A DNA stretch of 64,000 nt, taken from contig JARVJU010000004.1 in NCBI GenBank assembly GCA_029775965.1, positions 26,524 through 90,523 on the forward strand, given 5' to 3'. Position numbers and translations under genes: made by a program. Position 1 is the stretch's first letter. Each line of letters opens with the position of its first letter. Shown piece by piece: positions 1 through 64,000 of the stretch. The notes below the pieces were generated by a model. It was not told where the DNA came from, did not search any database, and saw only the letters and a program-made list of their open reading frames with translations. This stretch comes from Nitrososphaeria archaeon. GTDB lineage: Archaea; Thermoproteota; Nitrososphaeria; Conexivisphaerales; DTJL01.

Positions 1-1
1 A

Positions 2-316
2 GTCATAGACAAAGACCTTGCCGGTCAAAAGCTTGGATCTTTACTCGGTGCCTCAAAATTTATAATGCTGACCGATGTAGATGCCGCTTATCTGAACTTT
101 GGAAGCCCATCGCAGAGCAGACTTAACTTTGTGAAGTATTCAGAGATGAAGAAGTACTATGATGAAGGTCACTTCAGGTCAGGAAGTATGGGGCCCAAAG
201 TAAAGGCGTCTCTGAAATTTATAGAAGAAGGTGGGGCAGAAGCCATAATAGCTCACCTGAAGTCAGTCAAGGAAGCGCTAATGCATGGAGATGGAACACA
301 TGTTGTGCCAGATTGA
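2..316 (+). CDS. arcC: carbamate kinase, C-terminal fragment (5' end lies outside the window)
   Basis: The frame is open from base 2. VIDKDLAG..FIMLTDVD..GSMGPKV..GGAEAIIA..GT follows the usual order of carbamate kinase C-terminal motifs. Confidence 0.8.
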   Translation, partial: VIDKDLAGQKLGSLLGASKFIMLTDVDAAYLNFGSPSQSRLNFVKYSEMKKYYDEGHFRSGSMGPKVKASLKFIEEGGAEAIIAHLKSVKEALMHGDGTHVVPD

Positions 317-317
317 T

Positions 318-773
318 CTAGAAATTCTCGTATTTAGGCGTACGGGCCCCGGTTCTCATTGCAATGAACGTCTCTGTATGTTCAACTCCCTGTATATTCC
401 CTATCTTTGTCGATACAGCGTTGTGTAATTCATCTAATGACTTGGTTTTAACAGATACAAGAAAATCGAACCTACCAGTAACTTCTGCGATATACCTAGC
501 CTCATCTAGGTTCATAAGCTCTTTTAGGACAGAATCTCTCATCTTAGCGTCTGTATTTACTCCAATGAAGGCCTGCACTTTGTATCCCAACAGCTCTTCG
601 TTAACTTCAACGGTAAACCTTTTTATCAGACCCTTACGCATAAGTCTCTTTATTCTGCTGTATGCAACAGATGGATTGACCTGTATCTTCTTGCTCAGCT
701 TCGGGACAGAAAGATTTGCCTCGTTTACGAGCTCCTTCAGTATCTTCATATCAAGTTCATCAAATTTATTCAT
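318..773 (-). CDS. lrp: Lrp/AsnC family transcriptional regulator
   Basis: 151 aa. N-terminal HTH (LSVPKLSKKIQVNPSVAYSRIKRL) followed by a RAM/ACT-like C-terminal domain of typical size. Confidence 0.85.
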   Translation of the reverse strand: MNKFDELDMKILKELVNEANLSVPKLSKKIQVNPSVAYSRIKRLMRKGLIKRFTVEVNEELLGYKVQAFIGVNTDAKMRDSVLKELMNLDEARYIAEVTGRFDFLVSVKTKSLDELHNAVSTKIGNIQGVEHTETFIAMRTGARTPKYENF

Positions 774-921
774 AAGGTTTTCGTCGCCTACAGCGTCTAC
801 CCGGAAAGTAATTTATAAATTTAATCTAATTTTTATTTATCTGAATAGTTTTAGAACAAATTTCCTTATTATGACGGCTGACAAGAGAAAAGATTAATAC
901 AAAAATTCGTCACAACATATT

Positions 922-2454
922 CTATTGTGGCTCTATAGTTGCTGGTGGTTTATCTGATATACCATACGCAACCATAGATACACCTTTTACCTCGTTTGTT
1001 ATTCTTCTACTTACTCTTTCGAGTAAAGAATATGGCAACTTAGCCCATTCAGCAGTCATACCATCCTCTGACTTTACTGCCTTTAGAATTACAATATGTC
1101 CATAGGATCTCTGATCCCCTGACACACCTACAGCCTTATCATCGCCTACTATAGCGAATCCTTGCCATATCTTATAGTAAAGGTTAGACCTTTTGAGCTC
1201 CTGTTCAAATATGTAGCTCGCCTTTCTGCAAATTTCGAGTTTATCCCTGGTTATCCTTCCCATGATCCTGACGGCAAGGCCAGGACCTGGAAATGGATGT
1301 CTTTTTACGAATTCTTGGGGTATTCCTAGCTTTAAGGCTATAATCCGTACTTGATCCTTGTAAAGATCCTTCAGCGGTTCCAGAACCTTTAGAGGAATGT
1401 CTGTAGGAAGTGCTGCCACGTTGTGATGGGACTTTATTCTTGCGGCATGAATATTTGGAGAACCACTCTCTATTATATCTGGATACAGGGTTCCCTGTAC
1501 AAGCCACTGGAAAGGTCCGTTGCGCTTGCTAAATTCTTTGAAGACTTCAGCAAATTCCTTCCCTATTATTCTTCTTTTTTCCTCAGGGTCTTCCACCCCT
1601 CTGACCGACGCTAAGAAACGATCACTAGCATCCACATATGCTACATTTAACCCAAGTTTCTTTAACATAGAAAGAACTGATTCCGCCTCTCCAGCTCTTA
1701 GCAATCCATGATTTACAAAAAGGCATTGCAATCTATCACCCAGAGCCCTAGCTGTTAGCACAGCTGCAGTGGTGGAATCTATTCCGCCACTTACAGCACA
1801 TAGTAATCTATCGTTACCTGCTACCTTCTTAATTTCTGCTATCTGCTTTTGTATAAAGTCATCCGGCGACCAAGATGCCTTGCAATTGCATATATCGAAG
1901 ACAAAATTTGAAAGCATCCGTCTTCCCTTCTGTGTATGTGTTACTTCAGGATGGAATTGCAGTCCAAAGATTTGTCTGTCAGTATCCTCCATAGCTGCAA
2001 GTGCATTGTCCTGTGATTTGGCAATCTCCTTGAATCCTGGAGGGGCTGCCTTGACGGTATCGCCATGACTCATCCATACAGTTAGTCTGTCACCAGAACC
2101 TTTTAGAATTCTTGAATTTCGCAGAACTACTATTTTTGTTCTCCCGTACTCCTTCAATTTTGAAGCAGTGACTTTACCGCCTAGTTCTTTAGCTATCAGC
2201 TGGTGTCCATAACAGATACCCAGTATTGGTCTACCTAAATCCCAGACATTTTTGTCTATGGTGAGAGCATCCTTTGATAAGGTGCTTCTAGGTCCACCTG
2301 AAAGAATTACTCCGTCTTTGTTTTTAAGGTCCGAGACTGGCGTATTGTATGGCATCAATTCAGCACTAACTCCTAGTTCTCTGATTCTTCTTACTATGAG
2401 GTGTGCATACTGGCCACCAAAATCGAGGACAGCAATGCCACCATCCGTAACCAT
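922..2454 (-). CDS. guaA: GMP synthase (glutamine-hydrolysing), with GATase and ATP-PPase domains fused
   Basis: IAVLDFGGQYAHLI, GICYGHQL and QFHPE mark the GATase domain. SGGIDS is the PP-loop, followed by a C-terminal dimerisation domain. I place the start at the ATG at 2454, not the upstream ORF-track start at 2496. Confidence 0.9.
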   Translation of the reverse strand: MVTDGGIAVLDFGGQYAHLIVRRIRELGVSAELMPYNTPVSDLKNKDGVILSGGPRSTLSKDALTIDKNVWDLGRPILGICYGHQLIAKELGGKVTASKLKEYGRTKIVVLRNSRILKGSGDRLTVWMSHGDTVKAAPPGFKEIAKSQDNALAAMEDTDRQIFGLQFHPEVTHTQKGRRMLSNFVFDICNCKASWSPDDFIQKQIAEIKKVAGNDRLLCAVSGGIDSTTAAVLTARALGDRLQCLFVNHGLLRAGEAESVLSMLKKLGLNVAYVDASDRFLASVRGVEDPEEKRRIIGKEFAEVFKEFSKRNGPFQWLVQGTLYPDIIESGSPNIHAARIKSHHNVAALPTDIPLKVLEPLKDLYKDQVRIIALKLGIPQEFVKRHPFPGPGLAVRIMGRITRDKLEICRKASYIFEQELKRSNLYYKIWQGFAIVGDDKAVGVSGDQRSYGHIVILKAVKSEDGMTAEWAKLPYSLLERVSRRITNEVKGVSMVAYGISDKPPATIEPQ

Positions 2455-2475
2455 GCCATTATTGGGGCATGGTGC

Positions 2476-2484
2476 ATATATAAG
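2476..2484. promoter_or_regulatory. Palindromic TATA-like box shared by the divergent guaA and hpt genes
   Basis: ATATATAAG is the only A/T box in the 52-bp spacer. It sits about 23-27 nt from both ATGs (2454 and 2507). Confidence 0.4.
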
Positions 2485-2506
2485 AGTGTACAGCATTGCG
2501 TGGCAT

Positions 2507-3091
2507 ATGGATTGGCTTAGGCTTGTTAAAGAGGACCTTCTAAAGGCAAAAATTGTTAAAATAAAACAGGATGGAAGGTCCTACGATTACATTGTGAATC
2601 CTCTAAGTTCCGGTGTCCCTGCTATACCTAGTGAAGCACTATGGGGTTGTGCTTATGAAATAGGAAGGCTTCTGGACATAAGGTCTGCGGACAAAATAAT
2701 GGCCCCTGAAGCTATGGGATTTCACATAGGTGCAGCTCTTAGCATGGTTACAGGTCTACCCTTGCTTATGATTAGGAAAAGACCATATTTTCTTGAAGGA
2801 GAAATAAAGGTGGAGAAATCGACAGCTTATGAGAAGTCCTATATGTACATAAATGGATTACAAAAAAGAGAAAAAATAGTGTTAGTAGATTCGATAATAG
2901 CTACAGGCGGTACTCTTTCTGCAATAATAAAGGCAATTTCTTCAGCAGGATGCAAGGTAATAGACTGCGGTGTTGTTATAGAAAGGGTAGGTCTGCATGG
3001 TGTAGAGGTTGTTGAAAAAGAGACAGGTATCAGAGTAAAGACTCTTCTCAAAGTTGATGTTATTCAGGGTAAAGTAATATTAAAAGACTAG
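2507..3091 (+). CDS. hpt: archaeal-type hypoxanthine/guanine phosphoribosyltransferase
   Basis: PEAMGFHIGAALS, YLEGEI..E and the PRPP motif IVLVDSIIATGGT. Collinear with my memory of MJ1655-type Hpt. The upstream part of the long ORF-track call is antisense to guaA and was trimmed to the ATG at 2507. Confidence 0.75.
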   Translation: MDWLRLVKEDLLKAKIVKIKQDGRSYDYIVNPLSSGVPAIPSEALWGCAYEIGRLLDIRSADKIMAPEAMGFHIGAALSMVTGLPLLMIRKRPYFLEGEIKVEKSTAYEKSYMYINGLQKREKIVLVDSIIATGGTLSAIIKAISSAGCKVIDCGVVIERVGLHGVEVVEKETGIRVKTLLKVDVIQGKVILKD

Positions 3092-4092
3092 TGGAAAGCT
3101 TATATGCCGTGCAAAGATCAAAAAGGACTAGGACTATATTTGCAATTACTATAGTTTTTATTATTCTCGTTCTATATTCACTCCCATTAATAATCCCAAG
3201 CGGGATAGCTATAAGTTCAATTTCACTCAAAGGAAATCCTGACATTGCCCTAACATCCAACCCTAGCTTTGAGAATGGTCTGGCATCCTGGTCTGTGCGT
3301 CTTTTCAATTCTTCCTATGTTGCTGTAAGCAGTGGTCAAGCTCTATCTGGGGTGCATTCTCTTTTCATTAATGCAGCGCCACAGGACACAGGGACTGCTA
3401 TAATATATGGTAATTCTTCAACCTTACCCATAGTTTTGAGTGATTCAATAGTATATTCATTCAGTGTGTATTATAATGGTTCGGGGGAAACAGCACAATC
3501 TAGTGCATTGGATTCTGTGATAACTATATCCTATCAAGGCAGATATAACATATCGCTTCTGGTATTCGTAACGACTTCAGGCCCGACTAACGGTACAGAA
3601 ATACGGATGACAACACTTGGTATAAGCTTAGTTCGAGGGATAACACCTGAGAGTTCTTGGCAGACCTTTATACTTCAGCTTGGTACACCACGAATGATTC
3701 AACTTTATCAGGAATTCTTGCACCAGCAATACGGCATAAATGCCTTGCCGTCTCTTTCCTACTACTTCGTAATGGGATTCTACGTGCACCCAAACGACAT
3801 AATATGCTATCTGGATGATGTGGGATTGTATAACATCTTTCCAGCTACCATGGATATCTCCGTATCAAAGGCTTCCCCGTTTCCCTCAAATAGCTACTTG
3901 AAGGGCATTTTTGTCAATGGTTTAAATGTAGAAGTCTATTCCTACAAATATGGTCTTTTGTCTGATAGTTATGCTATTCAACTTGCAATTCCTCTTGTGA
4001 AAGGATTAAGCATTTCAATTCAGCTTCTCACAGTTTCAGGTGTGAGGCAGGTATACAATTATACTATTACGTCAGGTCCTATATCCATCTAG
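3091..4092 (+). CDS. secreted or anchored hypothetical protein rich in N-glycosylation sequons
   Basis: N-terminal hydrophobic anchor (IFAITIVFIILVLYSLPLII). NPSFENGLASW resembles the start of CBM4/9-like beta-sandwich domains. At least six N-x-S/T sequons. GTG start overlaps the hpt stop by 1 nt. Confidence 0.5.
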   Translation: MESLYAVQRSKRTRTIFAITIVFIILVLYSLPLIIPSGIAISSISLKGNPDIALTSNPSFENGLASWSVRLFNSSYVAVSSGQALSGVHSLFINAAPQDTGTAIIYGNSSTLPIVLSDSIVYSFSVYYNGSGETAQSSALDSVITISYQGRYNISLLVFVTTSGPTNGTEIRMTTLGISLVRGITPESSWQTFILQLGTPRMIQLYQEFLHQQYGINALPSLSYYFVMGFYVHPNDIICYLDDVGLYNIFPATMDISVSKASPFPSNSYLKGIFVNGLNVEVYSYKYGLLSDSYAIQLAIPLVKGLSISIQLLTVSGVRQVYNYTITSGPISI

Positions 4093-4145
4093 CCATACTT
4101 TTATCTAAAATGATATATATACGTCTCGTGGTATGAGACTTGGGT

Positions 4146-5114
4146 ATGATATCTCTAGTGGGTTCGCCTGAGGAGTACAGGGCAAAGGTGCTTGGCATGC
4201 CTCAGGTAGAGAAACGAATAACCGGCACAACTTTACTCAAGAGAGGTTTTGCTCACATGTTTAAGCATGGGGTAATAATGGATGTTACAAAGCCTGAGGA
4301 GGCTCAGATAGCTGAGGATGCAGGTGCGGTAGCTGTAATGGTGCTAGACAAGCTACCTTATGATGTGAGAAAGGCTGGAGGGGTAGCAAGAACTGCAAGC
4401 CTGAAGGCTGTAGATGAGATTTTAAAGGCAGTTACTATTCCAGTGATGGCCAAGTGCAGGATAGGACATACTTACGAGGCAAGAATACTGGAAGAAGCTG
4501 GCGTAGATATGATAGACGAATCAGAAGTTCTGACACCAGCAGATGAGGAGAGACATATATGGAAATGGGAATTTACCACTCCATTCGTTAACGGCGCAAG
4601 AGATCTTGGAGAAGCTCTTAGGCGTATAGAAGAAGGTGCAGCCATGATAAGGACAAAAGGCGAGCCCGGTACTGGAAATGTTGCTGAAGCTATTAAACAC
4701 ATAAAAGTAGTAAACACAGAGATAGCAAAGATAAGGGGGCTATATCTCTCCGGCGATACTCAGGAGCTGATAAAGATAGCTAGAGAAATGAGAGCATCTT
4801 ATGAATTGGTACTTGAAACAGCAAAGCTAGGAAAGTTGCCAGTGGTAAACTTCGCTGCAGGAGGAATAGCTACACCAGCTGACGCAGCAATGATGATGCA
4901 GATAGGCTGTGATGGTATATTTGTTGGCTCAGGCATATTTAAGAGTGAGGACCCAGCCGAAAGGGCCAGAGCAATAGTGCTTGCCACGACTTACTGGGAT
5001 GACCCCAAGACTGTCAGTGAAGCGCAAAGAATGATAGATGAAAGAAAATCTATGATGGGTATGGATACAAGGCAGATTGAACTCAAGATGCAAGAGAGAG
5101 GTGCGAACCTTTGA
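4146..5114 (+). CDS. pdxS: pyridoxal 5'-phosphate synthase, lyase subunit PdxS
   Basis: [39 protein letters not shown] and GIFVGSGIF motifs. The start is uncertain (TTG 4140, ATG 4146 or ATG 4197). Confidence 0.9.
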
Positions 5115-5728
5115 CAACCCTAAGGATTGGAGTGTTCGGTATTCAGGGGGATATTGAGGAGCACGTAAAGGCTGTTAATTCCGCAATGGAACAGGAAAAG
5201 CTGCATGGTGAAACAATGCTGGTTAAGACACCGGAGGCAGTTGAAATTGTAGACGGAGTGATAATACCTGGTGGAGAAAGCACCGTGATAGGAAGTCTAT
5301 CGAGCATAAACGGCACACTCGGAAGATTAGAGGAGAGAATAGTCAAAGGACTTCCTGTGCTTGGCACTTGCGCAGGTGCAATACTGTTATCTAGGGAAGC
5401 TGAAGATAGAGTAATAGGCAGGACAAGGCAGAAACTGCTAGGTGTGCTTGATGCTACAGTAAAACGTAATGCGTTTGGAAGGCAGAGAGAATCTTTCGAA
5501 GAAGCAGTTTCAATTCCAAAGCTTGGAGCGGAGCCATTCCCCGCCGTGTTTATTCGCGCTCCAATAATATCCTCTGTAGGGGAGCAAGTAGAAGTATTAT
5601 CCAGAGTAAAGGAAGGTATAGTAGCTGTGCAACAGAGGAATATACTTGCAACAAGCTTTCATCCAGAACTGTCACGTGACCTTAGATTTCACAAATACTT
5701 TCTTTCGCTTGTTTTGTCTAACAAATAG
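5111..5728 (+). CDS. pdxT: pyridoxal 5'-phosphate synthase, glutaminase subunit PdxT
   Basis: [14 protein letters not shown] (catalytic Cys) and SFHPEL. TTG start overlaps the pdxS stop by 4 nt. Confidence 0.9.
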
Positions 5729-5807
5729 TTACACAACAATGTCAATTTTTCTTTTCCACCCAGCTAAATAATGATACAATAGAATCTTTTTGCAGAGGCG
5801 AGAAGGC

Positions 5808-6032
5808 ATGGGAAGAAGGACTATTTTGTTTGGCTTCTGGATAGTTGGCTATGCTTTAGGCTTCATAGGTTTCCTACTCTTTTATAAAACTAACATTCTT
5901 CAGGGTCTTTATCTAGCTCTTCTTGCTGTTTTAGGTAATGCTCAATTGGTTCAGGCATCAATAGTAGGCTTGGCTACATCATTTCTGTCTCTTGCTATGG
6001 TTATAATATGGAGCTATACCCAAAAGACATAG
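5808..6032 (+). CDS. small membrane protein with two predicted TM helices, hypothetical
   Basis: Two hydrophobic stretches. The internal ATG at 5808 is preferred over the TTG at 5790. No recognisable family. Confidence 0.35.
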   Translation: MGRRTILFGFWIVGYALGFIGFLLFYKTNILQGLYLALLAVLGNAQLVQASIVGLATSFLSLAMVIIWSYTQKT

Positions 6033-6133
6033 CTATGACAAAAGCTCCGCTTTTAAGTTAATTCCATATATTCTCTCGAAAAGATGACAGGAAGAAGCAA
6101 AAAGTGTTTTGTTGCAGTAGAAGATACTTGTAG

Positions 6134-6778
6134 CTATAAATGAAAAGTTAACTGACTGGCTATAGACATGATAAACGCTAATATATAGCCTATACCCATG
6201 TATGCTGCCAATGGTACTCCGTACGTAGCTATTACTTCCCCTTTTTTACCCTTGTATTCATCAAGCGCCTGCCATGCCTCTTCAGGATTTGTGGATAGTT
6301 GAATTTCCTTGTCTTCAAATCTTAAACGTTTAGGTATCCAAACAGATTGTTCCAGAGCTTGCTCCACGCTCATTGTCCTTTCAATCCTGAAGGAACGATT
6401 CTTTATCATAAGCCATGATATATGTACTAATGCAGCTACACTCATGAGAATGAACTGTGGTAGTGGTGATAAAGCATAGGTACTTATACCCATAAAAGCT
6501 AAAGCTATAGAATCTGCCTGTCCAAATGCACCTATCAGCCAACTAACTCCAGCCACAATTGCAACTACAATCAACTTGAAGACAGTTAAACGCCAATCAT
6601 TAGCTGACTCATAAAATAAAACAGGTAAAGAGACTACTGCAGGTATCCATGCCAAGTCTGAAACCATCCTTTCCTTAAAGTCCTGATAAATCACAATTGC
6701 AAAAGTAATCGAAGCAAGGGCCTCCGCGATCAAGAGCCAACCATAAAGCTTTCTAAGCCAAATAATAAAGATATCCAC
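6134..6778 (-). CDS. A24-family (prepilin/preflagellin peptidase-like) polytopic membrane protein
   Basis: Multiple TM helices. First Asp context is YQDFKERMVSD. Second Asp is in GAFGQADSIALAF, a GxGD-like motif that reads GQAD here. Confidence 0.5.
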   Translation of the reverse strand: MDIFIIWLRKLYGWLLIAEALASITFAIVIYQDFKERMVSDLAWIPAVVSLPVLFYESANDWRLTVFKLIVVAIVAGVSWLIGAFGQADSIALAFMGISTYALSPLPQFILMSVAALVHISWLMIKNRSFRIERTMSVEQALEQSVWIPKRLRFEDKEIQLSTNPEEAWQALDEYKGKKGEVIATYGVPLAAYMGIGYILAFIMSIASQLTFHL

Positions 6779-6810
6779 CCATCAGTTCATGACTTAATAC
6801 TATTCATGAT

Positions 6811-8505
6811 TCACTTTTTTACTTGCAATTGGTACAGTCTGATTACCTTGTCAAGGGTATCTGCATCTTCTGGCTTTTTATCTTCCCTGATCCTCTTTAT
6901 GCGAGGAAAACGAAGTGCAAATCCACTTGTATGTCTATTACTTATTTGTATTGAATCAAACGAAACCTCCAAGACTATGGCAGGTCTGACCTGTATTCCA
7001 TTCCATGTTTCCCTTATGCCTAGCTGTTTAAGTCTCAGGGTCATGTCTTTAATTTCCTCGTCTGTCAACCCACTGTAGGCTTTGCCTATCGTCTTTAATT
7101 CATCACCGTCCCAAACGGCAAATGTATAATCGGACAAAAGCCCGGCTCTTTTACCATTCCCCCATTCTGCAAAGACTATTACAGCATCGATAGTTTCCAT
7201 TTCTTTTTTTAGCTTGATCCATGCTCCTCCTCTTCTTCCTGGTGTATAGACAGATTCCGGGTCCTTAAGAACCAACCCTTCATATCCTAAATTCAAGCTC
7301 TTTGCAAAAATATTTTTGATCTCCTCTTCGGATTTAACTGGAATACTTGCTGCCATTCTGACTATATCAGGAAATGAAAAATTACTAAGAAATATCTTTC
7401 TATAGCTAAGCTTTTGATCTATCAACCCCCTGCAATTAGCATAGAGAATGTCAAAAACGAAGTACTTCATGGGCACTTCCGATAGAATCTCCTTTACCAC
7501 TTTGCGCCTGTGCAACCTTAGCTGTAGTTTGTGAAAAGGAAGCTGTATATCGCCTTGTGCTGCAACAGCCTCTCCATCAAGTATTGCGTTCATATTCATT
7601 GAAGAAAGTGCGCTTGCTATTTCTGGGAAGGATCCTGTAATATCTTCCATTCGTCTTGTAAACAATTTCGTTTTATTATCGAATATATGTGCCTGCAGTC
7701 TGATTCCATCATACTTATACTCAGCGAATACCTGCTTAGCAAAATGATGGTAGGCTTCACTTACATCTTGAACAGGAAGAGGAAGCATAAAGGCTACGGG
7801 AATGAATGGTTCAGGAGAAGGCGCACCCATATCACCTGAGGCAAGCTTTTCAGCTAGCCTCCCTACATTACCAAGGATGAGATACCAATCTCTAATAGAG
7901 CTCAAATTGAATGTCTTAGCCAAGGAATCAAGGACTATCCCCTCCGTAGCCCCTATTCTCAAGTCTCCAAGAATTATCTTTACCAAGTACTTGGCTTCGA
8001 GAGCTGAGCTTTGAATCAAAAGTCCTTGCAAAATTCTTCTTTTATAGATTACACTCTTTTCGCCTTGTATTTCAGCTAGGCTGTCAAAAGAGGATTGCAC
8101 AGCAGGCAAGGTTAATCTTTCTTCTTTAAGAGAAAGATATCTCCCTTTGCCAGCAAGTGCTTCCTCAACTACGTCACCCAAGTCTCCGAACTTCAAGTAT
8201 AAATTTCTGAATTTTTTTTCGTCTAAACCTGTCACCTCTTTCAAAGCTGAGACAATAAGAGACCAGCCTACGTTGAGCTTTCCCTTTGTACTAGCGATGC
8301 CAAGTATGAATCTGCATGTCGATGGCAGAAGATGCTTTGGTATTCTTCTCATATGATCTGAAAGGATTTCTATCTTTTCATTTTTGCTTGAGGTAGAAGC
8401 TACCTTATCAAGCGTTTCACAAAAGATGCTAAACTCTTCATACCCTTCAGTCATGCAATTATGCATGTATGCTTCTGCATTATATAAGTGGTTATTGCTA
8501 GGCAT
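6811..8505 (-). CDS. ATP-dependent DNA ligase, paralogue 1 (DBD + adenylation + OB)
   Basis: Motif I AEYKYDGIRLQAH, motif III FVFDILY, motif IV EGLVLKD, motif V AWIKLKK. C-terminal OB domain with LRFPRIKRIREDK. Confidence 0.85.
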   Translation of the reverse strand: MPSNNHLYNAEAYMHNCMTEGYEEFSIFCETLDKVASTSSKNEKIEILSDHMRRIPKHLLPSTCRFILGIASTKGKLNVGWSLIVSALKEVTGLDEKKFRNLYLKFGDLGDVVEEALAGKGRYLSLKEERLTLPAVQSSFDSLAEIQGEKSVIYKRRILQGLLIQSSALEAKYLVKIILGDLRIGATEGIVLDSLAKTFNLSSIRDWYLILGNVGRLAEKLASGDMGAPSPEPFIPVAFMLPLPVQDVSEAYHHFAKQVFAEYKYDGIRLQAHIFDNKTKLFTRRMEDITGSFPEIASALSSMNMNAILDGEAVAAQGDIQLPFHKLQLRLHRRKVVKEILSEVPMKYFVFDILYANCRGLIDQKLSYRKIFLSNFSFPDIVRMAASIPVKSEEEIKNIFAKSLNLGYEGLVLKDPESVYTPGRRGGAWIKLKKEMETIDAVIVFAEWGNGKRAGLLSDYTFAVWDGDELKTIGKAYSGLTDEEIKDMTLRLKQLGIRETWNGIQVRPAIVLEVSFDSIQISNRHTSGFALRFPRIKRIREDKKPEDADTLDKVIRLYQLQVKK

Positions 8506-8649
8506 AGACCTGCAGGCGATAGAAATAGAGATGCTTGGGTTGCAATATAGGTGGTAAGAACAAGGTGGAGCTTTAATAGACTGTGTAATTGCGGACCATG
8601 TTGCTAACTAGCATACCTTTCAAAGGTATGGACTAATAGCTATGATGTA

Positions 8650-9028
8650 CAGCAATCGACAGCTTGCGTATTTTCCCCGCGTACAATCTTTTGGCAATAT
8701 TTCATCCATTGGAGCAGAAATGATACTTGAAACAGAAAGCATTGATATAAGATACTGCTATTGAAGTTCCAATTGAAGTTTCAAATAACTCACCCTAAAG
8801 AGCCGCAAAGCCCACACTCTTTAGAGGTGGGAGGAATTGCTGCAGGCTGTTTATATAGTCCAATACCACAGGATTACGCTGAACAAGGAGGACGCCTACC
8901 ACACGTCCAAGCGGTGTTCCCGCTGCGGTGCTGTTGGGAATGGACATGATGGAAGCATCTATTTCCTGTTCAGATACAAAGAATGCGACCAGGTCGTCAA
9001 TCCAACCGGAAGGCAAGCCTGGCTGTAG
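8650..9028 (+). pseudogene. tnpB: tnpB (IS605 OrfB) remnant with stops and frameshifts
   Basis: Fragments GAEMILETESIDIR (RuvC Glu region), W-EELLQAVYIVQY and AYHTSKRCSRCG (Y-TS-x-C-x2-CG zinc finger) appear in shifted frames interrupted by stops. Confidence 0.65.
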
Positions 9029-9029
9029 C

Positions 9030-9204
9030 TATCAAGACTCTGGTGTTGCGGAATCGATTCCTAACAAGAAATGGTTCTAGATTAACACCAGAAGAGGACA
9101 GTCAACTAGCTTATGCATGGCTCCTATGCACATGGACTGGAGGCTGTGCATAAACCAGTCCTGGGAAGGGGCAAGCCCATGAACTTCATTCATGGGTAGT
9201 TGAC
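9030..9204 (+). ncRNA. omega-RNA/reRNA-like structured right-end region of the decayed IS
   Basis: Three nested stems: 9099-9108 with 9197-9206 (10 bp), 9134-9140 with 9155-9161 (7 bp), and a terminal hairpin 9176-9183 with 9189-9196 (8 bp). Confidence 0.35.
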
Positions 9205-9704
9205 TGCTCTAAAGATCTAACCATCAGATACGCATCTTCCCCGTCCCTATAATAGTGCCTTAGTCTGTCTGATACCTTAAAGCCTAATGAATTATATAAT
9301 GCGATGGCATTAGAGTTGGTTATGCGCACCTCAAGGAACACTTCTTTGCACCCCTTTTCCTTCATCGCCTTCATTCCTTCCTCCATTAAAATCCTACCGA
9401 GACCCTTATTCCTGTGCTCCTCCAACACAGCTACAGAGACGACATGACCCTTTTTGACAAGACTGAAACCCTTGATATTAGAGAAGCCGAATTCTATCCT
9501 GTTTATGATGTATCCTACTACACTTTCTCCCTTAGTAGCCACAAGGAATCCTTCAGGGAAGCCTTCAAGTAGTTCGTAGTAAAAATCATTTGAGTAATGT
9601 TCGGGTAATGCTCTTAAGTTTATATCAATAACCTGTCCCATCTGCTCTGGCATGCATCTTCTTATTTCATAGCCATCTATGCTCCGTAATACAGCCGATT
9701 GCAA
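9186..9704 (-). CDS. GNAT N-acetyltransferase (RimI/Ard1-like N-terminal acetyltransferase)
   Basis: VVSVAVLEEHRNKGLGRILM is the acetyl-CoA Q/RxxGxG/A motif. 172 aa. The last six codons and the stop lie inside the IS right-end hairpin. Confidence 0.8.
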   Translation of the reverse strand: MQSAVLRSIDGYEIRRCMPEQMGQVIDINLRALPEHYSNDFYYELLEGFPEGFLVATKGESVVGYIINRIEFGFSNIKGFSLVKKGHVVSVAVLEEHRNKGLGRILMEEGMKAMKEKGCKEVFLEVRITNSNAIALYNSLGFKVSDRLRHYYRDGEDAYLMVRSLEQSTTHE

Positions 9705-9972
9705 TACTTGTCACTTTATCCAGCTGTATACCCAGCTCACCATTTTAAATATTGGGGAGTAACAGTTTCAATAGCATACATCGCCTACAATCCTAGCTTT
9801 TGAATGTTGTTATGCTACTAGAATGTATGCAATAAACATATGCTTACTATATAGTTGTTTTTCATCTTGATGCTTCTATGCAAGAAGACATTTCTTCCTG
9901 AGATACTTAATTTGCATAACTCTAACATTCCAGCGAACTGTTTAAGTTAGTGAGTATCTAACTTCTAGATGC

Positions 9973-11055
9973 ATGGCTTCAGAGCTCGAATCCATAGAGG
10001 AAACGACAAAGAAAATATTCAATGTATCAAATACCTATTACACACCTAGCGGTATGCTGGAGTTTAGTTTGACAGAAGAGGAAGATTATTCTTCACGTTT
10101 TAGCATTCTCATATCGGAGTTGAAAAAAAGAGGATATCTAGCTGTCCTACGGAAATCTAATTCTTCCGTGACTCTCAGCGTATTTAAAGTTCAACCTCAA
10201 AAAGATGGAAACCTCTATCTGCTACGCGTACTACTCTTGCCAGTAGCCATACTAACGATAATCATAGATGGGTGGTTCAGGTCACAGTTCCTATATCCTC
10301 TTGGCTCCATCCGCATAGTCATTACGGATACCGCAATCTATGGAATTCTTCTTCTCGGAATATTAGGATCGCATATGCTTGGACACTATATTTCAAATAG
10401 ATTCTGGGGTGTGAAGACAAATCTTCCATACTTTATCCCTGGTGTACCCATGGTCTTTCCTACGCTTGGGCACATAGACTTTCTTCATGAACGGTATACG
10501 AATTGGAATTCACAATTTGATTCGTCTGTAGTAGGTGCTCTTTTTTGTCTTCTTGCATCTATTGTAGCGCTCTTTGTAGGGATATTTGATACGAGAGTTA
10601 TGACTACAGAGATGGCAAGTTCTTTGTTCGGCTCAACAATACACAACGTACAACTGCCCATAGGGGTTGTCTATCTGCTAAACCATTTCTTTCCCGCTGG
10701 GCCTGGTCAAGTGCAGCTCTTATCCCCTTTACTTTCTGCAGCCAGCTTTGGGTTTCTGATATCTTTTCTTAATATTATACCGCTCTGGAATTTTGACGGC
10801 GAAAGAGCTGCAGCTCCGTTGCTTAATCCTAGGTACAGGTTTAGTATCACATGGATAGCTGTGTTAGCATTCCTTCTTATGCAGTATTATTGGCTTGCCT
10901 TCGCCGTCTTGGTGTTTTCCTGGAACGTAAGGGATGTTAGACCGCTAGATGAAGTTTCACCTATCTCGCCAAAAAGGAAGATAATTCTGTTCATTGTTTT
11001 AGCTGTAGCTGTCATAACCTTTTACTTATTCTTATACCCTCCATACATTAGCTGA
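9973..11055 (+). CDS. M50 (site-2 protease) family membrane protein with HMLGH in place of HExxH
   Basis: Cytoplasmic N-terminal domain followed by multiple TM helices. GSHMLGHY at the HExxH position. NIIPLWNFDGERA matches the NxxPxxxxDG zinc-ligand motif. Confidence 0.6.
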   Translation: MASELESIEETTKKIFNVSNTYYTPSGMLEFSLTEEEDYSSRFSILISELKKRGYLAVLRKSNSSVTLSVFKVQPQKDGNLYLLRVLLLPVAILTIIIDGWFRSQFLYPLGSIRIVITDTAIYGILLLGILGSHMLGHYISNRFWGVKTNLPYFIPGVPMVFPTLGHIDFLHERYTNWNSQFDSSVVGALFCLLASIVALFVGIFDTRVMTTEMASSLFGSTIHNVQLPIGVVYLLNHFFPAGPGQVQLLSPLLSAASFGFLISFLNIIPLWNFDGERAAAPLLNPRYRFSITWIAVLAFLLMQYYWLAFAVLVFSWNVRDVRPLDEVSPISPKRKIILFIVLAVAVITFYLFLYPPYIS

Positions 11056-12109
11056 CCCTAGTTGTCATCATAAACGACGCATGTGGTAAAATAGTGGATT
11101 TGAGCCTCCATCCATGTTTTGATTCTATTGATTCAAACGCCTCCTTCAACGAGGAATGTGCTATAAAACCAAGTCGTCTTTCAACTATGCTCTTCGGCAG
11201 TATAGAAACCAAGTGTACGTTTGCAGTAGACCTCAAAGATTCTAGAATAAATCCTTCAGAGCTGCTTCTTTGAGGTGCCATATTGTCAGCTGCAGCTCTG
11301 AGCTCCTGCGAGCCAAGACCTTTACCGCATTCAGCAACTACTACAATCTCTGCATCCTTTGGTATGATTGACATATTATTGCCTGCAGTAATTAGAGCAC
11401 TTGAAAGGGTAGAATCTAGGCCCAAGCCACCGCACCCCAAAATTACAAGTCTTGACCCTTTGGCCTTGATCTGCCTTTTATTATCGATAAATTCCTTTAT
11501 AGATGACCTTACACTGGATGCATCTCCATATGCAAGATGAGCTATTCCTGACGGAGAAGGCACATATTCAAATGATACTAATTTTTTTAGGTTGGAAACA
11601 ACCTTCTCTGCGAACCAAAACGCATCAGTGTCTTTGCCTGATTCCACTGTCTTTCTCCATCGTCTGATCATTTGTTCTCTCAGTCCAATCGTCTCTGCGA
11701 TGAATGGAATTGTGCCATAATACCCGTAAATAGGATGAAAAGATCCCATAGATACAACCAGTATGCTCTGATCGATAAGGGGTGAGGGAAACCTTATCAT
11801 GCTACCGTCAACCGGGCCAACTTCTACGCTTTGGGCATCATTCCATGCATTCTCAATATCATAACCTGAAAATATTTTCACCGTCTTTCCTGCCTCGCCC
11901 CACGTTGATATTAGCTCATGAACAATCTTCTTGGAGTATTCAAATTGATCATGAACTATTATATCAGGTACACTAACAGCAGCTAGTTTTGATCTTAGAC
12001 TCTCCTTTTCTATAGCTTGATTATCTATATCTATAATTTCCCCAAGCTGTTCTGCCTTAACGTTTATCACTACTTCTACATTTCCATAAGGCATCCAAAT
12101 TTCGGGCAA
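11048..12109 (-). CDS. DUF2088 / LarA-N-terminal-like domain protein (divergent)
   Basis: MPYGNVEVVINV and SFHPIYGYYGTIPFIAETIG resemble the LarA yG...l.ip and H.faGfsGG.K..PG blocks. It is shorter than LarA, and the D.TR block is not conserved. Confidence 0.4.
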   Translation of the reverse strand: MPEIWMPYGNVEVVINVKAEQLGEIIDIDNQAIEKESLRSKLAAVSVPDIIVHDQFEYSKKIVHELISTWGEAGKTVKIFSGYDIENAWNDAQSVEVGPVDGSMIRFPSPLIDQSILVVSMGSFHPIYGYYGTIPFIAETIGLREQMIRRWRKTVESGKDTDAFWFAEKVVSNLKKLVSFEYVPSPSGIAHLAYGDASSVRSSIKEFIDNKRQIKAKGSRLVILGCGGLGLDSTLSSALITAGNNMSIIPKDAEIVVVAECGKGLGSQELRAAADNMAPQRSSSEGFILESLRSTANVHLVSILPKSIVERRLGFIAHSSLKEAFESIESKHGWRLKSTILPHASFMMTTRVS

Positions 12110-12199
12110 TTGACTATTTCCCTTGCATCATGTCTGCAGTAGCGATTAAATAAACAATCTAACGTAATGCTTTTGATGGTAATACTTCTTCCCTAGTGT

Positions 12200-13564
12200 A
12201 TGACAGAATACGACTCTCTAGAAGAAAGGATACAGAAAAGAAAGGAATATTATATTACTCAGCTTCAGAGACTTGTTAGGCAACCAAGTGTATCGGCAAA
12301 GAACGAAGGAATTAGAGATTGCGCACTATTGCTGAAAGAGATTATGGAAGAGCATGGAATAACCACAAGACTCTTGGAAATACCTAACGCTAACCCTGTT
12401 GTGTACGGCGAGGTGAGGGTTAGAGGAAGCTCAAAGACACTACTCTTTTACAACCATTATGATGTACAGCCTGCTGAACCAGTTGAGCTCTGGAGATACC
12501 CTCCTTTTTCAGCTACATTAATCGATGGAAGAATCTATGGGAGGGGTGCAGCAGATGATAAGGGCGAAATACTATCAAGACTTGCAGCTGTTGATGCATA
12601 CCTTGCTTCAGGTAAGGATCCGCCTTGCAGCTTCAAGTTTGTGATAGAGGGAGAAGAAGAGATAGGTAGCATAAACCTACCAAGATATGCAGAAAAATAC
12701 AGAGACCTCTTCCAAGCTGATTCTGGTATCTGGGAATTTGGAGGCATAGATAATAGAGGTAGGCCCATAGTTTCGCTAGGTATGAAGGGGATACTTTATG
12801 TAGAATTATTGGCAAAAGGACCTGCAAGGGATCTTCATTCCTCTCTTTCTGCAATAGTAGAGAATCCTGCTTGGAGGCTTGTTAGGGCTATATCTTCATT
12901 CAAGGATCACAAGGATAACATATCTATCAAGGGCTGGAATGACAGAATAAGGAAGTTGACAGAAGATGAGAAGAGACTACTTGACACCTTTCCCTATGAT
13001 GAGGAGGAAGTTAAAAAGAGCTATGGTATAGCTAGTTTCATAAATGACCTTTCCGGATACGCATTGAAGGAGAAACTGTATACTCAGCCAACATGCAATA
13101 TATGTGGTATCTGGTCCGGCTACCAGGGTCCTGGTTCAAAAACTGTTCTTCCGAGCGAAGCACATGCAAAACTTGACTTCAGGTTGGTCCCAGACCAGGA
13201 TCCCGAAGAGCTCTCCTTGCTGCTGAGGAAACATCTTGACGAAAATGGGTTCAGTGATGTGCAGATAGTCTATAAGGAAGGAGAGCCTGCTGCAAGGATA
13301 AGTCACAAGGAACGCATAGCTATAGCTGCAGCCAAAGCAGGAAAGAAGGCGTACGGAGTAGAGTCCATACTTTCTGTATCTTCTGCAGGCACAGGGCCTA
13401 TGTACATATTCTCAAAGGAATTAGCTGTACCTTGCGTAGGTATAGGAACAGGCCATCCGGATGATGCACAGCACTCACCTAACGAGAGTAAAAGGATAGA
13501 TACCTTTGTTAACGGAACAAAATGGGTCGCATACACAATTCAAGAGTTTGCTTCCTCTTCGTAA
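12200..13564 (+). CDS. M20 family metallopeptidase (dipeptidase/deacylase type)
   Basis: NHYDVQPA, GRGAADDKG, EGEEEIGS and a C-terminal GTGHPDD..HSPNE. All are typical M20 metal-ligand blocks. Confidence 0.8.
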   Translation: MTEYDSLEERIQKRKEYYITQLQRLVRQPSVSAKNEGIRDCALLLKEIMEEHGITTRLLEIPNANPVVYGEVRVRGSSKTLLFYNHYDVQPAEPVELWRYPPFSATLIDGRIYGRGAADDKGEILSRLAAVDAYLASGKDPPCSFKFVIEGEEEIGSINLPRYAEKYRDLFQADSGIWEFGGIDNRGRPIVSLGMKGILYVELLAKGPARDLHSSLSAIVENPAWRLVRAISSFKDHKDNISIKGWNDRIRKLTEDEKRLLDTFPYDEEEVKKSYGIASFINDLSGYALKEKLYTQPTCNICGIWSGYQGPGSKTVLPSEAHAKLDFRLVPDQDPEELSLLLRKHLDENGFSDVQIVYKEGEPAARISHKERIAIAAAKAGKKAYGVESILSVSSAGTGPMYIFSKELAVPCVGIGTGHPDDAQHSPNESKRIDTFVNGTKWVAYTIQEFASSS

Positions 13565-14142
13565 TCGCTAAATAAGAACTTCATAAGCTGATCTATCAGC
13601 CTTTGTGTCATTCCCCAGATTATTTCTCCTTGATAGATATACCCAGTTCTCTTCACAGCACTTTCTCCCGAACTCAGTAAGAACTCAGACTTTATCAGTT
13701 CTTCCAGTGGTACCCAAAAAAATTTTTGAACTTCATCAGTTGGCGACGGGAATATCTCTCTATCTATGAAGGCTACAAAAGGAACTACCTTGACTTCTGG
13801 ATGATTCCCGGGAGAGACAGGGTCAAGATATCCAATTATCTTCACCATCTGGCATATATTGACTCTTGTCTCTTCAAAGAATTCTCTGCATGCAGTTGCA
13901 TCTAGTGTTATATCTTCTGTTTTGAATCTTCCCCCAGGAAAGGCAACCTGTCCTGACCATGGATCGGATGAGCTTGTTGCTCTTTTTTCTAGCAGAGTAA
14001 GATGCTTCCCATCATTCCTGCGGATCAATATCAAGACAGCTGCATCATCAGGTCCTGCACCCTTGGGCGCTGAGCTAGGCTGCTTCAAAACGGATGCAAT
14101 TTTCCGCTCTATCTTTAGCTCTTTTTTGTCTTCCTGTCTCAA
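13540..14142 (-). CDS. Nudix hydrolase, CoA pyrophosphatase type
   Basis: Nudix box GGRFKTEDITLDATACREFFEETRV, preceded by the CoA-type motif LTLLEKRATSS..WSGQVAFPGG. Confidence 0.7.
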   Translation of the reverse strand: MRQEDKKELKIERKIASVLKQPSSAPKGAGPDDAAVLILIRRNDGKHLTLLEKRATSSSDPWSGQVAFPGGRFKTEDITLDATACREFFEETRVNICQMVKIIGYLDPVSPGNHPEVKVVPFVAFIDREIFPSPTDEVQKFFWVPLEELIKSEFLLSSGESAVKRTGYIYQGEIIWGMTQRLIDQLMKFLFSDYEEEANS

Positions 14143-14262
14143 TTGTTTTTGCTTACAAAAAACATGGAAATAAAACTATCTGTACATATCAGATCATTCG
14201 AAAATATGGTTGAAAAATAATTTAGGAAAAGTTTTAAGTAAGATACTGGGCCGAGAGAGTCC

Positions 14263-14871
14263 ATGCCAAAAAAATATGAACTTCCTCCGTTACCGTATAA
14301 GTATAACGCACTGGAACCTTATATTTCTGAAAAAATAATGCAGTTCCACCATGATAGACACCATGCAGGTTATGTCAATGGTGCAAACGCAGCTCTGGAA
14401 AAGCTCGAAAAAGCGAGAGCAGGTCAGCTACAGGTAGACATAAGGGCTGTCTTGAGGGATTATAGCTTCAACGTTGATGGCCATAAACTGCATTCCCTCT
14501 TCTGGCCGAACATGGCCCCTCCAGGTAAAGGGGGTGGAAAGCCAGGAGGTGCAGTAGCCGATCTAATCCAGAAGAGCTTCTCAGATTTTGATAAGTTCAA
14601 AACACAATTTAGCGATGCTGCAAAGCAGGTTGAGGGTTCAGGCTGGGCTCTTCTTCTGTACGAGCCAGAGCTTGACGAGCTAGTCCTGACTCAGGTTGAA
14701 AAACAGAACTTTATGCATCTTGCAGAATTACCAATACTGCTTGGACTTGACGTGTGGGAACATGCATATTACATAGACTATGGTCCTGATAGGGCGAAAT
14801 ATGTAGAAAACTGGTGGAATGTTGTAAATTGGTCGGATGTTGAGTCAAGGCTTTCTAAGGCAAGAAGGTAG
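14263..14871 (+). CDS. sod: Fe/Mn superoxide dismutase
   Basis: LPPLPY..ALEPYIS, HHDRHH, and DVWEHAYYIDY near the C-terminus. Confidence 0.95.
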   Translation: MPKKYELPPLPYKYNALEPYISEKIMQFHHDRHHAGYVNGANAALEKLEKARAGQLQVDIRAVLRDYSFNVDGHKLHSLFWPNMAPPGKGGGKPGGAVADLIQKSFSDFDKFKTQFSDAAKQVEGSGWALLLYEPELDELVLTQVEKQNFMHLAELPILLGLDVWEHAYYIDYGPDRAKYVENWWNVVNWSDVESRLSKARR

Positions 14872-15097
14872 TAAATCTTCATAACAGGTTGACGTATGTA
14901 AGAATTCTTGCTACTCATTTCACTTTCCATTTTTGGAGAATTGAATTAACTCGAACCTGCTTGCCAATTTTGAAAAGAACCCTTTTTCGTTTTGACGTCT
15001 TATTCACTCAAAAAAGAATTCCATATGCTTGCATTCGAGACTCTTAAAATAGTTCGCCTGATCACGAACGCAAGCCAAGTTTACGCCCCTGATAAGG

Positions 15098-16780
15098 TCA
15101 ACCGTACCTGTACCTTACTCCGTGACCATCAAGTTCGTGCGTAAATGTAACCATCTCCTCAGGTCCTATGACGCCACATGTACCACACGCTACACAGGCC
15201 ACATGGTCGAATCTCAGCTCAGATTCTGCTATATCCTTGAATGTCTCGCTCATAGCTAGCTGATATCCTTTATCACCTGCCTTGCTGCCGAGCGATGAAA
15301 GGTTATGAAGAAAGAGGTCTCTGTACGAAGCGAAGACCCCTTTTTTACTGAATATTGTATAGCAGTTCATGGGGCAGGCCGGTACCCACGGTTTAAGAAC
15401 GGACTTACTACATAGATCTGTATTCACCTTTATGTGAGAATAATACTTATCTTCGTCATAGGTGAGTAGACCTGTTCCTGACTGCACTCGCTGGATGGCA
15501 TCTAGGTTTGCATTCTGTTTATATTGATTCTTTTCCTTTTGTACACCTTTACCGAAGGAGATAACTAATTTAGGAAAGAGTCTATATGCGAGAAAACTCT
15601 CGGACATGATGCTATCTCTTCTCGAATAATTAATATCTCTATAGATGGGTGCTAGGGATTGTTTGTAGAGTGATAGAACCTTCTTGTCAAAAGAATTCTG
15701 CCTATACGCATGCATTATAGTTTCAGCGGCCATTATTCCCGATGCTATGGCCCTGCGCATACCATCTATTAGTGAACCGACCTTCACAAAAGTTCCCAAA
15801 GCATCTCCAGCGACAAGAAAACCATCTGTGTAAGGTGTTGAGAGCATTGTTCTGTATCCTTTCGGTATATTATGAGCCGAGTATTCTACCAGCTGTGCAC
15901 CATCAATCATCGAGCCAACTAGCGAAGTTGATTCAAGTCTGTCCTGAGCGTCCAGCAGCTTACCTATCTCATTAAATCTTGTTGTAGTTGTCTCTATCAT
16001 AGATGTCATAGAAGCAACTATTCCCACAGAAAGAGTGTCATAATTTGTATATACAAAGGCGCCACCATGTATTCCGTACATAAAGTCTCCCATCAAAAAG
16101 ATGGCAGAGCCTTCTCCCTGATTCAGTCCAAATCTTTTCTCTATTGTAGAGCTGTCAAGCTTGTAAACTCTCTTTATCCCATGATACAGGTCTTCGGGTT
16201 TTAACCTTTCTCTGAGTCCAGCCTTCTCAAGAAGGTTTGAAGTGACTCCTGAGCAATCAACTACAACCCTAGAAATGACATCTCCTCTTTGAGTTGAAAC
16301 ACCTGCTACTCTTCCTTGTTCTACGATGAGGTCGGTTACAGTTGATTGAGTAGAGAGCATAGCTCCAGCCTCGACTGCTTTTAGAGAAAACCATCTGTCG
16401 AACTTTCTCCTAAGAACTGTATAATCATGACCTGACTCGCTGGGTATTTTAGCTAGGCCCAACTTTGACCATAGAGAGCTTTTTGTCATTCTGTAGTATT
16501 TTGTAAGTTCTCCTTTTTTATCAGTGGAAACGACATAGATTTCGTGCTTCATTATCTTTCGCTCAAGCGGCGCTTCTTTCTCAAATTCTGGAATTAGGTC
16601 CGTCAAGCCATAGGGGGGTATAAAATTCCCATAAAGCACGCCACCTGTTACGTTCTTTTCACCTGGTATCTTTGCCTTCTCAAGCATTAGGACATTCAGC
16701 CCGTTACGGGCTAGGGTTATTGCGCATGCTGACCCTGCTGGACCAGCCCCAACTATTACTGCATCGAACTCAGGCTGTAT
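15098..16780 (-). CDS. fixC: ETF:quinone oxidoreductase FixC fused to a FixX-like ferredoxin domain
   Basis: FDAVIVGAGPAGSACAITLARNG (FAD Rossmann motif) lies upstream of the first ATG at 16687. The C-terminus CPMNCY...ACVACGTCGV..GVRYRYG is FixX-like. The start is set at ATA 16780 (see findings). Confidence 0.75.
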   Translation of the reverse strand: MQPEFDAVIVGAGPAGSACAITLARNGLNVLMLEKAKIPGEKNVTGGVLYGNFIPPYGLTDLIPEFEKEAPLERKIMKHEIYVVSTDKKGELTKYYRMTKSSLWSKLGLAKIPSESGHDYTVLRRKFDRWFSLKAVEAGAMLSTQSTVTDLIVEQGRVAGVSTQRGDVISRVVVDCSGVTSNLLEKAGLRERLKPEDLYHGIKRVYKLDSSTIEKRFGLNQGEGSAIFLMGDFMYGIHGGAFVYTNYDTLSVGIVASMTSMIETTTTRFNEIGKLLDAQDRLESTSLVGSMIDGAQLVEYSAHNIPKGYRTMLSTPYTDGFLVAGDALGTFVKVGSLIDGMRRAIASGIMAAETIMHAYRQNSFDKKVLSLYKQSLAPIYRDINYSRRDSIMSESFLAYRLFPKLVISFGKGVQKEKNQYKQNANLDAIQRVQSGTGLLTYDEDKYYSHIKVNTDLCSKSVLKPWVPACPMNCYTIFSKKGVFASYRDLFLHNLSSLGSKAGDKGYQLAMSETFKDIAESELRFDHVACVACGTCGVIGPEEMVTFTHELDGHGVRYRYG

Positions 16781-17861
16781 GGTCGCTCCCCTCTATCTTA
16801 CTAATCATCATGGGTAAAAACTCGTACAAGTCCTGTACTATAGGGTAGTGGGCTATTTGAAATATGGGTGCCCTTGGGTCTGTATTTACTGCGACTATCT
16901 TCTTTGATTTTTGCATACCAACTCTATGTTGTATGGCCCCGCTAATTCCAAGAGCTATATACACATCTGGACTGACCGTAGTTCCTGTTTGGCCGACCTG
17001 ATTATCATGAGATATCAGACCTTCAAGCTCTTTAAGTCGTGCGTTTATTAGCGCTCGACTTGCTCCAATTTCAACCTTGAACGCATATTTCTTTTCTATT
17101 GCTTGTTTTAGCTTAAATGCATACTCATATGCTTCCTTTGGATTTCTGGAGTTTCCCTTTGCGTCATGAAGTATACCAAGACCCAAGCTGATGATGACGT
17201 TCGCAGCCTTAAGGTCCAGCTTTGGTTTTTCAAGCTGTTTCATCTCTGTTATTGTAGCTGGGTAGCTGTGCGAAAATGTAGCATCAAATCTCTCTATCTC
17301 CCCTTGCTTGTTGTAATTTGCCTCCAAGGGTTTGAAGTTACCTGGTCTTATAGTTGCCATCTGAGGCCTACAGGTAGGGGTGAATATCTTTGCTATTCTT
17401 GTGCCAAAATCGGGCCTTATCTGAACTAGTAAATTATCATAATTCTGCTTTAGCATAGGATTGTAAAAGTTCCCTATATCAAGCTCTATAGTTCCTGTAG
17501 CCAGACCCGTCTTGAGTCTATAGGCAATCCTTGGAGCAAGGTCTTTACCTATTTCATTTTCCACAAAGATAAAAGCGTACGGCCTTCTATCCCTAGCTAG
17601 CTCAGTCAGAGCATCTATATATGCTAAATTAAAATAGGTGTTGAGTGTTTTATCGTCACAGTATAGCACCTTATCTGCACCATACCAAATAGCTTGTTGG
17701 AGTAGCTCTTTGTTTCCGGATCCAAGCAATATCCCAACAAGCTTCTGTCCAAGTTTGTCTGCAACCTTTCTTCCTGCTGAAAGAACCTCAAGCGAATCCT
17801 TGCTTAAAGAAGAGTCTTCACTTTCCAAGTATACCCATATATCATTGTACCCGTTGATCAT
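16770..17861 (-). CDS. etfA: electron transfer flavoprotein, alpha subunit
   Basis: VGQTGTTVSPDVYIALGISGAIQH is the FAD-binding signature. 363 aa. ATGA overlap with etfB. Confidence 0.9.
   Translation of the reverse strand: MINGYNDIWVYLESEDSSLSKDSLEVLSAGRKVADKLGQKLVGILLGSGNKELLQQAIWYGADKVLYCDDKTLNTYFNLAYIDALTELARDRRPYAFIFVENEIGKDLAPRIAYRLKTGLATGTIELDIGNFYNPMLKQNYDNLLVQIRPDFGTRIAKIFTPTCRPQMATIRPGNFKPLEANYNKQGEIERFDATFSHSYPATITEMKQLEKPKLDLKAANVIISLGLGILHDAKGNSRNPKEAYEYAFKLKQAIEKKYAFKVEIGASRALINARLKELEGLISHDNQVGQTGTTVSPDVYIALGISGAIQHRVGMQKSKKIVAVNTDPRAPIFQIAHYPIVQDLYEFLPMMISKIEGSDHTA
16787..16793 (-). promoter_or_regulatory. Shine-Dalgarno-like GAGGGGA upstream of the putative ATA start of fixCX
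   Basis: GAGGGGA, then 6 nt, then ATA. It lies inside the 3' end of etfA, consistent with translational coupling. Confidence 0.4.
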
Positions 17862-19039
17862 CTGAACAGTTCCTCCAAAAGCATGTCTATGCCAAATATA
17901 CCTATCTTATTCTCATTCTGGAGCTTATTCACAAGCTCATCAGGTAAGCCATCTGCAATATCTCCTCTACCAAAAGGCCCGAATTTTCTTCCATCATACT
18001 CCACCGATTCAATATTTTCGAGAAAGACTCTCGTTTTGCCCACAATTTTTTGTGCAGGAGGCTTCCCAACATCAACCCCTGGGCCGACTATGGTGGGTGA
18101 CCCTTTCAGACCCAGTCTGTTCTCGTCTGCACCTATTTCCTGAGAGCTCCATACTATGGGTTTCAGTGTTCTTCCTTTGAAGTTGTTGCTTCTTACCATA
18201 ATTTGTCTTTTCGGGTCTATAGGTCGTTGGATATATTCATCAGCAATTGTTATAAGCGCCGGAAGCTCCATTCTAACCTTCTGAACAAGGAGCCCAAGTC
18301 TCCTTTCTGTAACTAAAAAGTAATTATCAAAAAAGAAATCTTCTACGTAAGTTGCATGTGGAACTGTTCTGCCGATTAACTCGGAAAGACCCTCGGCAAC
18401 TTGTGGACCAACACTTCCCGTTTCTCCATCAGTTGTTTTAATTCCTGCTATTATAATGAACTTCTGAATTGATTCTTGCTCTGATTGTAGCTGTTTTATA
18501 GCTTCATCTTTAGTGATATAACCATCTACATACCTTTGTATGATGCTGTCCTTGATGGGTTTGAGGTCTGAAAATACGTTGTTCGGGATCAAGTTATCAT
18601 TATAATATTTTTCTGCTTCACTCTTTATCTGATCCTTGGGCTTATCAAGCTTTATCATTTCGATTAACTGATTTATTGGCTTTGTATGCCATCGAACTAT
18701 GGTATTTACCCCGAGTGCGATAGCATATGCTGTGGCTAGTGTATCAGCCCCGGCCATCTTTCTATCGCTAAGAATCACAGATTCCTCTATTCCATAAAGG
18801 TGCTCGAAATATAGTTGCTTAAGAATGGGTGACAGCTTTACTTCCGGGCCCATCGTAAGCCCTATTATCTTCCCTCCAACAGCTTGCTTCACATAACCAG
18901 CTGCCTCAACTGCCTTATAGTCATGAGGGTTCAGTACAAGGTTCATTGATTCCCTGTTAAGTATTCCTGTCACAGTCATAGCTTGGGTGGTTCTCTCTGG
19001 AACTCCTTTGAGCAAGACTATGATAAGCAACTCTTTCAC
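17858..19039 (-). CDS. etfB: electron transfer flavoprotein, beta subunit, unusually long (393 aa)
   Basis: N-terminal LNPHDYKAVEAA..GPE..AGADTLATAYAIA, later AGIKTTDGETGSVGPQVAE and GSPTIV. It carries an internal insertion of about 78 aa and a C-terminal extension of about 75 aa. Confidence 0.8.
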   Translation of the reverse strand: MKELLIIVLLKGVPERTTQAMTVTGILNRESMNLVLNPHDYKAVEAAGYVKQAVGGKIIGLTMGPEVKLSPILKQLYFEHLYGIEESVILSDRKMAGADTLATAYAIALGVNTIVRWHTKPINQLIEMIKLDKPKDQIKSEAEKYYNDNLIPNNVFSDLKPIKDSIIQRYVDGYITKDEAIKQLQSEQESIQKFIIIAGIKTTDGETGSVGPQVAEGLSELIGRTVPHATYVEDFFFDNYFLVTERRLGLLVQKVRMELPALITIADEYIQRPIDPKRQIMVRSNNFKGRTLKPIVWSSQEIGADENRLGLKGSPTIVGPGVDVGKPPAQKIVGKTRVFLENIESVEYDGRKFGPFGRGDIADGLPDELVNKLQNENKIGIFGIDMLLEELFR

Positions 19040-19220
19040 CTATACGGCACCTGCCGAATGGAATGGTTTTAAGGATATTGATGGTAATTTTTGACTTGAC
19101 TGAAGTTTTTACTGTGTCATTTCATTACGTATAGATTCGCATGTTTATGCAGTTATTCGAAAGGAGCGACTTCATCGATCAGAGATTAAGGTTAAGAGGG
19201 GGGAAGAAGTAGATTAAAAC

Positions 19221-20564
19221 ATGGTAAGTTCCATAAGTCAGACAGATAAAACGGCGATCTACTCTGACTTGGCTGCGAAATATCATAGGTATTATAAGGG
19301 AAAGATTGAGATAACACCGAAGTGTCCGGTAAGGACCCTTGATGATTTCTCAATATGGTACACCCCCGGTGTCGCGGAACCATGCAGGAAAATAGCTTCA
19401 AATTCAGACCTGTCGTTTGAGTATACAAACAGGGGAAATCTCATAGCTATAGTAAGTGACGGAACAAGGGTTCTCGGCCTAGGAAAGATAGGGCCAGAGG
19501 CTGGGCTACCTGTGATGGAGGGGAAGGCGCTTATCTACAAATATCTTGGTGGTGTGGATGCGTTCCCACTAGTAATAAGGTCATCATCTGCTGAAGACTT
19601 TATCAATACTGTTCTGAATGTAGAACCTGCGTTTGGTGGTATAAATCTTGAGGACATAGAAGCACCCAAGTGTTTTGCGGTGCTCGAGGGTCTAAGACAA
19701 AAAAGCTCAATACCTGTCTGGCATGATGATCAGCAGGGAACAGCCACCGTTACTACTGCAGCGCTCTTTAATGCACTTGATCTAGTTGGTAAGAAGTTGG
19801 GAGAGGTGTCTGTTGCTGTGATAGGTGCAGGGGCCGCCAGCATAGCTACGGCGAAATTGCTGTCAAAAGCTGGACTGAAGTTAGGCAATGTTGTTATGGT
19901 TGACTCAAAAGGGATACTACATCCTGAGAGAGAAGATGTAGACAAATTTCAGTTCACTAATCCCTGGAAATATGAACTTGCGATTAACACAAATGCAGAA
20001 AGAAAGACTGGCGGTATAAAGGAAGCCTTGCAGGGAGCTGATGTCTGTATAGCTCTTTCTACTCCAGGACCCAATGTGATAAAGAAGGAATGGATTTCTG
20101 CGATGAATGATCAAAGCATAGTATTCGCACTTGCCAATCCAGTTCCGGAAATTTGGCCTTGGGAAGCGACAGAGGCTGGTGCGAAGGTTGTTGCAACAGG
20201 TAGGTCGGACTTTCCAAATCAAGTAAATAATTCACTTATATTTCCTGCTGTTTATAGAGGCACACTCGATGTAAGGTCCAAGGCCATAACAGACGAAATG
20301 TGTCTTGAGGCAGCAAGAGAACTTGCGAAATTTGCAAACGAAAAAGGTTTAAACGAGAAATATATCATCCCTAGCATGGAAGAATGGGAGGTTTTTCCAA
20401 GAGTAGCTGTTGCAGTAGCCACAAAAGCAATGGAGCTTGGTCTCAGCAGGGTGAAGAAGGATAAGAAGACACTTTTGGAGGAAGCAACTTACGTCATCGA
20501 GCGCTCAAGGAAGCAACTTAGCGTGCTGATGAAAGAGGGGATCATCCCCCCAATACAAACTTGA
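19221..20564 (+). CDS. maeA: NAD(P)-dependent malic enzyme (short prokaryotic type)
   Basis: [44 protein letters not shown] and [10 protein letters not shown]. Confidence 0.9.
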
Positions 20565-20596
20565 AGGTGGTAGAGTTGGCAAAGTCATCTATTATC

Positions 20597-21049
20597 ATGA
20601 GAAAGGCGACAGAAAAGGACATATCGTCATTGCTCAAGCTGGTTATAAGGCTAAAGAAATTAAACGAAGAATTTGACCCTCTATTCAAAGTTAGGGACGA
20701 TGCTGATATAGAGGGCGAAAAGTATCTTAGAAGTGCAATCTCGTCTGAGAACTGCCTTGTGGTTGTAGCGGAGGAATCTGGAAGAATAGTAGGTATGGCA
20801 AAAGTAGATATCAAAAACAGAATATTTTACACACCAGCTGTAGAAGGACACATAGTTGATCTGTACATTATGCCAGAATACAGAAGGAAGGCTCTCGGTG
20901 AGAAGATCATAGGGTATATTATCTCAACATTGAAGCAAAGGGTAAACATAATTACTGTTGAGTTTCCTACAGCCAACCAGATAGCTGTAAACTTCTATAC
21001 AAAACTCGGCTTTCGGCCTGTGCTTAGTCATTATGTAAGAGGCGAATAG
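20597..21049 (+). CDS. GNAT family N-acetyltransferase
   Basis: IVDLYIMPEYRRKALGEKII is the acetyl-CoA-binding block. ATG 20597 is preferred over the overlapping TTG at 20561. Confidence 0.7.
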   Translation: MRKATEKDISSLLKLVIRLKKLNEEFDPLFKVRDDADIEGEKYLRSAISSENCLVVVAEESGRIVGMAKVDIKNRIFYTPAVEGHIVDLYIMPEYRRKALGEKIIGYIISTLKQRVNIITVEFPTANQIAVNFYTKLGFRPVLSHYVRGE

Positions 21050-21147
21050 TTACCAAACGATAAAGGGTTTTTCATACTTCCCCTCTTCTCCTGATAAAAT
21101 TTTGCAAATATATATCTAGTTAGCTTCCCTGTACATGGGTGGTGTAA

Positions 21148-22077
21148 ATGATATCCGTTATAGGCGCAGGAAGAGTTGGTGCTACCACAGCAGCACTGCT
21201 GATGCTAGCAGAAGCAGATAGAGAAATCTCCTTGGTCGATATAATTGAGGGTTTACCTCAGGGAGAAGCATTAGACATGAACCATGCAGCCTCAATTTTA
21301 GGCAAGTCTGTAAATGTGCGGGGATCAAATAAGTACGAAGATATACAGGGGAGCGAGATAGTTATAGTGACAGCTGGTCTGGCAAGAAAGCCAGGGATGA
21401 CCAGAGAAGAGCTCGCTGGAAAAAATGCAGAAATAGTTACTGCTGTAGCTGATCAGATAAAGAGATACGCTCCAAACTCCATAGTAATTCTGACAACAAA
21501 CCCTCTAGATGTTATGGTCTTAGTGCTTTATAAGAGACTCAACTTCCCTAAGAGTAGAGTGATAGGATTCAGTGGTGTCCTAGATTCGAGAAGAATGGCT
21601 TACTATGCATCAATGTTTATTGGTGTAGCCCCCTCTTCTATAACCCCTCTTGTGCTGGGGCAGCACGGTGAGAATATGTATCCTGTACCGGAGCTATCCA
21701 TGGTATATGGCAAGAGCCTGAAGAGTTTTCTTACTCAAGAGCAGTATGAAAAGGTTGTCAAAGATACGATAGAAGCTGGAGCTCAGATTACAAATCTGAG
21801 GAAGTTCAGCAGCAATTGGGGACCTGCGGCAGGTCTGCTTCAGATGGTTGAGGCAATAAAAAAAGACAGCAAATCAGTCGTGGAAGCGAGTGCATATCTT
21901 GACGGGGAATACGGTGTAAGAGGGGTATTTGCTGAAGTACCAGTAGTCCTCGGGAAAAAAGGGATAGAGAAGATTATCGAGGTAGAGCTTAGCCAAGATC
22001 AGAAAGCCAAGTTCATGAAGAGTATAGACGCTGTCAAGGCTAATCTAAGACAGGTCCCTGAGTCTTACCTTCTATGA
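21148..22077 (+). CDS. mdh: malate dehydrogenase (LDH-like family)
   Basis: ISVIGAGRVGAT, TAGLARKPGMTREEL, TNPLD and GQHGE. Confidence 0.9.
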   Translation: MISVIGAGRVGATTAALLMLAEADREISLVDIIEGLPQGEALDMNHAASILGKSVNVRGSNKYEDIQGSEIVIVTAGLARKPGMTREELAGKNAEIVTAVADQIKRYAPNSIVILTTNPLDVMVLVLYKRLNFPKSRVIGFSGVLDSRRMAYYASMFIGVAPSSITPLVLGQHGENMYPVPELSMVYGKSLKSFLTQEQYEKVVKDTIEAGAQITNLRKFSSNWGPAAGLLQMVEAIKKDSKSVVEASAYLDGEYGVRGVFAEVPVVLGKKGIEKIIEVELSQDQKAKFMKSIDAVKANLRQVPESYLL

Positions 22078-22351
22078 CGCTCTTCTTGCAGATGCACAAA
22101 GATTAATGTCCATCAGCTGCAATATCGCATGGTAAAATTTGTACCATGTATGTTGTGCATGGTGTAATGGTAAGTTATGTTGTAATTCATACGCTGGAAT
22201 AATGAAGTCTTATCCATCCGACTGAGTATGTCGTATGATAAGACAGTTGTTTCTTTAAGGGATACATATTCTTTGTCCTAAACAATGCCTGACCTTGAAC
22301 TTTCTGTTAATACAGCTAGATATTTATCCCTCTCATTACTGCTATTATATC

Positions 22352-22705
22352 ATGACTTCCATTGAGGTTGAAGATGAAGCTGCAGAAGTGCTTGAACTTA
22401 TCAGGCGAGAAAGAGGTGAACCTTATGTTACGCTTGTCGAAGATGGCTGTTGTGCCTTCAGTAACGTCTTTGTGAGACTAGATATGCCTGATGATAACTT
22501 CATCTATTTAGGAAAGGTGCGTACATTTGATTTCTTCATACGCAAGGATATAGCTCCACTTTATGAGAAGAGCGACATAATACTTCACGCCATACGAAGG
22601 ATCGATGATTCGTTTTCAGCAGAGACTGAATTCGGTTACAAGCTGACTATAGACTACAGCACAATAGGGCATCGTGCACCAACCTTTAGTATTGTAAATA
22701 GTTAA
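22352..22705 (+). CDS. DUF779-like small protein
   Basis: EDGCCAFSN, and later DDSFSAETEFGYKLTI, resemble the GGCCDGS and FSLE..G.RFL blocks of DUF779. Trimmed to ATG 22352. Confidence 0.45.
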   Translation: MTSIEVEDEAAEVLELIRRERGEPYVTLVEDGCCAFSNVFVRLDMPDDNFIYLGKVRTFDFFIRKDIAPLYEKSDIILHAIRRIDDSFSAETEFGYKLTIDYSTIGHRAPTFSIVNS

Positions 22706-22756
22706 AAAAACTGTGCAATATATATAAATAACATAAGGTTTCGACCATTACCAGAA

Positions 22757-25628
<2,872 letters not shown>

Positions 25629-25668
25629 TTAACTCAACTTTTTTAATCAGTCTTGTCTTACTTATAGT

Positions 25669-26922
25669 GTGAGTGTAAACTTCTTTATGAATCCGTTGAT
25701 AGAGTTTTCACAAGAAGAAGAGCTATTTCGGGAAAGTGTCCAAGATTTTGCTTCGAAGAACATATCTCCTGTATGGGAAGCTATGGATCAGGCATCATCA
25801 GAAAGAGCAGTCGTTCACAAAGACATGATATCGAAGCTAGGACAGCAAGGATTGCTAGCTCTTATGTGTAGCCCGAAGCACGGAGGGCAAGGAGCAACTG
25901 AAACTATGGCTACAATAGCTATAGAAGAGCTTGCCTACGCTGACCCCTCAGTTGCAACGGCAGTATACACTCTTCTGAATATAGGCTGGCCATTCATACT
26001 GGAGATGTATGCAAAGGAGGAAGTGTCAGGCACAATAATTGAAAGTGTATCAAGAGGTGAAGCTTTTTTCGGTATAGCCTCTACAGAATCACAAGGAGGT
26101 TCAGACATAGCAAACCTTAAGACCAGAGCATACCAAGAAGGAAATTCATTCAATATCTCTGGTACCAAGTCATTTATAAGCGGTGTGAATGAAGTCTTCA
26201 ACCTAAGCTGGGGTGGAGGGTGGCTTCTTCTTGCTAGGACAGGCGGAGAAGGGTACAAAGGTATCAGCGCATTTGCTGCAATAGCTAGGGAGAATGGAAA
26301 GGAAAAGGCAGGCTTGACACATTCTCTTTTCCACGGGGCAGGAAGGCATGCATTAAGTACAGGATCCATCACATTCGATAAATTTGTTCTACCGAAGAGT
26401 AATCTTGTAGGCCAAGAAGGAAAGGGATTCTATGTCGCAATGGAAGGTTTCAACTGTGCAAGAATACTTGTTGCGGCAGCCTGTGTGGGAGCGACGAGAT
26501 GGCTATTAGAGAAAGCTGCAGAATGGATAAAGGAAAGAGAGATAGGAGGTAAAAGGCTGTCCAGCTACCAGTCTGTTGCCTTCAAGTTCGCCGAGTTGGC
26601 TGGCAAGTATGAAGCTGCGAGAATGATGGTATACAGGGCAGCGAAGCTTTTTGACAAGATTTACATAGCTAAAGATGCAGTGTTCTCGAAGAAAGAACTG
26701 AACGGACCTGTTGCCTTGGCAAAGATGTGGGGCCCGCAGGTGGGACTGGAAGTTGCACAGGAAGTTATGAAGTGGTACGGTGCAGCCAGTTTTGTATCAT
26801 CGCATCCTGTCCAGAGATCTATGCTTGGCTTGCTATCCTATGTCGTTGGTGCGGAAGGAGCACAGAATGTGATGCAACATATAGTTGCGAGAGAGTTGCT
26901 CGGTGGAGACTATATCAGATGA
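25669..26922 (+). CDS. acyl-CoA dehydrogenase
   Basis: FGIASTESQGGSDIANLKT, a C-terminal helical domain and YGAASF..HPVQR. 417 aa. Confidence 0.85.
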   Translation: MSVNFFMNPLIEFSQEEELFRESVQDFASKNISPVWEAMDQASSERAVVHKDMISKLGQQGLLALMCSPKHGGQGATETMATIAIEELAYADPSVATAVYTLLNIGWPFILEMYAKEEVSGTIIESVSRGEAFFGIASTESQGGSDIANLKTRAYQEGNSFNISGTKSFISGVNEVFNLSWGGGWLLLARTGGEGYKGISAFAAIARENGKEKAGLTHSLFHGAGRHALSTGSITFDKFVLPKSNLVGQEGKGFYVAMEGFNCARILVAAACVGATRWLLEKAAEWIKEREIGGKRLSSYQSVAFKFAELAGKYEAARMMVYRAAKLFDKIYIAKDAVFSKKELNGPVALAKMWGPQVGLEVAQEVMKWYGAASFVSSHPVQRSMLGLLSYVVGAEGAQNVMQHIVARELLGGDYIR

Positions 26923-28491
26923 TTACGTGTATATGGATTGTGCTTGCTCGTGCATGAACTGTGGCAGATAAAATATGCTTCCTGCTCCTTTGCCCGTAGA
27001 ACCGCTATGCTTCCAACCTACGAATGGCTGCACACCTACCATGGCTCCCGTTGTAGCCCCTACTGTTCTGTTCGCATATACAACCCCAGCTTGGATATGG
27101 TCAAAGAAGTACTGGATTTCCTTCTGGTCTTCGCTGAATATAGCAGCAGTTAAACCATACTCTACTTCATTTGCTATATCAACAGCTTCTTTAAGATTTT
27201 GAGCTTCAATTACAGCTAGGAATGGCACAAATAATTCTTCCACAGTTACTCTATGCCCTTTTGGCAATCTATCTACTATTGTAGGCTCGACATAGTATCC
27301 ATAGCTCATATAGTCGCCTGTGATTCTTCTTCCTCCTATCAGTATCCTGCCATCCCTCTTTGCATCTTCCACTGCCCTTTCGTACTTCATATACGCTGCC
27401 TCATTTATCACGGGTCCTAGGAAAACTTCCTTATTTCTCGGGTCCCCAATTTTCAACTCAGAGGTTCTCTTCACCAGCCTGTCGAGAAATTCTTCTTTTA
27501 TGCTGCTAAAGACTATAGCTCTTGATGTTGCGCTACATTTTTGACCGCCGAAGCCAAACGCCCCTCTGACTATACCTTCCACTGCTTTCTGCAAGTCAGC
27601 CTTTTCTGTGACTATAGCAGCGTTCTTTCCTCCCATCTCTGAGATGAAGGGTTTTGGTCCGTACCTGCTGAAGTCAGTATAGCCCTTAGAACCAACAGCG
27701 AAGGATCCGGTGAAAGCTATTCCCATGACGAATGGATTTTCGATTATAGGTTGGCCTACAGAAGCACCCGAGCCTGTAAGTACATTCAGAACACCCTCAG
27801 GCAAACCAGCCATATGCATAATCCTGTAAAATTCAAGCGCCATAAGGGGTGCATCGCTGGCTGGTTTCAGTACAACAGTATTTCCAGTTACTAGTGCTCC
27901 CACTGTCATGCCTACTGTTATTGCAAGAGGGAAGTTGAAGGGAGGTATGACACCCCACACACCATAAGGCTTCATCACACCTCTTACCTTTTCACCCGGA
28001 TACACACCTTTGATACTTCTTGAATATCCTTTGTTTCGGATGATTTCAAAGGAATAGTAATTAAGATAGTCTATTGCTTCATCAACATCCCCTACGGCTT
28101 CGAACCTGTTCTTACCGTTATCGAGAGTCATCAGTGCAGCAAGCTTAAATTTCTCACGAGACATTATCTTTGCAGCTTTTACCATTATGGAACTTCTCTT
28201 TCTGTAGTCAGTTACTTTCCACTCATCAAATGCTTTCATAGCCGCTTCTACAGCCATGTCAACGTGTTTCTTTTCGCCCAACTGCAGATAAGCTAGTACA
28301 ATACGGTTATCGATAGGGGAAGTGCGGACAAATTCTCTGTCTCCCTTAACTTCCTCCCCACCTATATAGAGAGGCAGATGTCTACCGAGCTCGCTCTGCA
28401 CTGTATTAAGAGCTTGCTCATATTTCTTGTGAAAATCTTCTTCTTTTTCTTTACTCATTCTCAGATAAGTCGCTTCATTCCTAAATTCCAT
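26923..28491 (-). CDS. aldehyde dehydrogenase, 1-pyrroline-5-carboxylate dehydrogenase-like
   Basis: VIPPFNFPLA, FTGSFAVG, EMGGKNAAIV and GQKCSATSR (catalytic Cys). About 520 aa, the RocA-type length. ATG 28491 is preferred over TTG 28503. Confidence 0.8.
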   Translation of the reverse strand: MEFRNEATYLRMSKEKEEDFHKKYEQALNTVQSELGRHLPLYIGGEEVKGDREFVRTSPIDNRIVLAYLQLGEKKHVDMAVEAAMKAFDEWKVTDYRKRSSIMVKAAKIMSREKFKLAALMTLDNGKNRFEAVGDVDEAIDYLNYYSFEIIRNKGYSRSIKGVYPGEKVRGVMKPYGVWGVIPPFNFPLAITVGMTVGALVTGNTVVLKPASDAPLMALEFYRIMHMAGLPEGVLNVLTGSGASVGQPIIENPFVMGIAFTGSFAVGSKGYTDFSRYGPKPFISEMGGKNAAIVTEKADLQKAVEGIVRGAFGFGGQKCSATSRAIVFSSIKEEFLDRLVKRTSELKIGDPRNKEVFLGPVINEAAYMKYERAVEDAKRDGRILIGGRRITGDYMSYGYYVEPTIVDRLPKGHRVTVEELFVPFLAVIEAQNLKEAVDIANEVEYGLTAAIFSEDQKEIQYFFDHIQAGVVYANRTVGATTGAMVGVQPFVGWKHSGSTGKGAGSIFYLPQFMHEQAQSIYT

Positions 28492-28549
28492 ACTAACCAA
28501 CAAGGCTAAGTAATGTTAAAGGCATATTTTTTGCTTTTGGGAAAAATTG

Positions 28550-29992
28550 TCAAACATCGAAGTACAAATAGAATTCGTAAGGATGAGGTCTCATTTGCAC
28601 CTGCTTGCAGTCATTCATTTCCTTTTCTACTATCGCATCTATTATATCTTCTCCGAAAACTGGCTTTAGGTAATCTTTATCGCACTGAAGCTCTGCTACA
28701 GCCTCTTCAAGGCTAGAAGGTAGCTCCTTTATGCCCAGCTGCCTTCTTCTTTGAGCTGTTAAGTGATATATATTCTCGTTTATAGGTTCACCGCTATCGA
28801 TCTTTTTGTCTATACCATCTAGCCCGGCCATAAGAATAGCAGCGAAGCAGAGATAAGGATTGCAGCTTGGGTCAGGAGCTCTGAATTCAATTCTCTTACT
28901 CTGTGGAGACCCCTTTCTGTACGAGGGAACCCTGACTATCGCACTTCTGTTGCCTTTACTCCAAGCTATGTATGTTGGAGCCTCAAATCCTGGCACTATT
29001 CGCCTGTAAGAATTGACCGTCGGGGCAACAATAGCAGAAAGGCTTCTGCTATGCTCAAGGAGTCCTCCTATGAAGTATCTACAAAGCTGGCTTATCTCCG
29101 CATATTCATCATTCGGGTCGTAAAAGAGGTTTACGTTTTCGAGAGTCTGTACTTGCCCAGGAGGGTCGTTGCTCCAAAGGCTTACGTGCGTATGCATTCC
29201 TGACCCGTTATCCATAGCAACAGGTTTTGCCATCATAGTAGCAACCTTTCCTTTTAAATGCGCCAGATTCTTTGCTACAAATTTAAGAGAAGATATGGCA
29301 TCAGCCATATTTGTCAGTGAGTCTCGCATTATGTTAACCTCCACCTGCCCGGCAGCTGCAACTTCATGGTGATGGGCTTCTACAGGCAGATGGAAATATT
29401 CGAAGAGTATGGAGCTGAGCTCATTTCTGTAGTCCAGCAATGTATCCTGAGGGGAAACAGGATAATATCCTTCTTTAAAGCGTATAGGATACTCACCATC
29501 TTTGCTCCAAGGTGCCTCTTTTGATCTTATCTCATATGATTGCCCTCTGTACGGCTCTAGAACGTCCCAGTTTGCACCGTCTAACACGAAGAATTCAACC
29601 TCTGGTCCCCAGTACGACTTGTAGCCCTTTTCATGAATATATGCTTCAGCTCTCTGTGCTATGTACCGTGGGTCTTTTTCAAACCTGCCCCTTCCCGAGC
29701 TCATGTATATATCACCTATCATTCTGGCCATACGTGTTGAATTTGTGCTCCAAGGGATGAATGCGAATGTATTGGGGTCCGGCCTTACAAGCATATCTGA
29801 ATCCTGTATGTCTGTGAAACCCCTAAGACTAGACCCGTCAACCTTGTCAAAACCACTTTCAAAGCTATCTACACTCAGTTCATACCAAGGAACAGTTACA
29901 TGATTTAGTTTACCCGGCACATCGACCATCTGAAGATCAATGAATTCTATCTTGTTTTTCCTTATGGACTCGATTACATCCTCAGGTGTCAT
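28550..29992 (-). CDS. glnA: glutamine synthetase type I
   Basis: FIDLQMVDVPGK, GSS..GF, GPEVEFF, KPVAMDNGSGMHTHVSLW and NSYRRIVPGFEAP. The start is set at MTPEDV; the 55 upstream codons of the ORF-track call look non-coding. Confidence 0.9.
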   Translation of the reverse strand: MTPEDVIESIRKNKIEFIDLQMVDVPGKLNHVTVPWYELSVDSFESGFDKVDGSSLRGFTDIQDSDMLVRPDPNTFAFIPWSTNSTRMARMIGDIYMSSGRGRFEKDPRYIAQRAEAYIHEKGYKSYWGPEVEFFVLDGANWDVLEPYRGQSYEIRSKEAPWSKDGEYPIRFKEGYYPVSPQDTLLDYRNELSSILFEYFHLPVEAHHHEVAAAGQVEVNIMRDSLTNMADAISSLKFVAKNLAHLKGKVATMMAKPVAMDNGSGMHTHVSLWSNDPPGQVQTLENVNLFYDPNDEYAEISQLCRYFIGGLLEHSRSLSAIVAPTVNSYRRIVPGFEAPTYIAWSKGNRSAIVRVPSYRKGSPQSKRIEFRAPDPSCNPYLCFAAILMAGLDGIDKKIDSGEPINENIYHLTAQRRRQLGIKELPSSLEEAVAELQCDKDYLKPVFGEDIIDAIVEKEMNDCKQVQMRPHPYEFYLYFDV

Positions 29993-30197
29993 CTGGAATT
30001 CTTTGAATCTCCCTTCATCAAGGACGTAGGGCAACTGAATCACCAAACATATAGCAATTGCCGGCTTATATGGACAAATATAAGATTTTCCTTTGGAATA
30101 AAAAACGAACTTACTGGAAAGTTGCAAGAGATTGGCAAAATGTATAGTAAAAATCATTCTTACAGAAGAATCAAGAACAAATGTTCAATAGTAAAAC

Positions 30198-30653
30198 TCA
30201 CAAAAGTCTAAAATCCTCTTTTGCAGAGCTGAGCACCACATGAGTGTTTGTTCTCTCAACAAAGGGAAGAGAAAGAAGGCGTTTTGTGAATGAGCTCAGG
30301 TCTTCTCTCGTTCTGAACTTGGCTATAACGAGGACATCGGTCAAACCTGTTATATCATACACAGCACAGACAAAGGGCCAAGTGGCTATTTCCTTTTCTG
30401 TTTCAAGCAGCTTTCCTTTTGACACAGTAACTTCTGTCACAGCTGTAAGTGTGTAGCCTATAATCTCATGGTTCAATCTTACAGAATAATCAATAATCAC
30501 TCCTGACTTCTCCAGCCTCTGTATTCTTGCTCTTACTGTACCTACAGCTATTCCAAGCTTAGATGCCAGTTTGTGATAACTCTGTCTTGCATCCATAAGC
30601 AACTCATGAAGCAAACCTCTGTCAACATCGTCGAGAGCTATTTGTGAAGCCAT
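30198..30653 (-). CDS. lrp: Lrp/AsnC family transcriptional regulator, immediately upstream of glnA
   Basis: HTH (YHKLASKLGIAVGTVRARIQRL) plus a RAM domain. 151 aa. Confidence 0.85.
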   Translation of the reverse strand: MASQIALDDVDRGLLHELLMDARQSYHKLASKLGIAVGTVRARIQRLEKSGVIIDYSVRLNHEIIGYTLTAVTEVTVSKGKLLETEKEIATWPFVCAVYDITGLTDVLVIAKFRTREDLSSFTKRLLSLPFVERTNTHVVLSSAKEDFRLL

Positions 30654-30787
30654 ATATCAGACTCGAGCGATTATTAGATTTATAAAGAATAAGGTAGAAG
30701 ATAATCGAATTCAGCCAACAAAAATATCACATTAGTTGCTTACTGTATGTCATAACAGTCAGAAGGGAAGAAAATATTGCAATATAG

Positions 30788-32353
30788 CTATTCTTCCATT
30801 CCTAAAGACTTTTTCAGAGAATCGACCTTCTGCCTGAACTGCTCTACTGTTACTCTTCCGGCTACTCTCTCTTCCAGCAAAAGACGAGCCTCTTTGTAGG
30901 CCTGTTCAATCTTCGCATCTTCGTTGGTTAACTTGTCAGTAGCCTGCCTAAGAGATTTATCCTTTTTTGCCCTGTTCCTGAAGTCATTTATTTTCGAAGA
31001 GATTTCACTTCTCTCTGATTCCAAGAGCTTTCTCTGGTCACTGTAATATGCATAAGGTATGAAACCTTCTCCTCTTAACCTTATATCGTCCAGCAAGCCA
31101 AGTATAATCGCCTTCTTCCTAGATATGATCTCCTCAACTTCACTTCCTTTTTTCTTTCGGACCAGGACTAGGTACACAGCTATAAATATTATAGCTGCCC
31201 CAAAAGCGACGGCAAGTGTAGGTCTGATTCCCCATGACCAAGGGATAGATGCTGTCAATTCAACAGAAGGCAGAGCTGTTATATTGTAAAAGCTGCTTGG
31301 AGTTAAGAACTCTGCACTGGAACCCTTTGGAAAGCTATAGTCTACGCTATACTTTTGTATATAATTGACGTAGCTAGGAATTCCTTGGTCTAATGATATC
31401 CTAACCCTTCCTGATGAATAACTCAGATCATCTTTAGGTAATGTGTACTGTATAACCAGTGTTGAAACGCTATTGTAAGGTATGGGAGAAGGAAGATTAA
31501 GCACTCCTTGGCTTAAAGAAGTAGGTGATGGATGTATAAGCCCCTGTCCAACATAAAATGTTCCAGTCAGAGGTTGTGTAAGATATATTGAAGAAAGCTC
31601 TGTTGTGTCCAAGTTCATAATTGTCACACTGTCTGTAACCATAAACCCGCCGTTTGATGTAAATTCGACTGTTCTTTCTACGCTCAGTATCCTGTATATA
31701 GCGAAGTCAGATGTACCCTGCGACACGAAAGAAAGATTGAATGAAAATGGTACGAACTTTGTTACATTTCCGTACGTATAGCTCCACAACTGATTGACAG
31801 ATGGCTGACTGGTAAAGTTGTATGAAGCTAAAGTTGCTGGGTTAATTACAGAGACGAATTGGGAAGAAGGCAAAGTTATCATACTTGTTGCTTTTGTCTC
31901 ATTTCCACCTGTGACCTTCACATCCGGTATCGAGAATACCTGAATGTTATAGACCCCTGTAATCGTCTCCTGAATAGCACCATTCAGCCTAATCGAAAGG
32001 CTTGGATGCCCAACAGTAAAGACAGTGCCAGTGAAGACTGTCCCATTATTGTTATAGGAGGGTTTTACGTCCATTCCTGTCTCGTTGTAAGACCATAACG
32101 AGCTGTATACATATCCTGGATAGACTATGCTTACTGGTACAGCTGGTGGTATAGAGACAGCAGAAGAATTTGAGAATGTCAAAGTGGTATTTAGGAAAAC
32201 CCATCCAAATCTATCTATTGCTATGCTCTGACTAACTGAGAATCCAAACTGTCCAGAGCCAGATATGGGCTGTTGCTGAGCTGCAGCTAAGGTGGAAAAT
32301 GATGAAGCAACGATCAATATGTTTATGAAAAGCAGCAGCAATGTATGCCTCAA
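30788..32353 (-). CDS. type I membrane glycoprotein, ribophorin I (OST1)-like candidate
   Basis: Signal peptide, a sequon-rich ectodomain of about 370 aa, one TM helix (LAVAFGAAIIFIAVYLVLV) and a charged coiled-coil tail of about 125 aa. Blocks ERTVEFTSNGGFMVTDSVTIMN, LVIQYTLP and EERVAGRVTVEQF resemble ribophorin I as I remember it. Confidence 0.45.
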   Translation of the reverse strand: MRHTLLLLFINILIVASSFSTLAAAQQQPISGSGQFGFSVSQSIAIDRFGWVFLNTTLTFSNSSAVSIPPAVPVSIVYPGYVYSSLWSYNETGMDVKPSYNNNGTVFTGTVFTVGHPSLSIRLNGAIQETITGVYNIQVFSIPDVKVTGGNETKATSMITLPSSQFVSVINPATLASYNFTSQPSVNQLWSYTYGNVTKFVPFSFNLSFVSQGTSDFAIYRILSVERTVEFTSNGGFMVTDSVTIMNLDTTELSSIYLTQPLTGTFYVGQGLIHPSPTSLSQGVLNLPSPIPYNSVSTLVIQYTLPKDDLSYSSGRVRISLDQGIPSYVNYIQKYSVDYSFPKGSSAEFLTPSSFYNITALPSVELTASIPWSWGIRPTLAVAFGAAIIFIAVYLVLVRKKKGSEVEEIISRKKAIILGLLDDIRLRGEGFIPYAYYSDQRKLLESERSEISSKINDFRNRAKKDKSLRQATDKLTNEDAKIEQAYKEARLLLEERVAGRVTVEQFRQKVDSLKKSLGMEE

Positions 32354-32473
32354 ACGTCTCTCTCAGCCCGCACGAACGAAACATTATTTATACATATTGG
32401 GGGTTCAAGTAGCCTTATCATTACAGAGACCTTTAGCTAAGCCTTAAAAGGGATTGCGTGCGACTATAAAAGT

Positions 32474-33856
32474 ATGAAAAAGTATTCCCATCTTTTGCCG
32501 AATGAGCTCAAGGTTGAAGATATGATGAAAATTCTTGGTATAAATAAGATAGAAAGTCTTTACGAAGATGTGCCGCAACAATCACTTCTGAAGGAGCTAC
32601 CGAAGATACCAGGTCCTTTTAGCCAGATGGAGATAGAAAGATTAACGAAGAATGTATTAAAGAATGTGAGTGTTCATCCTGATTCGCCATGCTTTCTTGG
32701 CGGTGGTATATGGCCTCACTACATACCTCCAGCCGTAGATGCGATATCGTCTAGGTCAGAGTTTTATACATCTTACACTCCCTACCAGCCTGAGGTTAGT
32801 CAGGGTATACTTCAGGCTCTGTTTGAATACCAGAGTATGATATGTGATCTTACTCATATGGACGCTGCTAATGCATCCATGTATGATTGGGCGACAGCAG
32901 CGGCAGAGGCTGCTCGTATGGCTATCAGAGTTACTAAAAGAAAAGACCTTCTTGTAGCTATGAATGCAGGATATGAAAGAAGGAGAGTGATTCAGACATA
33001 CCTCGAGCCTATAGCATCTCGCATATTACAGATTCCATACGATAAGAGGACAGGGCGTATCGATATGAAAGAGGCAGATAGGCTGATAAAAAGTGCAGAT
33101 GTGGCAGCAGTATATGTGGAGCAACCGAACTTCTTCGGGGCGATAGAAACTTCAATAAAGGAAATCTCCGAGCTTGTGCACTCTAGAGCAGGTTTGCTGA
33201 TTGTGGGGGTAGAGCCTACGAGTCTTGGTCTACTCAAGCCCCCCGGTGATTATGGTGCGGATATAGTGGTAGGGGAAGGGCAGCCTTTAGGTATCCCCAT
33301 GAATTATGGAGGCCCTTCTTTAGGAATATTTGCAGTTAAGGGCGATATCTCTTTCATAAGGCAGATGCCAGGGAGGATTATAGGGATTACCACTGAAAAG
33401 AAGTCAGAGAGAAAAGGGTATGTCATGGTACTCCAATCAAGAGAGCAGCACATTCGTAGAGAGAAGGCAACATCTAATATATGCACGAACCAAGCTCTTA
33501 TGGCTGTTAGAGCTGCTGCTTATATGGCGCTTCTGGGTCCACTGGGGTTTAGAAGGTTAAGCCAAGTTATAACATCAAACTCCCATTATACTGCCAAACT
33601 AATTCGAGAAACTAAAGAGTATGAAGCTCCTTACTTTGAATCAGAATTCTACAGCGATTTTACTATTCTTCCAACCACAAAAAAGACAAGGGGAAGAGCA
33701 CTGTATGAATATCTTACAAAAAGGGGGGTAAACGCCGCTCTCCCTTTGGATTGGTTCTACGAGGAATTGAAGGATGTTTCAATGATCTCTGTCACTGAAG
33801 TGCACCTCAAGGAGGATGTCAATAGGCTACTGAATTGTCTAGTGGAGGCAGAATAG
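32474..33856 (+). CDS. gcvPA: glycine dehydrogenase (decarboxylating), subunit 1
   Basis: YTPYQPEVSQGILQALFEYQ, ANASMYDWATA and REQHIRREKATSNICTNQAL. Confidence 0.9.
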   Translation: MKKYSHLLPNELKVEDMMKILGINKIESLYEDVPQQSLLKELPKIPGPFSQMEIERLTKNVLKNVSVHPDSPCFLGGGIWPHYIPPAVDAISSRSEFYTSYTPYQPEVSQGILQALFEYQSMICDLTHMDAANASMYDWATAAAEAARMAIRVTKRKDLLVAMNAGYERRRVIQTYLEPIASRILQIPYDKRTGRIDMKEADRLIKSADVAAVYVEQPNFFGAIETSIKEISELVHSRAGLLIVGVEPTSLGLLKPPGDYGADIVVGEGQPLGIPMNYGGPSLGIFAVKGDISFIRQMPGRIIGITTEKKSERKGYVMVLQSREQHIRREKATSNICTNQALMAVRAAAYMALLGPLGFRRLSQVITSNSHYTAKLIRETKEYEAPYFESEFYSDFTILPTTKKTRGRALYEYLTKRGVNAALPLDWFYEELKDVSMISVTEVHLKEDVNRLLNCLVEAE

Positions 33857-33860
33857 TAAA

Positions 33861-35351
33861 TTGGTCTACAGACAGGCGGCTTGGGATGAAAAGCTTCTAA
33901 AAGAATACTCAAGTAAAGGAAGGACAGGATTTGTTCCACCTGACCCAATCGGCGAGGAAGTAGAATTATCTATACCAAAGGAATTGAAGAGGGATGATGT
34001 AGAGCTGCCATCTTTGACAGAATTGCAGGTCATTAGGCACTTTGTCAGACTTTCCCAGATGAATTATTCGGTAGACACAGGAATGTATCCTCTTGGCAGC
34101 TGCACGATGAAGTATAACCCAAAACTCAATGAAAAAATAGCATCAGATCCGAAGATAAATGACGCCCATCCTTATCAGCATCATTCTACTGTCCAGGGGA
34201 TACTTTCAATCTTATTCGACCTTTCGAACTGGCTGGCTGAGATATCTGGAACGGACAAAGTCAGCCTTCTTCCTGCTGCAGGAGCTCATGGGGAATTCGT
34301 AGGGGTGCTCATGATTAGAAAGTACCACCAAGCTAACGGAAGAAGCGATAAGACCCAAATCATTATACCCGATTCTGCTCATGGCACAAATCCAGCTAGT
34401 GCCGCAATGGCAGGATTTGATGTGGTGACAGTACCTAGCAATGCAAACGGACTGGTTGACATGGAGAAGCTAAAAGGATTGGTAGGGCCTAAAACGGCAG
34501 GTATGATGATGACGGTTCCTAATACTCTTGGTCTGTTCGAGAAGGACGTTCTTGCTATATCAAAGCTCATACATGACAACGGAGGATTGATGTACTATGA
34601 TGGTGCAAATATGAATGCAATACTGGGTCGTGTAAGGCCTGGAGACCTTGGGTTCGACATAGTTCATATGAATATACATAAAACATTCTCTACACCGCAT
34701 GGCGGTGGAGGCCCAGGCTCTGGTCCTGTAGGAGTAAAGTCATTCCTTGCAGATTACCTGCCTGTCCCCCGGCTTGTAAAAAAAGAAAATACCTACACAT
34801 GGGTCTATGATTCTCCCAATACAATAGGATTTATCAAAGGATGTTATGGCAACATAGGTGTTTTGGTTCGTGCCTTTGCCTATCTACTCACCCTAGGTCC
34901 TAAAGGTCTTCTAGATGTTTCTTCCCAGGCAGTGCTCTCATCGAACTACCTGATGAAGAAACTTGACCCTACACACTATAGCTTACCATTCGCAAAGGAT
35001 GTGCCAAGGAAGCACGAGTTTGTTGTTTCCGCAAGACCCCTTGTTGATAAAGGTGGCAGCGCTCTGAAGGTGTCAAAAGCTATACTTGACTATGGCCTTC
35101 ACTCACCCACCGTATACTTTCCGCTGATAGTAAATGAAGCACTTATGGTAGAGCCCTCTGAGTCCGAGCCTGTTGAAAACTTGGATGAGTACGCTATGGT
35201 AATGAACGAAATAGGCGATACACTGTCTCGTGATCCTTCAAGGCTTGATGATGCTCCTAAAAATACAGCTGTGGCAAGCCTCGATGAAGCAAAGGCGTCT
35301 CATCCACTTACCATAGCTCTAAACTGGAAGAAGATAGCAGGCAAAGAATAA
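33861..35351 (+). CDS. gcvPB: glycine dehydrogenase (decarboxylating), subunit 2 (PLP-binding)
   Basis: YPLGSCTMKYNP and NIHKTFSTPHGGGGPG (PLP lysine context). TTG start lies 5 nt after the gcvPA stop. Confidence 0.9.
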   Translation: MVYRQAAWDEKLLKEYSSKGRTGFVPPDPIGEEVELSIPKELKRDDVELPSLTELQVIRHFVRLSQMNYSVDTGMYPLGSCTMKYNPKLNEKIASDPKINDAHPYQHHSTVQGILSILFDLSNWLAEISGTDKVSLLPAAGAHGEFVGVLMIRKYHQANGRSDKTQIIIPDSAHGTNPASAAMAGFDVVTVPSNANGLVDMEKLKGLVGPKTAGMMMTVPNTLGLFEKDVLAISKLIHDNGGLMYYDGANMNAILGRVRPGDLGFDIVHMNIHKTFSTPHGGGGPGSGPVGVKSFLADYLPVPRLVKKENTYTWVYDSPNTIGFIKGCYGNIGVLVRAFAYLLTLGPKGLLDVSSQAVLSSNYLMKKLDPTHYSLPFAKDVPRKHEFVVSARPLVDKGGSALKVSKAILDYGLHSPTVYFPLIVNEALMVEPSESEPVENLDEYAMVMNEIGDTLSRDPSRLDDAPKNTAVASLDEAKASHPLTIALNWKKIAGKE

Positions 35352-35462
35352 TTCTACTGGGTCAAAAATTTTACATTGCTTGTTAACTAGTTATGAGTGT
35401 TTGTTGTTAAATCATTGGGTTGATAAACCAGATGTCTGCAAGTGACCAATGGTTTGTCGTCC

Positions 35463-36389
35463 ATGGAGGGGAAGACTCTGCTCGTTGGTGTAGGCAGGTC
35501 GGGGTGCAAGATAGTTCAGGAAATAAAGCAGTATAATACAGAGGTTGATACGTATTATGTTACAACAGAGCAGAAATATCTACCATCAAAAAACGATTTT
35601 CTTGATTGGAGGAGGCTCGATGAGGACTCTATCAGGGGTATCTTTGCAAACATCTTAGATGGAACAAATCAGGTCGTCGTCTTTGGAGGGCTTGGTGGCA
35701 GGTCGGGGTCATTGCTCATTCCTCGGGTTGTATCAGCTGTAAGAGGCCTTGAAATAAACTGCTGTGCAATTGTGCTTCTCCCCTTTGAACATCAGTCAGA
35801 TATGGAATATACAGCAGGTGCGTCTCTTGCCAGGATTAGAAAGAAGGCGAGTTCTCTTATCATAATAGATAGGCAGCAGTTTGTGGAGGAAAGTTTCGAT
35901 GAACTTCCATTGGAGAAGGTTTACGAAGGGATAAACTCAAAAATAGCGAATATTGTGGCATCTCTCCTCAAAGAGGATAGCAGAATTTTTGAATCATTAA
36001 TGGGCGGGGAGACGATCCTTGAGATCAAGGATGCTGGAGAAGGATTTTCTAAAGCAGTTTCATCGATAACAAGGAGGGTAGTAGAACAGATAAAAGATGA
36101 TACTGACAATTTACTAGTTGTATCTAGTGGTAATAGACCGACTACATTAGGTGGATCCAAGTATCTTTTGAACGGTTTCAGAAGCCTTGTGTCCCAAAAT
36201 GCAAAGGTAAGATATATCAACGCAGCACAGCAGAACCACGAATCCTTAATAGCTGTGCTCGCCCATTCACAAGGGGGTATAAAGCTCCGAGTCTATGACC
36301 CTGTGGACGAGATCCTGGGCGATAAGTCCATAGATGATGACCCAGAAAGCGGGTTTCATATTCCTCTAATGATAGAACGAATAGACTAA
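35463..36389 (+). CDS. divergent FtsZ/tubulin-superfamily protein with degenerate GTPase motifs
   Basis: Collinear with FtsZ. LLVGVGRSGCKIV aligns with the T1 loop GGGGNN. VVVFGGLGGRSGSLLIP aligns with the T4 loop GGGTGTG. IVLLPFEHQ and SLIIIDRQQF also align, and a C-terminal domain is present. The T3 and T7 loops are not recognisable. Confidence 0.55.
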   Translation: MEGKTLLVGVGRSGCKIVQEIKQYNTEVDTYYVTTEQKYLPSKNDFLDWRRLDEDSIRGIFANILDGTNQVVVFGGLGGRSGSLLIPRVVSAVRGLEINCCAIVLLPFEHQSDMEYTAGASLARIRKKASSLIIIDRQQFVEESFDELPLEKVYEGINSKIANIVASLLKEDSRIFESLMGGETILEIKDAGEGFSKAVSSITRRVVEQIKDDTDNLLVVSSGNRPTTLGGSKYLLNGFRSLVSQNAKVRYINAAQQNHESLIAVLAHSQGGIKLRVYDPVDEILGDKSIDDDPESGFHIPLMIERID

Positions 36390-36390
36390 A

Positions 36391-36720
36391 TCAAGAAACT
36401 TTGGTACCCTCTGGCACATCCTTCTCGGGTCTTAGATAAGCCAGATTTTTATTATCATAAGCAGCTAGAATCATCACCTCTGACTGCAAACCGAATATCT
36501 TTCTTGGCGGGAGGTTGGTGATCACAGCTATCTCCTTTCCTTTTAGTTCTTCCGGATTGTAAAATTCAGCTATGCCTGAAATAGCCGTACTTATCTTCTC
36601 TCCTAAGTTTATTCTAAGCTCGAGAAGCTTCTTTGAACCCGTAACCTGTTTTGCATCAACTATCCTTCCTATCCTAATATCCAGTTTCTGAAATTCTTCG
36701 AATGGAAATACAGATGACAT
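36391..36720 (-). CDS. tRNA-binding domain protein (CsaA/Trbp111-like)
   Basis: FQKLDIRIGRIVDAKQV..KLLELRINLG...AVITNLPPRKIFGLQSEVMILA is a typical OB-fold tRNA-binding domain. Confidence 0.75.
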   Translation of the reverse strand: MSSVFPFEEFQKLDIRIGRIVDAKQVTGSKKLLELRINLGEKISTAISGIAEFYNPEELKGKEIAVITNLPPRKIFGLQSEVMILAAYDNKNLAYLRPEKDVPEGTKVS

Positions 36721-36877
36721 TATGCATAACATTGTCTTCTGGATTTTTAAGCTTACCTTGGCAGAATATTTCTAAACTTCTTATAATTGAACTAGCAATA
36801 GTGCAAACTGACTTCTTGCTTGCGGGTTCTTCATGGCAGGTAATACTTATGTTGAATGATGCCTTAGTGATGTACAA

Positions 36878-37090
36878 GTGAACTACACCGCCCTTGCAGA
36901 TGTGGCTTCTGCCACATCCGTTTGTTTGGAGCTTCTCGCTTCAATGGAGATGCTCTCTTTCATCCCCTCGCCAAGGAGACTCCTCTCTGACGGGGATAAA
37001 AGATGGCATGAATACAGCAACCAGAAATCTAAGAACTCTTACGAATTATATAAAAAAAGGTTTTAAAGCATTGTCGAAATGCCATAGCAT
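36878..37090 (-). mobile_element. solo IS200/IS605 right-end (omega-RNA-like) relic with no tnpB
   Basis: On the minus strand it ends ...GGCAGAAGCCACATCTGCAAGGGCGGTGTAGTTCAC at 36878. Upstream blocks (GATGA.., TGAAGCGAGAAGC) resemble the 61553-61744 copy. The ORF-track ORFs here look spurious. Confidence 0.5.
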
Positions 37091-37095
37091 AGGCT

Positions 37096-37506
37096 ATGCT
37101 TAGCTACAAGGAGCTGCTGGACAGAGTAAAGGATCAGTTGCAAAGGGAAGCTACAAAAAGGGTGAGTAGGCTTGTCCTGCCTGAACCGGACGTCAGATTC
37201 GTAGGTAACAGAACATATCTGTACAACTTTAAGCAGATTACTGATGCTATAAGAAGGAATCCAGATAAAGTACTGATGTACCTAGCTAGGGAATTAGCTA
37301 CTGCTGCTTCTATGGATCAGGAAGGAAGAGCAATATTCATAGGCAGGAAGAGCAAAGATTCGTTCAGAGTTCTGATAGAGAGATATGTTATGGATAATGT
37401 TATCTGTCCTGTATGTGGTAGCCCGGATACACATATTGAGAAAGTCAAGAAAGTGACAATGCTTGTCTGTGAAGCATGTGGTGCAAAGAGTCCTATAAAG
37501 GGTTAG
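37096..37506 (+). CDS. translation initiation factor aIF2, beta subunit
   Basis: YKELLDR, FVGNRTYLYNF and the C-terminal zinc ribbon CPVCGSPDT...CEACGA. Confidence 0.9.
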   Translation: MLSYKELLDRVKDQLQREATKRVSRLVLPEPDVRFVGNRTYLYNFKQITDAIRRNPDKVLMYLARELATAASMDQEGRAIFIGRKSKDSFRVLIERYVMDNVICPVCGSPDTHIEKVKKVTMLVCEACGAKSPIKG

Positions 37507-37512
37507 CAGATT

Positions 37513-37821
37513 ATGGCTCAGAACTACATAATGCGATCCATGAAATTTGAAGGAGCACTGATGGTTAACGTCTGCGACGAAGAATTAGTAGGAAAGAGGC
37601 TGGTCGAGGGGAGGCTGAGCATAACCATTGATGGCAGGTATTTCAACGGCGAAGTAGTGAACGAACAGGCAGCTGTAAGAATGCTAAAGAGCTGTGATAT
37701 AGCAAACCTGGTTGGTCAGAGAATTATATCTAAAGCTGTGAAAGAGAATCTTGCGGATCCTAGAGCTGTGAGGTTCATAGACGGAGTACCTTTCCTTATG
37801 ATCTATAAATTCAGCGCTTAA
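37513..37821 (+). CDS. DUF424-like protein (commonly linked to aIF2-beta in archaea)
   Basis: 102 aa. MVNVCDEELVGK..ITIDGRYFNGE pattern. The position directly downstream of aIF2-beta fits. Confidence 0.5.
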   Translation: MAQNYIMRSMKFEGALMVNVCDEELVGKRLVEGRLSITIDGRYFNGEVVNEQAAVRMLKSCDIANLVGQRIISKAVKENLADPRAVRFIDGVPFLMIYKFSA

Positions 37822-37869
37822 CTTCAGTTAAGTTTATTACATGACAAATAAGTAAACATACCGATACTG

Positions 37870-38181
37870 ATGGGGAAAAGAAAGGTTCTGAGTGAGGAAG
37901 CACTAAAAGAGCTCGTCCTACCGGAGAAGGGTGAGATGCTTGGTAGAGTAGCCAAGCTCATGGGAAGTGACCATATTATGGTGCAATGTGCAGATGGAAA
38001 GGCTAGACTTGGAAGAATAAGAGGAAAGCTGAAGAGAAGAATTTGGATAAGGGAAGGGGATGTAGTGCTTGTTGCTCCTTGGGACTTTAAGACTGATGAG
38101 AGATGCGATATCCTATGGAGATACACTGTTGCGCAGGTGGATTACCTAAGGGATAAAGGTTACCTCCCTAAGGAGCTTTAA
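37870..38181 (+). CDS. eif1a: translation initiation factor aIF1A
   Basis: LPEKGEMLGRV..LMGSDHIMVQCADGKARLGRIRGKLKRRIWIREGDVVLVAPWDF is the S1-like OB fold. Confidence 0.95.
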   Translation: MGKRKVLSEEALKELVLPEKGEMLGRVAKLMGSDHIMVQCADGKARLGRIRGKLKRRIWIREGDVVLVAPWDFKTDERCDILWRYTVAQVDYLRDKGYLPKEL

Positions 38182-38185
38182 TCTG

Positions 38186-38965
38186 TTGAATGATAGAGCA
38201 AAAATAGAAGAAAGGACAGCTAGAGACCTTTTTAGAATAGAGAAAGAGTCAAGATATCTGATAAAGAGATCAGAAGAGGAAGAAGCTCTTGAAGCTGTAT
38301 TCGACAGACAGACTTTGTTCACCCTCTACTCGATGATAAACAGGGGCATAATAGACTACCTTAATGGGGTTGTCAGAGCGGGGAAAGAAGCCAGAGTGTA
38401 CTGGGGTGTAAAGGGAGATTCTGACCTAGCCGTGAAGATATTTTACACATCCACCGCCCCTTTTAAGAGAAGAGCAATCTACATAACAGCAGATCCAAGG
38501 TTCAAAGGGATAAAAAGTTTTGGTAGAGCAATGCTTATGGCTTGGGTTAGAAAAGAATTCAAAAATCTCAAGCAGGCTGAAGATGGGGGCGTAAGGGTTC
38601 CACATCCTGTTTATTGTGAGCGAAATATTCTTGTCATGGAGTTCATAGGTGAGAAAGGTATCCCTGCAAAGACACTCTCTGAGCTATCAAACATAACGCA
38701 AAAGGATTACAGGGCGGTGATCAACAGTATCGAGAAGCTGTATAATTATGCTAAAATAGTGCACAGCGACCTGTCAGAGTATAATATCTTTAAGTTCAAA
38801 AAACAGATTATTTTGTTTGATTTTGGCTCAGCGGTAGATATTGCACACCCTATGGCTGAAGAGTTTCTAGTTAGGGATATCAAAACAATAAACAGGTTCT
38901 TTAAGAAGTTTGACATAGAGGTTTATGAACCGGAAACCCTGTTAAGGAAGGTTGGTCTGCTATGA
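38186..38965 (+). CDS. rio1: RIO-type serine protein kinase (Rio1)
   Basis: GKEARVYWG, AVKIFYTS, LVMEFIG, VHSDLSEYNI and LFDFGSAV. Confidence 0.9.
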   Translation: MNDRAKIEERTARDLFRIEKESRYLIKRSEEEEALEAVFDRQTLFTLYSMINRGIIDYLNGVVRAGKEARVYWGVKGDSDLAVKIFYTSTAPFKRRAIYITADPRFKGIKSFGRAMLMAWVRKEFKNLKQAEDGGVRVPHPVYCERNILVMEFIGEKGIPAKTLSELSNITQKDYRAVINSIEKLYNYAKIVHSDLSEYNIFKFKKQIILFDFGSAVDIAHPMAEEFLVRDIKTINRFFKKFDIEVYEPETLLRKVGLL

Positions 38966-39576
38966 GCTTCGAACAGGCAATAAGAATACCAAAAGAAAGA
39001 TTAGGTGTGCTGATCGGGAAAAGCGGAGAGACAAAGAAGAGTATAGAGGAGGAATTTGGTGTAAAGATAGATGTGGATAGCAGGAGTGGGGACATAATCA
39101 TTAAAAACGCAAAAAGTCTGTCTGAATCTGATCCTTCCAAAGCACGTCAGATAGTGGAGGCTATAGGCAGGGGATTCTCTCCCAAAAGAGCTTTGAAGCT
39201 AAGGCAGCCCGAAATCTACCTTCAGGTTATAGATCTTAGAGAATATGCAGGAAAATCAAGAAATTCTCTGGAGAGAATAAAGGGAAGACTGATAGGTATG
39301 CAGGGAAAGGCGAGAAGGGTTATTGAGGAGCTGACAGGGGCATATATATCTGTATATGGGCATAGCGCAGCCGTAATAGGCTCAAAGGACCAGCTCAGGT
39401 TAGCTGATCTTTCTCTCAGACAGCTTGCTTCAGGAAGCGAGCACAAAGTGGTTTATGCAGAGCTACAGAGGGAAAGGACAAAGGCAAAAATGGAAAGGCT
39501 GAAACTCTGGGAAGACCAGACAGAGCAGTACTCAGGCTCTCTTCATGGTTCCGTTAACTCTTCTTTGATGAATTAA
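38962..39576 (+). CDS. KH-domain RNA-binding protein (Dim2/Pno1-like)
   Basis: Two KH modules (IPKERLGVLIGKSGETKKSIEE and RIKGRLIGMQGKARRVIEE). Sits in the conserved aIF1A-Rio1-KH gene order. Confidence 0.8.
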   Translation: MSFEQAIRIPKERLGVLIGKSGETKKSIEEEFGVKIDVDSRSGDIIIKNAKSLSESDPSKARQIVEAIGRGFSPKRALKLRQPEIYLQVIDLREYAGKSRNSLERIKGRLIGMQGKARRVIEELTGAYISVYGHSAAVIGSKDQLRLADLSLRQLASGSEHKVVYAELQRERTKAKMERLKLWEDQTEQYSGSLHGSVNSSLMN

Positions 39577-39801
39577 CTTTCATGCACAGGCTTTGCATCT
39601 CTTGATACTTCATTTAGTCTTTAGGCTGTTATATTTCTCTTAAAATATGATTCTACAGCTCCTATGGGTGGATTTTGTCCTTTCATTCCCTTTGCTTTAT
39701 TCTATAAACTGCATACTTAGCCTTTACTGGTATGATGTAGGAGCCAATATTTCCCTTTCATTTAAATAATAGACTGTGCTATAACCAATAAAGGTGTCTT
39801 T

Positions 39802-40779
39802 GTGTCAACACAAAGAGCGGAGTATGTTTGGTTTAACGGGAAGATTGTGCCTTGGAATGAGGCAAAGGTACATGTTTTAACTCATGCGTTCAACTATGGT
39901 ACAGCAGCCTTCGAAGGTATAAGAGCTTACCCATACGGCGATGAGCTGTTCGTCTTCAGGCTTGCTGATCATATCAAAAGACTTTTTGAATCGGCAAAGA
40001 TATACGGATTTCAGATAGGCTATACACACCAGCAGATAATTCAGGCATGTATTGACGTGGCTAAAACGAACAACTTTCATGAGAAGATATACATCAGGCC
40101 TCTGGTGTATGTAGCTGGGGTGGGAATAGGCATAGGTTTTACCAACCAGCCTGTAGGGGTTGCTATAGCTGCTGTGCCGTTTGAAAGCTATTTCCCAAAG
40201 AAGGGGGGTGTTGATACCTTAGTTTCAAGCTGGAGGAGAATACCAGAGCAGAGCCTTCCGCCTTCAGCAAAGATAACGGGACATTATGCCAATTCTGTCC
40301 TTGGGAAGATGGATGCTCTGACAAATGGATACAACGAAGCTATAATGCTGGACATAACAGGCAGAGTAAGCGAAGGTACAGGAGAAAATATATTCATAGT
40401 TAAGAATGGCAGGCTTGTGACACCAACCGTTGCTTCAGGAATACTCGAAGGTATAACAAGAAGGACGGTTATGGAGCTTGCTTATGAGCATGGAATAGAG
40501 GTAGTTGAGAGAGATGTAACTCGTTCTGAGTTGTACAATTGCGATGAGGCATTCTTCGCCGGTACGGCAGCAGAAATCACACCAATACTGTCCATCGATA
40601 AAAGGGTAATAGGCTCCGGCTCTCCTGGTCAAATAACGAGGAAGATGATGGACTTATACTCTAAAGCAGTAACTGGTCAGCTGCCAGGGCATAAAGACTG
40701 GTTGACTGCAGTCTACAATACTGTACAAAAGCAAAGGGGAAAGAACGTTCAGGAAACAAGTTTGCCTTCTATAGATTGA
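39802..40779 (+). CDS. ilvE: branched-chain amino acid aminotransferase
   Basis: HAFNYGTAAFEGIRAY, a Lys in the SAKITGHYANS context, EGTGENIF and GITR. GTG start. Confidence 0.9.
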   Translation: MSTQRAEYVWFNGKIVPWNEAKVHVLTHAFNYGTAAFEGIRAYPYGDELFVFRLADHIKRLFESAKIYGFQIGYTHQQIIQACIDVAKTNNFHEKIYIRPLVYVAGVGIGIGFTNQPVGVAIAAVPFESYFPKKGGVDTLVSSWRRIPEQSLPPSAKITGHYANSVLGKMDALTNGYNEAIMLDITGRVSEGTGENIFIVKNGRLVTPTVASGILEGITRRTVMELAYEHGIEVVERDVTRSELYNCDEAFFAGTAAEITPILSIDKRVIGSGSPGQITRKMMDLYSKAVTGQLPGHKDWLTAVYNTVQKQRGKNVQETSLPSID

Positions 40780-41371
40780 TAGACAGTTCAGATGGCCTTA
40801 CATAGCACGTCCTGCATCTGGGTTCATAGAGCTCTTTTCCTCCTATCTGTACCTGCTCGCCAAATGTCTCTTTACCTTTGTAAAGTCTCTGTGTAAAATA
40901 GGCTTCGTCCCCACATCTTGCGCATACAGCGTTTAGGCTCTGCACTTCGTCTGCCCTTGCCAAAAGTTCCATGGCTGAGCCAAACGGTTCTCCCCTATGA
41001 TCCCTGTTCAATAAAGAAACATAAACTATCTTTCCTTTAAAGGCCAGCCTATCCAGCGTTTCTGGAAGACATGAATCCAGTGGCCAGAACTGAGCTTCAT
41101 CAACACCTATAACCTGAGAATCTGCCGAGTCATTCTCTATTTTACTTACACCATCAGAATCTATCGATACGACAGTAGCAGGAAGTTTAATACCTTTGTG
41201 TGTAACAACCTCTCCTTGGCTATACCTGTTATCTATTCTTGGCTTGAAAAGAGATATCTTTCTTCCTGCTATCATATCCCTCTCCAGCAATTCAAGCAGC
41301 CTTGAAGTTTTGCCAGAGAACATAGGACCCATAATCACAAGCAATAATCCTTTTCTTATGTTGGTATGCAT
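40769..41371 (-). CDS. tdk: thymidine kinase
   Basis: P-loop GPMFSGKTS, VIGVDEAQF, and zinc cysteines CARCG...CRTC. Confidence 0.9.
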   Translation of the reverse strand: MHTNIRKGLLLVIMGPMFSGKTSRLLELLERDMIAGRKISLFKPRIDNRYSQGEVVTHKGIKLPATVVSIDSDGVSKIENDSADSQVIGVDEAQFWPLDSCLPETLDRLAFKGKIVYVSLLNRDHRGEPFGSAMELLARADEVQSLNAVCARCGDEAYFTQRLYKGKETFGEQVQIGGKELYEPRCRTCYVRPSELSINL

Positions 41372-41480
41372 CCATATCCTTTTTGCTCTACGTATATAAA
41401 AGCAGTAAAAAGGCTTAAAATATAAGCTAAAAGCTTATTACTGCAATTTTTCAGGCCTATGTATCCTACGTGGTTATAAT

Positions 41481-41879
41481 ATGCCCGAAGTTGCTAGGGC
41501 ACGTCCCCATACTGTTTCAAAGCCAAGAGCTTCAGGCAGAAGGACTGTGAAGAGGCAAAAAGCACCAACTGGCAAAGCAGTTAGGCCTGCTCGTACAACC
41601 AAGAGCACGCTGAAAAGGGTTATGAAAGAAGAAGAGATAAGTCAGGGTGCAATAGGTCCTAACCATCTGACAAGGTTTGAAAAAGCAAGAATTCTTGGAG
41701 CTAGAGCTCTACAGCTAAGTTATGGTGCACCTCCTCTTGTGCCTCTTGATGATTCTGCGAGGGACCCGATATCTATAGCAAAGCTTGAGTTGGAAACCGG
41801 TGCATTGCCCATTTCGATAAGGCGAATCCTGCCTACAGGCGAATATCAGAATATACCTTTGAAGAATCTACTTGGCTGA
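41481..41879 (+). CDS. rpoK: RNA polymerase subunit Rpo6/RpoK with a basic N-terminal extension of about 60 aa
   Basis: The core is LTRFEKARILGARALQLSYGAPPLV...ELETGALPISIRRILP. The upstream 47 codons are K/R-rich and more GC-rich than the surrounding spacers. An alternative start is the internal ATG at 41622. Confidence 0.8.
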   Translation: MPEVARARPHTVSKPRASGRRTVKRQKAPTGKAVRPARTTKSTLKRVMKEEEISQGAIGPNHLTRFEKARILGARALQLSYGAPPLVPLDDSARDPISIAKLELETGALPISIRRILPTGEYQNIPLKNLLG

Positions 41880-41935
41880 AGAGCACGCAACGCTTAAAAC
41901 TCTGCGTAGATTGACAGGCGTCAGCGTGCTGGAAC

Positions 41936-42361
41936 ATGCCAAGGAAGTCAGCAAAGAAGACAAATTCTGAGAAGACAAAAGATCCAAAACCGATTAAAGA
42001 ACAAGCCAAAGAAAATGAAGAAAAGAAGGAAGCGCCCGTGCAACAGCAGAGTGAACCTCAGAAACAGGTTACGGAGGAACAAAGACGAAGTGTTCCACCT
42101 AACCATATTTTCGTAGGCAAGAAGCCTGTTATGGGATATGCACTTTCTGCAGTTATGCAATTAACTCAGTACGACACAGTTGTTCTAAGAGCAAGGGGAA
42201 GGGCTATATCAACAGCTGTAGACGTTGCTCAAGTGGTAATAAGGCGTCTCGGGAATGGCCAGTTCGAATCAAAATCAATAACAATAGGGACAGAGACGAT
42301 AGGAGAGGGCGCTGAAGCCAGAAACGTTTCAACTATAGAGATAGTTATAGGCAAGAAGTAA
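41936..42361 (+). CDS. albA: Alba chromatin/RNA-binding protein with a charged N-terminal extension
   Basis: The core is NHIFVGKKPVMGYALSAV..VVLRARGRAISTAVDVAQ. No in-frame start lies closer than the GTG at 42037, which is 22 codons upstream of the core (20 before its first residue). From ATG 41936 the tail is about 55 aa. Confidence 0.85.
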   Translation: MPRKSAKKTNSEKTKDPKPIKEQAKENEEKKEAPVQQQSEPQKQVTEEQRRSVPPNHIFVGKKPVMGYALSAVMQLTQYDTVVLRARGRAISTAVDVAQVVIRRLGNGQFESKSITIGTETIGEGAEARNVSTIEIVIGKK

Positions 42362-42386
42362 GAATAAAAAACAATCACACAGAAAA

Positions 42387-42396
42387 TTTTCTTTTT
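42387..42396 (+). terminator. oligo-T tract downstream of alba
   Basis: TTTTCTTTTT lies 26 nt after the stop codon. Archaeal terminators are typically T-runs. Confidence 0.35.
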
Positions 42397-42500
42397 GTCA
42401 AACAAATGATGCAATAGCAACAGATGCTATTATTCACTAAAGACTACGGGTAGAGGTTGGAAATTCTTATATGCCTTAATTTAAAAGCTGATACAGCGGA

Positions 42501-43052
42501 ATGTATGAGCTGAGGGAGATAAGCAAGATGAGAAAAGTGCTCGGCTTGACCCAGGTGCAGCTTGCCAAGATGGCTGGGATAAGTCAGTCGCTTCTTGCAA
42601 AAATAGAAGCAGGTAAGGTTGACCCAAGCTATACGAGGGCAAGGAAGATCTTTGCAGCCCTTGATCAGTATTCAAAGAGGCAAGGGAAAAAGGCTGGCGA
42701 TATAATGGTAAAAGACTTGATAACAATAGCTTATGATGCCTCTGTTGAAGATGCTGTTAAAATAATGAATGAAAAGGCAGTAAGTCAGCTACCTGTCATA
42801 AAGAATGGAGATGTTGTAGGAGGAATCACAGATAAGGTTCTTGTAAGCAGAGTGGCATCAGGAAATTCCTTAGATGCTGTGCTGAAAAGAAAGGTGCATG
42901 AGGTTATGCAGGAGCCTTTCCCAACAGTATCAAGGGAAGCTCCTCTAGACCTTGTTGCAAAGGTTCTGAATTACTACAATGCTGTACTTGTCTATGATAA
43001 TGGAAAGCCTGTTGGCATAATCACAAGGACAGACCTGCTAAAAAAGGTGTAA
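42501..43052 (+). CDS. XRE-type HTH plus CBS-pair domain protein
   Basis: LTQVQLAKMAGISQSLLAKIEAG is the HTH, followed by two CBS motifs (VSQLPV..G.VVGGIT and GKPVGIITRTDLL). Confidence 0.8.
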   Translation: MYELREISKMRKVLGLTQVQLAKMAGISQSLLAKIEAGKVDPSYTRARKIFAALDQYSKRQGKKAGDIMVKDLITIAYDASVEDAVKIMNEKAVSQLPVIKNGDVVGGITDKVLVSRVASGNSLDAVLKRKVHEVMQEPFPTVSREAPLDLVAKVLNYYNAVLVYDNGKPVGIITRTDLLKKV

Positions 43053-43057
43053 ATCCT

Positions 43058-44263
43058 ATGTTTACAAAGGTAACAATTCAAAAAAGTAATGTAATTCCTG
43101 TTGCTGAAGGACCGGCAGAGTTTGTGGAAAGAAAAGGTGTAGGACATCCCGATACAATATGCGATAGAGCATCGGAGGAGCTCAGTATAGCACTGTCAGA
43201 ATACTACCTTGAAAATTATGGGAATATACTGCATCATAATGTGGATAAATGCGTTCTTGCTGGAGGGCAGGCCAAGGTTTACTTTGGCGGAGGAGAGATT
43301 ATAGAGCCAATATACCTCTTGCTGGTAGGCAGAGCAGCTGTTCGTTTTGGCACTAATACATCAAAGCAGGTGCCTGTGGGTTCTCTGGCAGCTGGCAGGA
43401 CAAGGCAGTGGATGGCTAGAGAATTCAAGGAGCTGAACATAGACTCTGACATAATAATAGACTACAGGATCAAGCCAGGCAGTAATGACCTTGTAACGAA
43501 CTACAACAGCAAGGATGATGTACCAAGGGCTAATGACACAAGCTTCGCAGTAGCTTTTGCGCCTTTGACAGAGACAGAAAATCTTGTTTACCAGACAGAA
43601 AGGTACCTTAACTCCACCCAGTTCAAGGAAAGGTACCCAGCCGTCGGGCCAGATATTAAGGTGATGGGGTTGAGAGTTGATAAGAGTATAAGACTTACAG
43701 TAGCAGCAGCGATAATTTCAAAGTATGTAAAAGATGCAAATGAGTACATGCAACTGAAGAATGAAATAACGGAGAGGGTTCTGGACAGAGCTTCAAAGAT
43801 AACAAGCAAGGACGTTGAAGTACATATAAATGCAGCAGACGATCCAAAACACGACTCTTACTATATTACTGTTACAGGGCTCAGCGCGGAGCATGGAGAT
43901 GATGGGCAAGTTGGCAGAGGTAATAGGGCTAATGGGCTAATAACTCCCTTCAGACCGATGACCCTAGAGGCAACAGCAGGTAAGAATCCAACCTCCCATG
44001 TAGGCAAGATATACAACGTTGCATGCCAGCTGATCGTGTCAAGAGTAGTAGAAGAGCTACCAGCGATAAAGCAGGTTCATTGCTATATGCTGAGCCAGAT
44101 AGGTAGACCAATAAACGAGCCACAGAGCACACACGTTGAGGCTATAGGCGATTTTTCAGAGGATAGACTATCTCGAGTTGCAACACCTATAGTAGAGCAG
44201 ACACTAAAAGAGATACCAGAACTCTGGAGAGGCTTAATCACAAGAAAATACTCTTTGTTCTGA
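43058..44263 (+). CDS. metK: S-adenosylmethionine synthetase, archaeal type
   Basis: [39 protein letters not shown] and [13 protein letters not shown]. Confidence 0.9.
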
Positions 44264-44280
44264 GTGGAGAATTCAAACAG

Positions 44281-45177
44281 ATGAATATTTTGCTACAGGA
44301 TGTTGCGAGCAAGAAAAAACACCCTATAATAGCCGAACTGCCTGGCTCAGGTAGTGTTGAAGCGCAAAATGAAGTGAACTTTGCCAAGGAAGGAGAGAAT
44401 GTTTATGATGCCGTTCTTGCAACAGATATACCTACAGGTAGAATAAGGGTAGACTCGCTTATAGTCTGTCAGCATATCATACAGCAGACAAGCCTAGATG
44501 TTGTAGCAGCGATAAGCACAAGGCACAGGAGCATGGAAGCGAGCATAGCAAAGCTGCTGGGCCTTTGGTCTATAGGTGTAAGAAGCGTTTATGCCGTCAT
44601 GGGTGATTCTACACCGAGCTCTTCACCAAGCAATGCGAAATACCAGATAACGGGCGCAACATCACTGCTCGAAGCGATAGCTTCGCTGAGGAGAGGGTTT
44701 CTGAGGATAAACGGAAGGTTGTACAGGTTTGCCCAGCCCTTTAATTTTTTCGCAGGAGGAGCTTTAGTTCCTTCGCGACAAGGAGAAGTGGAGCTTACTC
44801 GGCAGAAGTTAGCTTTGGGGGCAAGTTTTTTTATAACTCAAGCCCTCTTTGAGGCAGAAAGCCTATTCTCTTTTATCGATAGGCTGAGGAGCGAGGGTGT
44901 AAAGATGGAAAAGCCTATCTTTGTCACACTTCCTATAGTCCACAAACTGTCTTCGCTTGAGAGGATGGCCAAAATGCCTGGCGTGTATATGCCTGATGGT
45001 ATAGTAAACTCCTTTAAGTCTGCTCAAGACCTGGAAAGCTTCTCTGTGAAGAGGAACGTTGAATTGTTCAGAGAAGTGTCAGAATCCTTAAAGAATATAA
45101 GGATAGGCGCCTACATACTACCACTGCCGGGAAGCAATAGCTCAGTTGAAATGGCAAAATCAATTCTTCATATATAA
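44281..45177 (+). CDS. methylenetetrahydrofolate reductase-like protein
   Basis: AVMGDS (LtGD-like), then KLALGASFFITQALFEAESLFSFIDRLRSEGV...PIFVTLPIV, collinear with the MetF C-terminal half. FAD-binding residues were not assessed. Confidence 0.55.
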   Translation: MNILLQDVASKKKHPIIAELPGSGSVEAQNEVNFAKEGENVYDAVLATDIPTGRIRVDSLIVCQHIIQQTSLDVVAAISTRHRSMEASIAKLLGLWSIGVRSVYAVMGDSTPSSSPSNAKYQITGATSLLEAIASLRRGFLRINGRLYRFAQPFNFFAGGALVPSRQGEVELTRQKLALGASFFITQALFEAESLFSFIDRLRSEGVKMEKPIFVTLPIVHKLSSLERMAKMPGVYMPDGIVNSFKSAQDLESFSVKRNVELFREVSESLKNIRIGAYILPLPGSNSSVEMAKSILHI

Positions 45178-45214
45178 TGTAAGACTTTTAGATGAGTTCT
45201 TCTTTACCTTAGGT

Positions 45215-45598
45215 ATGAAGTATAGACTGCTTGATGTTCTTGCATGTCCAATAGACAAGGCCTTTCCCCTTGAGTTGCATGTTCTTGATGAGCAGAGAGG
45301 TGAGAATGTAAAGAGAGAAAAGGTAGCATGCGAGCTCTACTGCTCTTATAAGAAGACTATGCTACAGAATCCAGGGGAAGAATGGGTAAAATACTGTCAG
45401 GAATGCCTTGGCATAGATGTTAGAGAAGCAGTTCTGCTTTGCAGCAGATGCGGAAGGTGGTATCCTGTAATGGACTCCATACCAAGAATGTTACCTGATG
45501 AACTTCGCTCCAAAAAAGATGACGAATTCTTTCTGCAGAAATATAAAGACAAGCTGGATAAAAGAGTTATAGACAAAGGAGTAATAGGAAGAGCCTAA
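45215..45598 (+). CDS. Trm112-like zinc-ribbon protein with an internal Cys-rich insertion
   Basis: LLDVLACPIDK...LLCSRCGRWYPVMDSIPRMLPDE matches the Trm112/DUF343 ends. An insertion of about 55 aa carries CELYC and CQEC. Trimmed to ATG 45215. Confidence 0.6.
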   Translation: MKYRLLDVLACPIDKAFPLELHVLDEQRGENVKREKVACELYCSYKKTMLQNPGEEWVKYCQECLGIDVREAVLLCSRCGRWYPVMDSIPRMLPDELRSKKDDEFFLQKYKDKLDKRVIDKGVIGRA

Positions 45599-45627
45599 AT
45601 AGACAGCTTTTCCTCCTCCTTGATACC

Positions 45628-46455
45628 TCATTCATTGAAGGCTTCAGATAATATTCTTAGCATCTTTTCGTTCGCAGCAGCTATGTACCCAAACTTATCT
45701 TTTGTCGTTAACCTTATGTCCTCAAGCCTTTCCCAGCCAATATTCACATATCCCCTTGCTTCTTTCAGAAGAAACAATGAAGGTAAGCAGTCAAACGTTC
45801 TAAGTTTTGCTTCAACCGCCACATAGGCATCCAATCTACCTGTTGCCACGTATGCCGTTTCCAAAGCAGCAGTACTCAAAATCCTTGGATACTTGGTAGA
45901 AGACACCAATGAAAATACTCTTTCCTTGGTTTTCTCTGGGAGTATGTACAGCTTTGAATCAAAGGCTACAACAGCGTCCTGCAGATTGGCTACCTTGCTT
46001 GGCTTTGCTGCCCTCCAGTCTTCATATACAGCCTCTCTACTCCCCCAGATGATCCTGCCAGTAACATGATCTATCACGCCTGCAACCTTTATTCTATCGA
46101 ATCTGTCGTCCTCTGCGACAGCAATAGCTGTTGCGTACACAGAAATATCTCTTCGTGCATTGGTACTTCCATCAACAGGGTCCACTAGGATGTATGGAGA
46201 ATCCCCATTTATCACGCCTCTCTCTTCTGTTATAATGACTGGTTTCTTGTAGTATCTGTAAGCCTGTTCTATTACTGCATCCTCTGCATCCTTGTCTATC
46301 TGGAATGTCTCATCACCATAGTACCCTCTACCAAGAGAGACGTTTGTATCTCCTTTTCTCCTGCTGCCCATAACAGCTCTCCGAGCTGACATAAGGGCGT
46401 CATGCAAAAATTCCAGATACTCTGTCAGACTCTGCAAGTTTCCCCCACTTAGCAA
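45628..46455 (-). CDS. suhB: inositol monophosphatase / fructose-1,6-bisphosphatase family protein
   Basis: ITEERG, LVDPVDGSTNA and a C-terminal WD-like block. TTG start. Confidence 0.8.
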   Translation of the reverse strand: MLSGGNLQSLTEYLEFLHDALMSARRAVMGSRRKGDTNVSLGRGYYGDETFQIDKDAEDAVIEQAYRYYKKPVIITEERGVINGDSPYILVDPVDGSTNARRDISVYATAIAVAEDDRFDRIKVAGVIDHVTGRIIWGSREAVYEDWRAAKPSKVANLQDAVVAFDSKLYILPEKTKERVFSLVSSTKYPRILSTAALETAYVATGRLDAYVAVEAKLRTFDCLPSLFLLKEARGYVNIGWERLEDIRLTTKDKFGYIAAANEKMLRILSEAFNE

Positions 46456-46560
46456 ACATACATGCTGTTATAAGACATATTGTGTCTGACATCTTTAACT
46501 GATCTACTTAAAGTAAATCTCTTGTAACTTATCTCATTTATCTTGTAAGCCGTTTTAAGA

Positions 46561-49500
46561 TCAGATATAGAGGTAGATCTTTTTACCATCTAATTCAGAT
46601 TCAAACCATTCACCATCATCAGGTTTCTCTTTGTATATATCTAGAGACTTAACTCTTACAAGATACATCAGTCTGTCTTTGTTCTTGAGAAGTGCTGCAT
46701 AGGTTTCCTCATCTACTTGTGCAACCTTTGCCTTTTCAAGAATCTCTGTTGGCTTATATCCTTTATCCTTCCTCAATGCCTGAAGCCTTCTTGCAACGTC
46801 TCTAATAACCCCCTCTGCAGCAAGTTCAGCATCTCTCTTTGTATGTATAATAGCAATGACTCCCTTTTCCTCTGCTACCTCGTAGTCTTTATCTGCATGG
46901 AACGAAAATGTAAGGTCTTCCTGACTCAGCGTGTACTCTCTACCCTCAACAGTCAGTGCAAAAGACCTTTTTTCTATTATCTTTCTGTACAGTTCTTTGC
47001 TTAGTTTATTTATCAGATCGATTACATCTTTTGAATACCTGCCAACCTTATGCATCCCCTGTGGAGAGAGCCTTACCTCTATATGCAGAGGAAGCTTCGA
47101 AAGATCAACTTCTCTGATGACATCTCTGACGTTAACAAGCCCAGCTATCATTGAGAGATATTCCTCAGATAGGTCTAATCCATATAAAATCGCCTTCGGT
47201 AAAGGCCACCTTCTTTTGATTCTAGATTTCATTCTAGTGGCATTTATGAGAGATACAGCCACCCAGACTTTATCGAATGCAAACTCAAGATGCTTATCAA
47301 TCGCAGATTGATCAGCATTTGGATACTGCATGAGGATTAATGGCTCTTTGGAATAGAATACACACTTATGCAGATATTCAGTTATGAAAGGGGTAAGAGG
47401 GTGGAGGAGTCTATCGATGCTCTCAAGTGAATGTGCAAGCACAGTATAAATTGCAAATCTCCTTGGCTTTCCTTCTTCAGAATCATCCCAGAGTGAGTTC
47501 CTAGTCATAGGAATATACTGCTGGCTTAAGGTTTCTATTATGAATTGCTCAAGCAGCCTTGTGGCTTCGTGATATCTCCTTTGTATCATGCTTGTCTGTA
47601 TGCTTGTCACAAGACTGTTCAGCTTTGATAGGACCCAAAGGTCTTCTTTATGCAGCTCCAGCCTCCTTGACTTATCCTTTAACTCCTTTATCCATTTACT
47701 GGAATAAGTGTATGAATCATAAGAAGAGTTTGTTTTATAATAAAGATGGAGATTATACAGCGTATTCAAGACCTGAAATGGCCTCTTGTACATTTCTTTC
47801 TGGTCAAAGCTCAATGCATCTATCGGACTTGCCTTCCAAAGAAGGTAGAATCTAACGAGGTCTGTCGAGTTGCTAGAGAGTAGATCAAGCCAATCTACAG
47901 TGTTACCTTTGCTCTTACTCATCTTCTCCCCTTTTTCATCTAGGACAAGTCCCTGAAAGAGGAAAGATTGGTAAGGTGCCTGTGGTGCATCCTTTTTTAT
48001 GACATTCTCCACTAGGAGTGTGTATGCCCAGCCCCTAGTCTGGTCTATTCCTTCTGTTAGGTATGGCACAGGTATAAGCCTACTATACTGATCCTCCCCC
48101 ATGGATGCATAAGGTGCTGCACCACTATTATGCCATGTGTCTAGCACAAAAGGTTCCCTAAAGGACTCTCCTCCGCATTTCGGACATCTTATAACTACTC
48201 TATCTATCCAAGGCCTGTGCAGTTCAAAATTCTCACCGTCAGGTAGTTTTACAGCATTCTTTACAATTTCTTTTCTGCTCCATAAGAATGTTTTATTTCT
48301 GCATCTACTGCAGACCCATACAGGCAAAGGAGCGCCCCAGACCCTTTCCCTTGAAATATTCCATGGTCTGGCTTCCTTTATTATACCGAGGAACCTGTTT
48401 TTGGGTTGCTCGTAAAAATATTCCACACCTTCTGCTGCTCTTATTGCAACATCTGTAATCCTATCAACCCAGTAAAAGTATTCCCTCCTGAGCAGGTAAA
48501 CAAGCTTATGCCCGGAGCGCCAGCATAATGGATACTCATGGCGAATCTTACCGTTAAAAACTAGTAGTCCCTTTTTTCTTAATATTTCTATAACCTTTTC
48601 GTCAGCATCCCTTGCAAAAAGACCGTTGAAGGTGCCTGCCTCTGCTGTGAAGTACACCCTATCATCAAAAGGACTAAAGACAGGTAAAGACCTTTTATTT
48701 GCAACTTCATAATCCTCCTCACCATTAGCTGGAGATAGATGCACTATCCCTGATCCGGTGGTCGGGTCTACGAAATCCTCAGCCACAACCTGATGCACCT
48801 TTCCACCCTTGTACAATTCCATTTGGCCAGTTACTTCCTCAAGTAGAGGAGGTACGTACTTCCATCCCTGCATTTCCTTTCCTTTTATTATGTTCTCAAC
48901 TTTCCAATCCTTTATCCTCGCTTCGTTAAGCACAGCATCAAGTCTCGTGTTGCCCATAATCCATTTTTCATTTCCCACTTTGACTATAGCATACCTCTCC
49001 TCAGGATTAACAGCCACAAGCTCATCCGTTATCACAGTAAAAGGCATTGTTGTCCATACTATAAGAAACTCCTCCCTACCTTCCAGCTTGGCTTTATAAT
49101 ACAGCGATGGATCGTCAACCATATCATACCCTAGGCCAACTTCTGCATGGCTCAAAGAAGTCTGACAGCTAGGGCAGTACGGGACTACCTTGTAGCCTTC
49201 TCCGAGCAGACCTTTCTCGTATGCAGCCTTCAGGTACTGCCACTCTCTTTCTATGTAGTCATCCCTGTATGTCCAATATGCATGTTCATCATCCATCTGC
49301 AAACCCAATAGTCTGTCAGCTTTCAGCCACAACTCATGGTACTTTTGTATTAATTTCTTGCACTCTTCAACAAGCCTTTCCTCCCCAACCTGTTTCAGAT
49401 TTTCGTATTTGCTTCCCTTCAGTCCAAGCTCCTTTTCGGCTTCCAACTCCACAGGCAGGCCTTGGGTATCCCATCCCCCTCTGAACAGAACCTTGCTCCC

Positions 49501-49746
49501 GGTCATCGTTTCATGCCTATGCCATAAGTCTTTAAGCAGTCTTCCCCTTAGATGCCCGATATGTGGCCTTCCGTTAAGAGTAGGCGGTCCCTCCACAAAG
49601 CCTACTATATTTTTAGAATCCATATTCCTAAGTCTATCTTTAATGTTTATTCTCTCCCAGTACTGCCTAACGTACTCTTCAATCTTCATCGGTTCATACT
49701 TGTCCTCTAGAGCAGCCGACCACACAGCTACGTCAGACTTCGCCAT
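46561..49746 (-). CDS. ileS: isoleucyl-tRNA synthetase
   Basis: PPTLNGRPHIGH is the HIGH motif and KMSKSKGN is the KMSKS motif. Zinc motifs CPSCQT and CSRC..CPKCG. 1061 aa. Confidence 0.95.
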   Translation of the reverse strand: MAKSDVAVWSAALEDKYEPMKIEEYVRQYWERINIKDRLRNMDSKNIVGFVEGPPTLNGRPHIGHLRGRLLKDLWHRHETMTGSKVLFRGGWDTQGLPVELEAEKELGLKGSKYENLKQVGEERLVEECKKLIQKYHELWLKADRLLGLQMDDEHAYWTYRDDYIEREWQYLKAAYEKGLLGEGYKVVPYCPSCQTSLSHAEVGLGYDMVDDPSLYYKAKLEGREEFLIVWTTMPFTVITDELVAVNPEERYAIVKVGNEKWIMGNTRLDAVLNEARIKDWKVENIIKGKEMQGWKYVPPLLEEVTGQMELYKGGKVHQVVAEDFVDPTTGSGIVHLSPANGEEDYEVANKRSLPVFSPFDDRVYFTAEAGTFNGLFARDADEKVIEILRKKGLLVFNGKIRHEYPLCWRSGHKLVYLLRREYFYWVDRITDVAIRAAEGVEYFYEQPKNRFLGIIKEARPWNISRERVWGAPLPVWVCSRCRNKTFLWSRKEIVKNAVKLPDGENFELHRPWIDRVVIRCPKCGGESFREPFVLDTWHNSGAAPYASMGEDQYSRLIPVPYLTEGIDQTRGWAYTLLVENVIKKDAPQAPYQSFLFQGLVLDEKGEKMSKSKGNTVDWLDLLSSNSTDLVRFYLLWKASPIDALSFDQKEMYKRPFQVLNTLYNLHLYYKTNSSYDSYTYSSKWIKELKDKSRRLELHKEDLWVLSKLNSLVTSIQTSMIQRRYHEATRLLEQFIIETLSQQYIPMTRNSLWDDSEEGKPRRFAIYTVLAHSLESIDRLLHPLTPFITEYLHKCVFYSKEPLILMQYPNADQSAIDKHLEFAFDKVWVAVSLINATRMKSRIKRRWPLPKAILYGLDLSEEYLSMIAGLVNVRDVIREVDLSKLPLHIEVRLSPQGMHKVGRYSKDVIDLINKLSKELYRKIIEKRSFALTVEGREYTLSQEDLTFSFHADKDYEVAEEKGVIAIIHTKRDAELAAEGVIRDVARRLQALRKDKGYKPTEILEKAKVAQVDEETYAALLKNKDRLMYLVRVKSLDIYKEKPDDGEWFESELDGKKIYLYI

Positions 49747-50100
49747 TTACAGCTCCTATTACAGGCATCCCTTTTGTAATATATTATAAGCATTCTTATT
49801 TGTTGTTTGATGCTGCTATGATAAGCCATTGCTGAGCACTAGCTTTAAAGAGCTATGAACACTTTAGGACAGACTTCCTAGGCAGGTAAAGCATCATAAA
49901 CCTGCTGTATTATAGACATGCAAAGCAAAGAAGAACACCAAGAAACTTCCTCTTCAAAGGCACCGTATTTTACTTTACATTGTCTGCAAGCATATCAAAT
50001 CCTGAAATACAGTTGAGCTGACTCCAACCATAAGGCAGAGAAGAAGAATTCTGGAGCAACAATACAAAACTTATCGTAGCATAAATCATCATTCCTTACA

Positions 50101-50137
50101 GTGAACTACCCCGCCCTTGAGGACGGGGTCTTCTTGC
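50101..50137 (-). repeat. solo 37-nt IS200/IS605 right-end hairpin module
   Basis: The minus strand reads GCAAGAAGA-CCCCGTCC-TCAA-GGGCGGGG-TAGTTCAC. The termini and architecture match the copies at 9171-9204 and 61709-61744. Confidence 0.6.
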
Positions 50138-50184
50138 GAGATTAGATAAAACCCTTTTTAATTCATATTTGCACTCTTTGCGTT

Positions 50185-50748
50185 GTGAAATTAGTAGTAG
50201 CTATAACAGGCGCAAGCGGTGCCATATATGGTGTAAGGCTACTTTATGCATTGAAAACTCTAGGGATCGAAAGGCATGTGATTTTATCAAAGGCAGGTGA
50301 AATGACTCTGAAGTATGAGACAGGCATGGACTCCTCCAGCATAAAGGAGCTGGCCTCGAGATACTATGATGAATCAGAAATAGATGCACCAATAAGTAGC
50401 GGGTCCTTTAAGACCGAAGGCATGATAATAGCTCCATGCAGTACAAAATCTTTAGCTTCAATAGCGCATGGACTTGAGATCAACCTTACTTCCAGAGCTG
50501 CCATGGTTACACTTAAGGAGAGACGAAGGCTGTTGCTTTTATTGAGGGAAACACCTCTTACTATAATCCATATAAAAAATATGCTTGCAGCTGCGGAGGC
50601 AGGAGCAATAATCATGCCTGCTTCTCCTTCCTTTTACAGCAAACCAAAAACTATAGAGCAGATGGTAGACCAGACGGTAGGCAGAATCCTTGACCTCTTT
50701 GGCGTGGAGCATCAGCTTGTAAAAAGATGGAAAGGAAAGGAGGAGTAG
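50185..50748 (+). CDS. ubiX: flavin prenyltransferase UbiX
   Basis: VVAITGASGAIYG, IAPCSTKSLASIAHG and RERRRLLLLLRETP-like blocks. 187 aa. GTG start. Confidence 0.9.
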   Translation: MKLVVAITGASGAIYGVRLLYALKTLGIERHVILSKAGEMTLKYETGMDSSSIKELASRYYDESEIDAPISSGSFKTEGMIIAPCSTKSLASIAHGLEINLTSRAAMVTLKERRRLLLLLRETPLTIIHIKNMLAAAEAGAIIMPASPSFYSKPKTIEQMVDQTVGRILDLFGVEHQLVKRWKGKEE

Positions 50749-51446
50749 ACTTTAAATTGACCCGTTATGCATTCGTATCGGATATTCATTCAAATTTCGA
50801 TGCTCTTAAGCAGGTTGCAAAAGACCTAGAAGGTATGGATATCTTTGTTGTAGGTGATATTGTAGGTTATGGGTCCGAGCCAGACGCAGTGGTACAATGG
50901 GTTGCTTCTCGTTGTAAAGCAGCCGTTAGGGGGAATCATGACGATGCTACTGTTACTGGCGATACGAGCTGGTTCAATTCCTCAGCTGCAATGGCCATAG
51001 AATGGACAAGAGGAAGATTGAGTGGTCCATCTTTCAGCTACCTTTCTTCCCTACCATTATCGCGAAGACTTGTCCTAGATGGGCTCAAAGTTCTTCTTGT
51101 TCATGGTAGCCCAGAAGATCCACTGCATGAATACGTATTTCCTCAGACTCATGAAAATCTTTTCGACTACTACCTTTCAAAATACGATGCTGACATAATA
51201 GTTCTCGGGCATACCCATGTCCCTTTTGCTGCGAAGATGATACATGGGTTGATCTTTAACCCAGGGAGTGTAGGTCAGCCGAGAGATGGGATACCGAAGG
51301 CAAGCTATTCCATACTAGAAATAAAGGATAATGAGGCGAAAGTACAGAATTACAGAGTAAATTATGATATAGAATCAGCAGCCAAGAAGATATTTGAAGC
51401 GGGTTTGCCAAGACAGTTTGGCCTTAGGTTGTATTCAGGTTATTAG
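50727..51446 (+). CDS. metallophosphoesterase (YfcE/MJ0936-like)
   Basis: VSDIHSN, VGDIVGYG, GNHD, LVHGSP and GHTH. The start is either ATG 50727 (22-nt overlap with ubiX) or TTG 50757, which is preceded by AGGAGGAG. Confidence 0.8.
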   Translation: MERKGGVDFKLTRYAFVSDIHSNFDALKQVAKDLEGMDIFVVGDIVGYGSEPDAVVQWVASRCKAAVRGNHDDATVTGDTSWFNSSAAMAIEWTRGRLSGPSFSYLSSLPLSRRLVLDGLKVLLVHGSPEDPLHEYVFPQTHENLFDYYLSKYDADIIVLGHTHVPFAAKMIHGLIFNPGSVGQPRDGIPKASYSILEIKDNEAKVQNYRVNYDIESAAKKIFEAGLPRQFGLRLYSGY

Positions 51447-51487
51447 CTAGCATCGTTAAAATATGCGAAAAGTTCAACCCGACAGGA

Positions 51488-52261
51488 ATGAACGATCCAC
51501 CAGATCCAATTTCAAAAGAACTGACGCTGATAGCCTTATCTGGCTTACCTGAAATAAAACAGGGTGACGATATCGCCTCTGAGATCTTTAAGGCGCAGAA
51601 GAAGCTAGCTATAGATTTCGAAGACGGAGATATATATGTGATAGCTCAGAAAGTAGTATCAAAGGCTGAAGGCAGAGTGGCCAAAATTAATAGCATAGCT
51701 CCCTCTGTATTTTCCTCTGAATTTGCAAAATTTTTGTCTAAGGATCCAAGGGAAGTCGAACTCATACTCAGGGAGAGCAAGTCAGTAGTCAGGGCTAGGC
51801 GTGGAATCCTGATAACTGAAACAAAAAGAGGCATAGTCTGCGCCAACGCTGGAATAGACAGGTCAAACGTAATGGGAGATGACTCTGCTCTTCTCTTGCC
51901 TGAAAACCCTGATAGGTCTGCGTTGAAGATAAGGAAAAGACTTGAGAAGCTTACTGGCAAAATGCTTGCTGTTATAATATCTGATACCTTTGGCCGGCCT
52001 TGGCGCGAAGGACAAGTTGACTTTGCTATAGGAGTTTCAGGTATCTCCTGTTTCAGAGATTACAGAGGAAAGAGGGATATGTACGATAGAGTACTGAGAG
52101 TGACCAGAATAGCTCAGGTTGACGAAATAGCTGCTGCAGCAGAGCTACTGATGGGAAAGGCGAGGTCTATTCCCGTTGTGCTCATGAAAGGGTACAGCTT
52201 CGAAAGGGAAGATGGCTCAAAGAAGCTGCTGAGAAGGATAACACGTGACCTATTCAGGTAG
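51488..52261 (+). CDS. cofE: F420-0:gamma-glutamyl ligase CofE
   Basis: VIAQKVVSKAEGR, GIVCANAGIDRSN, ISDTFGRPWREGQVDFAIG and IADEIAAAAELLMGK-like blocks. Confidence 0.85.
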   Translation: MNDPPDPISKELTLIALSGLPEIKQGDDIASEIFKAQKKLAIDFEDGDIYVIAQKVVSKAEGRVAKINSIAPSVFSSEFAKFLSKDPREVELILRESKSVVRARRGILITETKRGIVCANAGIDRSNVMGDDSALLLPENPDRSALKIRKRLEKLTGKMLAVIISDTFGRPWREGQVDFAIGVSGISCFRDYRGKRDMYDRVLRVTRIAQVDEIAAAAELLMGKARSIPVVLMKGYSFEREDGSKKLLRRITRDLFR

Positions 52262-53206
52262 ATACTGCTCTATCCTTTTCAGAATTTTCAATGCAAATTT
52301 TTCCTTTTCCTCTGCGGTATGCATAAGTGTATCAAGAACGATGCATTTGACGCCAAGGGACTCTATTTCATTTCTTAGCTCTTCATCTCTAACATCAAGC
52401 ACAAACGCATCTATGAAAGGGAGATAAAATCTGCATACACCTACTGGGCTTGGATCAATACCTAGAGATCTCATCATTCTGTCAGCAGGGCCCTTTATCG
52501 CTCTCCCTCCTACTATGGGTGTAACAGCTATTCTGAAAGCCCTTGCAGCTGTCAACCTTCTGTAAAAATCTCCTATTGCAAGTATTGGTCCGATACTAGC
52601 TATAGGATTGCTCGGACAGATGATCAATGCATCGGAAGTATCAAGATACGACTTAGCTTCTTCTGTAATTTCAGCACTGCCTGATCCCTCATACCTTATA
52701 GCTAAAACATCGGGTTGGGAATTGTACTTCACAAAATATTCCTCGAACGGTATCCACCCAGAAGATGTAAAAATCATAGTAGTCATCTTCCCGTTGGTTG
52801 CAGGTGCTATGTCCATATCTACACCAAGCAATCTTGCTACCTCTTTTGTGATGCTAGAAAGGGTGGCTCCCTGTGAAAGCCTCCAAGTTCTGTAGATGCT
52901 TACTGCTAGGTCAGCATCCCCCAGCATAAGATAAGGTTTAGCGTTCAACCTTTCGGAAAAACTCATAAAGTTGAATGTATCATTTTTTATTCCCCATCCC
53001 TTCAATTCATCTACAATACCAGCTAGAGTATAAGTAAGGATATCTATATCAGGACAAAGCCTTAGACCAAGTATATCTGAATCATCCCCGACGTTGACTA
53101 TTGCTCTAAGTTGAAGTTTCTCTCCGTTTCTGTTTCTGTATAGACCTTCTACCAGCTTTGATCCTCCTACACCCCCGCTGAGGCATGTTATTCTTTTACC
53201 ATTCAT
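52250..53206 (-). CDS. cofD: 2-phospho-L-lactate (or EPPG) transferase CofD
   Basis: ITCLSGGVGGSKL, ICPSNPIASIGPIL and the typical length of about 310 aa. Confidence 0.85.
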   Translation of the reverse strand: MNGKRITCLSGGVGGSKLVEGLYRNRNGEKLQLRAIVNVGDDSDILGLRLCPDIDILTYTLAGIVDELKGWGIKNDTFNFMSFSERLNAKPYLMLGDADLAVSIYRTWRLSQGATLSSITKEVARLLGVDMDIAPATNGKMTTMIFTSSGWIPFEEYFVKYNSQPDVLAIRYEGSGSAEITEEAKSYLDTSDALIICPSNPIASIGPILAIGDFYRRLTAARAFRIAVTPIVGGRAIKGPADRMMRSLGIDPSPVGVCRFYLPFIDAFVLDVRDEELRNEIESLGVKCIVLDTLMHTAEEKEKFALKILKRIEQYLPE

Positions 53207-53816
53207 TGAAATGCACCACCTCTTTCATATCCCTTACCTTCTTAGGCTTCGGTTTCTGCATGGGATATCCTAATTCTATCAATGCCTGAGGCTCCATACT
53301 ATGCGGAATGTTGAACTCTCTGTTTATATGGTTCGCCATAAACAGAGCAACACCCCTCCAGCATGCTCCCAGTCCTAATGCGGATGCAGCAAGCAGAATA
53401 TTTTGAGCCATGGCAGCTAAGGATTGGGTGCCCATTATCCATTCGTTACGAATTCTTCGCCAAGATGCTTCTTTTCGCAGCTCATCTCTTGCAAGGAAGA
53501 GAATCAGTATTACTGGAGCAGAAACAATCCTTTCTCTAGCTTTTCCAGCTTTTACTGTTGCTCCAGCTATATTTCTTGCAATGAGTGATTTGTAGTAGAG
53601 CTTCGATGCCAAGTCTGCAAGTTGTTCTTTCTTTGATGCATCATCAATTACGAGTATCCTCCACGCTTGAAGATTATGTGCTGAAGGAGCACTCAACGCG
53701 GCCTTCAGTATACCTATGATTTTATTGCGATCCACCTTCTTTGCTTCAAATCGCCTTATTGTTCTTCTCTGCAAAATTAATGCTAAACCTTCATCCATGC
53801 TATCCTTGCAGTGCAT
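53196..53816 (-). CDS. nitroreductase-family FMN protein translationally coupled to cofD
   Basis: RRTIRRF...V....I..IL.AA..APSAHNLQAWR is the nitroreductase N-terminal signature. The stop overlaps the cofD start by 11 nt. Confidence 0.75.
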   Translation of the reverse strand: MHCKDSMDEGLALILQRRTIRRFEAKKVDRNKIIGILKAALSAPSAHNLQAWRILVIDDASKKEQLADLASKLYYKSLIARNIAGATVKAGKARERIVSAPVILILFLARDELRKEASWRRIRNEWIMGTQSLAAMAQNILLAASALGLGACWRGVALFMANHINREFNIPHSMEPQALIELGYPMQKPKPKKVRDMKEVVHFNEW

Positions 53817-54117
53817 ATGCGATTTAAGACTTCGTTGATAGGCGTTTTATTTGGGTAGACTGTGCAAAGTTTATCCATGAATTTTATACGATATTCTTGC
53901 AAAAAAGTGGCATACTGAGTAGACAGGATAAATAAATACCTCTAATGCTGTTGAGCGTACCTTTGAATCGTCTGAGCACAGATATCACCAAGCTTTCAGG
54001 TGTTGTATGATGAGACCATAAAAATGCTAGCTTTGTTCCTTCAATTCTACTGTAAAAGGCTCAACGATTAAGGCGATGATAGAAACAGCTATTAATTGCT
54101 GCGAGCTAGTTTCACAT

Positions 54118-55902
54118 ATGGAGGACCTGCCCTATTCAGAGCTTGTAAAGTGCTACGAGACCATGTCTAATACTACTAGAAGGACAGAGCTTACGGAAGC
54201 TCTTGTTTCTTTCTACAAAAAGACACCGATCAAAGTTTTAAAGAAAGCTACCTACCTCAATCAGGGAAAGCTGTACCCCGATTACTTAGGAATAGAAATA
54301 GGTGTGGGAGAAAGACTTACAGAGCGTGCTATTAGCATCGCTTCAGGCCTGTCTGTAGAAGCTGTAAGGCAGCTGTACCGCAAACTCGGGGATTTGGGCA
54401 GCGCAGCACAGCAGGCACTAGAGTCAAAAAAACAGTACTCTTTGTACAAGGAAACTCTAACCATTTCTAAGGTCTATGATACACTGGACCAGATAGCTAA
54501 GACATCTGGCGAAGGTTCAGTCGACGAAAAGCTGAACCTCCTATCAGGTCTTCTGAGCAACGCGGATCCAGCTGAAGCGAAATACATAGTTAGAACTGCT
54601 ATAGGAAAGCTCAGACTAGGTATAGCTGATTATACAGTTCTGGATGCTCTGGCGATAGCCTTTGCCGGAGAAAAAGAATACAGAGAAGATCTTGAAAGGG
54701 CATACAATCTCTCTAGCGACCTTGGTGAAGTGGCAGAAGCAATAGCTTCTGGTGGATTAAAGGCCGTCCGCTCCATCAAGATAACCATAGGTAGGCCAGT
54801 TAGACCAATGCTTGCAGAAAGACTATCAAGTGCAAAGGAAATAATAGAAAAGATCGGGGGGCAATGTAGCGCAGAATACAAGTATGACGGGGAAAGAATG
54901 CAGATTCATAAGAATGATGAAAATGTGAGTATATTTTCAAGAAGATTAGAAGTGATAACTCACAACTATCCAGATGCGGTAAAGCTGGTACAATCTTCGA
55001 TAAAGGCAGACAGAGCTATACTTGAGTGTGAGGCTGTAGCTGTGGATCTGCAGACTGGCGAACTGCTGCCATTCCAGCAGCTTATGCACAGACGAAGAAA
55101 GTACGGTGTTGAGAGAGCCATGGAGGATATTCCTGTTTCTCTTTTCTTCTTCGATATTCTTATGGTTGATGACAAAGATTACACTATAAGACCGTATACA
55201 GAAAGGAGAAAGAAGCTTCAGGAAATAATAGAGGTAGGAGAAAGGGTGAAGGTTGCGCCTAATATAGTTACCAATCACCCAGAAGAATTGGAGAGATTCA
55301 TGCAGCAGGCTATTCAGGATGGTTGTGAAGGTCTCGTAGTCAAGGACCTGCACAGTAGCTACAAAGCAGGTGCAAGGGCATTCTCCTGGATAAAGCTCAA
55401 AAGGGAGTACAGAAGTGAACTGACAGATACCATAGACCTAGCTATAGTTGGAGCATTCCATGGACGAGGGAGAAGGACGGGTGTATATGGCGCCTTTCTG
55501 CTGGCTGCCTATGACAGTGAGGATGATACATTCAAGACAACCTCAAAGGTGGGGACAGGCTTCTCCGATGACGACCTGAAGACTATCACAAATGAACTTG
55601 AGCAATATAAACTCCCACACAGAAGCCCTAGGGTCTTATCTGAGATGGAAGCGGATGTATGGTTCCAGCCTGCGCTAGTCATAGAAGTTATAGCATCAGA
55701 AATAACGCTAAGCCCTATCCATACAGCAGGTAGAGGAAGGATAAGACAGGATTCTGGGCTAGCATTGCGTTTTCCTAAATTCACAGGAAACATAAGGAGG
55801 GATAAGGCTGCAGAGGATGCTACTACTGTGAATGAGCTGGTAGAAATGTACAATTCGCAACTGAAGAAGGTGGAAGCATCTCCTGAAGAACTTCAAAGAT
55901 GA
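54118..55902 (+). CDS. lig: ATP-dependent DNA ligase, paralogue 2 (canonical archaeal Lig1-like)
   Basis: Motif I AEYKYDGERMQIH, motif III FFFDILM, motif IV EGLVVKD, motif V SWIKLKREY, plus LRFPKFTGNIRRDK. The start could be ATG 54118 or ATG 54076. Confidence 0.9.
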   Translation: MEDLPYSELVKCYETMSNTTRRTELTEALVSFYKKTPIKVLKKATYLNQGKLYPDYLGIEIGVGERLTERAISIASGLSVEAVRQLYRKLGDLGSAAQQALESKKQYSLYKETLTISKVYDTLDQIAKTSGEGSVDEKLNLLSGLLSNADPAEAKYIVRTAIGKLRLGIADYTVLDALAIAFAGEKEYREDLERAYNLSSDLGEVAEAIASGGLKAVRSIKITIGRPVRPMLAERLSSAKEIIEKIGGQCSAEYKYDGERMQIHKNDENVSIFSRRLEVITHNYPDAVKLVQSSIKADRAILECEAVAVDLQTGELLPFQQLMHRRRKYGVERAMEDIPVSLFFFDILMVDDKDYTIRPYTERRKKLQEIIEVGERVKVAPNIVTNHPEELERFMQQAIQDGCEGLVVKDLHSSYKAGARAFSWIKLKREYRSELTDTIDLAIVGAFHGRGRRTGVYGAFLLAAYDSEDDTFKTTSKVGTGFSDDDLKTITNELEQYKLPHRSPRVLSEMEADVWFQPALVIEVIASEITLSPIHTAGRGRIRQDSGLALRFPKFTGNIRRDKAAEDATTVNELVEMYNSQLKKVEASPEELQR

Positions 55903-56094
55903 AGAAATAAATAAGATTATTTACAACTGCAACACTACTATCTTATATATGCATTGATGCATAAAACATGTATAACATTACGTTGCGAGGTGAGCATATA
56001 TTTGCAGTAAAACTTGGCAAAAAGTTACGGGACTCTTTTTTTACATGAAAGATTTATAACATCTGCTTGTGACTAATACGTCCGCAGGTCTAGT

Positions 56095-56748
56095 ATGTAT
56101 ACAGGAGAAGCTGAAATCCAAGCCAGACGCAGAATGCTAGCTGTGCTCTTGGATGAGAGTAGAAGAGTGCTAGATGCAGCTAGAGAGCTTGCAAACCTAA
56201 ACTCTGCCTTGGTAGTCAACGATCAAGAGGGAGTCACAAAGGCACTTGAAAGTCTGCATCTAGCTATAAGCGACGTGGAGGCATTCAGACGCTCTCTTAG
56301 CAGGCAGCTTGCTGAAGTAGGAAGCATGCTGATGAACAGAGAGGATATGCTAAGAGCAGCATACACAATAGAAACAGTTGCAAGTTACATAGAAAGCATA
56401 TCATTCAGAATCTCGCAGCTGAAGATGTCATCACTGAAGAAATCGGGTATCACTGATGATTTCAGAATACTTTTTGACCAGATAATAGACATAGTTAGCA
56501 AGACAAATGAAACAGTAAGAGCTCTTCATTTTAACCCGTCAAAGGTGAATGATCTCATTCAATCAGTTGAAAAGGCAGAAAGACAGATGGATGAAAAGTA
56601 CAGGTCCTCCATCACAAAAGCGATCAAAGAGATAAATGACTTCAAGGAATTGATGCTCGTCAAAGACGTCTTGGAGAGGATAGAAACAGTTTCGGACCTA
56701 TCTTTGTCGCTTGCTGACCTAGTAATGATAATATCCCTTGGAATGTAG
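56095..56748 (+). CDS. DUF47 / PhoU-like helical protein
   Basis: All-helical, 217 aa, with two repeated E..aD/ER.mDe-type segments as in TIGR00153-like PhoU relatives. Confidence 0.5.
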   Translation: MYTGEAEIQARRRMLAVLLDESRRVLDAARELANLNSALVVNDQEGVTKALESLHLAISDVEAFRRSLSRQLAEVGSMLMNREDMLRAAYTIETVASYIESISFRISQLKMSSLKKSGITDDFRILFDQIIDIVSKTNETVRALHFNPSKVNDLIQSVEKAERQMDEKYRSSITKAIKEINDFKELMLVKDVLERIETVSDLSLSLADLVMIISLGM

Positions 56749-57290
56749 TGAAGAAGTTGATCAGAGCTGAGCTGATAGAGAACAGGGTTGTCGTATGGAA
56801 TATTGAAGATTCTAGAAGGCTCTACTCCGAGGGCTTCTATGGCAAGCCACTGGGTGTACCAAAGCCAAAGGGAACAAATTTCGACTCACCACTTATCCTT
56901 GACCTGATCGAAGCGCTGTACCTGCTGAAAAAGAAAAAGATAGTTATTTACCATAAAAAATTGAATGTTAGCTATAAAGAGCTTGTAAAAAGATGCGAAA
57001 AGGAATATGTTGGTTTTAAGGAGAAATTCATAGTTTACCAGAACCTGAGAGACCTTGGATATGTTGTAGCTCCTGGTATCAAATTCGGCTGTGATTTTGC
57101 AGTGTACAAAAAAGGGCCTGGGATAGATCATGCACCTTTCCTAGTAGATGTTATGAAGCCCAACGATTATGTCACTGCTACTAGCATGGTACTGTCAGGC
57201 AGACTGGCAACTACAGTTAGAAAACAGTTCGTGATAGCTTCAGTTGGAAGAATTCCTCAATATATATCGTTCGACTGGTGGAAAGGATAA
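56748..57290 (+). CDS. endA: tRNA-splicing endonuclease EndA
   Basis: FYGKPLG, LDLIEALYL, YQNLRDLGYVV..G.KFGCDFAVYKKGPG..HAPFLV are the catalytic Y/H/K contexts. Confidence 0.85.
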   Translation: MKKLIRAELIENRVVVWNIEDSRRLYSEGFYGKPLGVPKPKGTNFDSPLILDLIEALYLLKKKKIVIYHKKLNVSYKELVKRCEKEYVGFKEKFIVYQNLRDLGYVVAPGIKFGCDFAVYKKGPGIDHAPFLVDVMKPNDYVTATSMVLSGRLATTVRKQFVIASVGRIPQYISFDWWKG

Positions 57291-57554
57291 CATCCCTAGC
57301 TAAATGAATTTTCCGATTCTGCAAGATACTCGAAAAATGCGCTTTTACTAAAAGGATCCAAAGGAAACGCCAGACTTTAGGCAGGTTAATGTCAACAAAG
57401 CATAAATCGAGGCATGAGATAAGCTGATGCATCTATATTTGCCAGAATAAAAATACAGATTTGCTCCCTAGCTCTTAAAGGATTTGAATTGTTAGAACAA
57501 TTTGTCTTTCAGAACAACTTGTCTGTCGATTGAAGATGAAAAAGCCTATAGTTA

Positions 57555-58490
57555 TTAAGGCTCTGGGTAGAGCTCCCTCATAAGGAAGACTATTCCCTGA
57601 GGTGGGTATATACCCTGCTCCGTTATTATTATATCAATATACTCTGGTGGCGTTACGTCGAAGGCAGGATTCTTGACCTGCACCTTCGGGTTCTCCTTTA
57701 TCCAAGAGCGCGGCACCACTTCAAATGGAGATCTTTGCTCTATCTCTACAAGTTCTCCAAGCATTGTTGTTGGATGAAGTTTATACGTCTCCGCCGCAAC
57801 GTAAAACCTTGACCTACTTTCATGTGCGACAAGCGCTATCTGCGAAGTGCCTATTTTGTTCACTACAGCTCCGTTGGATGCAATAGCATCTGCCCCAACA
57901 AGCACCTTATCCACCTTATGCATATAGAGTCTAGCTGCAGAGTCAGGAATAAGATAGACAGTTATTCCCCTCTTAGCTAACACAGAAGCTGTAAGTCTTC
58001 CTTGGTATCTTGGTCTCGTCTCAGTGACATATACTTCAAAATTCTTCCCCGATTTCTTTGCATTAGTGAAGATTGCAGTAACAGCTTCGCTGTTACAATG
58101 CGTAAGTATAATATCTCCGTCTACAATCCTCTTTGAACCTATGTTTGCTATAGCCTGTATGGCTCTTTCACTCGTCCTGATAAAATGGTTACATGACTCT
58201 GATATCAGCTCCTTAAGCTCCTTCACGGATATGTTGCGCTCCCTATTCTTCTTTGCGACTGAAAGGACCAAGTTTACAGCGTTTGGCAAAGAAACAGCTG
58301 TAGGTCTTGCAGACTTCAACTTCATACCTGCCCTGAGTATCTTATCATACAGTTCTTGGTTTGAAGAGAAATCTGTAGTGCTTACGTAGTCTTTGAGCGC
58401 CTTTACAGCAGCCCTAGCTATTCTTCCCGCACCTCTAATCCTCATATCTCTGATCATTCTGAAAGTTTCGTCGATCGGATCTTCAGCCAT
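57555..58490 (-). CDS. aIF-2B family protein, ribose-1,5-bisphosphate isomerase-like
   Basis: IRGAGRIA, SARPTAVSL, ILTHCNSEAV (Cys), VGADAIASNGAVVNKIGT (Asp) and NPAFDVTP. Confidence 0.75.
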   Translation of the reverse strand: MAEDPIDETFRMIRDMRIRGAGRIARAAVKALKDYVSTTDFSSNQELYDKILRAGMKLKSARPTAVSLPNAVNLVLSVAKKNRERNISVKELKELISESCNHFIRTSERAIQAIANIGSKRIVDGDIILTHCNSEAVTAIFTNAKKSGKNFEVYVTETRPRYQGRLTASVLAKRGITVYLIPDSAARLYMHKVDKVLVGADAIASNGAVVNKIGTSQIALVAHESRSRFYVAAETYKLHPTTMLGELVEIEQRSPFEVVPRSWIKENPKVQVKNPAFDVTPPEYIDIIITEQGIYPPQGIVFLMRELYPEP

Positions 58491-58565
58491 CCCATCTCTA
58501 CAGAAACATCTTACTCAAAACTCTATCCATCCATGCTTAACGCTAGCTGCTATCGCATACTATTT

Positions 58566-58826
58566 CTACTGTTTTGACACTACTTCCCCAAGGGCAAAGC
58601 TTGGCCTTATCTGAGATATCCTGATCTTTACTTTGTCACCCTGCTTTGTATTGGGTACAAAGATCACGTACCCTTGCACTCTGGTCAATCCATCCCCCTT
58701 TTTGCTGACCTCCGTGATATCCACTTCGAGCTCATCTCCAACTTTGACAGGTTTTGGTTTGAAGTAGGAGCGAGGAAGTCTTCTACTCTCAGCTTGCCCT
58801 TGCTGATTTGGAGTCGTATCTTCCAA
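58566..58826 (-). CDS. TRAM domain protein
   Basis: PVKVGDELEVDITEVSKKGDGLTRVQGYVIFVPNTKQGDKVKIRI is a TRAM OB-fold pattern. Confidence 0.75.
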   Translation of the reverse strand: MEDTTPNQQGQAESRRLPRSYFKPKPVKVGDELEVDITEVSKKGDGLTRVQGYVIFVPNTKQGDKVKIRISQIRPSFALGEVVSKQ

Positions 58827-58939
58827 CTGTGGTATAACCCCTTTACAATGTGTTCCTAAGGAGTGCTATATAAATCTTGAAGTTGGTATAGCCATGTACT
58901 GCAATACGGTTAAAAGGGGATTGCAGCGATGCGGCATGA

Positions 58940-59707
58940 ATGAAGGAGAAGATTTCTGACGGCGACTACGTATTGTTGTATAGTAAAGGGAAGACATGGC
59001 TTGTGAAGGTGCAGGAATCAAAGGATTTTCACACACATTTAGGGAGGCTTGAGCTAGGAAGGCTGATAGGGGAGCCATATGGGAAAGCGATAAGTACTGA
59101 CTCAGGAAACATACTATATGCCTTGAAACCAACTATAGAAGATTTTGTGATGAAATGTGAGAGGCAGACACAGATAGTCTACCCCAAGGATCTGGGATTA
59201 ATAGCTATAAGGGCAAATTTAGCCTCCGGGGCAAGGGTCATAGAAGCTGGCTCTGGAAGTGGTGCTCTAACGATGTTTTTGGCCCATCTTGTCAAAAAGG
59301 AGGGAAGGGTTTATTCATATGAGATAAGGGAGGAATTTCAGAAGATAGCCCGCAGAAACGTAAAGAGGGCAGGACTAGACCAGTATGTAGAATTCAAACT
59401 GAAGGATGCAAGCCAAGGGTTTGATGAGGAAGATGTTGACGCTGTAATAATAGATGTTGGCGACCCATGGCAACTTATCCCAAAAGCTGTTACAGCATTA
59501 AAAGAATCAGGATCAATTATATGTATCACACCCACAATGAATCAGACGGAAAAGGTTGCAGAAGAGATGAAGAATGCCGGTCTGGTCAGGGTTCAAAGTT
59601 TTGAAGTATTCTTAAGAGGTATAGAGGCAAGGCTGGGGAAAACAAGGCCATCCAGCATGATGATAGGCCACACTGCATATATAACATCAGCTGTGAAGGT
59701 TGTTTAG
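58940..59707 (+). CDS. trmI: tRNA (adenine-N1)-methyltransferase TrmI/Gcd14 family
   Basis: IVYPKDLGLI, and VIEAGSGSGALT is the SAM motif I. DAVIIDVGDPW. Confidence 0.85.
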   Translation: MKEKISDGDYVLLYSKGKTWLVKVQESKDFHTHLGRLELGRLIGEPYGKAISTDSGNILYALKPTIEDFVMKCERQTQIVYPKDLGLIAIRANLASGARVIEAGSGSGALTMFLAHLVKKEGRVYSYEIREEFQKIARRNVKRAGLDQYVEFKLKDASQGFDEEDVDAVIIDVGDPWQLIPKAVTALKESGSIICITPTMNQTEKVAEEMKNAGLVRVQSFEVFLRGIEARLGKTRPSSMMIGHTAYITSAVKVV

Positions 59708-59750
59708 TGATGGTGTAGCAGCTCCCCAGACTGTTACCTATGGCAAACGC

Positions 59751-60626
59751 TTATTGATAATTCTTGAGCATTGCAAACTGTCTTTCTGCAGAAGAAGCGT
59801 CGGGTATCTTCTCAAGAGCCGGCCTATCAATGTAAACAGTAGAGCAACTCAGAGCAAATATAAGAGCATCATACAGCTGCATGTTGTATCTTGCGAAGGT
59901 ATAAGCAGCCCCCAGCAGGTCTCCTGCACCTACTGCATCCATGACATTGGTGTGGGGTTGACGCGCATAATAGCTGGCATCGGCTGTATAAAGCTTGGCA
60001 CCATGCCTTCCCATTGTTATTATGACCTCCTTTACCCCTTTTCTGAGAAGTTCTTCGGCTATCAGTTTCGGGTCGGATCTCTGCGTGATTATATAGCCCT
60101 CTTCCATGTCAACCTTCATAGCATCTACATGAGGAAGAAGTTCGTTCAATCCGTCGTTCTTTGTGAGCAGTACCTTTCCTTTCTTTGCCTGTCTCAGAAA
60201 GCCCTGGGGATCCAGATAGACGAATCTTCCTTTTTTTGTAAGTTCTATAGCTGTTGATACAGATAATTCCCCAACCACAGGCGCGATAAGCACAGCATCG
60301 AAGTTGTTCAAATTTGATGGATAAATCTCATCACAGATATCAATTATCTCTAGCTCTCTGCTATCTTCTTCAATTCGAATTCTGAACTTTGTAGTTGGGG
60401 ACTTCACCATCGGCTTATCTATGAACTTTAATCCATTCTGAAGAATCCATCTTATCCTCTCGTCTCCTATATCAGCTCCAAACCTTGTCAGCACCTTCGG
60501 CTCTACACCCATTTTCATCATGAGAAGGCCCATATAGATTGGTGGTCCCCCAAGGCTTGTGTATTCTTTGCTAGGAAGCTGTATCTTATCAAGGGTAACG
60601 TGCCCTACAATCAGCACGCTCATCAT
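59751..60626 (-). CDS. PfkB-family carbohydrate/nucleoside kinase
   Basis: GGPPIYMG N-terminal block and the C-terminal DAVGAGDLLGAAY signature. The 185-aa plus-strand ORF opposite is antisense noise. Confidence 0.8.
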   Translation of the reverse strand: MMSVLIVGHVTLDKIQLPSKEYTSLGGPPIYMGLLMMKMGVEPKVLTRFGADIGDERIRWILQNGLKFIDKPMVKSPTTKFRIRIEEDSRELEIIDICDEIYPSNLNNFDAVLIAPVVGELSVSTAIELTKKGRFVYLDPQGFLRQAKKGKVLLTKNDGLNELLPHVDAMKVDMEEGYIITQRSDPKLIAEELLRKGVKEVIITMGRHGAKLYTADASYYARQPHTNVMDAVGAGDLLGAAYTFARYNMQLYDALIFALSCSTVYIDRPALEKIPDASSAERQFAMLKNYQ

Positions 60627-60642
60627 ATATGCGCACGCTTGC

Positions 60643-60930
60643 TCAGTGTAGTCTTGTAAGTGTTATCAATACTTCTGATTCAACTGTTGGTCTTCCGAGA
60701 GCCTCGAATACGCTTTTGCTTACGTAAAATGACCAAACAGGTTCAAGATGGCTAGCTGTTTCCTGTTCAATGAGCTCAGATTCTATCTCTCCATCAGAAT
60801 AGACTATTCTACCTCTCTTCTGTTTCGGTTCCGGTCTGTCATCCTGGGGCGCTATTATCAACTCTATTCTCTTCCTTCCCATCCTTACCTGAAGAACTTC
60901 TCCAACGATTGTAGCCTTTGCCTGAGCCAT
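60643..60930 (-). CDS. hypothetical protein (95 aa)
   Basis: An ORF with no recognisable motifs. It sits 17 nt downstream of the PfkB start region on the same strand. Confidence 0.3.
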   Translation of the reverse strand: MAQAKATIVGEVLQVRMGRKRIELIIAPQDDRPEPKQKRGRIVYSDGEIESELIEQETASHLEPVWSFYVSKSVFEALGRPTVESEVLITLTRLH

Positions 60931-61099
60931 GCTCTTCGATGATAGGGTTGGTTTGATATACCGGAAGGACTAATCTTTTTGACGGGAAGCCAAAATCTAT
61001 CGGCCTTGTGTTACATATAATGCATTCATCTTCAAAGGGGTTCATAGCAGGTGATCAATGACATGCATTAATGTGTATTTAGATACTGAAACAGCTTGG

Positions 61100-61552
61100 A
61101 GCGCAACTACAGCCCGAAAGAAGAAGGGAAGGTGCGTGACATGATTACCCATATGATACTGGTCTGGGGCAGGCAGGGCAGAGAGGATCAAGGACGCATT
61201 GCACAAATTATGAACAAGGATGGTGAAAGAGCAACATAGTGCACCGTTCGTCTTCGAGGAGCTGAATGGGACAAGGAAGACCAGCAAGGAGGCGAAGAGA
61301 AGCAAGAAGCTTCGCATGTATCTCAACAGGTGGCCATACAGGATGTACCAGTCTATGATTGAGTACAAATCAACAAAACGCACAATCTATGTCAGCCCAC
61401 TGGGGACCTCGAGCAATTGTCCTGTTAGCGGTGGAAGACTAGAGCGCTAAGCATGGACTATGAGCAAATGCATCAAATGCGGCGTTGACTACTGCAGGGA
61501 CAGGCTCGCCAGTCTTTCAAATCTCTACCATACTCTTCGCCTCTTCGAGTAA
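61100..61552 (+). pseudogene. tnpB: tnpB (IS605 OrfB) remnant
   Basis: A single frame reads RIKDALHKL*TRMVKEQHSAPFVFEELNGTRK...RWPYRMYQSMIEYKS...TSSNCPVSGG..ER*..KCIKCGVDYCRDRLASLSNL. The RuvC and zinc-finger blocks are recognisable. There are a TGA at 61211 and a TAA at 61448. Confidence 0.7.
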
Positions 61553-61744
61553 TCGTTTTGCCGTGCGTGCTGTTTGCTTCCGGCGGTAGATGAGGGATAA
61601 ATACCTGTACCATCACAGCAGACATGATGCTGCGGGACCGGGCTGGACCGATGCTGAGGAACAGCCTCTACTTATCAAAAGAAGGATAAGCAAGTTTGTT
61701 CCTGTGAAGCAAGAAGCCTATGACTTCAGTCGTAGGTAGTTCAC
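61553..61744 (+). ncRNA. omega-RNA/reRNA-like right-end region of the second decayed IS
   Basis: Non-coding tail directly 3' of the tnpB remnant. It has a terminal hairpin, and GTGAA at 61704-61708 can pair with the terminal TTCAC. Confidence 0.35.
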
Positions 61745-62032
61745 ATAATTCCAATAGCAAAGAGACAGTTGAAATACATCCTAGCAAAGGAGAGATTCTC
61801 TTTCACTTTGCCTTGGTTAATCCCAGCAAAGTGATCTGACCTAACATGATATCATCCTCAATGATCCTTCTTGTCTTTGTGAAATCTAATAGTTTCACAA
61901 GGTTGTTAGATAGTGCGCGAATTCTATTATAGCTTGTAGTGATGTGTAGGATAAGTAATCTGGAACTGAATAAGTCTAGGCATGATTTAAAACCTGAGGC
62001 TTGCTGGCTATTAACAGGTTGCATGATCTGAC

Positions 62033-62587
62033 ATGCCAAAGCAAGTAAAGATTCTTATTACAGGTTCTCCAGCTACGGGCAAGAGGTCAGTGGCATCGTT
62101 AATCTGTAAAAGGACAATGTGTAAATGTATTTCTATAAACGAAATAGCTAGTGCTGTCCCACACGTGACTTATAAAAACGAAATTGTTCTGAATCGAAGT
62201 GCTGTAAAAAGGAGACTTAGGTCAGAGGTATCTGGAATCAACTCTTATGTTATCTACGGAAACCTTGCTTGGGAAGTAGTGCAGAAAGATCTAATAGATA
62301 TTGTTGTTGTTCTCAGATGCAACCCCTTAGTTTTGTATCAGAGATATAGGCGGAGAGGGTATGATGAGGAAAAAAGCAAAGATAATGTTGTGGCCGAAGC
62401 AATAGGTCTTGTATACCATGAATGCTTGAAAAGCTTCGGCCCTATGGTAGAGGTCATAGATGTCACATATGAAAGCTTAGAAAGAATAGTAGATAGGATA
62501 CTTGGGGGTAAATTTGATAATCCATCGTCGATAGACTGGCTTGAACTAGCAAGCAGAGATCAGAATCTGCTAAGGCTGCTTCTTTGA
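62033..62587 (+). CDS. Fap7/AK6-like adenylate kinase
   Basis: ILITGSPATGKRS is the P-loop. 184 aa, the size and layout of archaeal Fap7-type kinases. Confidence 0.7.
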   Translation: MPKQVKILITGSPATGKRSVASLICKRTMCKCISINEIASAVPHVTYKNEIVLNRSAVKRRLRSEVSGINSYVIYGNLAWEVVQKDLIDIVVVLRCNPLVLYQRYRRRGYDEEKSKDNVVAEAIGLVYHECLKSFGPMVEVIDVTYESLERIVDRILGGKFDNPSSIDWLELASRDQNLLRLLL

Positions 62588-63166
62588 CGAGCGCTTTACA
62601 ATTTCTGCATCTATGGCTGCAAGTATAGAACTCCTCATTCTTGCAACATTAATTACAGCTTCCCCAGCTCTAAGCTCAGAGAGGTATTTTGTCTGATGCT
62701 CGTTTAGGTTCATTGCATCAGCTAGTATCTGATGTCACTGCTCCATGCAGTTCTATGAACTATTCTTATTTCTGTATTCTTGAGAGCTCTAAGTGCAAGA
62801 ATCTATGCATCTCGTGCTATGGCATAAGCTATTTCTATTGCTTCAGAAACTCTTTCTATCATATCAAAGATATATCCTCTGCTTCTGGATGCAGCAGACC
62901 TGATTCCATAATCTGATATTATCTTCATATATTGCGGTGTAAAAGACGCAAACCTGAGCTGTCTGAAGGCTAGAAGGTCATATGGATCCTGTGATCCAAT
63001 AAAACTGCACAACTCTGCATCTTTAGGCCTAAGGTCGATAAGACTTTGATAAGTTTCCTGAGTGTTTACTCCTTGTTGTAGAACTCCGCATGTCTTACAA
63101 ACCAGTCCCTCATCGCATACTGTAACTTCACCTCACATTTTTACAGACGACAGTTTGCTTTGACAT
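62570..63166 (-). pseudogene. disrupted gene with a TFIIB/TFB-like zinc ribbon (one +1 shift, one TAG, one further shift)
   Basis: MSKQTVVCKNV then a frameshift to GEVTVCDEGLVCKTCGVL..., an in-frame TAG at 62803, then the tail ...ILADAMNLNEHQTKYLSEL...IVKRSS in a third frame. The family assignment is tentative. Confidence 0.35.
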
Positions 63167-63340
63167 GGGATAATCAATTTAGCATGCCGGATATGGCTGT
63201 AGCAAGTTTCTCTCCTATTATCTGATACATTATGTATCTGTTGATTTGGGCTAATCTAGGGTGTAGGGTGGATAATGTCAATCTTCTGTATGACCGAGAT
63301 ACTTTAATACTTTCGAAATTATTGTCACGCCGGAGAGAAG

Positions 63341-63784
63341 ATGTCTGCAGCTCCGGCGAGAAGATTCGCGGAGGAGCTAGCGTCCTTTGGCGGAAAGAAG
63401 GTAACTGTGGAAACAGTCGACGGAAAACGCTACGAAGGGATAGCCCTTGGCATACAAGAAAATCTGTCCATAATACTCGGAAGCTTAGAGGGTGAGGAAA
63501 GAGCATACAAGATAGCTATCGGAGGACATGCAGTAAAAGAGATCAGACTTGTAGAGAAACCTTTTGACCTGAGAGCTCTTGCAGATTCTATAAGCAGAAC
63601 TTTTCCTGGACTTGTAAGGTACAGAGAAGATATAGGCGCAATAATTGTAATGGATAAGATAAAGGTTACAGAAAGTGGGGTGGTTGAAGGTACAGGCCCG
63701 AGTGCAGATAAAGTAAGGCAGATATACGATGATTACATAAGAACATTAAAGAAATCGCCAAAGGAACAGTTGCAAGCTATTTAG
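63341..63784 (+). CDS. LSm/Sm-like archaeal protein with a C-terminal extension (SmAP3-like layout)
   Basis: KKVTVETVDGKRYEGIALGIQENLSIIL...KEIRLV are Sm1/Sm2-like blocks, followed by an extra domain of about 70 aa. Confidence 0.65.
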   Translation: MSAAPARRFAEELASFGGKKVTVETVDGKRYEGIALGIQENLSIILGSLEGEERAYKIAIGGHAVKEIRLVEKPFDLRALADSISRTFPGLVRYREDIGAIIVMDKIKVTESGVVEGTGPSADKVRQIYDDYIRTLKKSPKEQLQAI

Positions 63785-64000
63785 TTAATGGTTTATTTTT
63801 TTCATTACCGTCTTTAGCAGACCCTGCTATTCCCATTCTGGTCAACTCGTAGGGATCAAATATCTTATCCAGCTGCTCCTTAGGAAGAAGTCTCATCTCA
63901 AGCGCGACGTCCTTTATTGTCTTATTCTCTGCAAGTGCCTTCTTAACAACCTCCGCTGCCTTCATATAGCCTATGTAAGGGTTCAAGGCAAGAGCAACTC
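63777..64000 (-). CDS. class II fumarate hydratase / aspartase family protein, C-terminal fragment (5' end outside the window)
   Basis: The frame is open to the window edge. ALALNPYIGYMKAAEVVKKA...TIKDVALEMRLL..EQLDKIFDP matches the fumarase/aspartase C-terminal helix bundle. Confidence 0.7.
   Translation of the reverse strand, partial: VALALNPYIGYMKAAEVVKKALAENKTIKDVALEMRLLPKEQLDKIFDPYELTRMGIAGSAKDGNEKNKPLTK

Follow-up and report, generated by a model that had tools for sequence, protein, structure and literature searches.

A highly divergent ribophorin I/Ost1-like membrane glycoprotein predicted in a Conexivisphaerales archaeon

A gene on the minus strand of the window, the 64,000-nucleotide stretch of archaeal DNA analysed here, probably encodes a genuine, very divergent homologue of Ost1/ribophorin I (RPN1), which is subunit 1 and a helper component of the eukaryotic oligosaccharyltransferase (OST). 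We propose that the protein assists AglB and the Sec translocon and docks ribosomes through its tail. Remote homology of this OST1-like protein to ribophorin I/Ost1 was supported. A preliminary description of the DNA had suggested a ribophorin I-like identity, and the suggestion stood as homology: a profile-profile match was obtained, the modelled ectodomain had the Ost1-type fold, and the three sequence blocks put forward at that stage were all reproduced in a real profile alignment to verified RPN1.

Gene, topology and domains of the OST1-like protein

The ORF is a real gene, starting with TTG and encoding a product of 521 aa. An NCBI entry named 'hypothetical protein [Conexivisphaerales archaeon]' was 99% identical and likewise 521 aa long, and the N-terminus was kept in a 41%-identical relative, P0002 (MRHTLLLLF vs MKRAFLLLF). 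The source is a hot-spring-type, non-Asgard archaeon of the Conexivisphaerales, in which the gene carries no annotation. A TATA-box-like element lay inside the 120-bp divergent intergenic region common to gcvPA and the OST1-like gene; judged by position only, it is a putative archaeal promoter element. The features were as follows.

30788..32353, minus strand: complete gene for an Ost1/ribophorin I-like type I membrane glycoprotein (521 codons plus stop; ORF list)
32385..32392, minus strand: TATA-box-like element TATAAATA, identified by eye in the sequence and preceding the TTG by about 33-40 nt
32273..32353, minus strand: predicted signal peptide, aa 1-27 (MRHTLLLLFINILIVASSFSTLAAA/QQ, the slash marking the putative cut; hydropathy segment 1-26, model helix 2-16)
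31739..32257, minus strand: first extracellular beta-sandwich, about aa 33-205 (AlphaFold2 strands 36-194, pLDDT mostly >90)
31238..31738, minus strand: second extracellular beta-sandwich, about aa 206-372 (hhalign to RPN1 223-383)
31154..31225, minus strand: single transmembrane (TM) helix, aa 377-400 (AlphaFold2 helix 377-400; hydropathy 374-401)
30791..31153, minus strand: cytoplasmic four-helix domain, aa 401-521 (tail-only AlphaFold2 model with four helices, pLDDT 95.3, pTM 0.86)

Hydropathy, the AlphaFold2 model and sequon placement together predicted the type I topology of ribophorin I/Ost1, with a cleavable signal peptide, the N-terminus outside, one TM helix and a cytosolic C-terminus. 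The topology first described (signal peptide, sequon-rich ectodomain and one TM helix) was thereby borne out by hydropathy and modelling. The hydrophobic N-terminal stretch terminated in AAA/QQQ, where an A-x-A motif points to a candidate cleavage site, and residues 17-32, which follow the first model helix, formed a linker of low pLDDT. The ectodomain comprised roughly residues 28-376, or about 349 aa rather than the 370 or so estimated earlier. It carried nine N-x-S/T sequons, with all eight of the types listed in the preliminary description present and NET occurring twice, compared with 4.7 +/- 1.9 expected from composition-preserving shuffles (p about 0.03). Seven of the nine fell in the first beta-sandwich. 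No sequon was found in the tail, and this asymmetry between ectodomain and tail held across the family.

The tail of 121 aa was charged and mildly basic (27 K+R and 23 D+E, net +4), and net charge varied between -6 and +14 among family members. A charged, coiled-coil cytoplasmic tail of about 125 aa had been described before; the length agreed well, and the prediction was a four-helix bundle in place of a long coiled coil. In the full-length model, helices at 404-428, 434-464, 466-497 and 503-516 were packed as a bundle after the TM helix, as in the C-terminal domain of RPN1 and Asgard OST1, and the segment KKAIILGLLDDIRLRGEGFIPYAYY lay within this domain. Identity to close relatives was 52-57% in the tail and 27-46% in the ectodomain, making the tail the part of the protein most strongly conserved in these relatives.

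Sequence and fold evidence for ribophorin I homology

Searches of Pfam, NCBIfam and the PDB with the single protein returned noise (O-antigen ligase at E 0.004, an SMC-related protein and a P450). The hmmscan against PF04597 suggested with the preliminary description was negative: the window protein gave no match even at E<=10, let alone at the Pfam gathering threshold, and only 2 of 34 relatives had weak matches (best E 1.6e-4), far short of that threshold. By contrast, the profile-profile comparison suggested alongside it succeeded. When a 76-sequence family profile was aligned with RPN1, Ost1 and vertebrate sequences by hhalign, the result was 94.0% with E=1.5e-7 over 438 colinear columns (residues 51-508 vs RPN1 46-584), while the reversed-sequence null reached 0.1% with E=0.42, indicating homology to authentic RPN1/Ost1 at the profile-profile level and in colinear order. 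With RPN1 alone as target, the family profile scored 93.7% and E=1.8e-7. The RPN1 reference sequence was verified to be identical to PDB 6s7o_E. The eukaryotic reference profile was narrow (13 vertebrates, human and yeast), and a word-indexed search with RPN1 and Ost1 recovered vertebrate RPN1s only.

The signal came mainly from the second beta-sandwich. Aligned on its own with the Ribophorin alignment, this luminal-type domain scored 70-78% (E 4e-5 to 1.8e-5) in the cognate register; the N-terminal beta-sandwich on its own gave no sequence signal against the same alignment, and the tail alone gave a weak match in the register of RPN1 511-584 (E 6e-4 to 5e-3, 7-28%). The TM helix was aligned to the RPN1 TM region. 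Both the 438-column alignment, from residue 51 onwards, and the Foldseek alignments to RPN1/Ost1, which were full-length, covered the first beta-sandwich. The motif blocks common to the family and RPN1 lay in identical order, within the second sandwich and then the final helices. The two best-matching blocks, both in the second sandwich, were ERTVEFTSNGGFMVTDSVTIMN, aligned with an RPN1 segment of 22 residues, and STLVIQYTLP, aligned with RPN1 THYIVGYNLP; the block LLEERVAGRVTVEQF was aligned with RPN1 EAERLVAGKLKKDTY. When the family HMM was searched against the PDB, RPN1 ranked second (E=0.017, two cognate stretches including RPN1 207-254) and was the top non-artificial match. In the opposite direction, an HMM built from verified RPN1/Ost1 scored the family members at noise level, yet above reversed decoys.

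The AlphaFold2 model was template-free and was built from an alignment of 34 archaeal sequences and no eukaryotic ones; at full length its pLDDT was 87.5. It contained two tandem beta-sandwiches, as in the OST cryo-EM structures. Foldseek against the PDB, another of the suggested checks, placed only RPN1/Ost1 chains from these structures at ranks 1-6 (E 3e-20 to 1e-12, probability 1.00, 447-598 columns), namely human RPN1 8b6l_O, 8pn9_E, 6s7o_E and 6s7t_E and yeast Ost1 6ezn_A and 6c26_1. Rank 7, at E 3e-5, fell behind them by more than 7 orders of magnitude. The E-value was better for longer RPN1 chains (3e-20 and 8e-18 for chains of 559-580 residues; 2.6e-15 for the OST-B chain of 428 residues), suggesting that regions outside the luminal domains contribute to the fold match. 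TM-scores against RPN1/Ost1 were low (0.36-0.46) because domain orientations differ. Some memorisation by AlphaFold2 is possible, since the yeast OST structures probably predate its training cut-off.

The tail was less distinctive when searched by itself. Tail-only Foldseek gave generic, non-discriminating matches with E of at least 0.39, the best being designed bundles and syntaxin Habc, and HMMER with the tail profile against the PDB found nothing relevant, returning coiled-coil noise. In a control, the human RPN1 tail likewise did not recover the tail structure of MK-D1 OST1 in the PDB by sequence.

Family distribution, genomic context and proposed function

An exhaustive search among 1.84 billion representatives yielded 37 clusters of end-to-end homologues, and the family was present at more than 45 genomic loci. 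Its hosts were Conexivisphaerales and Nitrososphaerales MAGs from soil, peat and groundwater; no member from a cultured ammonia oxidiser turned up in either the exhaustive clusters or the related loci. A word-indexed homologue search, whether with the single protein or with the 34-sequence alignment, returned two relatives only, probably through swamping by low-complexity words; the related loci were retrieved with a 5-sequence alignment.

The OST1-like gene lay between Lrp-glnA-aldehyde dehydrogenase and gcvPA-gcvPB, confirming the neighbourhood of Lrp-glnA and gcvP noted at the outset. The divergent order of gcvPA and the OST1-like gene was shared by Conexivisphaerales and some 40 genomes of Nitrososphaerales even with protein identity down to about 20%, which argues for ancient vertical inheritance within Nitrososphaerota. 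The conserved neighbours were gcvP, an FtsZ-like gene and Lrp-glnA. The earlier statement that the window holds no AglB/STT3 gene was also correct: neither STT3 nor any other glycosylation Pfam family was found in the 41 scanned ORFs of at least 150 aa, and WWDxG was absent from the ORFs of the window. Across the window and 50 related loci, no aglB or WWDxG ORF lay within +/-10 kb of the gene, and Nitrososphaerales-type loci had no conserved small membrane partner downstream. A 529-aa ORF at 15098-16687 was weighed as a possible paralogue, or as another OST subunit, and rejected, as it had no TM segment, resembled a FixC/FixX-type ETF oxidoreductase and adjoined ETF alpha/beta.

From the homology we infer a role as an OST accessory subunit. 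Inserted by way of SecYE-beta, the protein would take up a type I orientation in the membrane, and the ectodomain would itself be N-glycosylated. The TM helix and membrane-proximal domain would then dock on AglB, the archaeal STT3, in the cytoplasmic membrane, and the beta-sandwiches, placed beside the AglB active site, may act on nascent chains as they emerge, a task that ribophorin I performs for some of its substrates. The cytoplasmic four-helix domain would bind the translating ribosome, coupling translocation to glycosylation. Precedents for such coupling are the eukaryotic OST-A/Sec61 translocon and the tail of Asgard MK-D1 OST1 in vitro.

The strongest competing explanation accepts the protein as a true Ost1/ribophorin I homologue and dispenses with the AglB partnership, making it either a stand-alone ribosome/translocon receptor or a holdase acting on secreted proteins outside the cell; such a role might even be ancestral and have been recruited later into the eukaryotic OST. 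We regard this as rather unlikely. The homology evidence serves both readings equally, and linkage to aglB in 0 of 50 loci together with a tail, not an ectodomain, as the most conserved part fits independence from AglB. Archaeal AglB is, moreover, usually taken to be a single-subunit enzyme, as in a Nitrososphaerota glycoproteomics paper, and cultured ammonia oxidisers contributed no family member in either search though the two in that paper each have aglB. The small number of clusters can likewise be used to argue that glycosylation itself does not require the protein. On the other hand, Ost1 is an integral OST subunit contacting STT3 wherever it has been studied (matched PDB entries), and archaeal agl genes are typically dispersed, so that missing synteny is weak evidence.

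It is improbable that the gene product is an unrelated archaeal surface glycoprotein, associated with the envelope or S-layer, that came to resemble ribophorin I by convergence. Sequon-rich beta-sandwich ectodomains are common among archaeal surface proteins, and the missing Pfam match, the N-domain lacking sequence signal, the generic tail fold and the low TM-scores would all suit such a protein. However, convergence accounts poorly for six best PDB matches that are all RPN1/Ost1 and stand more than 7 orders above generic sandwiches (integrins, M1 aminopeptidase N-domains), for the long colinear alignment with its near-zero reversed null, for specific motif blocks shared in unchanged order, and for RPN1 as the best non-artificial match of the family HMM in the PDB. 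Horizontal acquisition from an Asgard archaeon or a eukaryote, as a recent lineage-specific add-on, is highly improbable: the patchy taxonomy, with 37 clusters and none from cultured ammonia oxidisers in either search, would be compatible with it, but GC near the gene is unremarkable (0.40 in a window range of 0.40-0.46), the neighbourhood is core housekeeping with deep gcvPA synteny, and divergence from the eukaryotic proteins is extreme (9-12% identity).

Ribophorin I/Ost1 serves as a eukaryotic signature protein in Asgard-origin arguments for the ER translocon. The family described here is full-length, carries an RPN1-type tail and is apparently vertical in a deep Nitrososphaerota (TACK) lineage, so that the origin of the subunit is likely pushed before the Asgard/TACK divergence. 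That non-ammonia-oxidising Nitrososphaerota possess a multi-subunit, ribosome-docking OST, consisting of AglB and an RPN1-type Ost1 with a cytosolic bundle, is a tentative proposal. If true, a eukaryote-like co-translational Sec/OST translocon would be older than the Asgard/TACK split and not an Asgard or eukaryotic innovation, and the gene would have been lost in lineages with no detected copy, such as the ammonia oxidisers. Standard annotation misses the family, which lacks a Pfam match and whose named copies are all "hypothetical", showing that absences of eukaryotic signature proteins from Pfam screens are unreliable at such distance. A cultured representative of Conexivisphaera exists and may help to show whether AglB of archaea cooperates with an accessory subunit and a domain that docks ribosomes.

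Comparison with known systems

Human RPN1 was the closest known protein, being the best Foldseek match (E 3e-20). Both proteins have a signal peptide, two tandem beta-sandwiches, one TM helix and a cytosolic helical bundle of about 120-145 aa, and both are glycoproteins, the archaeal one by prediction. However, identity to eukaryotic RPN1/Ost1 was just 9-12%, and the archaeal protein is shorter (521 aa vs 607 aa). Unlike RPN1, it would reside in the cytoplasmic membrane, where its catalytic partner would be AglB. Yeast Ost1 resembles it in the two luminal beta-sandwiches and TM helix (Foldseek E 2e-14 and 1e-12, about 455 columns). The yeast chain of 476 residues stops just past the TM helix, its alignment ending at RPN1 residue 464, and it lacks the long RPN1-type tail of the archaeal protein.

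M1 aminopeptidases (ERAP1, aminopeptidase N) formed the second Foldseek tier through their N-terminal beta-domain, which was matched over about 200 columns with probability 1.00; the E-values, about 2e-4 to 9e-4, trailed those for RPN1 by more than 10 orders of magnitude. The likeness was confined to the general fold of one sandwich; only one domain was involved, with no TM helix, tail or colinearity.

Among prokaryotes, Ost1 has been reported in Asgard archaea (PMC10307638), and in Eme et al. 2023 the prokaryotic homologues are those reported in this group. The earlier statement that reported archaeal homologues are mainly those of Asgard metagenomes needs updating, since OST1 is stated in one line for both TACK and Asgard archaea (PMC11417166, 2024). 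With this single mention already in the literature, the present family is a new, highly divergent member, and concrete sequences now stand behind the TACK statement. By published description, OST1 of Prometheoarchaeum syntrophicum MK-D1 is likewise prokaryotic and carries a signal peptide, an N-terminal region outside the cell and, on the cytoplasmic side, a bundle of four helices; the hosts differ, being Nitrososphaerota (Conexivisphaeria and Nitrososphaerales MAGs) for the protein studied here and Asgard archaea for MK-D1 OST1. The cytosolic domains of the human and MK-D1 proteins are both described as four-helix bundles, and that of MK-D1 pulls down ribosomes in vitro (PMC11417166).

Anatomy of the gene product and its family

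The Ost1-like gene was found where the preliminary description had placed it.

Window 30788..32353, minus strand: Ost1-like gene, 521 aa, TTG start
About 33-40 nt upstream of the TTG start: TATAAATA element, within the 120-bp region common to divergent gcvPA

A deposited 521-aa protein with 99% identity was named "hypothetical protein [Conexivisphaerales archaeon]"; the Conexivisphaerales belong to the phylum Nitrososphaerota of the kingdom Thermoproteati (TACK) and are not Asgard archaea. Hydropathy, the AlphaFold2 model and sequon counts agreed with the proposed anatomy of a signal peptide, a sequon-rich ectodomain, one transmembrane (TM) helix and a charged tail. The hydrophobic N-terminus extended up to AAA/QQQ and was kept in a 41%-identical relative. 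The ectodomain of ~349 aa contained no cysteine and carried 9 N-x-S/T sequons, compared with 4.7 +/- 1.9 in shuffles (p about 0.03). It was followed by a single TM helix (residues 377-400) and a K/R/E-rich tail of 121 aa with zero sequons; this asymmetry, with sequons outside and not inside, was common to 34/34 relatives examined.

The simplest test of the ribophorin I idea failed, as the single protein gave zero matches to Pfam Ribophorin_I; it also had no match in NCBIfam or PDB sequences. A 3-sequence profile, run exhaustively with HMMER against 1.84 billion representatives, recovered a small family (37 clusters, E<=1e-3) in which almost every member was 500-570 aa long and matched end to end. 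Two members were far longer: P0006 (712 aa) had an N-terminal extension of ~170-200 aa, and P0008 (903 aa) had one of ~70 aa and a long C-terminal region, apparently frameshifted or unrelated; the two may be true fusions or artefacts of assembly and gene calling. Weak matches to PF04597 (best E 1.6e-4) were obtained for 2 members of the 34-sequence archaeal family alignment (A2). When the A2 HMM was compared with the PDB, human RPN1 (6s7o_E) appeared at rank two (E=0.017), and its match consisted of two stretches coinciding with blocks that had been aligned with RPN1 and Ost1 in the preliminary description.

Profile and fold comparison with RPN1 and Ost1

The human RPN1 reference sequence was identical to 6s7o_E over 607/607 residues, and the yeast Ost1 reference (residues 21-475) was taken from PDB alignment output. 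Profile-profile alignment of A2 with RPN1 in hhalign gave 93.7% probability (E=1.8e-7, 306 columns), and all three blocks lined up exactly as proposed. The family profile was then enlarged to 76 sequences with genomic homologues and compared with a narrow, exclusively eukaryotic reference built from 13 vertebrate RPN1s together with human RPN1 and yeast Ost1. The probability was 94.0% (E=1.5e-7) over 438 colinear columns, extending from Ost1-like residues 51-508 against RPN1 46-584; a control with the reversed reference alignment gave 0.1% (E=0.42). The separate regions scored as follows against the Ribophorin alignment.

First luminal domain alone: no signal
Second luminal domain (RPN1 223-383): 70-78%, E about 2e-5 to 4e-5
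Tail (RPN1 511-584): marginal, E 6e-4 to 5e-3, register right

AlphaFold2, supplied with an archaeal-only alignment and no templates, produced a confident model (mean pLDDT 87.5) with two sandwiches from beta-strands 36 to 369, the TM helix at 377-400 and four cytoplasmic helices. Foldseek against 350,542 PDB chains returned OST cryo-EM subunit-1 chains at ranks 1-6: human RPN1 (8b6l_O, 3e-20; 8pn9_E and 6s7o_E, about 8e-18; 6s7t_E, 3e-15) and yeast Ost1 (6ezn_A, 2e-14; 6c26_1, 1e-12), each aligned over 447-598 columns at probability 1.00. The E-value at rank 7 was only 3e-5, and the next coherent tier, the M1 aminopeptidase N-terminal beta-domain, resembled one domain only. TM-scores against RPN1/Ost1 were low (0.36-0.46), as expected when inter-domain angles differ between multi-domain proteins. 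The tail modelled alone was very confident (pLDDT 95.3), but bundles of helices have a generic structure and its Foldseek search (best E 0.39) was uninformative. In a control, the published structure of the Asgard OST1 tail was not recovered when the human RPN1 tail served as the sequence query, so the absence of a specific tail match is not evidence against homology.

Profile comparison and the predicted fold thus show computationally that the protein is a remote Ost1/RPN1 homologue with RPN1-type architecture. An unrelated surface protein that had come to look alike by convergence is unlikely, since the RPN1/Ost1 matches were both specific and colinear.

Distribution and gene neighbourhood

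Closer relatives (30-44% identity) came from hot-spring-type metagenomes and one 2.07-Mb NCBI contig, and kept the order Ost1-like gene, Lrp/AsnC, glnA, aldehyde dehydrogenase. A more distant branch (about 20% identity) occurred in 42 species-level GTDB genomes, each carrying the label Nitrososphaerales, Thaumarchaeota, Nitrososphaerota or uncultured archaeon; their sources were soil, peat and groundwater. The Ost1-like gene lay head to head with gcvPA-gcvPB in the window and in about 40 of these 42 genomes, which favours long-standing vertical inheritance over a recent transfer; the GC content near the gene was unremarkable. A short FtsZ/tubulin-like gene came after gcvPA-gcvPB in the window and in about 40 Nitrososphaerales genomes. 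This block (window 32474-36389, plus strand; related loci L008-L050) was kept though the Ost1-like proteins were only about 20% identical, and the FtsZ/tubulin-like product was unusually short (315 aa) with only a partial Tubulin Pfam match (E 4.9e-10).

The earlier statement that the window holds no AglB/STT3 gene was borne out by a search for WWDxG ORFs. Such an ORF was found within 10 kb of the Ost1-like gene in 0/50 loci, no conserved small membrane partner lay downstream in Nitrososphaerales-type loci, and no glycosylation-related gene was seen among the scanned window ORFs of at least 150 aa, which were housekeeping, metabolic or without a Pfam match.

Other observations concerned the window and related loci. 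A 333-aa ORF (3091-4092, plus strand) with no Pfam match had a membrane anchor near its N-terminus (residues 12-46) and carried 6 sequons in a region rich in S/T; it is probably another surface glycoprotein of a family unassigned by Pfam. Two polytopic membrane proteins lacked a Pfam match at E<=1e-5. The first (9973-11055, plus strand; 360 aa) showed about 5-6 hydrophobic segments and the HxxxH-like sequence SHMLGHY, the second (6134-6778, minus strand; 214 aa) about 5 segments; they might be M50/site-2-protease-like and prepilin-peptidase-like candidates. Two full-length ATP-dependent DNA ligase paralogues of 564 and 608 aa (6811-8505, minus strand; 54076-55902, plus strand) shared this 64-kb window, and both had N, adenylation and C domains. 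An ETF alpha/beta pair (15098-19039, minus strand) was followed by a 529-aa ORF without a Pfam match at E<=1e-5; it has a C-terminal ferredoxin-like Cys cluster (CVACGTCG) and resembles a fused FixC/FixX-type ETF-quinone oxidoreductase, unrelated to the Ost1-like gene. An F420 cluster (51488-53816) of F420-0:gamma-glutamyl ligase (CofE-type), CofD 2-phospho-L-lactate transferase and a nitroreductase-family protein indicates that the organism probably makes coenzyme F420. In Conexivisphaerales relatives (loci L005-L007, ~551-3142), the topoisomerase VI A subunit gene contained an intein, with Pfam Intein_splicing flanked by two TOP6A Toprim matches in a product of ~860 aa.

Proposed role and relation to known OST subunits

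The Ost1-like protein would be a type I membrane glycoprotein that joins AglB, the archaeal STT3, at the Sec translocon, with its beta-sandwiches placed beside the AglB catalytic site and its conserved four-helix tail possibly touching the ribosome. Ribosome contact is indirectly supported by the tail being the best-conserved region in closer relatives (52-57% identity vs 27-46% for the ectodomain) and by the Asgard MK-D1 OST1 tail, a four-helix bundle that pulls down ribosomes (PMC11417166). The main alternative is an Ost1/RPN1 homologue acting independently of AglB. Such a role fits the missing aglB synteny. It also fits the representative and related-loci searches, to which cultured ammonia oxidisers contributed no member even though aglB is present in both species of a 2025 Nitrososphaerota glycoproteomics study.

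The family is useful for the eukaryotic signature protein debate and is a possible experimental entry point. A 2016 survey did not find archaeal homologues of non-catalytic OST subunits (PMC4973528), and the 2025 study lists AglB alone. For the Asgard archaea, homologues of Ost1 and Ost3 have been in the literature since 2017 (PMC10307638; PMC8993221). The occurrence of OST1 somewhere in TACK has also been stated (PMC11417166), with no mention of Thaumarchaeota or Nitrososphaerota in the main text and one supplementary file of that paper. The kind is therefore already known, and a specialist aware of the TACK statement would not be surprised by it. What is new beside the Asgard proteins is this particular family, unannotated, invisible to Pfam, equipped with an RPN1-type tail and restricted to Conexivisphaeria and some MAGs of the Nitrososphaerales.
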